From: a virus
Lineage: Duplodnaviria; Caudoviricetes
IMG/VR virus record: IMGVR_UViG_3300043414_000911
Span: 1 to 47,552 of that record
Length of the DNA: 47,552 nucleotides
Direction: 5' to 3' (one strand)
Positions within the stretch are counted from its first letter, which is position 1. Every line of letters begins with the position of its first letter. A program made the translations under genes and the position numbers. Shown one piece after another: positions 1-47,552 of the stretch. Under the pieces are notes generated by a model. The model saw nothing but the letters and a program-made list of their open reading frames with translations. It did no database searches and had not been told where the DNA came from.

Positions 1-19
1 AAGAAAGAGAGGATAGACA

Positions 20-865
20 ATGACATACATCATCACTAACGAGAGTATCACGGTGGTCGCCAACGGCCAGTCGTATACTCTATCCGCAACCCACGGCAAC
101 TTCAACGCTGTCTTGGATGCGATTCGAGCAGGTGCTCCCGAAGCAGAAGTCATCGAGCTGATCAACCCTCGCATCGCATTGACCAAGTATCTTGGTGGTG
201 CGTTCGAGGTGTCCGAGAACTCGGTGAAGTACAACGGCGAAGAAGTACACGGCGTACTTGTTCAGCGTATCCTCGAATGCCATCGCAATGGATTGCCACT
301 CGACCCGTTGCTTCGGTTCTTCGAGAACTTGGAACGGAACGACAGCCGTCGTGCCCGCACCGAGCTGTACACATTCCTTGCCCACGGCAATATGCCAATC
401 ACCCCAGACGGGTGCTTCTTGGCATACAAGTCCCTGCGTAGTGACTATACAGATCACCACACGGGCAAGTTCTCCAATCGAGTAGGCTCAACCCTACGGA
501 TGGAGCGACGCAAGGTATGCGACGACGCTGGCATCGGATGCTCTTATGGCTTCCACGCTGGCTCGCTCGAGTACGCTCAGTCCTTCGGAAGTGGGGACAA
601 ACGCATCGTGATCGTCAAGATCAACCCCGCTGATGTCGTAAGCGTCCCGACAGATTGCGAATGCCAGAAGCTTCGCACCTGCCAGTACGAGGTGGTCGAC
701 GAGTTCAATGGTGCTCTTCGGAATACCATTGCCAACGACGGCAACTTGTACAACGACGAAGACGAATACGGGAGCGGTGATTCCGTCTCCGTAAGTAACA
801 ACGACAAGATCGAGGAAGCCCTTGAGGGTATCCGCAACATCTTGTTCGACCTCGCTAACCGATAA
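20..865 (+). CDS. rIIB: rIIB-like protein
   Basis: C-terminal motifs typical of phage rIIB: 'ITPDGCFLAYK', 'DYTDHHTGKFSN', 'CSYGFHAGSLEYA', 'VKINPADVVSVP..C...KLRTCQYEVV'. GAGGA RBS upstream. Confidence 0.85.
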   Translation: MTYIITNESITVVANGQSYTLSATHGNFNAVLDAIRAGAPEAEVIELINPRIALTKYLGGAFEVSENSVKYNGEEVHGVLVQRILECHRNGLPLDPLLRFFENLERNDSRRARTELYTFLAHGNMPITPDGCFLAYKSLRSDYTDHHTGKFSNRVGSTLRMERRKVCDDAGIGCSYGFHAGSLEYAQSFGSGDKRIVIVKINPADVVSVPTDCECQKLRTCQYEVVDEFNGALRNTIANDGNLYNDEDEYGSGDSVSVSNNDKIEEALEGIRNILFDLANR

Positions 866-873
866 CATAACCC

Positions 874-912
874 GAGCCCCGTCGTGGCAACTCCACGGCG
901 GGGTTCATATTC
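874..912 (+). terminator. GC-rich hairpin after rIIB (probable intrinsic terminator or stabiliser)
   Basis: gagccccgtcgtgg-caact-ccacggcggggttc forms a 14-bp stem with G-U pairs; the following tract (atattctt) is only weakly U-rich. Confidence 0.6.
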
Positions 913-927
913 TTGAAAGGAATACCA

Positions 928-1356
928 ATGAAACTATTACCCATCGCCGTTAAATCTGGAGGACTGGCGAAGCTCCTCAACAATCACATCATCATTGATG
1001 AAGTGGTCTCATCCAAGACAGCGACAGATGATTTCCCCAACAACAAATTAACGGTCCGCCAACAAGCGTGGCAACCAAACTACAAGTCCGTTCGCCTTAC
1101 CTATAAGACGGTAAAGCAAATCGTACACGGACCTGGAGACATCTACGACTCGATAAGGAAGTGGCATACCGACATCATATTCAAAGATGATAGATGGAGG
1201 ATGGCGCCAGCTTTAGCCAGCGGTCGCTTGGACTTCGAGACTTACTCTAACTATGTAGGCACGACTCAGTATCTTGCGGAAGTCATCCGAAGTATCGGAG
1301 ACAACAAACAACCATCAACATTCCAGCAATGGAAAGAAAGGTTCATCAATGCTTAA
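928..1356 (+). CDS. hypothetical protein
   Basis: ATG at 928 preceded by GAAAGGA; overlaps the next gene's start. Confidence 0.7.
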   Translation: MKLLPIAVKSGGLAKLLNNHIIIDEVVSSKTATDDFPNNKLTVRQQAWQPNYKSVRLTYKTVKQIVHGPGDIYDSIRKWHTDIIFKDDRWRMAPALASGRLDFETYSNYVGTTQYLAEVIRSIGDNKQPSTFQQWKERFINA

Positions 1357-2065
1357 GTTTAATCGCGGTAACGCCAAGCTTGGTAACAACATCTACACCT
1401 TCAGTCTACCAGCAGGTTACTCCTGCCCCGGCGCATTGGAGTGTTTGTCTCGAGCAGGTCGCCACGGAGGCGGACTGCAAGACGGATTGGAAACCAAGTT
1501 CCGATGCTTCGCCGCATCGGACGAAGCTCAGTACAAGAACACTCGCAACCAGCGATGGTTCAACTTCGACTTGCTCAAGGGCAAGACGAGTGAGCAGATG
1601 ACAACGCTGATCGAAGCAAGTCTACCCAAGAAGGCTATGCTCATACGCATCCATGTATCGGGTGACTTCTTCAACCAACATTACTTCGACGCTTGGGTTG
1701 CGGTAGCTCGGAACAATCCGAGCCGAACCTTCTACGCCTACACCAAGAGTCTACACTTCTGGCTGGCACGGAAGGATGAGATACCCGAGAACCTAGCACT
1801 CAATGCTAGCCGAGGTGGCACTCACGACTGGCTGATTGACACCTACCAGTTCAAGTCTGCGACAGTTGTGTTCAGCGAGAAGGAAGCCGAAGAGAAGGGG
1901 TTGAAGATTGATCACGACGACAGCCTCGCCTATCACTCCGAAGATTCATTCGCCCTGCTCATCCACGGGACACAGCCCGCTGGTAGCTTGGCATCCAAAG
2001 CCTTGTCTGCCTTACGAAAATTAGGCTGGACGGGTTACAACAAAAAGAATAAGAAAGGAAGCTAA
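1349..2065 (+). CDS. GP88-like protein (Cys-rich, radical-SAM-like fold suspected)
   Basis: 'NAKL...FSLPAGYSCPGA..C', 'RIHVSGDFF...YFDAW', 'FYAYTKS' match the phage gene-product-88 family. ATG at 1349 with GAAAGG RBS. Confidence 0.75.
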   Translation: MLKFNRGNAKLGNNIYTFSLPAGYSCPGALECLSRAGRHGGGLQDGLETKFRCFAASDEAQYKNTRNQRWFNFDLLKGKTSEQMTTLIEASLPKKAMLIRIHVSGDFFNQHYFDAWVAVARNNPSRTFYAYTKSLHFWLARKDEIPENLALNASRGGTHDWLIDTYQFKSATVVFSEKEAEEKGLKIDHDDSLAYHSEDSFALLIHGTQPAGSLASKALSALRKLGWTGYNKKNKKGS

Positions 2066-2067
2066 TA

Positions 2068-2724
2068 ATGAAAGTACTTATCGCTTGTGAGTATTCTGGT
2101 ACGGTTCGGGATGCGTTCATCGCAAGAGGACACGACGCTATGTCGTGCGATCTTCTCCCGACCGATAAGAAAGGACCGCACTACCAAGGTAGTGTGTTCG
2201 ACATCATAAATGATGGATGGGACTTGATGGTCGCCCATCCACCCTGCACCTACCTGTGCAACTCGGGTGTGTGCTGGCTATACAAACAGCACGATAGGTT
2301 CGACAAGATGCGGGCTGGTGCCGAGTTCTTCAAGCAGTTGCTTGAGGCCGACATCCCCTACATCGCCGTCGAGAATCCTATCATGCACAAGTACGCCAAG
2401 GATATCGTTGGCCGTGGCCCCGACCAGATCATCCAGCCTTGGATGTTCGGCCACAAGGAGAAGAAAGGTACTGGCTTGTGGCTCAAGGGATTGCCCAAGC
2501 TTGAGCCGACTACCAACCTTAAGAAACAAACCGACGCCCTGCCCATCGCAGTCCAGCAACGGATTCATTGGCAGTCACCAGGAAAAGATCGGTGGAAGGT
2601 TCGGAGTACAACCTTCAAAGGAATCGCCAAGGCTATGGCAAAGCAATGGGGTGACCTTGAAGAATACGAAGACCCTAATGACTACGCCGGCATGGGCTGG
2701 GTAGGACAGGACGGTAGACCATGA
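2068..2724 (+). CDS. phage DNA cytosine methyltransferase-like protein, copy 1
   Basis: 'MKVLIACEYSG.VRDAF', 'WDLMVAHPPCTYL' (catalytic PC), 'AVENP' (motif VI-like), 'IQPWMFGH', 'T.LWLKGLP'. Confidence 0.75.
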   Translation: MKVLIACEYSGTVRDAFIARGHDAMSCDLLPTDKKGPHYQGSVFDIINDGWDLMVAHPPCTYLCNSGVCWLYKQHDRFDKMRAGAEFFKQLLEADIPYIAVENPIMHKYAKDIVGRGPDQIIQPWMFGHKEKKGTGLWLKGLPKLEPTTNLKKQTDALPIAVQQRIHWQSPGKDRWKVRSTTFKGIAKAMAKQWGDLEEYEDPNDYAGMGWVGQDGRP

Positions 2725-2933
2725 GATTCTTTTATCACTTCAACAAACCCTTGTCCCTGCAACGCAAGGATGTGTGGTGGACAATCCACTACCAAGGCCG
2801 ATGCGTTCCAATTCAAGGATTCAACTGCCGTGTTGCGACACAAGATCGCAAACGGAAAGCACAACCCCGCGCTGTGGTATGGGGCGATGCCCGTAGCATC
2901 GTCATCCAAGACAACCGAGCGATCATTACTTAA
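2721..2933 (+). CDS. small basic hypothetical protein
   Basis: ATGA overlap with upstream gene; 'FFYHFNKP...WTIHY...C...QPRAVVWG'. Confidence 0.7.
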   Translation: MRFFYHFNKPLSLQRKDVWWTIHYQGRCVPIQGFNCRVATQDRKRKAQPRAVVWGDARSIVIQDNRAIIT

Positions 2934-2942
2934 GGAGAACAT

Positions 2943-3548
2943 ATGAAAGTATTAGTAGCATGCGAGTACTCCGGCACAGTCCGTGATGCTTTCATTGCTC
3001 AAGGCCATCAGGCTATGAGCTGTGACATCATACCCACGGATGTTCCCGGCCAGCATTACCAAGGTGACGTAAGGAATGTTCTCGATGGTGGTTGGGACTT
3101 AATGATTGCCCATCCCCCTTGCACCTACCTATCCAACGCAGGAGCTAGGTTCCTGTACCCAAAGGGAAGGTTGAACAAGGCTAGACTCAAGCTGGGCAGG
3201 GAAGGACGAGAGTTCTTTATGGCGTTATGGAATGCCGACATTCCTATGATTGCCATCGAGAACCCCACTCCATCCACGGTCTTCAACCTACCCCGTTACG
3301 ACCAAGTGATTCAACCCTACGAGTTCGGGCATCCCGTGCAGAAGCGGACGTGCCTATGGCTCAAGGGTCTGCCACCATTGAGACCGACACGGGTTGTTAA
3401 GAACCCGCAGAGTAGCAAGGTTCCTGGCAACTGGTTTAACAAGGGTGGCAAGGATAGACAGAAGAACAGAGCAAAGACCTTCGACGGTATAGCAAAAGCA
3501 ATGGCTTCCCAATGGGGAGTCTTACAACATGAAAGGATAACAACATGA
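2943..3548 (+). CDS. phage DNA cytosine methyltransferase-like protein, copy 2
   Basis: Same motifs as 2068..2724 (ACEYSG, HPPCTYL, IENP, QPYEFGH, CLWLKGLP, GIAKAMA.QWG); AAGGAG RBS. Confidence 0.75.
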   Translation: MKVLVACEYSGTVRDAFIAQGHQAMSCDIIPTDVPGQHYQGDVRNVLDGGWDLMIAHPPCTYLSNAGARFLYPKGRLNKARLKLGREGREFFMALWNADIPMIAIENPTPSTVFNLPRYDQVIQPYEFGHPVQKRTCLWLKGLPPLRPTRVVKNPQSSKVPGNWFNKGGKDRQKNRAKTFDGIAKAMASQWGVLQHERITT

Positions 3549-3892
3549 AAACAAAACTCAAACCCACAACAAAACAGACACCTTCCAAGAAAGACTATGA
3601 CCTCATCAGCAAGGTTGCAAAAAGGGCAATCAAGCTAGAGCCTGATTTGGCATGGTGGGGTGGCCCCCATTCTTGGCTAGGAGATCGAGGGCAAACCGAT
3701 CTTATGATGGACTTGACAGTCTGTCACTCCAAGCACTTCAAGCTTCGCTTAAGCGAGATGTTGAAGACCAAGGACACATTCAGCCTGATGCACGACATCT
3801 ATATGATCGCAGGGTCTGTCAACAAAGAGACCCTCGGTTGGGATGGGCTTGGTTCGCCACGCTTCACAGAAACTAGACTGGCTCGCACATGA
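3545..3892 (+). CDS. DUF6874-like hypothetical protein
   Basis: 'LMMDL..CH....L.L..ML.....F.LMHDI..I....N.ET......PRF' resembles this phage family; GAAAGGA RBS. Confidence 0.6.
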   Translation: MKTKLKPTTKQTPSKKDYDLISKVAKRAIKLEPDLAWWGGPHSWLGDRGQTDLMMDLTVCHSKHFKLRLSEMLKTKDTFSLMHDIYMIAGSVNKETLGWDGLGSPRFTETRLART

Positions 3893-4107
3893 GTCTACTT
3901 AACAAAGCCGCGGTCAAACGATCGGCGTTGGACTTGGCTAGTGCTAAGTTCAAGGAGCGAAACAAAACGAGGATGGAGATGGGCCTCGCCCCATTGAAAG
4001 CTCCACCATCCAGGGTGAGCGGTGAATTCATCGACACCTTCGAGGCCAAGGTGATTGGTCTCCTCAACACAATGGTATACGAACACAAGACAGGAGCAAC
4101 ACTATGA
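3889..4107 (+). CDS. hypothetical protein
   Basis: ATGA overlaps at both ends. Confidence 0.7.
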   Translation: MSLLNKAAVKRSALDLASAKFKERNKTRMEMGLAPLKAPPSRVSGEFIDTFEAKVIGLLNTMVYEHKTGATL

Positions 4108-4208
4108 CGGAAGCTGAACAAAAAGAAATTCTGGCTAGGATCACCGTTGATGAATGGCTAGACAAAATGTATGAAGAACGGAAACGAAACGAAAGGAAAA
4201 CACTATGA
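4104..4208 (+). CDS. 34-aa hypothetical peptide (not in ORF track)
   Basis: MTEAEQKEILARITVDEWLDKMYEERKRNERKTL; AGGAG RBS and ATGA overlaps with both neighbours. Confidence 0.65.
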   Translation: MTEAEQKEILARITVDEWLDKMYEERKRNERKTL

Positions 4209-4390
4209 ACATTGTGATCAATAAGAAGGAAGTCGATCAGAACTCTATAGAGATTGATCTAGTTCAATGGATTCATAAGTCAGCATCTTTTGTTGACGGA
4301 ACTCCTTTAGACGAAGATGATCTCTGTAAGCTTGACGAGATTCGTGAAGCTGAATTGACGGAAGAAATGCAAAACTACAGAAGGGAATAA
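4205..4390 (+). CDS. acidic hypothetical protein
   Basis: GAAAGGA RBS; ATGA overlap. Confidence 0.7.
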   Translation: MNIVINKKEVDQNSIEIDLVQWIHKSASFVDGTPLDEDDLCKLDEIREAELTEEMQNYRRE

Positions 4391-4394
4391 GACT

Positions 4395-4688
4395 ATGAAG
4401 AAACCTAAATTAAAATACTACATCGCAACAGTCAGGGAAACCTCTGGGGATACGGAATACGACACTCAGTATCTGTTTAAGACAACCAAATGCCCAATCG
4501 ATTACACCGATATGGTTGCGAGAACATGGAGAGGCGGAGACGTAGATAGCGAGATAGATAAAGATATGATGGGCTATTGGTCAGACAACGCCCTCATCCA
4601 AGCAGACGAGTACAGGAAAATCTCAGTCGGAGATTTCAATGTGCTCAAAAAATATCTGACTGTATCAGATAGTCTCTACATCAAATGA
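4395..4688 (+). CDS. hypothetical protein
   Basis: GAAGGGA RBS; tight gene packing. Confidence 0.7.
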   Translation: MKKPKLKYYIATVRETSGDTEYDTQYLFKTTKCPIDYTDMVARTWRGGDVDSEIDKDMMGYWSDNALIQADEYRKISVGDFNVLKKYLTVSDSLYIK

Positions 4689-4701
4689 AAGGAACAATAC
4701 T

Positions 4702-4944
4702 ATGACATATGCAATCAAACGTTCGGACGGTCTGTACTTAACAATCGACGAGACTTGGACAGAGCTAATGCCTGGACTGAAAGCCGATAACATCCGTGGC
4801 TACACGGAAGCGGAAGACGTCTTCAAGGAAGCTCGGCAGGTCAGCGGGATAGCCGTTGCCCATCCTTGGCCAGCAGGTAAACAGCGCGAGCTGTTCCCGC
4901 TATGGGCTGAGCTTGGACCGGAAAAGAAAGAAGAAACAATATGA
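4702..4944 (+). CDS. hypothetical protein
   Basis: GAAAGGA RBS. Confidence 0.7.
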   Translation: MTYAIKRSDGLYLTIDETWTELMPGLKADNIRGYTEAEDVFKEARQVSGIAVAHPWPAGKQRELFPLWAELGPEKKEETI

Positions 4945-5135
4945 ATAAAACTATTATGCTGGGGCGGGCATCCGCCTTCCCAAGTTCAACGGATGCGGGG
5001 ATGACGAAGCTTGAGTACATCGCTACTCAGATCTTCGCAGCCATGCATACCACAACCAACGCGGTGCCAGAGGAAAGCTACGCCGTACTCCAGGCGCACA
5101 ACCTACTAGCTGAACTTAATAAGGAGGAAGAATGA
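4941..5135 (+). CDS. small phage protein ('AFP...GMTKLEY.A...' family)
   Basis: 'SAFP.....GMTKLEYIATQIFAAM...AVLQAHNLLAEL' is a widespread small phage protein pattern; ATGA overlap. Confidence 0.7.
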   Translation: MNKTIMLGRASAFPSSTDAGMTKLEYIATQIFAAMHTTTNAVPEESYAVLQAHNLLAELNKEEE

Positions 5136-5347
5136 AGTATACCTTTGTAACATATCTGAAAGACCCATCGTCTGAAGAACATAAGGTCTTTAAGTTTAAG
5201 AGTCTTGAAGATGCTAATACTTGGTTCAATAAATTTACCGCCATCTCAACTGGGCGAGTATTCAACCGAAGAAAGATCACGTTCAACGCCAAAGGTCTGG
5301 TGACCTCACGCGATGGAGCTGTGGTCGGAATGTGGAGGACATGCTAA
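5132..5347 (+). CDS. hypothetical protein
   Basis: AAGGAGG RBS; ATGA overlap. Confidence 0.7.
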   Translation: MKYTFVTYLKDPSSEEHKVFKFKSLEDANTWFNKFTAISTGRVFNRRKITFNAKGLVTSRDGAVVGMWRTC

Positions 5348-5538
5348 TGAAAGAAGTTAAAGGTGAATTGTTATATGTGTTTGCAGATGACTCGTACATC
5401 GTTCCGTATAGCGGGACGATTAGGAGCGGGGTGATAGTTGATATGGAATACGATGCCCCAACCGCATTGATGGAAGCAATGCAGGCTCCATTGGCAACCG
5501 AAATTCACGAGGCAATCATGAGAGAGGCAAAGGTATGA
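5347..5538 (+). CDS. hypothetical protein
   Basis: GGAGG RBS and TAATG overlap at 5347. Confidence 0.65.
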   Translation: MKEVKGELLYVFADDSYIVPYSGTIRSGVIVDMEYDAPTALMEAMQAPLATEIHEAIMREAKV

Positions 5539-5996
5539 TAGACATTAAAAGAATTAGCTTACTGATACTTGGCTCTTTGGCATGGGCTTCGTCCTATGCT
5601 GAAGATAATTACCTTGGCGTACTTAACGCCAATGCGTCATACATTAACTCAATATCCAATACATCAGGTACAAAGACGGGAGACTTCTCAACGGCTTCCA
5701 TCTTCGCCCCTGAGGAGAACGCTCAATGGGCGACGCACGGTCCGGTAGTCGTAGCGGTAGACGGTCAGGTGCTTGGAACTCTCAGCTCGTTGGAGACGGA
5801 CACTCACTCCCTCTTCAACGAAACAATCGCAGTCCAAGTTCCTTACACCTACCTCTGCGAGACTTGCACTCACAGTTACAACAATCAGTTCTCAACCTCA
5901 GGCCCTAAGATCTATGACTCTCAGGCGTCTGAGTACGAGGACAAGATCGGTAGTCTTATCGGTAAAGAGATTGGTGCGGACGATGAGCGACATTAG
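5535..5996 (+). CDS. exported protein with N-terminal signal peptide
   Basis: MIDIKR-ISLLILGSLAWA-SSYA signal peptide; two degenerate 'LG.L.......S.N' repeats. Confidence 0.7.
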   Translation: MIDIKRISLLILGSLAWASSYAEDNYLGVLNANASYINSISNTSGTKTGDFSTASIFAPEENAQWATHGPVVVAVDGQVLGTLSSLETDTHSLFNETIAVQVPYTYLCETCTHSYNNQFSTSGPKIYDSQASEYEDKIGSLIGKEIGADDERH

Positions 5997-6183
5997 TCAC
6001 GACTCGCTTCGGCAACGGGGCGATGTTACATTCGAGTCCATGCAGAATGGTAAAGGCGATTCCCCTCGGAGCATGTCTGATCGGTTCTATAAAAACTATC
6101 AGGCTATTGATTGGGGAAAGAAGAAAGCTTCTCTCAAACCGGGGAAGAAGCAAGTGTTCAAGTACGCTAGTCCAAAAGGCTAG
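5983..6183 (+). CDS. small basic phage protein ('GKGD.PR...NY..IDWG' family)
   Basis: ATG at 5983; motif NGKGDSPR...YKNYQAIDWGKKK. Confidence 0.65.
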   Translation: MSDISHDSLRQRGDVTFESMQNGKGDSPRSMSDRFYKNYQAIDWGKKKASLKPGKKQVFKYASPKG

Positions 6184-6454
6184 GGTCTAACATGGCATCG
6201 TGGCGGAAGTTGGCATCGTAAGTGGCAAACCTGCGGGCCAGCTCCCGCCTCGTTGCTATGACTTGTTTATCTAATTGCACAATCGCTTTGTCTAAATCTT
6301 CAGCGTACTCTTGGCCATCCTCGATATCTTGGAGCACAGCCTGATGTTCAACCCGTAAGCCGTCAACATCCTTGCGTAGCTTGGATAACTTGGACACCTC
6401 TTTCTTAAACCAAGAGGAATACTTCACGGGTTTTTTCACACCCTCAATATTCAT
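6167..6454 (-). CDS. coiled-coil hypothetical protein, last gene of the late strand
   Basis: Heptad-rich 95 aa; promoter-like element directly upstream. Confidence 0.7.
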   Translation of the reverse strand: MNIEGVKKPVKYSSWFKKEVSKLSKLRKDVDGLRVEHQAVLQDIEDGQEYAEDLDKAIVQLDKQVIATRRELARRFATYDANFRHDAMLDPSLLD

Positions 6455-6460
6455 ATAGAA

Positions 6461-6489
6461 AACGTAGTTGGCTAGTAGCCAACTATCAA
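6461..6489 (-). promoter_or_regulatory. promoter-like element with overlapping perfect inverted repeat
   Basis: TTGATA-N17-TACGTT-N6-ATG on -; TAGTTGGCTA-G-TAGCCAACTA at 6465-6485. Confidence 0.5.
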
Positions 6490-6490
6490 A

Positions 6491-6862
6491 TTATTTATTA
6501 AACGGAACGGCTTCGTTCAAAACCTGACGACGACCGGAACAAGACCAACATCCTTGAACATTCGTACCTAATGCTTTGTCGATAGCCCACGCGATTGGCT
6601 GAGCAATGGTATGCACAAGATCCCCAAGCCCACGAGTTCCCTCTGAGCAAGGCCCATTGTTATTTGCTTTACACATATAAGCGTGGATAGCATCCACAAT
6701 TTTAGCGTCTACTTCTAAACCATTAGTCCTACGGTGTGACACAACACCAGAAACTAAATCAGTAAAACTACCAGCAGTTATAACTTGTTTGGTATCCTCG
6801 TCTTGATAAACAAAACCAGACGGTGGATGAATCGAAGTATCCCTAAGATACTGCTGGCTCAT
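6491..6862 (-). CDS. Cys-containing hypothetical protein
   Basis: 'GLGDLVH.IAQPIA..ID....T....CWSC..RR..LN'; ATGA overlap with upstream gene. Confidence 0.75.
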   Translation of the reverse strand: MSQQYLRDTSIHPPSGFVYQDEDTKQVITAGSFTDLVSGVVSHRRTNGLEVDAKIVDAIHAYMCKANNNGPCSEGTRGLGDLVHTIAQPIAWAIDKALGTNVQGCWSCSGRRQVLNEAVPFNK

Positions 6863-7014
6863 TTTTTATTCGACTTACCAGCAGCGGCTAAACCAATGGC
6901 TATAATCTGAGCACGAGAACGGGGTTTGCCCATTGCTCCACGCTCCTTACCCTTCTTCTTATTGTCTGCGTATAGCTCGCTAATGTTCTTCGAAACGTTA
7001 CGTCCTAGGGGCAT
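6859..7014 (-). CDS. 51-aa basic protein (DUF6496-like 'QxIAIGL' motif; not in ORF track)
   Basis: MPLGRNVSKNISELYADNKKKGKERGAMGKPRSRAQIIAIGLAAAGKSNKK; AAAAGGA RBS. Confidence 0.75.
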   Translation of the reverse strand: MPLGRNVSKNISELYADNKKKGKERGAMGKPRSRAQIIAIGLAAAGKSNKK

Positions 7015-7026
7015 ATGATTCCTTTC

Positions 7027-7470
7027 TTATACTAAGCTGAGAAGAAACTTTAGTTGGTATAGATTCCCCAAAATTTCATCTCGAATGTTCAAAAGATCTG
7101 TACATTTTGGATCAATCAAAGTTGGAAACGTTTCAACCAAGAAAGTAATAAGCTTATCGGTATATGCAAAAGCAACATCAATCGTTGAAAAGTTTTCAAT
7201 GCCAAGCTTGAAAGATGACGTTGCAAAGATACGACCATACCGTCCTTGGTAAGCTTCAATAAGTTCATCAGTATGTTCACGAAGAGAGTTAACAACCCCA
7301 TCAAATGATTGATGTTGGCTAAAAGACTTAGTCTGCCAATGGAAAATTTTATACTGATCGGCTGCGCCTACAAGAGTTGTAAGGATAAGTTCTCCGTTAC
7401 TACCTTGGCTTTGGGTTTTATTAGCCGTTGGGTAATACTTTTCAGTAGCTTTTACAACACCCGTTGTCAT
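7027..7470 (-). CDS. ferritin/Dps-like four-helix protein (DUF5856-like)
   Basis: 'HWQT.SF.QH......Y/V..L....D.LIEAYQG.YG', 'DLLNIRDEI......LKFLL'. Confidence 0.75.
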   Translation of the reverse strand: MTTGVVKATEKYYPTANKTQSQGSNGELILTTLVGAADQYKIFHWQTKSFSQHQSFDGVVNSLREHTDELIEAYQGRYGRIFATSSFKLGIENFSTIDVAFAYTDKLITFLVETFPTLIDPKCTDLLNIRDEILGNLYQLKFLLSLV

Positions 7471-7477
7471 AAGTTCT

Positions 7478-7506
7478 TATCTACTAAGTTAACCAAGTAT
7501 TGGCAA
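7478..7506 (-). promoter_or_regulatory. late promoter-like motif
   Basis: TTGCCA-N17-TAGATA-N7-ATG. Confidence 0.5.
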
Positions 7507-7507
7507 C

Positions 7508-7810
7508 CTAGTATTTACCCTTACGGTTAGAGGGGTTTGCGGTAGTTGAACCGCCAGGACCAGCCCAAAGATTCTTACAAGCCCAGTACCTAGCACCTAG
7601 TTTGCTCCCAGCATTCGCGCAGTTATGTCTAGCCCTGAATGACTTACGTGCCGCTGCTGAGTAGTTATTACCGTAACCCTTAGCCCCAAAGTGTACGATC
7701 TTTTCCTTGCCACCCTCGCAAGCTTTGACCACCTTCTTCTTACCCGCGATCCACGATGCACGGGGTCGGTTGCAAGGCATATCGTTCTTAGATGCGTGTC
7801 CGAGTGGCAT
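7508..7810 (-). CDS. basic Cys-containing phage protein ('K.VHFG...RKSFRARH.C...YW.C' family)
   Basis: True start MPLGHASK at 7810; motif EKIVHFGAKGY...ARKSFRARHNC...ARYWAC is widespread in aquatic phages. Confidence 0.75.
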   Translation of the reverse strand: MPLGHASKNDMPCNRPRASWIAGKKKVVKACEGGKEKIVHFGAKGYGNNYSAAARKSFRARHNCANAGSKLGARYWACKNLWAGPGGSTTANPSNRKGKY

Positions 7811-7811
7811 A

Positions 7812-8477
7812 TTAACTAAACAAGAAGTTTTCAGCAGGGGGTTGAGTATTCTGCGGAGTTCCTTGCGGTTCATCAGGCATTGGAAACGGATTAGGATTCT
7901 CTGTCTGGAACATCGTTGTCTTAGTCGATGTCGGCAACTTAAACTTTTGTTTCTCCAAGATCTTCCCAAGACCCATCGTGTCTCCTTTGAAGAGAGCCTG
8001 TTCAGCAGCTCTCCTCCGTGCAAGACCCTCAACCGGCTTTCCTCCGGCTTTATCCCACCGTGCAAACTCTTCGGTTGCTCCCGCTACATCCCCAGAGTTA
8101 AGCTTCTTAACCAATGTGCTTTTCTTAAAAGCGGTTGGTCCAATGTTGTAAGCCAAGCTAGCCAAGGCGCTGAATTGTTGGTCGTTCAACGGAACCTTAA
8201 CAGTATCCGAGACAACCGATCCGTATTTATTTGTAATCAGATCTGGCAATAATTTCTCAGCTGCTGGTTTATCCATAACAAAATTCTCATTCAGTCCTGG
8301 AATATCATTCTTTGTAAATCCATAACCCACGGTGAGCGTTCCTTTCTTACCACCTAAATCATAATAAGCATTCGGTTTAAATGATTCGAAAGTCTTCACA
8401 AGATCCAAACCTTCTTGGCTGATAGCATTCTTGCCTTCAGCTTTAGCATTGACCGCGTCAACAAATGAATCCGCCAT
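7812..8477 (-). CDS. GH24 (T4/P21-type) lysozyme, possibly virion-associated
   Basis: 'GLDLVKTFESF...AYYD......TVGYG', 'LNDQQFSALASLAYNIG', 'STLVKKLN', 'WDKAGGK..GL.RRR.AE..LF'. Confidence 0.92.
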   Translation of the reverse strand: MADSFVDAVNAKAEGKNAISQEGLDLVKTFESFKPNAYYDLGGKKGTLTVGYGFTKNDIPGLNENFVMDKPAAEKLLPDLITNKYGSVVSDTVKVPLNDQQFSALASLAYNIGPTAFKKSTLVKKLNSGDVAGATEEFARWDKAGGKPVEGLARRRAAEQALFKGDTMGLGKILEKQKFKLPTSTKTTMFQTENPNPFPMPDEPQGTPQNTQPPAENFLFS

Positions 8478-8478
8478 A

Positions 8479-8703
8479 TTATTTTTTCCTTCCTAAACCT
8501 TTCCAACTAATCCTCTCGGGTCCCGTCTTCTTTTTGGAAGCCGATGTACACATCGACTTAGTGGGACGGCAAGCGGGATAACTTCCCTTGCTGGAATCCG
8601 AACGACCACACGGTCCCCCGGTCTTGCAATTAATCCAGCCCTTGCCGTTGTTCCTGGAGAACCAACCACGTAAACCCTTCTTCTTTTCTAAATCAAAATT
8701 CAT
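8479..8703 (-). CDS. small basic Cys-rich phage protein
   Basis: 'GLRGWF......W.NCKTG.PCGR......YPACRP' conserved phage pattern. Confidence 0.75.
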   Translation of the reverse strand: MNFDLEKKKGLRGWFSRNNGKGWINCKTGGPCGRSDSSKGSYPACRPTKSMCTSASKKKTGPERISWKGLGRKK

Positions 8704-8848
8704 GTTTGTCCTTCATTGCATCTTCTGCACTTTGCAGAGTTGGTTCGGTTGAGTTCCAGTTAGACCAACCCTTCTCCTCCTCAAAGTCCCAGCATCCCGA
8801 CATCCCTAACGCAATGGCTGGTATAAGGATCAACCACCACCACTTCAT
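8693..8848 (-). CDS. 51-aa putative lipoprotein (not in ORF track)
   Basis: MKWWWLILIPAIALGMSG-C...; hydrophobic signal with lipobox-like MSGC; ATGA overlap with upstream gene. Confidence 0.6.
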   Translation of the reverse strand: MKWWWLILIPAIALGMSGCWDFEEEKGWSNWNSTEPTLQSAEDAMKDKHEF

Positions 8849-8991
8849 TTAGAATTCCCCCAGTTCTTTGCCCCAGCCTTACGGCATTGAACCAACGCCC
8901 CGCTTGCATAAGCCGAAGGCCACACTTTATAGCGAGCCTTGACCTTGGCGGTGCAAGCGTCTTTCGATTTAGTTTTCCTACCTAAAGGCAT
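8845..8991 (-). CDS. 48-aa basic protein ('KDAC..KVK.RY.VWPSAYASG' family; not in ORF track)
   Basis: MPLGRKTKSKDACTAKVKARYKVWPSAYASGALVQCRKAGAKNWGNSK; AGGAG upstream. Confidence 0.8.
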   Translation of the reverse strand: MPLGRKTKSKDACTAKVKARYKVWPSAYASGALVQCRKAGAKNWGNSK

Positions 8992-9061
8992 ACTCTCTTA
9001 TCTCCTACAAAAAGGCTGGACAGTCCAGTCCCAAACCCCTAACAAGAAAGGTATATTGACC

Positions 9062-9280
9062 ATGAGAAAGAAAAGAAAAGAACCAGCAGATGTCGCCTTC
9101 GTTGGCGATGCGTTAAAAGAAAGTATCACGGAGCTTCCAACGATGCTCAAAGAAGAGTTTGGTGACTCTGGCTTTTGGCTTGGTTTGGGAGTCTTCATCT
9201 TGATTCCTACTATCTATTACGTCGGTACTGCTGCCGTATTACAAGGTATTCCAACGTTGATCTGGCGGGCTATCTTTTAG
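9062..9280 (+). CDS. small membrane protein on the strand opposite the late operon
   Basis: AGAAAGG RBS before ATG 9062; hydrophobic C-terminal half (FWLGLGVFILIPTIYYVGTAAVL..IPTLIW). Confidence 0.7.
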   Translation: MRKKRKEPADVAFVGDALKESITELPTMLKEEFGDSGFWLGLGVFILIPTIYYVGTAAVLQGIPTLIWRAIF

Positions 9281-12200
9281 CCCGTATCTCTGCTTCCAGC
9301 CTTGTCTTTGCGTAGTCGTTAGCCTTGGTAGCAAGATCATTAAGCTGCTTCTGGGCCAACTCTTTGTTCACCTTGGCTAGCCCTGCCAAAGTCTTGGCTT
9401 GCGAGACGGTCAAGGCTCGGCCCATATACTCAGCGTTATACTTCGAGAACTTGTAGAACTCCTCGCCACCTTGTAGCTTTCTCTTCTCGGCTACTCCATT
9501 TCTAAACACCGTGATCTTAGAGGCTGCGCTTATTCCAGGAATGACCAATCCCTCTTGGATCAAGGGGGTAATAACGGGATGAGGTTTAACGTCAGGAACA
9601 AACCCAAATCGTTTTGTAGTAGCCGACCATGGGTAGTTCCTGACTTCGTCCCCTAAACGATTAAGCATGGGCGCCCCTGTATATACAGCAATCGGAGTTT
9701 GTCCAATCAACCAACCGAACAAGGTTGCGTTCTGAGCTTTTGAATCTACAACTTTAATCTTTCCGTCCGCAGAAATAGGAACTGTCTGCGATAACCAGCG
9801 AGCAATACCTGGATTTAGGTATGCTCCAGTGTAACTACTCAAAAGTCTCTTTGCTCTATCCGTCGCACTTCCTCTATCACTTACTGCATCAAACAGGGTT
9901 TTAGCTCCCGACAACAAGTTCTTATCGACAACTGAGTTGGCAACCGACAAAGCAGAAGTAAACAAGATATTGTCCCATGTTGCTTCGTCGAGATCCTCGT
10001 ATCGATAAGCATCTGAAACCATAGCCAAGGCCCCAAAGAGAAGGTTCAAGCCTGGGAAATCCGTATGCTTGAATCGGATAGCACCAATCTTTACGGTGTT
10101 CTCTGTCCACCCAGTAGCTCGAAGCTGTTCCCTCTTATTCCTATCGGAAGGCCCACGCCCCGTCACCGCAAAGAAAGCCTCGTCCCAATCCTTATCCATA
10201 TCCTTCATCGCAAGACCGATGATTGACGCCATCACAATCGATCCGTAAAGAGCCTTGCTCCTTAGCTGGTAGTACTCGACACTTCCCTTTTCAGGCTTGC
10301 TGTACTTGTAAGAGGAATCTCGGATAGCCCCGGAGAGATTCCCGATTGATACTCCATTCGCCCTCAACCAACCGTAAGGAGTGTAGTCGATAGCAGAGTT
10401 AACAATATTTGCGATTGTTCTTGGGAACGCGGCAAAGGGAGTAAGGATCGGAACTTTTCCAGCGATGTTGCCGATAACTGCATCCATCAAATAACCGATC
10501 GAGCCTTTAGGTTGTCCGTTGAATGTGGCCTTTTGTGCGAACTCCCGCATCTTTGTAATCCCATCTTGCCCAATACCCGCTTGATCAACCACGTACCTTT
10601 CTCGAAGCTGGTTGAATCGCCGGCTCTTGCCAGCCTCTATCTTCCTCTTCTGGCTCTTATACTCCTTACTGTCAGGTGCAAGACCTGCCAATGTTCCAAA
10701 CTGTCCGAGCAACTCTTCATCATTGACCTGCTTCTGGATGGCCTGCATCCCAGCACTTGTCTTGCTGAAGATCTCATCTGCTTTTTGAGTAGCTTGTTCC
10801 GCTGTCAAACCCTGCTTCAACATGACATAGCGGGCTTCCATCCTGGCCTTAGCTTCGTTGGCGATAACAGAATTGTAAGTATCCGCAGCGGCCATAACCC
10901 GACCTACCAGTTTCCAAGCAGCAGCGTAGTTGTTAAAAGACCAAGGCTTATCTGGATCTTTATTTAATTTCTCCAGGGGATTGAGCTCAAGATTGTTTTC
11001 AGAACGGAATCGTGTCAGCCCGGTGGCCAAAGCGTTTCCAGCTTCCTGAACCCCCAGCCTACCAGCCGCTTCGACGTAGGCCATGTAAGCTTGGGCAAAG
11101 AAGTCTCCAAAGCTCGCCTTAATGCCTGCCCTCTTTGCTGCTTGGGCGTAAGCTTTGGCCTCCGAAGTTAACTCGAATAACACATTGATATGTGTTGCCC
11201 CTAAGTTGACCAACTGAGTAGGCGGACCCGATAGCACACCAGCTTTCCAAAGCGAGGCCAAAATATCCAAAACTTTTCCAACCTTTTCCCAACCCTTCCT
11301 CTGCTTGTCTAGCTCTTGTGAAATATAGGCGTTTAGTTCAATGGCCTTTGTAATCCTTTGATCGGAACTTTCTGGTAGCTGGCTGATTTGGTTGGCTCTG
11401 GCTACGATCTCTTTGGCTACAATCGGATCCCACTCAGGGATGTCGTATCGTTCAGCGATAGCATTATAAAATTTTTCTTGGCTGAAAGCCCCTAGGTTAA
11501 CCAGTTCCAAGAGCTGGCTGATTTTAGACTTCGGCATAGCTGTAGCCTTTTCTCCAATACGCCGAGTAATATTCTCAAGTTGCTTTTGCGCTCTCTCCTT
11601 AACCAAGGCGTTGTACCGAGCAGCCACAACCTTGGCCAACGCCACGACTTGTTCTTCCCGTAGGTTCGGGAACTTCTGGTTGATAAGTTGCTGGATCGAA
11701 TTCAGGGTAGCACCGCGTTGCATCATGTGCTTCCTTGATTCAGCCTTGAAGTCGATCGTGTTACGCAACAATGTGTCGATAGACTTTGTTGCATTGGCAT
11801 CAAACTTCTTCTCCAGCATAGCCTCGATATACGTCCGCCTCTCTTCTGACATCTTGCTTTCTTTACCACCCGCAACTAATTCGTTATCGGCACTTAGTTC
11901 GGCTTGTAGATTAGCTTGCACTTGATTGAAAACTTCTTCTGCCAAGGTTATCCTTTGTACAATATCAACTAACATCTCTTCCAAAGTTCGAGCATCCTCG
12001 GGGCTGACCTTCTTAGGATCGAGCTCCTGCTTCATCTGAGCATTCACAATCTTCCGGACTTGAGCTTCAAGTTGATCGAAAGATCCTTTCTCGGTCACTT
12101 TCTTATCTACCCCCAGAGAGCGAAGAACTCTCTTGGTAATTGTATCAGCAGCATACTTTGCAAGTCTCACGACTGGGGGAATGGCCGTCTCTTCCGCTCT

Positions 12201-15200
12201 CTTCGCTGCTTGGATCTCTTCTTCCATGGTCTTCTCAACAGCCTGTTGCTCAGCAGCAACGGTGTCGAAGAAATCAAATACACCTTGCAACGCATCGATC
12301 TTTTCCTGTTTGGCTGTAGGAGAAGCCTTGCGAATATCAAAATTGGTTTGTAGCTCCTCGTTGGTGGAAGTACCCACAGCTTGTACCCGAAGTTTAACTA
12401 ACTTGCTGAACAAGTTCGGATCAATCTTGGTCAATGCTCTGATCGCATCGATTGCAGACATCGCCTTGAGATCAGCCGGTAGCACCCGATCAACCCCACC
12501 TGGAGAAACGGAAGACGCTTTGATCCCCTCGAGCGACGCGATCAGATCATTGTACGAGATACCAATACGGCCAAGATAACCTAAAAAGTCTTCTCCTTCT
12601 GTTGGAGCCAAGTCCCCGAAGACCGATAACAACTTGTAGAAGTTCTCTCCTTCTGGGATAGCTTCGGTTGGTGGCCGTTGTCCAATTGAGATCCCGCCCT
12701 TTTCCCCTACATTGAAACTATCTTGTGCAGCTAGCCCCGAGATAGTTGCCTTCAACTTCTCGATCTCGGCCAAGAGTTGTTGGACTTCATCCTTTGATTC
12801 CAGAACTTCTTTCTGCTTTTCAAATATAGGATCGGTATACATCTTGGAAGATTTAAGTGGGTAGAGAAGATCGGCTCCGATATTCGCGCCACCTAAATCT
12901 CTTCCCGCTATGCTATATGCTTCAGCCAACTGCCCACCGATATACATAGCGTTATTAACCAAATAGTCTTTCAAAGCCGAACGTTCTGGAGAATCTCCCT
13001 TAGCTTTGATCTGGGCATCTAAGGCCAACGAACCATCCCGTAGTTTAGTTACAATGACGGCAAGGATAGCATTTCTTTCGTTGGTCTCGAGCCCCTTAGT
13101 CGAATCTAAAATGGATTTAGCCCGTACCAAATCTTCTGGGTCTCCAGTCGGAGCAACTCTTGTGACAAAGTCATTAGCTCTCTTCAGAGTATCTGCTCTG
13201 GTTTGTTTGACAATCTTCCGCTGGGAAAGTACGGCAGCCACGGCGGGATCAAGACCTTTGATGCCCCTGCGAAGGGCTTTGCTAGTGGTAAGGATATCAA
13301 TCGAAGAGGCAAGCGGAAGGATAGATCGATTCGGTGGCGGTTCGCCCACAATTCTGGGTGAGGCAGTTTGTACCTCGACAAGGTCGGAGACTGCTTGTAG
13401 AACCTCCGCCAAGATAAAACCTTTGGCTATATCTTTAGCTGGTTCATTAATATTTCCCGATATGAAAATAAACAATTCTTTTACAAACTGTTTTAGTTTA
13501 CCAAAAGCAGTTGTATTTCCTTCAACTTTAACCTTAGATAAAAAAGCTTGAAAGCCCGGGTTAGAAAAAGCTTGAGCCATGAATTCGTCGACATCCGATA
13601 ACTCATACGCGAATAACTGTTTTTCTTGTCTGCTCGCTGCATTGAGAACTGTGTCGTAAAGACCTCGTATATCTTCTATTTTGCCAAATATTTTAAGCAT
13701 CTGGTCTGGATTATACTGAGACACAAGATACTCAAATTCGGAAACCTTAAACTCCCCGTCTATTAGTTCTTCAAGAATCGTTGCTTTTTCTTTCCCTGGT
13801 CTCGTGAGAAGTTCGCCAAGTGGCACACCTTCTTTTTCACTTTTCGGCAGATCGATTCGATCTCTGGCAAATTCATATATACCATTGATCCTAGAAGTAG
13901 CCTTATGGATAAGCTCGTGGAGAACAGTTGCCCCTAAAGCGCTATTGAAATATAGAATTTTCTTTTTCTCTTGGTCAATGACCTGTTGTTTTGTTGGCTT
14001 ACCTACAAATTTAGATCTTGTTCCGAAATCATAAGAAGAGATTAGTAAATCTTTATTCAAAAAGATTTCATCTTCTTTCGCTTGGTAGAAAGCAAGGGTT
14101 TCTGATTTTAATCTAGAACGTTCTTTTGCCCCTATTTTCTTTTTATTATTTATTGAGTAATACTCGTCAATATTAGAGGCTGGCGAAATATCTGTCTTTC
14201 CAGACTTAAATACCCAATCCCATTTTGGATTATTTACGATGTATCTTGCTAGTGATTTGAGTGGTTCTTGTGCATTGAGAGATTCACTTGCGATGTTATT
14301 TACTATCTTTTTTAGATTTTTAGGCGCTACCAAATCATCGTATAGTTTTGTTACCATCTCGATAGACGCAGGATCATTATTCAAACTGACAGAAGAAGCC
14401 AACTGTCTTCTAGGAGCGTAAAGTTCTTCCCGCTTAATGCCACCTTCGGCCAGGGCCTTGGCAAACTTTTGCTTGGCAGAGTCAATGGCACGGTAAAAAT
14501 CAGCAGGGTACAGAACCTTTCCTGGTTCGGAGTACTGTTCGAGAATGGAGTCGACCGTATCCGCCGTGTAACGTGGACGGCGTACGAGTTCACCCTCTTC
14601 GTTCTCGCTCTCAGGAACCAAGGAGTAGGCCAAAGCATCTGCCTCAAATGATGTGAGGTTGGCTTTCTCCATCAACTTTTGAACCTCCGCCCGTTGAGCC
14701 ATCTCGGCAGGGTCAAGTACGATCGCTGTCTGCCTAGCCAAGTTACCAGACTCGATGTCGTCAGCCGTCCCATCTTGAGCAGTCGACTCACCGGTCAGAT
14801 CTGTATCGCCAAAAGTCTTTCCAAGTCTGGTCTCTGGAACTTCTTTAGTGCCCACCCGTTCCGCTTTTCGAACTTCTTTCTCTAATCCCTTTGCGGTTTC
14901 TTCCGGGGTCACGCCCTTTCTCTCGCCTCTCGCCCTACGGGTCTTAACTTTTTCCTCACCAGTTTTTTTAAGGGTTTCTAAAGATACCTCATCGGAGGTC
15001 TTAGCCGTTGCTTTTAACTTGTCGTACTCATCCGAAAGAACCTTCAGGTCAAAAGGTGTGGTGGCAAACTCATCGTTAAAGCTCACAAACTCAGGCCCTG
15101 CTTCTATCTTTCTCAGCTCATCAATAATTTTTCTGGAAGCAAACTTAAATACTCGGGTAGATGGTTTGGCGCCTTTGGTAGCGTCGTAACCAGTAGCTGC

Positions 15201-18200
15201 TGATGCGAGGGATTCCAGAACAGCCTGTTCAACAACATCAGCATTTACCTGACCCTTGAAAGCTCTCGCCAAACCACCGACTACTAACCTTCGGATCAAA
15301 CCGTCTGGTCCCATTCCCTGTGCCAACTCTGCCATGACTTCCTGATCAATTTCTGCATTGAGTTTGTTATCGACATCCAACTCGTCCAACTCCTGCAAGG
15401 TCAAAGCAGAAGCTAAGTCTTTTCTTGGGATGATTACGTTGGTCTCGTTGCCCGCAGCAATCTTTTCATTTGTTGGGGCATTGGCCAGCAAACTTACAAT
15501 CGCGTCGCTTCGATCGTCGATGAAAGATTTTCTAGTACTCGCCTTGGTTCCCTTACCGATTAACTTGAGGAACCTATCCCGCAAAGCGGCCAACGTACGG
15601 AGGATTGGCCGAGTAGTATACTTCTTAACTTGATCTTCGGTAATCTGTCCGCTTTCCCGTCTTTGTGTAATCGCTCGTAAGTACTCTTCCCCTAGGCGTC
15701 CTGGCCTCCCGACATTAAACTCCGACACAATCTGTTCTTTGGTTTTTCCTTCGAAAGAGATCCCTAAAGAGTCGGCGTAAGAAGACAGAACATCCTTGAT
15801 TTGTTCAATCGTCAGGCTGTCTTCTATCTCTTTATTGTTAGCATCGTAAAACTTCTCGTAAGCTTCCTGTGTAATCTCTGCCGGATTAGTCGCCTTGAAA
15901 GCATCATACATCGCCCTCCCGTCAGTCATGTGAATGATTTCTTCCTGTAACATCTTCACAAAGAAATCTGCTGGGTCAACAGCAGCGTTCGACATCAAAG
16001 CTTTAAATAGTTTAGACGGGTCAACAAACAATGTATCCAAGCTTGTAAGATTTCTTGGGTCGGCGTACACACCAGAACCACCCCGCTCTTTAATAAAGAC
16101 AACCTTATTGAGAACCTTTTTAGCAAAATCGCTCGCAAGCTTTTCCCGACCTTTACCTGCTGTACTTTTCTTTATGAGATCATTACGGGCATTGGACAAC
16201 CCAAGAGTAATGATACGCATCAAAGCTTGGAGGCGTTGGCGTACAAGAGGGGTGATCTCGGTTCCTTTGAAGTACTCTTGAACGGACGCCTCGTCCAAGG
16301 TCATGTCGAGCAATTCAGCAGCTAGATCATCAAACGATTTCTGGAGATCGGCCTGTGCCTTATTTAATCCCTCTTCCGGGGAGACGTTTGTTGAGGCTGG
16401 TTTAACCTTTGCAGATGCCACAGGTTTACTAGCTTTTCTAGGCGTTGGCTGTGGCGGTGTAGCTCCGGGCTGTCCGGCGGGAGTTTGCGTAACTTCGACA
16501 CCTTTGGCTTTTTCTTTTTCAACTCTTGGTTTTCTCTTTCTCGCGGCAACAATTTCTTTTGCCTGAACCCTATCTAATCCCGCGATGTCCGCTGGTAAAT
16601 ACCCCAGTCGAGCTAGAGCTTGTGCTTGGGTTTTGGTCAGAGGGAGTTTCTTAGTTGCTGGTGCTGCGGTGGTAGGAGCTGGGGCAGTCTGCTCTCTTTT
16701 CGCTAGCTCAGATTCAAAGATTTCTGAAGCGTCCCTATCGAGTTTAGAGAGAGAATTAGCTTTGCCCTTGAACAATCTCCTTAGAGTTAGTTTCTCTTTT
16801 TGTGTTTTAGCTTTGTCTAGTTCGGCCAACCACCCTTTAGCTACCTCCGCCGAGGAACTTGCTTTAGTTGCTGGTGCTGGGGTGGCACCAGAGATTGGGA
16901 GGACTGGAGCGGGAGCTGGGGCTGCTGTAGGTTTTTTCGGGGCAACCTGCTGTTCCTGCTGATCGATAACCGAGAAAATCTGTGATTCGATTTGGTTCTG
17001 CTTGTCGTAGAAATCGCCTTCGTAGTACTTAGCCGCGTCTTCAGCTTCTTGCTGAGTATAACCCCCCTGAACATATTGATTGATCAAAGCCTTTCGCGCC
17101 TCTTCCGTTACACTCTTCCCCGTAAACGTAGAAGTTGGTGAAGTAGAGATGTTATTGGAAGCTAGAAAATCTGTAACCACTTTAGTGATTCCCGAGACAT
17201 TTAAAGTTGGGTTGAGACTTACAATCAGATTGGCGAGACGACCATAAGTATCCGGGTGAAGGTCAATCTGTATCATCCCCTTGATTGCTCGAGCTACTAA
17301 ACGAGCAATAGATTTTTGCGATTGCGAGAGGGGGATAGAAACTTGAGAAGTTTTAGGGGTTTTGACTTCACGAACAACTCCGACCTTATCCTTTGGAGCT
17401 TCCTCTAAAGGTGCTGTCGCTGGCGTATCGGCCTTGGGTGCTTCAACGGCTGGGGCTGGAGCTTCAACAATAGGAGTAGGAACAGGGGCTGGGGCTGGCA
17501 CTTCTGTTTTTGCTGCCTTAGACTCTTCCGCAACAACCGTGGCAGTAGCTGGGGCAGTTTCAGTCAGGGTTTTGGCCGAGGCTGGGGAAATTTGTTGAGG
17601 TGTGGAAACCCCGACTACAGGAGGAGTCGGTTCTTCAAAAACTTTCTTCGCCTCTTCTTCAGCTTGAGCCACAGTTGGCTCTGCTGTAGGGGCTGTGACA
17701 GTCGTAGGCTCCACCCCAAGAGCAACTTGTTCAACTGGTACTGGCGTAGGGGCTGGGGCACCTTGAGCTTCGGGTGCTATCTGCGTACGAGCTGTATTGA
17801 AAGCCTGTTGAACGTTCGCTTTCTCTTGGTCAGACAAAGTATCGTATGTTCCTTGACCCTCGGAGAGAATTGCATTGTCTGCCAACCCGAGAACTTTGGC
17901 CTTTTGCGATAGGTTGAGTACGTCGTAGAACTGAGAGGCAACAACATTCGACAAAGGCTGAGACAAAAGCTTGGTCAACTCCCCCTGCCTAAGGTCTTGG
18001 ATGGACTGTCTGTTTACTTCGTCAGCCGTAGCAGGAGAATTGTTCCTATTCAGGTTTTCAATTACCAGCCCGCCAGCTTCCACCGCAGACATAGGTAATC
18101 CAACGGCTAACTCTTCGGCTACCTCGTTCCATCTTATATTTCCAGACTTCCCACCCGCTACTTCAGCTTTCTGAGCAGCGATTTCGCTGACAGGTTCGCC

Positions 18201-19193
18201 AGCAATTTGAATCGCTGTCTGTTTTAAACCTTCTTTAGCAAATCCTTTTAACCCCTGTTTCTCAAGTGTCTTAAGGGGAGTAGAAACGAACCTACCAAAT
18301 CCAAGAGTTGCGTATTCGCTAGCTCCAATTGCAAGACCTCGACCTTCCGCTGCTGCTTTAGATGAGCCTGCCCAATTTGGGTCGTCCAAAACTTGTTTTA
18401 CATCTGCTGGATTATAGGGGTCTAATCCCCGTTTTTGCATTTCATCCGATAAAAATTGGTCCATGCTCACCATTGTGTCAGTCATCCCACCCATTACTGC
18501 TCCTGTATTAAGCCCAGCAGCAGCTCCAACTCCAGGCCCACCCACGGCAGTCCCAATAGCAGAAGCTACAAGGGAAGCCCCTATTGCTGGAGCATTAGAT
18601 CCCATGCTTTGAGCTAACATTGGTATAGCTAAATCAAAGGGCTTAGAAACAATGTCCCCTAAAGACCCAAAAAATCCTTGTTGTTTCTGCCCGTACGCTT
18701 GCAGGGCTGGGTTAATATAACGATTTCGTTCAGCCAACCTACGTTCTACGATAGCTCTTGCCGCTGAATCAGTATCTACAAATCCGCTCGCTGCCCCGTA
18801 GGCCAAAGATCCAGCTTGCAAAGCGTTAAGTCCAGATTGTGCCTGTCCAATTATCTCCTCGGCGTAGCTTGGTGCCTCAAATCTAGGTTTCTTTAAATTG
18901 TCTTGCTCAGCTGCCTTTTCAAAATACTGTTTGGCGTAGTCGATGTCAGACTCGGTCTGCAACGTGCCACTATTAACCATGTACTTGGTCGCGTACTCAC
19001 GCCAAGAATCAAACAAACCTTGCTTTTGGTCTAATGGGAGGGACCCGTAGGCTGGGTCTGATCGGTAGGAGTCCCAAGTCTGGAACGCATTAGGTTGAGT
19101 AGCCTCTACTATTGGCTGTGTTTCTGGGGTCAGTTGCCCTAATTGCGTCCCCGAGACATCTGCTTGATCCTCTGGGGTAAACAACTGCGCCAT
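9270..19193 (-). CDS. giant (3307 aa) internal virion / ejection polyvalent protein
   Basis: Position after the smaller ejection genes. Pro/Ala linkers, zincin HELIH...DEFMAQAF, degenerate QEEIIH, sigma-like segment, and C-terminal 'LSGPPTQLVN' and 'TGRGP.D...R..L...GW....KIG' motifs typical of large podoviral internal proteins. Confidence 0.8.
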   Translation of the reverse strand: MAQLFTPEDQADVSGTQLGQLTPETQPIVEATQPNAFQTWDSYRSDPAYGSLPLDQKQGLFDSWREYATKYMVNSGTLQTESDIDYAKQYFEKAAEQDNLKKPRFEAPSYAEEIIGQAQSGLNALQAGSLAYGAASGFVDTDSAARAIVERRLAERNRYINPALQAYGQKQQGFFGSLGDIVSKPFDLAIPMLAQSMGSNAPAIGASLVASAIGTAVGGPGVGAAAGLNTGAVMGGMTDTMVSMDQFLSDEMQKRGLDPYNPADVKQVLDDPNWAGSSKAAAEGRGLAIGASEYATLGFGRFVSTPLKTLEKQGLKGFAKEGLKQTAIQIAGEPVSEIAAQKAEVAGGKSGNIRWNEVAEELAVGLPMSAVEAGGLVIENLNRNNSPATADEVNRQSIQDLRQGELTKLLSQPLSNVVASQFYDVLNLSQKAKVLGLADNAILSEGQGTYDTLSDQEKANVQQAFNTARTQIAPEAQGAPAPTPVPVEQVALGVEPTTVTAPTAEPTVAQAEEEAKKVFEEPTPPVVGVSTPQQISPASAKTLTETAPATATVVAEESKAAKTEVPAPAPVPTPIVEAPAPAVEAPKADTPATAPLEEAPKDKVGVVREVKTPKTSQVSIPLSQSQKSIARLVARAIKGMIQIDLHPDTYGRLANLIVSLNPTLNVSGITKVVTDFLASNNISTSPTSTFTGKSVTEEARKALINQYVQGGYTQQEAEDAAKYYEGDFYDKQNQIESQIFSVIDQQEQQVAPKKPTAAPAPAPVLPISGATPAPATKASSSAEVAKGWLAELDKAKTQKEKLTLRRLFKGKANSLSKLDRDASEIFESELAKREQTAPAPTTAAPATKKLPLTKTQAQALARLGYLPADIAGLDRVQAKEIVAARKRKPRVEKEKAKGVEVTQTPAGQPGATPPQPTPRKASKPVASAKVKPASTNVSPEEGLNKAQADLQKSFDDLAAELLDMTLDEASVQEYFKGTEITPLVRQRLQALMRIITLGLSNARNDLIKKSTAGKGREKLASDFAKKVLNKVVFIKERGGSGVYADPRNLTSLDTLFVDPSKLFKALMSNAAVDPADFFVKMLQEEIIHMTDGRAMYDAFKATNPAEITQEAYEKFYDANNKEIEDSLTIEQIKDVLSSYADSLGISFEGKTKEQIVSEFNVGRPGRLGEEYLRAITQRRESGQITEDQVKKYTTRPILRTLAALRDRFLKLIGKGTKASTRKSFIDDRSDAIVSLLANAPTNEKIAAGNETNVIIPRKDLASALTLQELDELDVDNKLNAEIDQEVMAELAQGMGPDGLIRRLVVGGLARAFKGQVNADVVEQAVLESLASAATGYDATKGAKPSTRVFKFASRKIIDELRKIEAGPEFVSFNDEFATTPFDLKVLSDEYDKLKATAKTSDEVSLETLKKTGEEKVKTRRARGERKGVTPEETAKGLEKEVRKAERVGTKEVPETRLGKTFGDTDLTGESTAQDGTADDIESGNLARQTAIVLDPAEMAQRAEVQKLMEKANLTSFEADALAYSLVPESENEEGELVRRPRYTADTVDSILEQYSEPGKVLYPADFYRAIDSAKQKFAKALAEGGIKREELYAPRRQLASSVSLNNDPASIEMVTKLYDDLVAPKNLKKIVNNIASESLNAQEPLKSLARYIVNNPKWDWVFKSGKTDISPASNIDEYYSINNKKKIGAKERSRLKSETLAFYQAKEDEIFLNKDLLISSYDFGTRSKFVGKPTKQQVIDQEKKKILYFNSALGATVLHELIHKATSRINGIYEFARDRIDLPKSEKEGVPLGELLTRPGKEKATILEELIDGEFKVSEFEYLVSQYNPDQMLKIFGKIEDIRGLYDTVLNAASRQEKQLFAYELSDVDEFMAQAFSNPGFQAFLSKVKVEGNTTAFGKLKQFVKELFIFISGNINEPAKDIAKGFILAEVLQAVSDLVEVQTASPRIVGEPPPNRSILPLASSIDILTTSKALRRGIKGLDPAVAAVLSQRKIVKQTRADTLKRANDFVTRVAPTGDPEDLVRAKSILDSTKGLETNERNAILAVIVTKLRDGSLALDAQIKAKGDSPERSALKDYLVNNAMYIGGQLAEAYSIAGRDLGGANIGADLLYPLKSSKMYTDPIFEKQKEVLESKDEVQQLLAEIEKLKATISGLAAQDSFNVGEKGGISIGQRPPTEAIPEGENFYKLLSVFGDLAPTEGEDFLGYLGRIGISYNDLIASLEGIKASSVSPGGVDRVLPADLKAMSAIDAIRALTKIDPNLFSKLVKLRVQAVGTSTNEELQTNFDIRKASPTAKQEKIDALQGVFDFFDTVAAEQQAVEKTMEEEIQAAKRAEETAIPPVVRLAKYAADTITKRVLRSLGVDKKVTEKGSFDQLEAQVRKIVNAQMKQELDPKKVSPEDARTLEEMLVDIVQRITLAEEVFNQVQANLQAELSADNELVAGGKESKMSEERRTYIEAMLEKKFDANATKSIDTLLRNTIDFKAESRKHMMQRGATLNSIQQLINQKFPNLREEQVVALAKVVAARYNALVKERAQKQLENITRRIGEKATAMPKSKISQLLELVNLGAFSQEKFYNAIAERYDIPEWDPIVAKEIVARANQISQLPESSDQRITKAIELNAYISQELDKQRKGWEKVGKVLDILASLWKAGVLSGPPTQLVNLGATHINVLFELTSEAKAYAQAAKRAGIKASFGDFFAQAYMAYVEAAGRLGVQEAGNALATGLTRFRSENNLELNPLEKLNKDPDKPWSFNNYAAAWKLVGRVMAAADTYNSVIANEAKARMEARYVMLKQGLTAEQATQKADEIFSKTSAGMQAIQKQVNDEELLGQFGTLAGLAPDSKEYKSQKRKIEAGKSRRFNQLRERYVVDQAGIGQDGITKMREFAQKATFNGQPKGSIGYLMDAVIGNIAGKVPILTPFAAFPRTIANIVNSAIDYTPYGWLRANGVSIGNLSGAIRDSSYKYSKPEKGSVEYYQLRSKALYGSIVMASIIGLAMKDMDKDWDEAFFAVTGRGPSDRNKREQLRATGWTENTVKIGAIRFKHTDFPGLNLLFGALAMVSDAYRYEDLDEATWDNILFTSALSVANSVVDKNLLSGAKTLFDAVSDRGSATDRAKRLLSSYTGAYLNPGIARWLSQTVPISADGKIKVVDSKAQNATLFGWLIGQTPIAVYTGAPMLNRLGDEVRNYPWSATTKRFGFVPDVKPHPVITPLIQEGLVIPGISAASKITVFRNGVAEKRKLQGGEEFYKFSKYNAEYMGRALTVSQAKTLAGLAKVNKELAQKQLNDLATKANDYAKTRLEAEIRAKR

Positions 19194-19200
19194 GACAATC

Positions 19201-19229
19201 TAGATACCAAAAAGAAAGCTTCTGGGCAA
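19201..19229 (-). promoter_or_regulatory. late promoter-like motif
   Basis: TTGCCC-N17-TATCTA-N7-ATG. Confidence 0.5.
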
Positions 19230-19230
19230 C

Positions 19231-20679
19231 TTAGAAAGAAGCGATATTAGATGGGATTAGGGGAGCTGTACCGGCTGCTTCAGATGCTGACGCCAAGAAA
19301 TCTTCTCTAGCCTTCTTTTCTTCTGGGCTTTCTTCCTGTTTCTCAAATACGGGGATAACCTTTTCACCCTTTAACTGGGCTAAGAAACCTTCGTCTGGGG
19401 TCAAGGGGCGACCGTCTAGTGTGACATAATATAGGGGCTCTTGAGCTTTAGGCGTTTCTGCTGAAACTGGGGTAACGGGAGCAGTAGAAGTTGTTGGGAT
19501 ATTCATCTGGCTAGGTTTAACGGGTGCTCCAGGAATAGGCCCGAGAAGCCCTGGTGAACCAGTCTGAGGGGTTGCAGAAGGAGTTGCTCCTTGGCTTTCC
19601 GGAACTGCCTGACCCCTGACTTGCTGTACCTGTTCGACTGCCGCCTTTTGGAAGATGTCCCGTTGCTCCATCAGACCACGTAAACGAACCTCTGCAATGT
19701 TTTTAACAATCGGATCAGAGGCGTTATCAACTTCTGATTTTGCGGCTTGGATGTCAGGAGTAAGTTTTCTAGCTTCTTCCGCAAAGTCAGTAGCATACTT
19801 CCCAACGGTTGAAGCCCCGCTAGTACCAGAGCTGGTAGTTCCCTTGATGGGTTTAAGGGGTTCGGCTTTAAATCCAAAACCTTTTCCAGGCTCATACGTC
19901 TCGGTGATTTGGGATTCTGGAATACCACGAGCCAAGGCGCGAGCTGTCATTTCGCCCGAGATAATACCAGCCTGTTCACGCTCCCTCAACCTCTTGGCTT
20001 CTTCTCGTTTCGTGTCAGCCATGATTTGATATTTACCTAGTCTGGCCATATAACGAACGGGATCTGTCTGTTTTAAAACGGACATTTGATTCCACTCTTC
20101 GTCTGGGATATCTATCAAGCCTGTCTCTACGGCAGTTTGAATATTAGCTTCCTTTTCAATTTGGTCGGTCGTTCTGAACGTGGAGTACTGCTCATCTAGT
20201 GGTCCCAATAAACCTTTTAACACCGCAAAGTCAGCGGGGGTTTTAGCTTTCCTGTATACGGCGGCTACACCATTTTTATAGTTATAGTCCGAACCACCGT
20301 TTGGAAGCATTTGATCTATGATCCCTTGCCACTCGTCCCGCCTAGCCCAAGCGTTTTCTAGTTCTTTATCTTTCCTTGCAGCCTGTTCTAAAGAGTATTT
20401 ATTAATCTCGTACTGTTGATCTCGACCTCTAGCTATTGACTCTTCTTGGCGACTCAGCAAATCAAATTTGCGATCCTCATCGACCAGTTGCTGTTGAAAT
20501 TGTTTTTCACGCAAGGACTGCATCCGATTGGCGTTAGAAATATTGGTAGTGGCATCGTACTGCTTGATGAAATTGTTCATCACCTCTTGGTCACGAGCCG
20601 TCTGATTTCCGGAATACGAAGCTGCAGCGGACAGATCACCTGCCCTAAACTCTCCTGGTAGTTGGTATGCTTGTGCCAT
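19231..20679 (-). CDS. internal virion (ejection) protein, helical
   Basis: Q/E/R-rich helical N-half, Pro-rich C-tail; middle gene of the three-gene ejection set. Confidence 0.6.
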   Translation of the reverse strand: MAQAYQLPGEFRAGDLSAAASYSGNQTARDQEVMNNFIKQYDATTNISNANRMQSLREKQFQQQLVDEDRKFDLLSRQEESIARGRDQQYEINKYSLEQAARKDKELENAWARRDEWQGIIDQMLPNGGSDYNYKNGVAAVYRKAKTPADFAVLKGLLGPLDEQYSTFRTTDQIEKEANIQTAVETGLIDIPDEEWNQMSVLKQTDPVRYMARLGKYQIMADTKREEAKRLREREQAGIISGEMTARALARGIPESQITETYEPGKGFGFKAEPLKPIKGTTSSGTSGASTVGKYATDFAEEARKLTPDIQAAKSEVDNASDPIVKNIAEVRLRGLMEQRDIFQKAAVEQVQQVRGQAVPESQGATPSATPQTGSPGLLGPIPGAPVKPSQMNIPTTSTAPVTPVSAETPKAQEPLYYVTLDGRPLTPDEGFLAQLKGEKVIPVFEKQEESPEEKKAREDFLASASEAAGTAPLIPSNIASF

Positions 20680-20682
20680 AAA

Positions 20683-21636
20683 TTAGAATTGTTTCGACCC
20701 GTAAGTCCCAAATCCTCCGAACCCACCCATGCTTTGCGGAGTGAGGTAGCTAGAAACCATACTGGTGGGCATCGACATCATCGGTCCTGGGTAGCTCACG
20801 CCGGGAGCGCTCATCATGCTAGTAGTCCCAGGTAGATTTGCAGACCCGCCACCGCCACCAAGCAACCCACCACCAAAAAGGGAAGATCCTAATTGTCCGA
20901 TAGAGGAGATAGCACCGCCGGCCTGACCAGCTCCAAGTTGGAAACCACCACCGCCAGCAAGATTACCTAGACCACCACCAAGCATTCCTCCGATTGCTGT
21001 ACCAGCTCCTGGCATAATGAGAGATCCAATCCCAGCTCCGAGTAACCCGCCGATCGAACCAAAAATACCACCGCTACTTTGAGATTTCGCTACGTCGTAG
21101 TTGTATTTGTTTATTGCGTTTTGGTTGGCGACATTGGCTTGATCCTGTGCTTGCTTTAGATCCTCCCCCCGTAATTGGCCCGATGAGAAAAGATAATTCT
21201 GTGCTTGTTGCGGGCTTAAGTAATCAGACATCTGCAACAACCCAGGGACAAGTCCTATTCCTTGGGATTGTAAATCAGATGCTAATCTGCCGTAGCTCGC
21301 GGCTTCTCCAAAAATAGCGGCTTCGCTTGTAGTCGGCAAACCGACTGCTCTATTTCTTTCGGCTAATTGCCGTTGTGCTGCGGATTGAACATCGGAGGAA
21401 GGAACACCGGATAGCAATTGATTTACTAAATTGGAAGTCTGCTGTGTGGCTGCAAGTGTTCCCGGCAAACCCTGTTCTAAGGTCTTCCTAAAATCCGCGT
21501 TTATCTGCGAGGCAAAATCTGAAAGCCCCGGTAGTTGTCCCTGTTGGCTTAAGAACTTAGCAAACGTCTCCGCAAGAGGAACTTCTCTTGGCGCTTGCAA
21601 TTGAGGAGGTGATGGAGATGATCTTCGTCCACCCAT
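20683..21636 (-). CDS. Gly-rich ejection / DNA pilot protein
   Basis: Q/A-rich helix followed by GGxxG-rich membrane-inserting segment (GGLLGAGIGSLIMPGAGTAIGGMLGGGLG). Confidence 0.65.
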   Translation of the reverse strand: MGGRRSSPSPPQLQAPREVPLAETFAKFLSQQGQLPGLSDFASQINADFRKTLEQGLPGTLAATQQTSNLVNQLLSGVPSSDVQSAAQRQLAERNRAVGLPTTSEAAIFGEAASYGRLASDLQSQGIGLVPGLLQMSDYLSPQQAQNYLFSSGQLRGEDLKQAQDQANVANQNAINKYNYDVAKSQSSGGIFGSIGGLLGAGIGSLIMPGAGTAIGGMLGGGLGNLAGGGGFQLGAGQAGGAISSIGQLGSSLFGGGLLGGGGGSANLPGTTSMMSAPGVSYPGPMMSMPTSMVSSYLTPQSMGGFGGFGTYGSKQF

Positions 21637-21637
21637 A

Positions 21638-22060
21638 TTAAGCCATCCTCTCCGCTAAAGCCCAAGGTAAAACACGCATACGATCGTCATATTTACCCCT
21701 TTCAAAACAAATCCATGAACGGATACCAGAGATGGCCATCGCATTGCGAACAAGATCACTCCTTACGGACTTATTATCAGAAGCAAGAACAACAATTGCC
21801 ACTCCTTGGGAATTAAAGTCATTCTTCCACTCCTTAATGTCTGAAGGCTTATTCACGAATTGCAAAGCCAATACCCCATCAATTTTTCCCTTGGTGTTTT
21901 GATGCACAATTAACTGGCCTAGGTCTGCAAAGAACTGGACCATGGCCTTCAAATCCTTCCGGTTCCAATGCCGATAGAAGGAAATTTTCTTTTCGACGTA
22001 GGTTGTCACTTGACCATTGATATCTTTCATTTTAAGCCGTTCGTCAATAATTGGTTGCAC
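21638..22060 (-). CDS. hypothetical protein at the T7 gp13-like/GNAT-like position
   Basis: Size and location between tail and ejection genes; alpha/beta pattern. Fold is inference. Confidence 0.5.
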   Translation of the reverse strand: MQPIIDERLKMKDINGQVTTYVEKKISFYRHWNRKDLKAMVQFFADLGQLIVHQNTKGKIDGVLALQFVNKPSDIKEWKNDFNSQGVAIVVLASDNKSVRSDLVRNAMAISGIRSWICFERGKYDDRMRVLPWALAERMA

Positions 22061-23379
22061 TACCGGAGGTTGCTAATATCCCCCATAGCCCATGCGGTAC
22101 CCTGTACCTGCATGGTCAAACGGTTACCGCCTCGCTTTTGTTGGAGTTCATCCCTTAAGAGCTGGATGGCTTTCTGTTCGTGGAAAGTATAGAAGTCGGG
22201 CTTATCGGATTGCATGAAAGCTGTGACCATCTCTAACATAGCTGGGTAATTTCCCACTACCATTGGGTCAGAATCTTGTGTTTTAGCGGACCAACGAATG
22301 GAGCCAAGAACGTTTAGAATGCATGGTTCTTCGGGGTTGGGCGGACGATTAACAAAGATCTTTCTTTTTGCCACTAAGCCATTGTAGGTTGTATCGAATA
22401 CAGCGTCTTCCCCTCGGTCTACAACCAACAATCCGCTGGTGTTATTTGAAGTTCTAAAACCTGGACCATTCTCATGAAAGTCGTACTCCCTAGCGAAAAG
22501 GTCTACGCGTTGTGAGTTAAAAGAACAAAATAGAATAGACTCGACATCGTGCGGCAAATACATCTCTCCACTTTCGTCTACTTGGATATTAAACTGTCGG
22601 ATCGACCCGTACCAAGACCCGCGGGTAAGGAGGTATTCTTCGGCTTTATCAATCAAGTGGAATAAAGCTGCGTCATCCGTATGTAATCCGTCTTTCAAAT
22701 CCAAAGCCATCCGAGCCCTCATCCACCCCATAGTACCCTCAATTGAAGTGGATACGATGGACTGATAGTTCAGACGACGAGCACCTTCGAGGGTCTTATC
22801 GAGAACCATTGAGAGTCTTTCGACTGCTTTCTGCTCGAAGGCTTGGGCCAGATCGAGTTGACCGTTTTGCTCCCGCCAAAGGGCAAGGAGCATAAGACGA
22901 AGGGCATCAAGATCTTGGATAATTAATAGATCCGTGTTTAAAGCCGCTGGGACAAAATTCAGTTTTCCAGTAACCTCAACAAAAGATGGAATGGGATTGA
23001 TACCGGATATTTGGTATGACCGATAGTCCGTAGAGCCAATTGGTTTGCCAACTTTGAGTAGGGTTTCGCTGTTAGAGAGAAAAGCTTGTTCACTATTTGT
23101 TAGAAACCTCTCGCTAATTGAAGTAGAAGTAGCCCGTAAAATTGTGTTTAAACCGAACCCAGCAAAAGTCGAAATATCACCAGTAGAATCTGGGAGAGTA
23201 AACACGCCGTCAACCACGGCAATAGAAAATTTAGCAAGAACCCCGAGCCAAGTACGCACCGCATAGAGACGTCTCTGCGCCTCGTTAATGCGGGCTATTA
23301 CCCTGTCATCTGCGGGGTAAACCCCGTTGTCGACGTACGTAGACAGGGTCGCCTTGGCTTCTGCTAGGGTAATAGCCAT
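22060..23379 (-). CDS. head-tail adaptor (tail tubular protein A-like) with tandem duplicated domain
   Basis: Two copies of 'IN/DxAxxxL....W.G' and 'EQKA...L...L'. Confidence 0.65.
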   Translation of the reverse strand: MAITLAEAKATLSTYVDNGVYPADDRVIARINEAQRRLYAVRTWLGVLAKFSIAVVDGVFTLPDSTGDISTFAGFGLNTILRATSTSISERFLTNSEQAFLSNSETLLKVGKPIGSTDYRSYQISGINPIPSFVEVTGKLNFVPAALNTDLLIIQDLDALRLMLLALWREQNGQLDLAQAFEQKAVERLSMVLDKTLEGARRLNYQSIVSTSIEGTMGWMRARMALDLKDGLHTDDAALFHLIDKAEEYLLTRGSWYGSIRQFNIQVDESGEMYLPHDVESILFCSFNSQRVDLFAREYDFHENGPGFRTSNNTSGLLVVDRGEDAVFDTTYNGLVAKRKIFVNRPPNPEEPCILNVLGSIRWSAKTQDSDPMVVGNYPAMLEMVTAFMQSDKPDFYTFHEQKAIQLLRDELQQKRGGNRLTMQVQGTAWAMGDISNLR

Positions 23380-23382
23380 GGC

Positions 23383-23622
23383 TTAGTTGAGGATCTCGGG
23401 CCAGACGGCTTTGATTTCCTCAGGAGTAGTTCCAGGAATAGGGATATCTGTCACGTCTCTAAGCTCTTGTTTCTCCCCGATAATCCGAGCAATCTCAGAC
23501 TTGTTCTGTGTCTCGGTAGCTCGCATGTAAGCGAGATCGAGAGCCTCTAGCTTTGGCTTGCGGGCCTCACGCCACTTGTCTTTCCAAATTGCCTTAGCTT
23601 TATCTGGATTAATAATAATCAT
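23383..23622 (-). CDS. tail fibre assembly chaperone-like (C-terminal part)
   Basis: 'KAK.I.K...R.AR.P.L..LD..YMRA.E......I...KQ.LRD.T' and 'K..WP'; ATGA overlap at 23622. Confidence 0.7.
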   Translation of the reverse strand: MIIINPDKAKAIWKDKWREARKPKLEALDLAYMRATETQNKSEIARIIGEKQELRDVTDIPIPGTTPEEIKAVWPEILN

Positions 23623-23810
23623 TCTTCGTACTCCCATGCATTTCGGAAGGTTCTGTCAGATGGAACTTCTGAGATGTCTACGATTTTATATGGCGCACCT
23701 GACGGCACGTCTTTAGCCGCAAGCTCCTCGATCGTCCCCTCCCAATTTGGAGATGGGGCAAGTACGCATACTCCGCCTTGACGATTAGGGTAAATAATTC
23801 TCTTATTCAT
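23619..23810 (-). CDS. tail fibre-associated small protein (N-terminal partner)
   Basis: 'IEELAAKDVP.G.PYKIVD.S.VPSDRTFRNAWE', commonly found after aquatic phage fibres. Confidence 0.75.
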   Translation of the reverse strand: MNKRIIYPNRQGGVCVLAPSPNWEGTIEELAAKDVPSGAPYKIVDISEVPSDRTFRNAWEYEE

Positions 23811-23812
23811 AT

Positions 23813-24577
23813 TTAATTGAAAAAAGTTGCAGTTATATATGGTTGATCAAAAGTAGAGCTATTAGCGGCGCCTAGAGTGATGAATGAAAATGCTGTTGCT
23901 GTTGGTGCGGCAACATCTCCGTTTGAGAAAGAATAAAACCCAGTACCGGCCGGTCCTCTGCCGCCAAGTGACCAGCAATAATCTGCGTCCCCGAGAGATA
24001 CTGTGAAATTTATTGTGTAGTTACCAACCCCATTATCGGAGATTGAACTGACGTTAACGGAATCGCGAATAGCTACAGTACCTTGCCCATTAAAATTAAC
24101 CCAAGCTCTAGCAACCCTTTTAGCTACGTTGTTAGCTTCGGTAGCACTTGTCGAAAGCATCGGATAGGTGACAGACCCAGCCGGAATCTGCCCAGCCATA
24201 TTAGCCCACGTAATCTTTTTCAAAGACGAATAAGAACCACCCCCAAGAGTACCAACTAAAAATAAATCAGAGTTAGCGAGCGTTGTTACCGCGGTCTTAT
24301 CTGAAATTAATCTCTCATTGGAAGTTGTTCCGCCAACAAAAGGGAAAGGTTCATATGCACTGGTTGCGTCGTTATATAGATTTAAAAGCGGGGTATCCCC
24401 ACCTGTCGTATTGATCCAGACATAACCAGTATCTGGAGACGGGCTTGTCAGACCATACAAAACCTTAGTAGAAATTGCAAAAGCAGGAATAGTCAGATAC
24501 TGTGCAAAAAGTTCCAGAAGTTGTTGCGGGGTTCCGTAACAGGATCCTGAGGGTAATGTTTCGGGTATTAATGCCAT
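23813..24577 (-). CDS. short tail fibre protein
   Basis: Start MALIPETLP at 24577; C-terminal 'ARAWVNFNG...IR.S.NVSSI.DNG.G.YTINF' fibre tip domain. Confidence 0.75.
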   Translation of the reverse strand: MALIPETLPSGSCYGTPQQLLELFAQYLTIPAFAISTKVLYGLTSPSPDTGYVWINTTGGDTPLLNLYNDATSAYEPFPFVGGTTSNERLISDKTAVTTLANSDLFLVGTLGGGSYSSLKKITWANMAGQIPAGSVTYPMLSTSATEANNVAKRVARAWVNFNGQGTVAIRDSVNVSSISDNGVGNYTINFTVSLGDADYCWSLGGRGPAGTGFYSFSNGDVAAPTATAFSFITLGAANSSTFDQPYITATFFN

Positions 24578-24581
24578 AAAA

Positions 24582-26642
24582 TTATAATAGGTAGTTACTG
24601 ATGCCGTAGCGATCAACTGTGTCGCCTCTGCATAAATCACCGTTACCGTTATAGCCAACGCTATAGATCTTCCCGTCGGATGTCAGGACTTCAAGGTGAG
24701 CATATTGTGAGTAGCCCTGCCATCTAAGATCTACAACATCGGCTCTAGTCATCTTGTATTTACCCCAATCTGGGTTAGACGCAACACTTGCCCCAGTCTG
24801 TCGCCCAAGTCTGCAATACCCTTCGTAACCCGCGGTATAAATAGAACCGTCACTCAGTAAGAGTGCAGTTGATTGAAAATTCCATTGGCTACATGCAATT
24901 TTAACTACTGTTCTCCCCGCATATTGCGTAAATGTATTTGTTGGTGTTAACCCATCGACTGTTCCCCCGTTACCCAATTGTCCGTAACCATTATAACCCC
25001 ACACCCTTATCGTTCCGTCGTTCATTATCGTAGCAAAATTTCCGTAGTAGCCACCAACTCCGGTAACAGTATTAACTCCCGAAGCTATAACTAGCCCCGC
25101 ATAACCAGCACCTGTGCTAGCGCGACTACCCGTTCCCAATTGACCATGCGCATTGTAGCCAGCCGTCCATAACCCCCCAGTAGTGGTGCTAACGGCAATA
25201 CTTGGGTAATCGCCACTTATATGTATATTTTTTGCGTTCTGAACGGGTACTCCAGCAGCGCTCTTCCAGTAACCGAGGCTAGAGTTTGTTGTAACTGTCC
25301 CGTTAGCCAAAGCCCCATGCCCGTTGTACCCAGCTACTAAAACTTGGTTGTTAACATTCGAGACAATCATCGCACAGATAGTTGTGTTACTTGTAACATT
25401 TGGGCCAATAGCCACATCTGATATGATATAGGAGGTACCGGTTCCGGGGACTAAAACGGGTACATTTTGCTGAGTAACATTTCCAATTCCAAGTTGTCCG
25501 TAACCATTATAACCCCATGCGTACACAGAGCCATCCGCAGCCAACGCCATAACAGAATGTGTTTCTGTGGTAGAACCGGAGTGGGTTGCTATCTTAACAA
25601 TTGGTTTATTAGAAAAATAGGTTTGGGGGATTTGCTGAAAGACAAAAGAATTGCCTGTGTAATTGAAACCTAATTGTCCATAGCCACCGTAGCCAGTACT
25701 CCACACGCTCCCAAACTCGTCTATAAGCCAAGAAGTTCCACCAGAGGTATACCATTTTACCGGCATTGGGGGATTATTTGAATCCGTATATAAAAATACT
25801 TCTTGGGGGAGAGAGGCTATCCCATTCCATTGTGATATCCCAAGTTGACCGTAAAGGTTATAGCCGAAACTCTTCAACTTACGATCTGACGTCATAATCA
25901 AAGAGCCATGTTGTGTTCCAGCTACTCTCGTCATCGAGTCAGTTGTAGTGGCTAGACCATTAGGAATAGCATAAGCTACGGCTCTGGCTGTCGTACCAGA
26001 GACTGGAGCTCCGATGGTGACAACTGGATCCGATAGGTAACCAGAACCACTACTGGTGAGAACAATTGAAGTAACCGCCGTACCCGAGACAATGGCTGTC
26101 GCAGTTGCTGTTAGTCCTCCGGCTGTCGCCGGAGCAGAAATCGTTACCGTTGGTGGGGTTGATGGGAGGTACCCGGAACCACCGTTGAACACCACAACAT
26201 TCTTTACAAAACCATCCGTAAGCACTCGCCCACCGACCCGAGACGATGCGGAATTAAGTATAGCGTTTCTGTCAGCAACGTTAAATTTAGAGATATACAA
26301 AGAACTGTCGGCAAGCTTCTCGGTTGTAATAGCTTGGTCAGCAATCTTAGGGGTCGTTACCCCAAGGTTATTAATCTTGTCCGTGGTAACCGCCGAATCT
26401 TGGATATGATTGGACGTTACGGCACGATTCGCATTATTAGAAATATCATTCTGTAACTTATCAGCGGTTACCGCGTCATCAACCAGTTTGACTGTGGAGA
26501 TGGTATTATTAGCAGGTAAAAAAAGTCCGGAAGACTGAGCAGTAGCAAAAGTAAGTCTTTTAGTGACAGCCCCTTGTACGATTGGAAACTCGTCGGTAGT
26601 CTGAGCCGAGGCTGCAGAAGGTAGGGCTGAAATCCTAGGCAT
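24582..26642 (-). CDS. tail fibre / receptor-binding protein with RCC1 beta-propeller
   Basis: 'AVTxDKI' fibre repeats, 'GGSGY...PTVTI.AP' repeats, then about seven 'WGYNGYGQLG.G' RCC1/BLIP-II repeats. Confidence 0.85.
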   Translation of the reverse strand: MPRISALPSAASAQTTDEFPIVQGAVTKRLTFATAQSSGLFLPANNTISTVKLVDDAVTADKLQNDISNNANRAVTSNHIQDSAVTTDKINNLGVTTPKIADQAITTEKLADSSLYISKFNVADRNAILNSASSRVGGRVLTDGFVKNVVVFNGGSGYLPSTPPTVTISAPATAGGLTATATAIVSGTAVTSIVLTSSGSGYLSDPVVTIGAPVSGTTARAVAYAIPNGLATTTDSMTRVAGTQHGSLIMTSDRKLKSFGYNLYGQLGISQWNGIASLPQEVFLYTDSNNPPMPVKWYTSGGTSWLIDEFGSVWSTGYGGYGQLGFNYTGNSFVFQQIPQTYFSNKPIVKIATHSGSTTETHSVMALAADGSVYAWGYNGYGQLGIGNVTQQNVPVLVPGTGTSYIISDVAIGPNVTSNTTICAMIVSNVNNQVLVAGYNGHGALANGTVTTNSSLGYWKSAAGVPVQNAKNIHISGDYPSIAVSTTTGGLWTAGYNAHGQLGTGSRASTGAGYAGLVIASGVNTVTGVGGYYGNFATIMNDGTIRVWGYNGYGQLGNGGTVDGLTPTNTFTQYAGRTVVKIACSQWNFQSTALLLSDGSIYTAGYEGYCRLGRQTGASVASNPDWGKYKMTRADVVDLRWQGYSQYAHLEVLTSDGKIYSVGYNGNGDLCRGDTVDRYGISNYLL

Positions 26643-26649
26643 TGAAATC

Positions 26650-26678
26650 TATATCCAAAAGAAGTTGCTTCAAGTCAA
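26650..26678 (-). promoter_or_regulatory. late promoter-like motif
   Basis: TTGACT-N17-GATATA-N7-ATG. Confidence 0.4.
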
Positions 26679-26818
26679 GACAATAAGGCTTTATCATCTT
26701 CTGTTAGAAGGGCGAAATTGTTTTCTGTCAAAATTGCTTCTGAGGTTAGGATGTCGCTGACACGATACCCAAGTGGGCAACAATCTAGCTCAAAACATGA
26801 GGAGTCATCTTCTGGCAT
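26675..26818 (-). CDS. 47-aa acidic peptide with 'LLTEDD..LL' motif (not in ORF track)
   Basis: MPEDDSSCFELDCCPLGYRVSDILTSEAILTENNFALLTEDDKALLS; TAATG overlap with the nozzle gene. Confidence 0.6.
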   Translation of the reverse strand: MPEDDSSCFELDCCPLGYRVSDILTSEAILTENNFALLTEDDKALLS

Positions 26819-29307
26819 TATAGGACCTCCAAAGTATCAGTTCCTTGGTACTGTTCCAAAATTCTTTGTCCTAGCATCAACACTCGATTGAGTTCGAAGT
26901 GGCCAGTAAACTCTAGCCTTAACTGAAAATCATTGCCAAACGTAAAGGGTCTAGAGATGATTGGGTCCGTAAGTTCTGGTGGAGTTGGCATTCGGATCTG
27001 AGGCCGATACTGAGGTTGCAAGTTTTTGGCTGTAAAATTACTCAAACAAGAAGAATCACCAGCTAATTTGACTGGCACAAAAGTCAACCCTAAACCAGGA
27101 CCGGAAGAGCCACCCGGAGAATAGGGGGCGTCCCACAATACGGTCATATTTTCCCATTGGTTCTGGGGAACTGTTGTATAGGCTTCCCAATTAAGTAACG
27201 CCCCAATACTAATATAAAAGCAGTAGTTAGGAAAATCACCAACACGAGACACATATCCAACTGTAAAACCCGCGGCTACAAGGGCGTTCTTGAGATCGTC
27301 GGACTGAGAAAGCGGATTATCAGAATACACATATTGGATTGGATCAGTAAAAACCCCGTCTTTACCGAGCTTATAAAAAAAAGAAGATGGGCTATCAGAA
27401 GAAAAACACAGTGTCGAAGTTTTGTCGTTATTGACCGTATACGTAATTCCTGGGGTGATGCAACTGTCCGAGGTAGCGCACCTAGAAAATGAATGCCAAG
27501 TTCTCCAACAAGGGTATTGATCTGGTCTCCAGTAGACATTAACATCTACGCGTCCAAGAATATCCGATAACCAAAAGTCGGCTCGAATCATTCTTTTTTG
27601 CTCGGACGGGGTCCCAAAGGAATACGCTCTTGTCTCCAAGATTGATTGAATTCTTTGAGAGCTTGTGCCCAAGGGATAATCAAACGCGGCGTCAGTAGTA
27701 ATGCTCCACAAAACATTCAATCTTTCATTTGTGAAATCGTAGGCAAAAGCAAAAGCTTGTGGACGACCGTTAACCAAACCAGAAATTAGTTGTAACACAT
27801 TAAGACCACCCCACATCCCATCGTAGCTAGCTGATTTTTTTGCACCAACAGTGGCCAAAGTAGTGAAATCTAAAGCAACAATTTTAGAAAATGTGACTGG
27901 TTGTTTTGTTGCGAACGTGGGGTTAAGCCCAGAATAATCAATACTTGGGGAAGCAGTAAATAAAAGGCGGTTGTCAAATGTAATTGCGCTGACTTCAGTT
28001 AAAAGATTTTTGCTATCATATTGTAAAACGGAATTCATTTCGGCGGAGATTGGTACTTGCCCATAGCTGTTGATTTCGGCTCTGGCGTTACGATAGGAAC
28101 GTAGACCGTCGAACGATCGAAAAAATACATCGCCGTTGTCCGTCGCTAAACTAGTTGGACCGGTAGCCCCAATTGATTGAAATACAACTCTCTGAAAAGC
28201 AGAAATTGTTTTCCATTGATCCCTAGGAGTAGATACTGCAAAAGATGCTGTACCTCGATCGCAGAATACTAAAAGATCACCTTGTCCGGTCGAAGTGTCT
28301 TGCACGGGCATAAAGATCATAGCGTTAATCCTGCCCATAAAAGAAGGAACTTGAAGCGCTCCTCCTTCTGCTAGATAGGTTGTCTCAGTAAAACGGAGAA
28401 GATCTGATTCAGCCCCAACATTTGCTTTGGCTACGTAACCACCAGTCCCAGTCGCAACTGCCCCAGTTAAATTGGCTAGGTTGATTACAAGGGTAGATCC
28501 AGTTGTCCCAGTTGCGCACGTCCAAGTCCCATTAGCTCCGTTGTTAACTGAATGGCCATAAATAGAAACAACATCTCCTGGTAAAAAATTATGAGCACTT
28601 GCTGTGGTGAAAGTGTAAGTAGGAGAATTTTGAGTTGTTGCTGTTCCAGAGGTTATTGCAACCTGCTCGGTGCTTCCACCATAAACAATATCACCAGCCG
28701 TAATCGCAGTTCTATCAGACGAGGCAACAAAAAGACGACCCTGTCCATAAGCCATAATGGTTCCTGGATCAATCGTATGGAGCTGTGCAACTGCTCCAGT
28801 AGAGTTTGTTGGCCCAACCCCAGAACGGTACAGGTTGTCACCGTCCCAAATTAGGGCCGCGTTTGCCCCATTCTGAATGATCATGTACTTTTCTGCCTGA
28901 ACAAAGTAACATTTTTCAAACGGATTCAAGGCAGCAGCTACTACGGGGTTTCCGGAACCATCTAGAGGGTACACTCGGTCAACTTGGTAATTGCCAAGAT
29001 TAATTTTAATAACGTTACCACCAAAGACTCCGATGATGCAGGAGTTGTAATTCTGACGACGCTCCAAATAAAAAGAGGAACCTTGAAAATATTGAGTTGT
29101 GAGAATATCTAGACCTGCGTTGGCTCCGCTAACTAAAGAGACCTGCCTAAAACCAGGACGACTCCTGGGGCGACCACCACGGAACGTAACGTTAACTGCT
29201 GTAGCCACAGCGTTGGGGCCGATCAAAGTAGGGGAAAGGCTTGAATCCATCCCACCCGAAAAATCCTGTTGACCTTCAAGAATTAGCGTAGAATCGGCTA
29301 TGGGCAT
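26818..29307 (-). CDS. tail nozzle / stabilization protein (tail tubular B-like)
   Basis: 'DFSGGMDS...AVNV.FRGG...RPGF' N-terminus, beta-propeller-like body, 'LETRAY.FG....K' and 'FQLRLE..G' C-terminus. Confidence 0.75.
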   Translation of the reverse strand: MPIADSTLILEGQQDFSGGMDSSLSPTLIGPNAVATAVNVTFRGGRPRSRPGFRQVSLVSGANAGLDILTTQYFQGSSFYLERRQNYNSCIIGVFGGNVIKINLGNYQVDRVYPLDGSGNPVVAAALNPFEKCYFVQAEKYMIIQNGANAALIWDGDNLYRSGVGPTNSTGAVAQLHTIDPGTIMAYGQGRLFVASSDRTAITAGDIVYGGSTEQVAITSGTATTQNSPTYTFTTASAHNFLPGDVVSIYGHSVNNGANGTWTCATGTTGSTLVINLANLTGAVATGTGGYVAKANVGAESDLLRFTETTYLAEGGALQVPSFMGRINAMIFMPVQDTSTGQGDLLVFCDRGTASFAVSTPRDQWKTISAFQRVVFQSIGATGPTSLATDNGDVFFRSFDGLRSYRNARAEINSYGQVPISAEMNSVLQYDSKNLLTEVSAITFDNRLLFTASPSIDYSGLNPTFATKQPVTFSKIVALDFTTLATVGAKKSASYDGMWGGLNVLQLISGLVNGRPQAFAFAYDFTNERLNVLWSITTDAAFDYPLGTSSQRIQSILETRAYSFGTPSEQKRMIRADFWLSDILGRVDVNVYWRPDQYPCWRTWHSFSRCATSDSCITPGITYTVNNDKTSTLCFSSDSPSSFFYKLGKDGVFTDPIQYVYSDNPLSQSDDLKNALVAAGFTVGYVSRVGDFPNYCFYISIGALLNWEAYTTVPQNQWENMTVLWDAPYSPGGSSGPGLGLTFVPVKLAGDSSCLSNFTAKNLQPQYRPQIRMPTPPELTDPIISRPFTFGNDFQLRLEFTGHFELNRVLMLGQRILEQYQGTDTLEVL

Positions 29308-29313
29308 ACGATA

Positions 29314-29342
29314 TATTTAACTGATTTGATCTTGCTGGGCAA
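29314..29342 (-). promoter_or_regulatory. late promoter-like motif
   Basis: TTGCCC-N17-TAAATA-N6-ATG. Confidence 0.5.
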
Positions 29343-29753
29343 CTAGTCTTTGATAACAGCCCAATTATCACGCCATTTCGAATTCGGTTCCAAATATATA
29401 GACTTGGTCTTGGGCATCTTAGCTCGAGGCATCACGAATAAAGCATCTTGCGTGATATGGTAGAAGATAAAGGTGTCGCAATCGTTCCTGCTGTAAATAC
29501 TCTTCTTTTTATTTATGTTCTTTGTGGACCCCCACCCGTATCCTGGCCCCTTAACTGCTAAGAACTTCAACTTTCTCCTGCGTTGGTCTTCGTTGCCAAT
29601 GGTTGACTTAACTTGGATACGGTAAAGTTTACCACACCAGTCTGATACTAAGTCATACCCAGAATCAAATACTGGGAGGCTAACTAGGAAACCGTGTTCC
29701 AATAACTTGGCAGAAACTCGTTGTACTCCAACGGCACCAATTCTTAAACTCAT
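29343..29753 (-). CDS. PD-(D/E)XK endonuclease (I-Ssp6803I / group I intron-associated type), free-standing
   Basis: 'G..G...V...LL..GF.VS.P..D..YDLV.D....L.RIQVKS' and 'Y....D.F..Y'. Confidence 0.8.
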   Translation of the reverse strand: MSLRIGAVGVQRVSAKLLEHGFLVSLPVFDSGYDLVSDWCGKLYRIQVKSTIGNEDQRRRKLKFLAVKGPGYGWGSTKNINKKKSIYSRNDCDTFIFYHITQDALFVMPRAKMPKTKSIYLEPNSKWRDNWAVIKD

Positions 29754-30307
29754 AACCAATCCTTTGCTAACAGGGAACCCAAGAGACGCCGGCGTCGAAA
29801 GACACCATCACCCTCTCTACTTCCACCGTTGTTTGTATTGCCTTCAATCGTTATGGCAAAATCGCCAGATACTCTTTCGATTAATCCCGTGTGCCCCACT
29901 CTTTTAAGGCTTTGAAAATAGATCCCGAAGGTATCTGCTTCGGAGGGTAGTCGACCACGCCCTCGGTCCCAGTTCGGGTTTTTGACGAAATCTGGAGACC
30001 ACGCACTTCTCGGGTAGGGATTACGATCTCGCCCGAGGGCAGAGTCGCCAACCCAGACGACGTAGGCTGCGCACCACGGGGCGCCCGACCCTTCGAGCCC
30101 GACGCTTTTGAGGATTTCTTCGACTTCTTCCCCGTCATTTCTTCCTGTTGCTTCTTTGATTCCAATTGTTGATTTCGCAAACGACATGATTTTTCCACGG
30201 CTATAACTTTGCGGGTCAGGACTTCCCATTCCAAGTCCTCTAAAGAGAAGCAACGTCGCAAGACCCAGAGCTGGAAAGATCGGAACATTTAGGAACCTCG
30301 GGTACAC
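29750..30307 (-). CDS. CHAP-domain endolysin with hydrophobic N-terminus
   Basis: 'PWCAAYV.W', 'GHTGLIE', 'TIEGNT' catalytic motifs. Confidence 0.9.
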   Translation of the reverse strand: MYPRFLNVPIFPALGLATLLLFRGLGMGSPDPQSYSRGKIMSFAKSTIGIKEATGRNDGEEVEEILKSVGLEGSGAPWCAAYVVWVGDSALGRDRNPYPRSAWSPDFVKNPNWDRGRGRLPSEADTFGIYFQSLKRVGHTGLIERVSGDFAITIEGNTNNGGSREGDGVFRRRRLLGSLLAKDWL

Positions 30308-30633
30308 AGCGCGAATGTAATCAAAAGACCGATGAAGAGATAGACCAGTAGCTTGGCTTTCGTCTCTGGGTGCAGGTCTCGGAAATCATCCGCAAACGCC
30401 TCGGTGTCCAAATATTTGTCAAAGGGTTGCCAATCAAAAGATATGACTAGCCACACCATGAATACCCCCAGCAAAAACTTAACTGACCCAAACACCAGCA
30501 AATGTAGCGCCCCAATGTCTATAACCCCCGCTGTGGGGTCAATATGCCGAAGGAGGGGTCCTAGCCCAAAGAACAGACCAAGAGCCCCCATAAGGGCTAT
30601 TAGACCCTGTACGTTGGTCTTAAGGAAGTTCAC
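30289..30633 (-). CDS. putative holin (three TM segments)
   Basis: Three hydrophobic stretches; immediately upstream of the endolysin; GTGA overlap. Confidence 0.6.
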   Translation of the reverse strand: MNFLKTNVQGLIALMGALGLFFGLGPLLRHIDPTAGVIDIGALHLLVFGSVKFLLGVFMVWLVISFDWQPFDKYLDTEAFADDFRDLHPETKAKLLVYLFIGLLITFALCTRGS

Positions 30634-31016
30634 CAAGGAATCCCTACAAACTTCCTAGCTACAAACATGATACCACCAAAAATAAAGCCTCGGAAGATCC
30701 ATAGCCCTAAAGCAATAAGGGCACCTCGGTATATCCACAGTTCCTTTAAGGCTTTTCTTTGTTTAGCTTTCCAATCGTTAGCTTCTTTAGTAATCCGTTC
30801 GTAGTCCCCAGCCTGAGCTTCGCAAGCCGCTTGAGCAGAAGAGAGTTGCGACTTGAGACCACTAAATTCTTTCTTGATAGCAGGAAGATCACCAGCATTC
30901 ACCGCCTGTTCTACGGCGTCAACTTTATGGGTAACGCCACCAAACTCTGGGGAGCTCTTTGGTCTGATGGTTGAACAACCAGCTAATAGTAATAAAAGGG
31001 GGATTAGTATTTTCAT
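30630..31016 (-). CDS. lipoprotein with coiled coil and C-terminal TM (unimolecular-spanin topology)
   Basis: MKILIPLLLLLAG-C lipobox; heptads; C-terminal hydrophobic segment. Confidence 0.65.
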   Translation of the reverse strand: MKILIPLLLLLAGCSTIRPKSSPEFGGVTHKVDAVEQAVNAGDLPAIKKEFSGLKSQLSSAQAACEAQAGDYERITKEANDWKAKQRKALKELWIYRGALIALGLWIFRGFIFGGIMFVARKFVGIPW

Positions 31017-31044
31017 GGGCTTAATATAGCTCCATGCGTAATAA

Positions 31045-31248
31045 TTACGAGCCAAAAATATGTTTCCTAATAACCGGTCCAAACCAAGATACGCAAGCAA
31101 TAAGAGCCCCTATGATGGCCGACTGTTTCCACCAAGCCTGCTCGACCTTACGGAGACGATCTTCGTGATCGCTAAGATGCCCTAGAGTAGCATCGAGTTT
31201 TGTTTCTATGCGAGTCAATCTCTCCGTATAATCGGCTTTTGTGGGCAT
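31045..31248 (-). CDS. XhlA-like small membrane lysis protein
   Basis: 'ERLTRIETKLD......HEDRLRKVE' coiled coil plus one C-terminal TM. Confidence 0.65.
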   Translation of the reverse strand: MPTKADYTERLTRIETKLDATLGHLSDHEDRLRKVEQAWWKQSAIIGALIACVSWFGPVIRKHIFGS

Positions 31249-31258
31249 AACCTTGTTC

Positions 31259-32998
31259 TTACACGTTGTAGAATGGGAGTTGGTAGGCAGTCCCTCCGAT
31301 ACGAATTCGAATATAACCTACTGGGTTAGCGGTTAGCGCAGTAGCGGCTCCATTCGCGCCGATAGTTGTTTGGGTTGCGAGGGTGGAAGCAAAGGCAATT
31401 TCTCCGTCAACCTGTGCTACGGCACCACTACCAAGCACAATACAATTGGACCGTGCTCCCGAATTGACATCCGCAGCGGCCCCAATAATAACATTGTTTG
31501 ACCCAGTAGTAACTGTGTCGCCGGATTGCGATCCCAAAACAGTATTATTTTCTCCGATTGTGTTAACGAATAGCGAATTAAATCCGCAAGCGGTGTTATT
31601 ACTAGAGGTGCTTGTGTACAGTGCACCTTGTCCTATAGCAGTATTATTAGCCCCATTTGTTGAAGTATACAAAGAACTATTTCCGGCAGCCGTATTATTT
31701 TGCCCACTTATGTTGGCCCGAAGAGAAAGAATACCAATCGCCGTATTGTTATTCCCGATTGTATTAGCACTGAGGCTGTTAACCCCACAAGCAGTATTTG
31801 AGACTCCAATTGTGTTAGCAGATAGGGCGTTTACTCCACAAGCGGTGTTATCTCTCCCACTTGTGTTTGCTATAAGCGAACTAAACCCAATGGCGGTGTT
31901 ATTGTCTCCGTTTAGATTGGCTTGAAGTGCAGTAGCCCCCAAAACAGTATTTCCAACACCAGTAGTGTTAGAACTTAAAGCTGAATTACCAATAGCAATA
32001 TTTGTGGCAATACTATTATTGCCCCTACTTAAAGGTACTCCGTTTATCTGGCCACAGGCGAACTCCCCAGAAGCTCCACGAAGAACAATCGTGCTCGGGG
32101 TGTTGACAGCAGTAGCGGTTGTGGCTGAATTCGAAACTTTGCCAGCGGTAGAAATTGTAGCTAGTTTTGTATCTGCAATCGCTGCGCTATTGTTAATATC
32201 AGCGTTGACAATCGAACCTGCGGTAATTGCCGAAGAAATCGAAATATCGGAGGACCCATTGAAAGAAGTAGCTGTCCCCGTTACATCTCCAGAAATTGCG
32301 ATTGTCCTAGCAGTTGTAAGAGTATTAGCGTTGTTGGCAGTAGTTGCTGTGCTGGCGTTACCGTTCAAAGAACCTGTGATAGTTCCGGTGACTCCAAGTG
32401 TTCCAGCAACAGTGGTGTTCCCAGAAGTAGCATCTACTGTGAACTTGTTGGTGTTTACCTTGAAATTGCTGGCGCTGTCAAAAGTACCAGCTACGGCCGT
32501 ATCACCCGAAGTGGCGTTCACAGTAAACTTAGTGCTGTTGACATCAAAATTCCCAACTACCGAGGCAGTCCCACCAACTACCAAAGTTGTAGGGTTGAGG
32601 GTCGCAACGGATAGTGTACCGGAAACGGCGAGATCGGAAGAAAAACCAGCGGTTCCAGAAACATTAAGGGTACCAGCCACAACCGTATTTCCGGTTATCG
32701 CAGCAACCGTAAACTTATTAACGTTGACCTTGAAATCTCCTGCTGTGTCAAAAGTGCCAGCCGCGGCGGTATTACCAGAAGAAGCAACTACGTTGAATTT
32801 ATTGGTATTGATCGCGAAGTTACCAGACGCGGCTAAAGTACCCGCTACAGACGCTCCGACCGTACTGACAGAAAGGGCAGACGATGTACCGTCGCCATCC
32901 TCGACTATAGTAGGGGTAGCAGATAAACCACCAACAGCAGCAGTCTTGAGTAGTTGCGGGTAAGTAGCGGCAATTGTCTGTCCGGTTAATGCTGCCAT
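31259..32998 (-). CDS. long fibre protein with beta-solenoid repeats
   Basis: 'MAALTGQTIAATYPQLLK' N-terminus; four 'FxVNxxKFxVxAxxGNTxxAGT' repeats; 'TARTI..SGDVTG....F.GS'; about 12 'NTAxGxxAL..NT.G' 14-residue repeats. Confidence 0.8.
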   Translation of the reverse strand: MAALTGQTIAATYPQLLKTAAVGGLSATPTIVEDGDGTSSALSVSTVGASVAGTLAASGNFAINTNKFNVVASSGNTAAAGTFDTAGDFKVNVNKFTVAAITGNTVVAGTLNVSGTAGFSSDLAVSGTLSVATLNPTTLVVGGTASVVGNFDVNSTKFTVNATSGDTAVAGTFDSASNFKVNTNKFTVDATSGNTTVAGTLGVTGTITGSLNGNASTATTANNANTLTTARTIAISGDVTGTATSFNGSSDISISSAITAGSIVNADINNSAAIADTKLATISTAGKVSNSATTATAVNTPSTIVLRGASGEFACGQINGVPLSRGNNSIATNIAIGNSALSSNTTGVGNTVLGATALQANLNGDNNTAIGFSSLIANTSGRDNTACGVNALSANTIGVSNTACGVNSLSANTIGNNNTAIGILSLRANISGQNNTAAGNSSLYTSTNGANNTAIGQGALYTSTSSNNTACGFNSLFVNTIGENNTVLGSQSGDTVTTGSNNVIIGAAADVNSGARSNCIVLGSGAVAQVDGEIAFASTLATQTTIGANGAATALTANPVGYIRIRIGGTAYQLPFYNV

Positions 32999-33025
32999 AT
33001 TGTTCCTATATCTATCCTCTACAAA

Positions 33026-33157
33026 TCAAACATTGTCAACTTCTGCAATCTTCACAAACCACTCGTCTTTTTCGTCTTGATATATAGTTATGAAGCCTTC
33101 GTCGCAGAGATAGGATATACAGGCTAAGAGGTCTTCTTCTGTCGGGGTTGGGTTCAT
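33026..33157 (-). CDS. 43-aa acidic hypothetical protein (not in ORF track)
   Basis: MNPTPTEEDLLACISYLCDEGFITIYQDEKDEWFVKIAEVDNV fills the intergenic gap. Confidence 0.6.
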   Translation of the reverse strand: MNPTPTEEDLLACISYLCDEGFITIYQDEKDEWFVKIAEVDNV

Positions 33158-33196
33158 TAATAAATCGCGTATTTAGATTGTTTGTGGTTCATGTGG

Positions 33197-34372
33197 TTAA
33201 GATAAAGTTACAGAAATATCTCTTATCCCAACAGCACCGGGAGACCAGAAAGCAAGTCGAATTGGGATTCCGGCAGTAGCATTAGCATAGAGCGAAACGG
33301 TTTGCGGAGAGGATGAAGGTGCAGAAATTGTTTCGACGCCATTAGAAATAAGCGCACCACTTGTCGAATTATAAAAACCAAATCCCAGTTGAGACGGGGC
33401 TCCTCCAAGAGCAAGGGAGGCTTTAAAACTGAGAGTACCTATAGCAGAAAATGGAACCACGCCAAGATTTTGGTAAAAGAGCTTAAACCCATTAGTAGAA
33501 ACACCCAAAGAGTTGACGCATGCGGGGCTAACGTCATTGGTCAAATCCTGCCCTTGGAACTGTAGAGAGAAATTGCTAAAGGCCCCCAGCGGAATCGTGC
33601 TCACATCGAGGTTGTTCAGGAGTGTGGAAGAGTTCGTCCCATTCTTGGCGCTGATCGATAGGGTTTGGGAGGAACGGGAGTAAGTGTATTGAAATGTCGT
33701 TGCCAGAGATGCGTTGAAATTGAGAGCAGGGTTGTCAAGTGTTGCGGAGTAAACCGCTCCTGCGGTACTTGGACCTTTAAAAATCTGAATGTTCGGATTA
33801 GCCGAGCCAAATCCCTGGAAATAAATCCAACCAAATCCATTCTGGGTCAGGAATGGGGATGGGCCTGTAGCTGGATTCGGATTAAAACCGATTCCCATGA
33901 AATTTGCTCCAGAGGGTCGGACTGTGATGCTGAGAGTGAGGGTGTCGGTGGCTCCCAAAGAAGGAAGCGAGAACGACGCTGCGTGGTAGTCGACAGGAGT
34001 GTTTGAGTCAATCCTAATCTGACCGCTGCCGACTTGGAACGCGCTGTCACTGGTCGTCCAGTTGCCGAAACCGGTAGCCGTGGTGCGACCGTTCAACGCC
34101 CCGTTGTTGGCACTGAAGTCATCCACATAGAATTGACCAACTTGGGATAGCGCCTGAAGATTTGCGTAAAACACGCCATCAGTTGATTTAACAGAATTGA
34201 AGTTTGGCGGCGTGACTTCGCTAAGCCACCCAAATGGAACTCCCTCGTAGTTTCCGCCACCTAGGTCGGTCAGACCTGTAAGGGTGCTAAAGTTTCGGTT
34301 GGTTATCGCAACATTAACGCCACTAACTTTTTTAGTCTGCGTTAAGGATAAGCCTAAGCCGAGTTTCGGCAT
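33197..34372 (-). CDS. virion surface / capsid-attached beta-sandwich protein
   Basis: 'MPKLGLGLSL' N-terminal motif common in phage head-attached proteins; Ser/Thr/Gly/Asn-rich lectin-like body. Confidence 0.6.
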   Translation of the reverse strand: MPKLGLGLSLTQTKKVSGVNVAITNRNFSTLTGLTDLGGGNYEGVPFGWLSEVTPPNFNSVKSTDGVFYANLQALSQVGQFYVDDFSANNGALNGRTTATGFGNWTTSDSAFQVGSGQIRIDSNTPVDYHAASFSLPSLGATDTLTLSITVRPSGANFMGIGFNPNPATGPSPFLTQNGFGWIYFQGFGSANPNIQIFKGPSTAGAVYSATLDNPALNFNASLATTFQYTYSRSSQTLSISAKNGTNSSTLLNNLDVSTIPLGAFSNFSLQFQGQDLTNDVSPACVNSLGVSTNGFKLFYQNLGVVPFSAIGTLSFKASLALGGAPSQLGFGFYNSTSGALISNGVETISAPSSSPQTVSLYANATAGIPIRLAFWSPGAVGIRDISVTLS

Positions 34373-34378
34373 GGCAGT

Positions 34379-34696
34379 TTATCCTACTTTGTAAACTACA
34401 GCCAAACCACTAGTCAGGGTGATTGAACGGATGTCTCCGTAAATCACAGTACCGGCAGGAATGGTGGTCTGCAAAGATGCGGCATTCGTAATCCCAGGAG
34501 CAGTAATAGACGCAACAACGCTTGAGTTAATGAACTGAACTGCTACGAAAGTTCCAGTTCCAGAAGAGGTGGCTCCGGATAGAACAACGGCACCGCTCTG
34601 GCCAAGGGCCTGACGTCCGAGTTCATTCGCTTTGTTTGCTGCCCTTTGGACATCGTCCATGGGTAGGGGTGCTGTGCCTTCGGGATATAGTGCCAT
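34379..34696 (-). CDS. putative capsid decoration protein
   Basis: 'G.F.A.QF.......I','TIPAGTVIYG....ITLTSG....YK' pattern; located downstream of the capsid gene. Confidence 0.55.
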   Translation of the reverse strand: MALYPEGTAPLPMDDVQRAANKANELGRQALGQSGAVVLSGATSSGTGTFVAVQFINSSVVASITAPGITNAASLQTTIPAGTVIYGDIRSITLTSGLAVVYKVG

Positions 34697-34707
34697 AATT
34701 AAACTCC

Positions 34708-35022
34708 TTAAGTTACGGTCGTTACGAGCTGGCCGAAAGCACCTGCCCTATTACATGCTAAAACAAAATCGTTATCGGCACGAGTGTAAGTTCCGACATC
34801 ACCGATCAAACTGGGATTGGCAATCTGAGCATTAGTGACTTGACCCGAACCAACTGCACGTTGGAAGTTACGAACAAAATCATCTTGAGCGGGATAAGCG
34901 CTACTTCCTTGGAGGGTCTCTCCGGAATCCCCACGCAATTGAGCGCGAGTAATTTGTCCAAATTTTAAAGCCCTTCGGAGTTGGCTTACAAACTCGATAT
35001 TTGCTTGGGTTGGTTGTGACAT
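34708..35022 (-). CDS. hypothetical protein made of three internal repeats
   Basis: Three 'A..(D/E)FV....RA...GQ' units. Confidence 0.7.
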   Translation of the reverse strand: MSQPTQANIEFVSQLRRALKFGQITRAQLRGDSGETLQGSSAYPAQDDFVRNFQRAVGSGQVTNAQIANPSLIGDVGTYTRADNDFVLACNRAGAFGQLVTTVT

Positions 35023-35300
35023 AGTTTCTCTCTCCTTCTATTCCTGATAGTTCTTAGTTTGTCAATCTTTCCTCTTACTTTTCTTTCGATAGCTTCAGCG
35101 GATACTCGGATGTTGGCAGCTTCGCACAGCCCTGGAACTTGGTCAAAAAACAAATCAAAATGTAAAGCGGTGAATGAGTTCTTCGGGTCGAGCTTACGGC
35201 CAATAGGTGCGGTGAGGGCGAAGTCTAGATCATGGAGTCCCTGCTCGACAACCGCGCAGACAAACTCTCTCCAGCCTTCGCCCTTCACCTCACGCTTCAC
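34986..35300 (-). CDS. hypothetical protein
   Basis: GTG start directly after the upstream stop; 'AVVEQ.L.D' helical pattern. Confidence 0.6.
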   Translation of the reverse strand: MKREVKGEGWREFVCAVVEQGLHDLDFALTAPIGRKLDPKNSFTALHFDLFFDQVPGLCEAANIRVSAEAIERKVRGKIDKLRTIRNRRREKLCHNQPKQISSL

Positions 35301-35645
35301 TTAAGCCATCTTCCCTTCGGGGGCGACACCCATTTCAACGGCATCGGCAAATCCAGCTTCGGCCGGAGCCTTGCTCATATCTTCCGATTCCATTTCTTTT
35401 TCGGGCATCTCCGCTTCGGCACCTTCGATAGAAACCAAATCCAAAGTTTTGCCACCGTGTTTAAACGTGGCCATAGCTTCGAACGTGTCTCCCTCGACAA
35501 CGCCTTCGGGCGGGGTAAATCCCTTCGGGACTGCAAATGTTGCAATCTTCATATTCTTATCTCCTTTGTTAGGAGCGACAGCAATCACGACCATAGTAGG
35601 ACCACGACCGTGTTTCGCCATACACTCGGGACATCCGCAATTCAT
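35301..35645 (-). CDS. acidic hypothetical protein (alternative start at 35552 with AAAGGAG RBS)
   Basis: ORF directly after the capsid terminator. Confidence 0.65.
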   Translation of the reverse strand: MNCGCPECMAKHGRGPTMVVIAVAPNKGDKNMKIATFAVPKGFTPPEGVVEGDTFEAMATFKHGGKTLDLVSIEGAEAEMPEKEMESEDMSKAPAEAGFADAVEMGVAPEGKMA

Positions 35646-35651
35646 ATTTAT

Positions 35652-35693
35652 AAAAAGAAGGGAGGCGCAGGAATGAAACCTACGCCCCCCTTC
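35652..35693 (-). terminator. intrinsic terminator after the major capsid gene
   Basis: On -: gaaggggggcgtagg-tttcatt-cctgcgcctcccttc followed by ttttt. Confidence 0.85.
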
Positions 35694-35709
35694 AACTTAA
35701 TTACTCAGC

Positions 35710-36933
35710 TTACGAGTAGCAACCAACGAGGCCGAAGTCGGCCGCGCAGCGCTTGTGGCGGATAACCACACCGAGCTCAGGACGAACGGGTTTCGAACCG
35801 GAGCTAAAGATAGCCCGGAAGAATCCGATCGTACCGTCTGGGTTACAATCCCGGCTGGGGATATTCCGCCAGCGGAAGTCACCGCGGTAGCTCTGCGGGT
35901 CAAAGCTAGCAGCTCCGGTGCCGGAGATGGGCTTTGCGACCAGCGAGGTGAACACGTCGGGGTGGAAGATAATAGAATCTTCGTATTCCGCCGTGAAGTA
36001 CGCGGGATTCGGGATGTACCGTGTGCCCTTGGATGCGCTAGCATCGGTGGCATACGGGTTACGACGAACCCAAGCTCCACCGACGAGATCGTAGCGAGGA
36101 GTCATGGTGTCTACCAAGTGGTAGAAACCAGCGTAGCTACGTTCGACGCCGAGGGGCTGAATCAGTTCGCTTGGTTTTGCCCAACGGAGATCCTGACGGA
36201 TGTCCGCGTTGAGCTTGATTAGGTCGTCAGAAGCCTCGGGGGAGGTAACGAGCAAGAACACGGGAGCACCGTTTTCTTTGCCGTATGCATTCTGACCAGC
36301 GCCGTCACGGATCAACCTGGAGTAGAAATAACGCAGGATGCCCTGTGTCAATCGGCTCGTCGGGAGAGCGGAGGTGCTGAATGAACCCTTGGTCTGGCCA
36401 GAAGCCGCCAAAAGTTCACCTTGATTAGCGTTTACGTTGTAGTTAGCGAGACGAACGTATTCGTCACGGTAACGGTTTTCCCAAGCATACTGAGTGTTCT
36501 CAGTCATCACCGCCATGATGTTGCGGAGCTGTTCCTGACGACGAACGGGGAACCGTAGGTCATTCAAGCAGATGTCGGGGGAGTTGATCGCCGCCTGTTG
36601 GAGGTTGTAGGTGCGGAGGGTCTGGGCAAAGCCGAGGTTATCTCCGGTTACAGCGCAGGTTCCGGGTCCGGTGTTCGAGCCAGAGGGGGTAGCCCCGATG
36701 ACTTGAGTTCCGACTCCGTTATACGCAACGTCCGTGAAGCTGATCGAACCACCGGAAGCCGGTAGAGTCCGCTCATAGATCAGAACGTTAACAGTTGTGC
36801 CCATCTCATCTGGCCAAGCCTCTTGCTTAACCAAAGTCGTCCACGGGGACGTGTTCAAAGTCTTCCGATAGATATCCGCACCGATACGGCCGGACTCAGT
36901 AATCAGAAGATTCTCAATATTTGTACATGCCAT
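35710..36933 (-). CDS. major capsid protein
   Basis: 407 aa; strong AAGGAG RBS, downstream terminator, position after portal and scaffold; HK97-like spacing of motifs. Confidence 0.85.
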   Translation of the reverse strand: MACTNIENLLITESGRIGADIYRKTLNTSPWTTLVKQEAWPDEMGTTVNVLIYERTLPASGGSISFTDVAYNGVGTQVIGATPSGSNTGPGTCAVTGDNLGFAQTLRTYNLQQAAINSPDICLNDLRFPVRRQEQLRNIMAVMTENTQYAWENRYRDEYVRLANYNVNANQGELLAASGQTKGSFSTSALPTSRLTQGILRYFYSRLIRDGAGQNAYGKENGAPVFLLVTSPEASDDLIKLNADIRQDLRWAKPSELIQPLGVERSYAGFYHLVDTMTPRYDLVGGAWVRRNPYATDASASKGTRYIPNPAYFTAEYEDSIIFHPDVFTSLVAKPISGTGAASFDPQSYRGDFRWRNIPSRDCNPDGTIGFFRAIFSSGSKPVRPELGVVIRHKRCAADFGLVGCYS

Positions 36934-37145
36934 ATTAGTTATCTCCTTGTTGAAGTAGTGACTGAAGACTTCTCATCACACGATGAGCGTGTCTCTTTGT
37001 CTTTCTTAGTTTAAGAGCCGGCAAGCCCTAGAAGTTAGTTGGATACCCGTTAGCCGTCGGATACCGCGTCGGTGTCATTTAAGCGAAGCCTGTAGGGCGC
37101 AGGCGAGTTAGCCCCATCGCATCGACACCTCTGCCAAAGAACTGA
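36934..37145 (-). ncRNA. candidate structured 5' leader RNA of the capsid gene
   Basis: Longest gene-free stretch in the window; nested complementary segments and a possible pseudoknot (see findings). Confidence 0.45.
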
Positions 37146-37150
37146 GATAC

Positions 37151-37178
37151 GATGTAACTAGTTGATCTGGGGTGTCAA
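37151..37178 (-). promoter_or_regulatory. capsid promoter candidate
   Basis: TTGACA-N16-TACATC. Confidence 0.5.
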
Positions 37179-37182
37179 TACC

Positions 37183-37878
37183 CTACCGTAAAATAGTTTC
37201 TAATTCTTGTCTGTTAGTGTCTAAGCCTCCCCATGACCAAAACTGCCTAACAGTAGGTTTATCCTGTTCGGGGTATCTCCAGTCAAACTTGTCCCGATGG
37301 TGCTTCCAAGCGTATGCCCCTAGGGTATTATACTCACTAAACCTACGGTCAGGCCGAGTGGCCACAAAAGTGTCAAAAGGCACTTTATGGGTAGCTTGGA
37401 GGAAATCCCGCATCTCTTTGTATAACCATCTAGGGAAGGTATGTGGGGGACGACGCATAAACTCAAACTCTGGTTTCCACCCAACAGCTTCTTCCACAAT
37501 GGGTTGCCAAGGACATTCTCCTATCTTATCGTAAGGCTCGTAATACAGGATGGCTTTGCCTTTGTGGATAAAATCCTTGGGAAAAACGTCGTGTAACCAA
37601 ACAGTATCGGAATCAATGTGACAAATGAAATCGGCGTCAGAGTACAAATCAGCGTTTAACTTAGTTACCTGCTGGCCCAAGTAATCCTCTGCATACCTGG
37701 GGCAGATATGTACTTTCTCTAAAGTCAAATGGTTTAGCTCGTGCTGGTCACCATGGGGTACGACAATATGGATCTGACGAAAACCCTTGGCTGACTTAGC
37801 GCAGGACTTCAGGCAATAGGAAAGCCACTCGAAGTCTTTCTTGTAGCTACGGATGAAGAGGTCTACAGAGGCTTGCAT
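37183..37878 (-). CDS. GT-A-fold glycosyltransferase (DUF6492-like)
   Basis: 'LFIRSY.KD..WL..CLKS','IHIVVP','GQQ..KL.AD','HIDSDTV' (DxD motif),'FSEYN.LG.Y'. Confidence 0.75.
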   Translation of the reverse strand: MQASVDLFIRSYKKDFEWLSYCLKSCAKSAKGFRQIHIVVPHGDQHELNHLTLEKVHICPRYAEDYLGQQVTKLNADLYSDADFICHIDSDTVWLHDVFPKDFIHKGKAILYYEPYDKIGECPWQPIVEEAVGWKPEFEFMRRPPHTFPRWLYKEMRDFLQATHKVPFDTFVATRPDRRFSEYNTLGAYAWKHHRDKFDWRYPEQDKPTVRQFWSWGGLDTNRQELETILR

Positions 37879-38516
37879 AAAAGATCGTATTGGGGTCCTT
37901 CCTCGGGAGGAAATGATTCCAATCCGTATCCGAGCTCAGACCTAAGATAAGTGATTAATGAGATAGGGGATTCTCCACGTTGCTGTAAGGCATGTTCGTT
38001 AACCTCAATCCACATGACTGGACGGTGCTTCGTTATGGTTTTCTTAGCACCCTTCAATGCGAATAATTCAAAGCCCTCCACGTCCAACTTAAAAAAATCA
38101 AGCCTAGGTAAATCATAAGAGTCCAAGGACACAACAAAAACAACTCTGTCACCAGAATCAGTTATGCGACTCGACCCAGCGTTATCGGACACAGAAAAGA
38201 ATTGGCTACTGGGTTTATCGCTAAGCCCAGCTTTGATTGTTATCGCAGAGGGGCAATTATAAACTAGGCATTCGTAGGCAGATAAATTGGGTTCGAAGGC
38301 GTAGACTCTTCCAGTAGAACCAACAGCCTTAGCGTAGGCAACGGTATGATCCCCAATAAAAGCTCCGGCATCAACGACGTAATCGCCTTCCTTGATGTGT
38401 TTTAAAATAATTGGGAGAGAATATTCGTCGTGATCCAACTTTCCGGTCTCTTCGACCCAGCGGGAAATATGAGAATCGTTTTCTAAGACTGCTATATTAT
38501 TCGGTAGGATCTTCAC
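37863..38516 (-). CDS. FkbM-family SAM-dependent methyltransferase
   Basis: 'VVDAGAFIG.HT','GRVYAFEPN','LDFFKLDVEGFE..AL.GA..TI....P...IE'. Confidence 0.92.
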   Translation of the reverse strand: MKILPNNIAVLENDSHISRWVEETGKLDHDEYSLPIILKHIKEGDYVVDAGAFIGDHTVAYAKAVGSTGRVYAFEPNLSAYECLVYNCPSAITIKAGLSDKPSSQFFSVSDNAGSSRITDSGDRVVFVVSLDSYDLPRLDFFKLDVEGFELFALKGAKKTITKHRPVMWIEVNEHALQQRGESPISLITYLRSELGYGLESFPPEEGPQYDLLCKPL

Positions 38517-39255
38517 TTCTAGGTTTCCTACGCATTCTACGCTTTTTTGGTTTTACCTCGGGTTCTCCTATCACTTTTAGTTTCTTTGGAGATAGTCGCT
38601 CGCGAAGTCTTTCGATCAAAGTCCCATCCTTATTCTGATGGAACAACAAAGCTTCTTTGCTAACCATAGCATCAACGCTGGCCTGATCTGGGAATGTAAA
38701 GTTACGCCCCTCGTCCTTACGCCAAACGTGCTGGATGGATTTAGTCCAATGGGCTTGCCCAACAATCTGCTCAGCACCAACAACGTCAAACGCAGCAAGA
38801 TCGGCATGTATAAGATTAAACGCTCGTTCCATCACGTTCTTCGGGTAGATAGCATTACCACTCATATGTTCAGGAGTTCCTTCAACTTTCACCTGAGCAC
38901 CCATGAAGTACTGACCACAGGTACGATATTCTGAATCTATTAGATCAAGCCACTTTGGCACTAAAGGGATACAGTCTGGTTCACACCAGAAATATGCCTC
39001 AGGATTTGGCCCCCAAGTAATATGCTGAGCTATTCGCTTGAACAAGTGATTGGGGCTCATAGGCCATCCTCGCTCATCTTGATCGTGCGGTATATACAAC
39101 TCGTAGTTACGGCTCAACTCGGTGGGGTTTGGGACTGCCTTAGCACAAGCAACCATCAAACGATGGCTACCGATTCCGCCTAGCTCTTCGACCCAGTTAA
39201 GCCAGCGAATCGCCTGCTCCCGATCCTGAGGACCGACCGGCAGTACGACCAGCAT
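38497..39255 (-). CDS. putative glycosyltransferase (GT-A-like)
   Basis: 'GWP..PN..F','YFWCEPDC.PL...WL..I..EY','F.G','HM.GNAIY','AFD','FH..K'; ExD in place of DxD. Confidence 0.6.
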   Translation of the reverse strand: MLVVLPVGPQDREQAIRWLNWVEELGGIGSHRLMVACAKAVPNPTELSRNYELYIPHDQDERGWPMSPNHLFKRIAQHITWGPNPEAYFWCEPDCIPLVPKWLDLIDSEYRTCGQYFMGAQVKVEGTPEHMSGNAIYPKNVMERAFNLIHADLAAFDVVGAEQIVGQAHWTKSIQHVWRKDEGRNFTFPDQASVDAMVSKEALLFHQNKDGTLIERLRERLSPKKLKVIGEPEVKPKKRRMRRKPRSEDPTE

Positions 39256-40541
39256 TAGCGACCCATCGATTTTTCGAGAGCTTCTAAGAACCCGACGTTG
39301 GAGGGCAATGAGCCTTCAACAGCGGAATTAGTTTCGCTAGCACCAGCCCCAGGAGTAGCAGCCTGATACTTCTTTAACTGTTGCTTCAACTCAGAAATCG
39401 TAGCGTTGCTCTTGTCAGTCAGGTCACGAACCACCTGCACAGCGAGAGGAAACAACACGGCTTGATATGTAAGCGTTGCCCGTTGTTGGTGGTCGAGCGG
39501 TTGCTTATCCAGATACACCGCCTGATCTCGGAGAGCCTTAATGGTGTTATCCCACTCGGGGGTCTGGCCACGCTTCAGGATGGGGAAGGAATCTTCAAAC
39601 TGATTCCACGTACTTTCAAACGCCACATCAGCCTGACGTTCAAACTTAACTCTCTGCTCTTGCTCAACGGCAGTCTCTTCCTGTTCCATCTTCTGTAACA
39701 CCGTCTGGGATTCTTTGAGCATCTCATCTTTCTTGTTACGGAGCTGCTCGATCTCATCCAACTTGGTCTTAACCGCCCAAGCGTCCATAGCATCAACACC
39801 AGTCATCAAATCCTTGAACTCTGCTTTACGCTGAGCGGGATCTTTGATATCCAAAACTTTGAGAACATCTTTGGTATTTAAACCTTCGTACCCAATAAGA
39901 GTGTCAGCAAGATTCTTCTCGGCTTTGGACAAAGGCTCTCCGACAACCCGCTTGAACTCACGAGTAGATTCCAGTTTAACAATCGAGAGTTGGCTTTCGT
40001 AATCGGAAACAAGTTTGCGAGCTTCTTCCAACTCAGACTTAATTCCTTGGACTTCGTTAGAAGCTTCGGTGTTGCCTAACTTCCTAGACTTCTCCAGCTC
40101 TTGCTTGAGGGTAGAGAGTTCCTGCTCAGCGGCTTTCAAAGCTCTGGACTTAGCAGCAAAAGCAGAGTTAGCGGAAACGGTCGCCTTGCCCGGGAGCTTC
40201 TCCTCTTCCGTCGGTTCATCAGAAATCTTGGCAACTTCTTTTACCTTCTCTGCTTCGGGAGTCAGCATCGAATCAATAAGCTTGCTGGGGGTCTTAATCT
40301 CTGGCGTCTTACCAAGACCGAGATCAGTCGCTTTCTCCTCCTTAGCAGGAGTCTCAGCAACAGGAGCTGTAGTTTCGGATGGAGCCGTAACAGCGGTATT
40401 AGCAATAGGGGCGGGAGTTGCTGGTTGCTCGATGACAGGATTCTGGTGCAGGGGTGTTGCCGAAGCTAGAGGTGCTTCCTCTGACCCAAGCGCTGCGTTG
40501 AGTGCGTCTCCGAGTGATCCGATATCATTAGGTGTTGCCAT
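39255..40541 (-). CDS. capsid scaffolding protein
   Basis: Pro/Ala/Glu-rich disordered N-terminus, long coiled coils; lies between portal and capsid genes. Confidence 0.7.
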   Translation of the reverse strand: MATPNDIGSLGDALNAALGSEEAPLASATPLHQNPVIEQPATPAPIANTAVTAPSETTAPVAETPAKEEKATDLGLGKTPEIKTPSKLIDSMLTPEAEKVKEVAKISDEPTEEEKLPGKATVSANSAFAAKSRALKAAEQELSTLKQELEKSRKLGNTEASNEVQGIKSELEEARKLVSDYESQLSIVKLESTREFKRVVGEPLSKAEKNLADTLIGYEGLNTKDVLKVLDIKDPAQRKAEFKDLMTGVDAMDAWAVKTKLDEIEQLRNKKDEMLKESQTVLQKMEQEETAVEQEQRVKFERQADVAFESTWNQFEDSFPILKRGQTPEWDNTIKALRDQAVYLDKQPLDHQQRATLTYQAVLFPLAVQVVRDLTDKSNATISELKQQLKKYQAATPGAGASETNSAVEGSLPSNVGFLEALEKSMGR

Positions 40542-40561
40542 AGTTTATGTCCCTGTTCTCT

Positions 40562-40843
40562 TTATTGGTTTACGTCTTCCCAAGGTGCTGGCAACTCTTG
40601 TGGCTCAGTCTTGGGAGTCTTAAGGAAATCAATAGCTTTGAGAGCGGCGTACCAACCCTCATTGCGGGAATGAGCCAAAGCTCGAAGCTGAATGCATTCA
40701 CCATTCGCGGGGGCCAACTGATTTAACTGGGGTAATCCGAGATGAATAAGGGCGGTAAGGCCAGCCCGCATGTGAGGCTCGTTCCAGGTTTTCTTCCAGA
40801 GCTCTACGTAATCTTCTCGCTTACTCCATTCTTGGAATGTCAT
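40562..40843 (-). CDS. small conserved protein between portal and scaffold
   Basis: 'A....EG...AL..I..L' pattern and position typical of podoviral Bbp19-like genes. Confidence 0.6.
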   Translation of the reverse strand: MTFQEWSKREDYVELWKKTWNEPHMRAGLTALIHLGLPQLNQLAPANGECIQLRALAHSRNEGWYAALKAIDFLKTPKTEPQELPAPWEDVNQ

Positions 40844-40867
40844 TGATACGTGTATCGCCGAACCAAA

Positions 40868-43141
40868 TTATTTTGCAAGCTTTTTCTTTTCAGCCATCGC
40901 CCGCAACTTCTGTGCTGTCTGCGCATCGCGAAGAGCCATGCGTTGTTTGGCTTCGTCTTCTTTAAGGCGCAACCTAGTCCTAGACGACTCTTGTTGAATT
41001 GCCGCATCTGCTTGAACCTTAGCCAACTTGGCGGCGTAATCTGCCTGCGCCTTCGCCTGAACATCATCAATCTGCATCTTCATTGCTTGCTCAAACTGTT
41101 GCTGTTGGGCTTTCGCCATAGCTTCCTGCTGATCTTTCTGAGCCTTTGCAATTTGATTTCCGAGAGACTGAACAGCTTGGTTCATCTTATTGATAAGCGA
41201 TTTGATTTGTCCATATGCTACTTCACGAGTGGCATCGCCCTTGATGGCCTGCAAGTGTTGCGACATGTGAGGAGTCTGCAATGAGAGATATTTGAAAGCT
41301 TCAACTGGAGGTACCGCGTTCTGGTCAAGAGCCTGCAAGAACCTAGAAGCATCCATTCCGTGAACTTGTAAGTGAACGGCGTGATTTTCGTTGGGTTGCA
41401 CGGTTACGCTTCTACCGCTCTGCATGGAGTCATTCTCAAGTTCGGCAATCTTAGCGTCGATTGGGAGACGAGGAGCAACTAACTTGGAAGGGGCATACCG
41501 ATCAACCTGATCATAACCAACACGAACGGCGACTCGATCACGGATAACATTCGCACGACCAGTTTCGTCAAGCATCGGCAACATCTGCATGAATTCGTTA
41601 AACGCCAAGAGACGAGCTTGAGCACTACCAAATCCAACAGCTTTCAACGGTGTAACGTCGTATACCTCTTTGAGAGCTTCCGGTGGAACTCCCCGCTCCT
41701 TCAAGCGTTTGTGGAAGGCTAGAGCCACAGCAGCTCCGGGCTCGTCCTGTGTCCAATTCTCCCTAGAGAGACGACGGAACTGTTCCTTGAGAAGTTTGCC
41801 CCATGGGACGTAGTAATAATTCTGAGCTTGAGTAGAGAGGACTGCTTCTTTCTCTAACTGAGCATTAACTTCGGTGGCTGTCCTGTCTCCGCTACCTGAA
41901 TCGACTGACTGAGGAGCATAGCTCCCTGTGTTGTTCCGACGAACCATCGTAAGCTCTTGAGCAATCGGAAGAGCGTTATTGGCGAGATTGGGTTCGGTAC
42001 GATCAACAATGTTTAAGTTCGGGGGGATGATTGCCATCGGTCCGTTGTAAGCAACAGTCAAATTCGCCAAGTCATCCATCGTCTGAGGCTGGATCATCAA
42101 AGAAGTCGACAACAGAGTCGAATCAATGATTGCGTTACGGAGACGATTCGTTACTTGGATATGCGGGTAAATCTTATACCCCAAACCACGGATGGAATGA
42201 AGCGTTCCGTTCGTGCCAATTCCGTAGGTAAATAATACCAAGGCTTCGTTGATCGTGCTGAAACGGCTGTCTTTCCGGTAAAGAAAGTTCAGATTAGAAC
42301 CGTCGCGAAGTCCAATGGCGTGTGTGATCGTACCGTCAAACTCTTGGATATAGTAATGGACGGTCTGGATCTCAGCAGAACGAGCATACGAAAGAGAAAG
42401 GTCATTATCCTTCAGCATGACTTGGATTTCTTCCCAATCCAAACGAACCCCGGCGGTATCCACGGGGACAGCGTTAATAATAGCCCTACGAGTTTCGTCC
42501 ACATCCCAACCAACTTGTTTAGCAACCTTCGGGTCTTTGATGTACTGGTAAAGTTCGTGAGCGTAGTAGGAACGACGGGCGCAACAGAATTCAAATCGGC
42601 TATCGGAAGCAGCTACGCCCCGAGGAACAAAAAAATCTTTTAGCCCCGCAACCTTCCAACGCCAATCGGTATCGTCCTCAAAGAAAGCAAACCCAACGCC
42701 ATAGGCCACAAACTCGTGGGATAGTCTCTGTTGGTTATAGAAGAACTCGTCCCAGTCTTTGCGGAGAACACGGTCAAACTCTTCGCTAATAATACTGCCG
42801 TAAATTCCACGTTGGTTGTCATCACCATACTTTGTCTTAATCTCCGCAATCTGAGGTACACCATTGACCAAATCTGAATAAGCCGAAAGGGCATATTCCA
42901 AGTCGGCTTGAGCCTCTAAAAAGTTTAAATTCGAACGATAAGACTGACCGAGATTCCTGAGCGTTTCGGAGTTGTAAGGAGCTTCGCCGTCGAGCATCGC
43001 TTGTACTTTGACCCGTTGCGAGGACGCAAGAAGATCCGCGTCAAGAAGACGACGATAAATTCCATAAGCTGCTTTTGCATCTTTAAGCCTTGATTTTGGT
43101 GCCTTACCTAACTCAGAAATTGTCTCAAGATTTTGGTCCAC
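40868..43141 (-). CDS. portal protein with long C-terminal coiled-coil barrel
   Basis: 757 aa after the terminase; 'RTATEV' motif; Q/A/K-rich C-terminal helix as in P22-like portals. Confidence 0.85.
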   Translation of the reverse strand: MDQNLETISELGKAPKSRLKDAKAAYGIYRRLLDADLLASSQRVKVQAMLDGEAPYNSETLRNLGQSYRSNLNFLEAQADLEYALSAYSDLVNGVPQIAEIKTKYGDDNQRGIYGSIISEEFDRVLRKDWDEFFYNQQRLSHEFVAYGVGFAFFEDDTDWRWKVAGLKDFFVPRGVAASDSRFEFCCARRSYYAHELYQYIKDPKVAKQVGWDVDETRRAIINAVPVDTAGVRLDWEEIQVMLKDNDLSLSYARSAEIQTVHYYIQEFDGTITHAIGLRDGSNLNFLYRKDSRFSTINEALVLFTYGIGTNGTLHSIRGLGYKIYPHIQVTNRLRNAIIDSTLLSTSLMIQPQTMDDLANLTVAYNGPMAIIPPNLNIVDRTEPNLANNALPIAQELTMVRRNNTGSYAPQSVDSGSGDRTATEVNAQLEKEAVLSTQAQNYYYVPWGKLLKEQFRRLSRENWTQDEPGAAVALAFHKRLKERGVPPEALKEVYDVTPLKAVGFGSAQARLLAFNEFMQMLPMLDETGRANVIRDRVAVRVGYDQVDRYAPSKLVAPRLPIDAKIAELENDSMQSGRSVTVQPNENHAVHLQVHGMDASRFLQALDQNAVPPVEAFKYLSLQTPHMSQHLQAIKGDATREVAYGQIKSLINKMNQAVQSLGNQIAKAQKDQQEAMAKAQQQQFEQAMKMQIDDVQAKAQADYAAKLAKVQADAAIQQESSRTRLRLKEDEAKQRMALRDAQTAQKLRAMAEKKKLAK

Positions 43142-43151
43142 GTTGAACTCC

Positions 43152-43180
43152 TAGATACTCAATTAGATGGGAACGGTCAA
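43152..43180 (-). promoter_or_regulatory. late promoter-like motif
   Basis: TTGACC-N17-TATCTA-N10-GTG. Confidence 0.55.
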
Positions 43181-44874
43181 GAATATAAGGAACTAGCGTT
43201 TTTGGCAAAAGACAGAAAGTCTTTGTATTTACCCCCACCTGCCACGGTAGTCCCAGCTATGGCGTTGACCCTTTGGCGGCATACGTCTAGCATCAGAAAG
43301 GCGGCATCGGCTATATCAGGCGACCTACCAAACCTAGACTTCATGTCCCGCTTGGACTCCACATATATCTTCCCCCGCTCTGCCGTGCGGTACTGCCTAG
43401 CAACCAGCTCCTTGGCTAAATCAATCGTAACTCCTCTCATCTGTCCAGCTCGCAAGAACTCCCTACCCACATACCAAAGCTCGGATACCCTGTTCCCATA
43501 GGACTCGTCAGCTTTTATCCGAGAGCTACGACTGACTGGCATACCGCTGGGTCTTTCAGAAAACTTAACCCTAAGAAGCGACGGGCTCCATATGGTGGCT
43601 ATAATATCGCAAAGAGGATCTCCCGCACCCGTAGCGTCGACGGCTAGGTATCGGGGTAGAACCCCATACTTCTCGCACTCTTGCTTTAACAACTGAGCAA
43701 TCTGATAGTTACGTGGGTTATCTTTCAGCGAGGAGTTTTCTTGAAGTTCCACGTACTTGTCAAAGTGAACTGTCATCCCGGCGTCGGTCTCCCCGTACTT
43801 ACCTAAGAACAAGACGGATCTATCCCCGCCACTTGTAAATCCAGGATCAAATCCAGCCACAGGGATTGGCTGTTTGGCTCCAACCCACATAGCTGGCTTG
43901 TGAGCTTCGAACTTACGGAGATCAGCCTCGCTGTAGATATTCTCTTCCGAACCCGCTGGGGCTGGGAAGGAACGGATAAACCGCCAGTAGGAAAGAGAGT
44001 TCTCGCCCAACCGTTTCCTATCCTCATCGAGTTTCTTCGAAGTAAGTAAGAACGGCCATTTGTCGTCGTGATCTAGGTTTGGGGTCTTCTCCCCATCCAA
44101 GTGCAGGCAGAATCCGTCTTTGGTTTCCCAGCCGCCCTCGTCTACCGTTATCGACTGCCACCCCTCTTTAGGGGTAACGAACTGACCGAAGGGGTCATAT
44201 GCTGAGTTAAAGTTACCGCAGGCCACGCATTGAAAGAATGGGTTAGCTGAAAGATTGGCCGTGGCCTCAAAGATGGCGGGAGATACGTCCGTGGCCTCGT
44301 CGATCAACAGGAACACTCGTTTGTTTTTTAGACCGAGCAACTTCTCGGAAGCTTCCTTTTCTTTGTCCTTGGCAGACGGAACAAGCGTGATACTGGATCG
44401 ATCGCTACTGCCTTCTTCCAACACAAGCTTACCCATCGAGTCGACCAACTTACCAGGCATGACCTTTGCCTGCATGTGACGCTCACGGACTCGACCCCAC
44501 ATACGCTTACGAGCTTCACGAACTGACGTGGTGGTGACCAAGACCAACGTATCGAATGGAGCAGAGTACCAGTTTACTAATCCCCACAAACCAACCACTT
44601 CAGTCTTCGCTGATGACTTAGGCCCGGAGATGCCGAGATAGTTCCACTTACAGAGTTCTATGAGTTGTTCATCTGCCCACGGATTGCGTTGAAATCCTTG
44701 CGGGTTCTTCTTTGGGTGATACGGCCACAACATTTCAACCACATTCCAGAAATGCTGTTCTTTACCAAGACCCCCTCGCTCGGGAGTCAAACCTTCTCGA
44801 AAAGCCAACAACTCAATAGTAAGTGCTGTAGCCCCTTCGGGCCACATTTGGCCATACTGCTCAATTTGGGACAT
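43177..44874 (-). CDS. terL: terminase large subunit
   Basis: Walker A variant GPKSSAKT, Walker B LLIDEA, coupling 'CGN', nuclease 'GFDPG..GGD','VDATG.G','SPDIADA'; start MSQIEQ at 44874. Confidence 0.9.
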   Translation of the reverse strand: MSQIEQYGQMWPEGATALTIELLAFREGLTPERGGLGKEQHFWNVVEMLWPYHPKKNPQGFQRNPWADEQLIELCKWNYLGISGPKSSAKTEVVGLWGLVNWYSAPFDTLVLVTTTSVREARKRMWGRVRERHMQAKVMPGKLVDSMGKLVLEEGSSDRSSITLVPSAKDKEKEASEKLLGLKNKRVFLLIDEATDVSPAIFEATANLSANPFFQCVACGNFNSAYDPFGQFVTPKEGWQSITVDEGGWETKDGFCLHLDGEKTPNLDHDDKWPFLLTSKKLDEDRKRLGENSLSYWRFIRSFPAPAGSEENIYSEADLRKFEAHKPAMWVGAKQPIPVAGFDPGFTSGGDRSVLFLGKYGETDAGMTVHFDKYVELQENSSLKDNPRNYQIAQLLKQECEKYGVLPRYLAVDATGAGDPLCDIIATIWSPSLLRVKFSERPSGMPVSRSSRIKADESYGNRVSELWYVGREFLRAGQMRGVTIDLAKELVARQYRTAERGKIYVESKRDMKSRFGRSPDIADAAFLMLDVCRQRVNAIAGTTVAGGGKYKDFLSFAKNASSLYS

Positions 44875-44932
44875 CGCCTGATGGTAACAGATTCCCCTTG
44901 GCAATCCACTCTTTTTATAAGAGATGCTTTGA
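44875..44932. promoter_or_regulatory. 58-bp divergent control region between late and replication genes
   Basis: On -: extended -10 TGtTACCAT-N6-ATG; on +: TTGGCA-N17-GAGATG-N6-ATG. Confidence 0.5.
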
Positions 44933-45433
44933 ATGGTAGCTATTGACCCAGGAGCCAGCGGAGGTATCGCATCTATAACTGTTAACGGTATGGTTGATGC
45001 TATCAAGATGCCTGAGACTGAAGGGGATGTGTTAGCAAAATTAAAGAATTTGCGGACTTATCACGATGTTATTGTCATCGAGCAAGTCGGTGGATATGTG
45101 GGCGGAGCAGGCAGTCCTGGCTCGGCAATGTTTAACTTTGGTCGTGGGTTCGGATTTATCTTAGGAGTGGCAATGACTCTGGGGTACAGAATTGAGATGG
45201 TTCGTCCGCAAGCGTGGCAGAAGGCGTTGAGCCTAGGAAACAGTAAGGGGATGGCGAGCAAGACGGAGTGGAAGAATAAACTGAAAGCCGAAGCCCAAAG
45301 AAGATTTCCAAATTTAAGCGTGACATTATCCACGGCGGATGCACTATTGATACTCGAATATGGCAGACATCACATTGTTCGAGTGGCAGAAACCGGGAGC
45401 GGAAGCGCTATTACAAAGCCTTCAGAAAAATAA
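44933..45433 (+). CDS. RuvC-like Holliday junction resolvase
   Basis: 'AIDPGASGGIA','VIEQV','SAMFNFG..FG...G','VRPQ.WQK','ADALLI'. Confidence 0.88.
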   Translation: MVAIDPGASGGIASITVNGMVDAIKMPETEGDVLAKLKNLRTYHDVIVIEQVGGYVGGAGSPGSAMFNFGRGFGFILGVAMTLGYRIEMVRPQAWQKALSLGNSKGMASKTEWKNKLKAEAQRRFPNLSVTLSTADALLILEYGRHHIVRVAETGSGSAITKPSEK

Positions 45434-46634
45434 CGTAGCTCTCGATGCCAGCGATACTGGCACGGGTAAGACGGCTAAAGCGGTTTGGTTAGCTCAACAA
45501 TTAAAAGCGGACGTTATCGTCATCTGTCCGAAAGCAGTTATCCCATCTTGGAAAGAATGGTTAGACCGAGGGGGTATAACGCATGACGTCATAAACTACG
45601 AGAAGCTCAAGACTGGAAAGACGAAGCTCGGAAAATGGAACGACGCGAAGAGTTGGGAGTGGACTTTCAGGGGAGCAAAACTTTTAATTTTTGACGAAGT
45701 CCACCGATGTAAAGGAGCCACAAGCGTTAACGCTAAGATACTTACAGGGTCTAAAAAGTACCCAGTACTGATGCTATCCGCGACAGCTGCAGAGAATCCG
45801 CTGGACATGCGAGCGACAGGCTTCATGTTGGGTCTCCATGAATACCACGACTTCTACCGGTGGAATTACAAAATGGGTTGTCGACCTGCCCCATGGGGCC
45901 GTGGTCTGGCTTTCATGGGCGGAAAGAAAATGCTACAAGAAATTCACAGATCTATTTTTCCCGAGAAAGGACACCGCATCCGAATCGCCGACCTCGGGGA
46001 CGCTTTCCCAAGCAACTCCGTGTTCGCAGAGTGCTACGACATGGGTGACGTTGACATCATATATGAAAAAATGCGGACGCAAATCTCGGAACTCAAAGCG
46101 AAAAGGTCGAGCGACAACCCGCTCACGATCAAGCTCAGGGCGAGGCAAGAAGCGGAGTTAATGCGTGTACCCGTCTTTGTTGAACTTACTGAACAGGCTT
46201 TGGCGGAGGGCAACGCAGTTGTTGCGTTCTTTAACTTCAGGCAATCACTCGAAGCCTACCAAGAACTTGTCTCGGCGGAATCAGCAGAAATCATTGGCGA
46301 TCAGAAGGATGAAGACCGTGTACAGAATATCGCGGACTTCCAAGCAAACAAAGTAAAAATATGTGCTTGCATGATTCAAGCAGGTGGTGTTGGATTGTCG
46401 CTCCATGACCTGCAAGGAGTACCAAGAATCAGTCTTATCGCGCCAACGTACTCGGCGATCGATACCAAACAGGCTCTCGGAAGAATTCATCGTGCAGGAG
46501 CTTTGTCTGCCAGTCGGCAATACTTGCTTTTCGCAAACGGAACCGTTGAAACACAAATCGCTAGGAGCCTCCGTCGAAAACTGCACAACATCGAAACACT
46601 ATCGGACGGGGACACATTAGGAGCAATACTATGA
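45360..46634 (+). CDS. SF2 (SNF2-like) helicase
   Basis: 'DTGTGKT','FDEVH','LSATA','AGGVGLSL','QALGRIHR'. Confidence 0.92.
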   Translation: MADITLFEWQKPGAEALLQSLQKNNVALDASDTGTGKTAKAVWLAQQLKADVIVICPKAVIPSWKEWLDRGGITHDVINYEKLKTGKTKLGKWNDAKSWEWTFRGAKLLIFDEVHRCKGATSVNAKILTGSKKYPVLMLSATAAENPLDMRATGFMLGLHEYHDFYRWNYKMGCRPAPWGRGLAFMGGKKMLQEIHRSIFPEKGHRIRIADLGDAFPSNSVFAECYDMGDVDIIYEKMRTQISELKAKRSSDNPLTIKLRARQEAELMRVPVFVELTEQALAEGNAVVAFFNFRQSLEAYQELVSAESAEIIGDQKDEDRVQNIADFQANKVKICACMIQAGGVGLSLHDLQGVPRISLIAPTYSAIDTKQALGRIHRAGALSASRQYLLFANGTVETQIARSLRRKLHNIETLSDGDTLGAIL

Positions 46635-47552
46635 GCCACCATAAATACGGACCAAGTTCACTCAAATGGCGTGAGATATGCCCCGGATGGGACAACGAGC
46701 CACAACCGTCAGAAGGCGGATCTATCGCCGCTCTAGAGGGGACGATGATGCACAAAGCCCTAGAGACTGGAAACTACGAAGGCTTGGATGAGTGGCAAAA
46801 AAAGAATGTGCTGATGGTGGCAGATATTTTTCAAGAGATGAAAAACGAATTAGGTCATGTGATTATGGATCTTCAAGAAATCCAATTGCAGATTGCGGAT
46901 GGAAAAACATTCGGGACCGCTGATATTGTTTTGATTGGCAGGGGCAAAGCGAAGATCGGTGACGCTAAGTTCGGATGGCATGCCGTAGATGATGCGGAAG
47001 AAAATATCCAAGGCTGGGCTTACGCGGTGGGTGTATTCGAGAAGTGGGAAGAGGTCGACGAAGTAGAGGTGGTCTTTGCACAACCCCGCATCAACATGAT
47101 CAGTAGGCATACTTTTAGTCGTGACAAAGATTACAATCGGCTTAGACTACGAGTAGAAACAATTATTGCTCGGGCTCAGCAACCGCAACCGGAGTTGAAC
47201 CCGACAGAGAAAGGATGTCTCTACTGTGGAAACAAAGGCACATGCAAAGCACTACATTCAAAAGCCCTCGTCATCAGCAAAGGATACGACATGCTCCGAG
47301 ACGCAGAGTTGCCGGTACTCGCAGACCCGCTTACTCTTGCGACTCCTGACCAGAGATCGCAGGCTGAATCCATCCGTCGCGTCATGGAGAGGTGGTGCGA
47401 CAGCGTCAAGAAATCAAATATGGACTTCCGTATGTCGGGTGGTGACATCCCAGGCTATGAACTCAAAACTCGTGCGGGGAAAAAAGAAATTGTTGACGCC
47501 ACGCAAACGTACGACATCATCAAAGACAAATTAACAGCAGAACAATTTTCAG
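46631..47552 (+). CDS. Cas4-like / DUF2800 PD-(D/E)XK exonuclease, truncated by window end (not in ORF track)
   Basis: Read by hand from ATG 46631: 'HHKYGPSS......CPG','EGT.MH','FGTAD','DAKFG','NIQ..AYA','C.YC.....C' (four-Cys Fe-S pattern). Confidence 0.85.
   Translation, partial: MSHHKYGPSSLKWREICPGWDNEPQPSEGGSIAALEGTMMHKALETGNYEGLDEWQKKNVLMVADIFQEMKNELGHVIMDLQEIQLQIADGKTFGTADIVLIGRGKAKIGDAKFGWHAVDDAEENIQGWAYAVGVFEKWEEVDEVEVVFAQPRINMISRHTFSRDKDYNRLRLRVETIIARAQQPQPELNPTEKGCLYCGNKGTCKALHSKALVISKGYDMLRDAELPVLADPLTLATPDQRSQAESIRRVMERWCDSVKKSNMDFRMSGGDIPGYELKTRAGKKEIVDATQTYDIIKDKLTAEQFS

Follow-up and report, generated by a model that had tools for sequence, protein, structure and literature searches.

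A diverged sigma-70 domain within a giant, probably virion-associated protein of an uncultured phage

Phages start transcription through the host holoenzyme or through an injected polymerase, and to our knowledge the phage sigma factors known so far are non-virion proteins. In the N4 virion RNA polymerase (vRNAP) and P23-45 gp96, as described in PMC10770324, transcription machinery is delivered as part of a giant virion protein and shares it with a metallopeptidase domain. A giant protein encoded in the window (the whole 47,552-nucleotide stretch of viral DNA analyzed here) resembles them in this layout and in its putative delivery. Unlike those proteins, which have a catalytic polymerase, it reveals only a specificity factor, and no beta gene was found. 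Polyvalent proteins (Iyer et al. 2017, PMC5512222), for which self-processing by a zincin has been proposed, are likewise giant multidomain proteins encoded among virion genes and furnished with variable zincin and ART-PolyVal cassettes. The main text of that report uses the word "sigma" 0 times, whereas the family described here has a sigma module as its invariant cargo, and its cassettes are delimited by a short motif.

The module itself is organized like two-domain alternative sigma-70 factors (ECF/group 4; FliA/WhiG group 3), in that domain 2 homology precedes a linker and then a helix-turn-helix (HTH) on the C-terminal side. It differs from them in lying inside a 3,307-residue protein, in its charged linker of about 130 residues, and in scoring mostly below family cut-offs, with no Sigma70_r4 match and with loss of the Y430-equivalent in one clade. 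Like stand-alone phage sigma factors, it is phage encoded and would redirect the host core; those are small separate genes expressed after infection, whereas the sigma module here is fused to the rest of a probable virion protein. Putative release from a precursor recalls pro-sigmaE and pro-sigmaK, in which sigma activity is freed by cutting (PMC4598750). These are cellular proteins with a short N-terminal extension, whereas two cuts in a phage polyprotein would be needed here.

The giant protein and its probable virion setting

The minus-strand ORF specifies a single protein (Table 1), with SU10 adaptor and tail fibre genes upstream and the endolysin gene downstream. It combines several unrelated domains in a set that differs among relatives, and its family features a zincin-type HExxH and/or an ART-PolyVal domain, as is typical of polyvalent proteins. 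The phrog_6651 match (E 2e-17 over about 200 residues) falls inside the most conserved, C-terminal part of the protein, and this stretch recurs in 13 phage records, mostly cyanopodoviruses, at 22-31% identity. From this homology to internal virion proteins, together with the location in the virion gene block, we infer that the giant protein is likely packaged and ejected.

An RNA polymerase beta gene gave no match in 4/4 related records, with the control positive in 14/14. The single-subunit polymerase search was run without a positive control, and a very divergent catalytic polymerase may be present. No Rfam family matched anywhere in the window at the gathering level.

Table 1. Features of the giant ORF and of its sigma-like module in the window
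Feature	Position	Strand	Basis or context
Giant multi-module (polyvalent-type) protein	9270..19193	-	Ends the particle-gene block as its last large gene; endolysin downstream
Residues 2910-3114, with homology to internal virion proteins of podoviruses	9852..10466	-	phrog_6651
Third border motif, LASSID, at the end of the optional protease cassette	13296..13313	-	Motif
Optional cassette with canonical HExxH zincin motif	13314..14402	-	Motif and weak match
C-terminal border motif, LASSVS	14385..14402	-	Motif
Sigma-like module, residues 1260-1597	14403..15416	-	Between two border motifs
HTH domain, residues 1494-1590, probably sigma region 4, carrying two insertions when compared with relatives	14424..14714	-	Alignment, predicted helices
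Charged, low-confidence linker, residues 1366-1493, starting with FVSFND, no recognizable domain 3	14715..15098	-	Alignment, model
Sigma domain 2 (regions 1.2/2.1-2.4), residues about 1275-1365	15099..15371	-	Pfam match 15108-15290
N-terminal border, degenerate motif copy LASALT, aligned with LASSIDP of relatives	15399..15416	-	Alignment
Zincin-like conserved domain adjoining the module upstream, EExxH for HExxH, then EEY	15489..16256	-	Motif reading only

The sigma-70-like module

Sigma-like regions 2 and 4 had originally been predicted at 14450..15330. The module does lie there, with a true extent slightly larger than this span, and every peptide quoted in support of the prediction is present, in frame, in the giant ORF. 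The stretch resembling regions 2.2-2.4 corresponds to residues 1322-1364 (about 15102-15230) and is followed by FVSFND (residues 1369-1374, 15072-15089), with LTSFE beginning at residue 1513 (14640-14657), 144 residues past FVSFND where about 150 had been estimated.

The proposed sigma-70 homology of region 2 is upheld by profiles, predicted structure and relatives: residues 1260-1597 hold a genuine but diverged sigma-70 domain 2. As a query, the full-length 3307-aa protein returned no sigma match. A 100-aa piece matched Pfam Sigma70_r2 at E 0.003, under the curated cut-off, and all 7/7 NCBIfam matches to the same piece were sigma models, the window again scoring under the curated cut-offs. 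A six-frame search of the whole window record with Sigma70_r2 yielded a single match (E 1.5e-4), the one listed in Table 1, and 4/4 related phage records each had one match per genome, always in the giant ORF. The window's own copy (17.6-17.8 bits, below the cut-off of 24) is orthologous to those of its relatives, one of which clears that cut-off with 27.3 bits; at E<=0.05 the family was found in 10 of the 14 module-bearing relatives scanned. Our first region-2 and region-4 profiles detect the very 44 proteins from which they were derived, and the noncircular test is a leave-out profile: with the window's clade removed, the region-2 profile scored the window at 36.5 bits versus at most 5.3 in 200 shuffles. 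Searched against PDB sequences, the region-2 profile retrieved sigma factors exclusively (6/6).

Folding from a single sequence gave a poor result for domain 2; the model of this domain used here reached pLDDT 74-89. With this model, every row among the Foldseek matches listed was an RNA polymerase or sigma entry, and the top viral structures (BFVD) were sigma factors from Bacillus, Aeromonas, Vibrio and Synechococcus phages. The VIA structure search placed a non-sigma helical domain at the top (Z 9.0), with sigma rows reaching Z 7.0 only. This top row, the ArsC1' N-terminal domain, which was also a weak Pfam hit, was rejected as the identity of the module because it did not recur in scans of relatives, whereas sigma did. 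Sigma matches thus agree across Pfam, NCBIfam, PHROGs, PDB sequences, Foldseek and a language model. The best sequence scores come from FliA/WhiG group 3; in the FliA alignment, Gln1323-Ala1324 of the window are identical to the FliA residues, in columns that vary among relatives.

The linker is poorly conserved (8-26% identity). Since helices are predicted within it (pLDDT 45-56), it may harbor a remnant domain 3. Beyond it, about 130 residues past domain 2, an HTH domain stands where region 4 had been anticipated, and its alignment position, predicted helices and a language-model lead make it probably sigma region 4; no direct match to Sigma70_r4 was obtained. The leave-out region-4 profile scored the window at 2.8 bits, which is chance level, and in PDB the region-4 profile found an OmpR-type HTH best (AdeR, E 0.006), with SigB at only E 0.76. 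The ESM look-alikes of the HTH, at 0.91 and 0.89, were clusters with Sigma70_r4 in 10-25% of their members. In one relative (P0040), one sigma model aligns across both regions, covering profile positions 36-202 out of 206 (E 2e-5).

Among 58 relatives collected via the C-terminal domain of the giant protein, 44 have the module; it was not detected in the other 14, which are more distant, or in four distant phage genomes. The giant ORFs of G016, G018, G020 and G021 and a 1667-aa ORF of L005 gave no module match. Identity is 17-37% in the module versus 38-66% in the domains upstream of it and at the C-terminus. For one pair of relatives, dN was 0.03 and dS 1.16 for region 4, and dN was 0.10 with saturated dS for region 2, denoting purifying selection on both. 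A phmmer search with the window's module against 1.84 billion representatives returned two matches, P0003 and a spurious ankyrin-repeat protein, and pattern scans using the module found no locus among viral or metagenome contigs. In 50,697 annotated phage records, neither the upstream domain plus module nor the putative capsid protein had a match, and no cultured phage bearing the module was found. Our search of the published literature found no report of such a sigma module.

Proposed route and competing readings

The reading that we favor, with a probability of roughly 0.5, is that the sigma module is packaged, ejected and cut free, and binds the host core for the first phage transcripts. 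The giant protein would carry a diverged two-domain, ECF-like sigma-70 module that, judging from C-terminal homology and gene position, likely travels in the virion and is ejected together with the DNA. Cutting at the LASSID-type borders would likely free it, as a protein-level motif and protease-like neighbors suggest; candidates for the enzyme are the EExxH domain upstream and proteases of the host or the head. The freed module would then bind host core RNA polymerase and start the first transcripts of the phage; core binding and promoter recognition are predicted from the known roles of sigma domains 2 and 4 as set out in PMC4598750. A broader formulation can be offered only tentatively, namely that uncultured phages package a complete sigma in an ejection polyprotein, excise it at LASSID-type sites with swappable effector cassettes, and redirect host RNA polymerase to phage promoters before any phage gene is expressed.

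The original prediction had also judged the promoter-melting residues degenerate and, on that basis, a decoy role plausible. The degeneration is real in the window but is a trait of a five-protein clade only, and provides no family-wide decoy argument. At the Y430-equivalent (FliA Y76), the aromatic residue in region 2.3 that makes a stacking contact with the flipped -11 base (PMC12784957), the window has Arg1347, and 5/5 members of its clade have Arg. The residue before it is Pro in this clade, giving Pro plus Arg where relatives have Phe/Leu plus Tyr. Promoter melting may accordingly differ in character within this clade, being weakened or altered. Outside it, 39/39 proteins retain Tyr (35), Trp (2) or His (2), which weakens a decoy reading for the family; the Tyr is kept in P0009 and P0040, for example. 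Loss of the aromatic alone is no proof of inactivity, because FliA is functional without the tryptophan pair, according to PMC12784957.

It is therefore in the window's clade that the substitutions speak for an injected decoy, i.e., a module that occupies the host core, or titrates anti-sigma factors or activators, so as to damp host transcription while opening no promoters of its own. An RNA polymerase alpha-CTD-like domain immediately behind the module in one relative fits the same theme of mimicry, and the promoter searches are compatible with it as well. Self-BLAST and gapped-word counts found no shared promoter candidate in the early regions of five relatives (G001, G004, G005, G006 and G014), where the repeats were ribosome-binding-site repeats and one 36-base duplication (G004/G014), and the repeat search of the window, which itself comprises no early region, gave no promoter candidate. 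Besides the aromatics kept outside the clade, neither DNA-reading domain has been lost, and both evolve under purifying selection in the pair of relatives compared. We consider a decoy unlikely.

The first reading of this DNA did not mention the border motif, the zincin-like domain upstream of the module or the exchangeable cassettes. LASSID-type motifs flank the module and the adjoining optional cassettes (92 matches versus 4.1 expected), occurring at the C-border in 43/44 and at the N-border in 34/44 module proteins; this enrichment is descriptive because the pattern was defined after viewing the alignment, and the copies at the P0038 C-border and the window N-border fall outside it. Copies within one gene show synonymous differences, including TCN/AGY serine codon switches, which indicates that the motif is kept at the protein level and is likely a cleavage site; the same differences disfavor an origin as a DNA repeat. 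The adjoining upstream domain, which has no family match and lacks the first His of HExxH in 42/42 relatives tabulated, is a candidate processing protease by its motif. The canonical HExxH of the downstream cassette (residues 1759-1763, with an acidic motif downstream) lies in a region weakly matching the C-terminal region of N4-type virion RNA polymerase (E 0.0015). Three close relatives have an ADP-ribosyltransferase cassette in place of this one, and many others lack it; ART-PolyVal scores exceed the cut-off in P0003 and P0038.

That cassettes start and stop at the motif would also be expected if it were a recombination joint for cassette swaps and the uncut module held the host polymerase at the entry channel, with transcription pulling the genome in. 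The C-terminus, similar to internal virion proteins of T7-like podoviruses, and the N4 virion polymerase, packaged uncut despite its zincin domain (PMC5512222), are in line with such tethering. The codon switches fit protein-level selection better than a DNA repeat, and the motif also flanks the sigma module, constant in 44/44 family members. We rate tethering as less likely than a decoy.

There is a smaller chance that, late in infection, the sigma is released by cleavage of freshly synthesized polyprotein and raises middle or late transcription within that cell, being dispensable at entry. The giant gene does sit in the late block, phage sigma factors are described as separate genes in PMC7824862, and no second or stand-alone sigma was found in 4/4 near-complete related records, so that late transcription would have no other evident sigma. 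A late sigma placed at the distal end of the late operon that encodes it would nonetheless make an awkward switch, and the neighboring ADP-ribosyltransferase and zincin cassettes belong to types believed to be injected (PMC5512222). Least probable of all are repurposed or chance helical domains with no transcription role, for which the low module identity, middling structural Z-scores and patchy occurrence might be invoked, against the concordant sigma matches, the ordered layout of domain 2, linker and HTH, and purifying selection.

Implications for phage transcription

The fast divergence of the module relative to its flanks, together with one clade devoid of the melting aromatic, supplies natural variants for studies of promoter opening. 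The border motif predicts the ends and the size (about 340 residues) of a putative released protein, which could be produced by itself for assays with core polymerase. If our favored reading of a packaged, excised sigma is true, an injected sigma would constitute a cheaper third route to pre-early transcription, independent of the sigma state of the host.

A sigma module in the giant protein

The sigma module in the giant protein is real. The peptides on which sigma regions 2 and 4 had been proposed are in frame in the 3307-aa ORF, and the Pfam search called for in the original prediction matched Sigma70_r2 to a piece of the protein (E 0.003, 17.8 bits, below the cut-off of 24); the whole 3307-aa protein gave no sigma match in Pfam. 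All seven NCBIfam matches of a 100-aa piece were sigma models, FliA/WhiG best, and the two PDB sequence matches at E<=10 were both FliA chains (E 0.7). Six-frame searches with Sigma70_r2 found one match per record in the window and three related phages (G001, G004 and G005), each inside the giant ORF and one exceeding the cut-off. The G001 domain is above the Pfam cut-off and matches a PHROGs sigma family, and a region-2 profile from four sequences retrieved six PDB sequences, all sigma factors.

Searching with the module returned five proteins (the window's clade), which are that of the window plus four others 91-95% identical, and searching with the C-terminal part returned 58, the window's own among them, two of which bear the JGI automatic annotation "sigma24 family proteins." The upstream domain is present at E<1e-20 in 44 proteins. 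Alignment of the 400 residues that follow it showed one shared layout in every one of them, and the remaining 14 had no module match. The window's region 2 as sole query detected 39 of the 58. When the window's clade was left out of the profile, the window's module (residues 1237-1603) scored 64 bits versus at most 6.3 in 200 shuffles; taken singly, region 2 scored 36.5 bits and region 4 2.8 bits, which is chance. Family-database scans covered 16 relatives, 14 of them module-bearing: ten of the 14 matched Sigma70_r2, three matched a sigma model in NCBIfam only, and one, P0041, had no sigma match. In another relative, P0040, the match covers positions 36-202 of a 206-position sigma model, spanning both domains.

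An AlphaFold2 model from a 43-row alignment reached pLDDT 74-89 in domain 2 and 48-74 in the HTH region, with a low-confidence linker. By title, all 49 PDB rows listed by Foldseek are RNA polymerase or sigma entries, one of them at E<=0.001 (best E 6e-4); TM-scores are low because the model does not fix the domain arrangement. A poorer single-sequence model gave a list of the same kind. Among viral structures, phage sigma factors rank highest, all with E above 0.001. VIA is less clear-cut on sigma identity: a non-sigma helical domain comes first (Z 9.0, rmsd 3.0, 69 aligned), and sigma domains rank below (Z <=7.0; 1sig, rmsd 2.0, 70 aligned). ESM look-alikes at 0.95, of which the top three are unnamed, include phage clusters in which 94% of members carry Sigma70_r2 and 46% carry Sigma70_r4. 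For the C-terminal domain alone, a PDB profile search ranked AdeR best (E 0.006; SigB, E 0.76), and ESM rank 2 was a cluster named sigma region 4. Profiles and predicted structure uphold the proposed region 2, and the C-terminal domain, established as HTH only, is probably region 4.

Features of the window and of related records
Feature	Sequence	Positions	Strand	Remarks
Giant ORF	window	9270-19193	minus	3307 aa
Sigma module	window	14403-15416	minus	residues 1260-1597
Upstream domain	window	15489-16256		EExxH
Terminase, presumed by reading	window	43177-45006
Portal, presumed by reading	window	40868-43141
Capsid, presumed by reading	window	35710-36933
Paralogous DNA methyltransferase genes	window	2068-2724, 2943-3548		close together, both phrog_757; pair also in G001
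Ribosome-binding context ending ACTATG	window	4095-4945, 46620-46635		common to several genes
DUF6492 glycosyltransferase-like and FkbM methyltransferase genes	window	37183-39255		within head gene block; other ORFs in G001
Tail fibre-like protein	window	24582-26642		RCC1 repeats
RNA polymerase alpha C-terminal-like domain	P0045 (relative)	residues 1547-1591		PF03118, 26.8 bits, above cut-off
Giant ORF	G018 (distant phage)	65957-75820		EExxH and border-like motif, residues ~1108 and 1765
Hammerhead type II ribozyme-like element	L009 (G001 early region)	7549-7612	minus	flanked by early genes; 33.8 bits (gathering threshold 37), E 2e-5
Hairpin	L009	~5640		same core as hairpin of G004, G014, G006
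Intergenic element, probably structured	L006 (related contig)	~1290-1370	minus	conserved, after first early gene; counterparts in G004, G006; no credible Rfam match
Non-coding block, candidate origin or packaging site	L006	~2470-2870		conserved, precedes early genes; inverted repeats, AT-rich core; counterparts in G004, G006

Key residues and proposed role

We put at about 0.5 the probability that the giant protein would be packaged and then ejected, that cleavage at its border motif would free a two-domain sigma of ~340 residues, and that this sigma would bind host core polymerase and start early transcription through presumed promoter use. In FliA, Y76, the Y430 equivalent, stacks on the flipped -11 base (PMC12784957), and alignment places it opposite Arg1347 of the window. 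In the window's clade, all five proteins carry Arg here and Pro at 1344; the other 39 relatives have Tyr (35), Trp (2) or His (2), and Phe (29) or Leu (10) in the column of 1344. The melting residues, originally called degenerate, are so in the window's clade but not in the 39 others. That the module is a decoy, as this degeneracy had suggested, we consider rather unlikely.

Relatives differ in the region 2.2 columns, so core binding is not readable from sequence. Compared with the relative P0003, eight relatives are less alike in the module (region 2, 20-37% identity; region 4, 17-31%) than in the upstream domain (38-56%) or the C-terminal part (47-66%). For G001 against L001, a single pair from outside the window's clade, dN is 0.10 in region 2 (dS saturated), and region 4 has dN 0.03 and dS 1.16.

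Border motif and cassettes

A LASSID-type motif lies at both module edges, the window's N-border copy being degenerate. The pattern, defined after the data were seen, matched 92 times in 44 proteins versus 4.1 in shuffles (C-border 43, N-border 34, farther downstream 15) and was absent from every other window ORF of at least 150 aa. Copies within one gene differ in codons, TCN versus AGY serines included, and hence the motif is kept as protein. Nine stretches ending at the farther-downstream copies represent several unrelated types of optional cassette, among them the window's HExxH, an ART-PolyVal and one with an alpha-CTD-like domain; in P0045, the last type is motif bounded and directly follows the sigma module. 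Sigma homology, the motif and cassette swapping are direct observations, and the simplest reading of the motif is a putative cut site. The domain just upstream has EExxH instead of HExxH in 42 of 42 relatives tabulated and, by motif reading without a family match, may be zincin-like. An uncut module tethered to the giant protein and recruiting polymerase at entry seems improbable. The G018 giant ORF has no detectable sigma module.

Genome setting and novelty

The C-terminal part has matches to a family of internal virion proteins and, over about one-quarter of the query, to 13 phage records, mostly cyanopodovirus internal virion/core proteins. SU10-type adaptor and tail fibre genes lie upstream of the giant ORF and an endolysin gene downstream. 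The window is a fragment lacking the early region, as judged against G001 (65,938 bases with a terminal repeat). Polymerase beta had no match in any of four records, and the early regions of five relatives yielded no shared promoter motif; a short hairpin lies just 5' of the ribosome binding site upstream of the first early gene in G004, G014 and G006. A sigma acting late in infection is doubtful, and a module devoid of any transcription role more doubtful still. Only one observation hints at a host: a 71-kb contig (L005) in a Luteolibacter assembly carries a capsid match (53% identity), and this contig may be a binned phage.

The literature searched, with most subscription journals outside its scope, held no report of a sigma factor inside a virion protein. 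Phage sigma factors are separate genes in PMC7824862, and virion polymerases are described in PMC10770324 and PMC13434306; sigma domain definitions follow PMC4598750. Polyvalent proteins were defined, and zincin self-processing proposed, in PMC5512222, the main text of which lacks the word "sigma" and the supplements of which could bear on sigma cargo. The giant protein is of this polyvalent, probably ejected kind, but with a sigma cargo, which is what is new.
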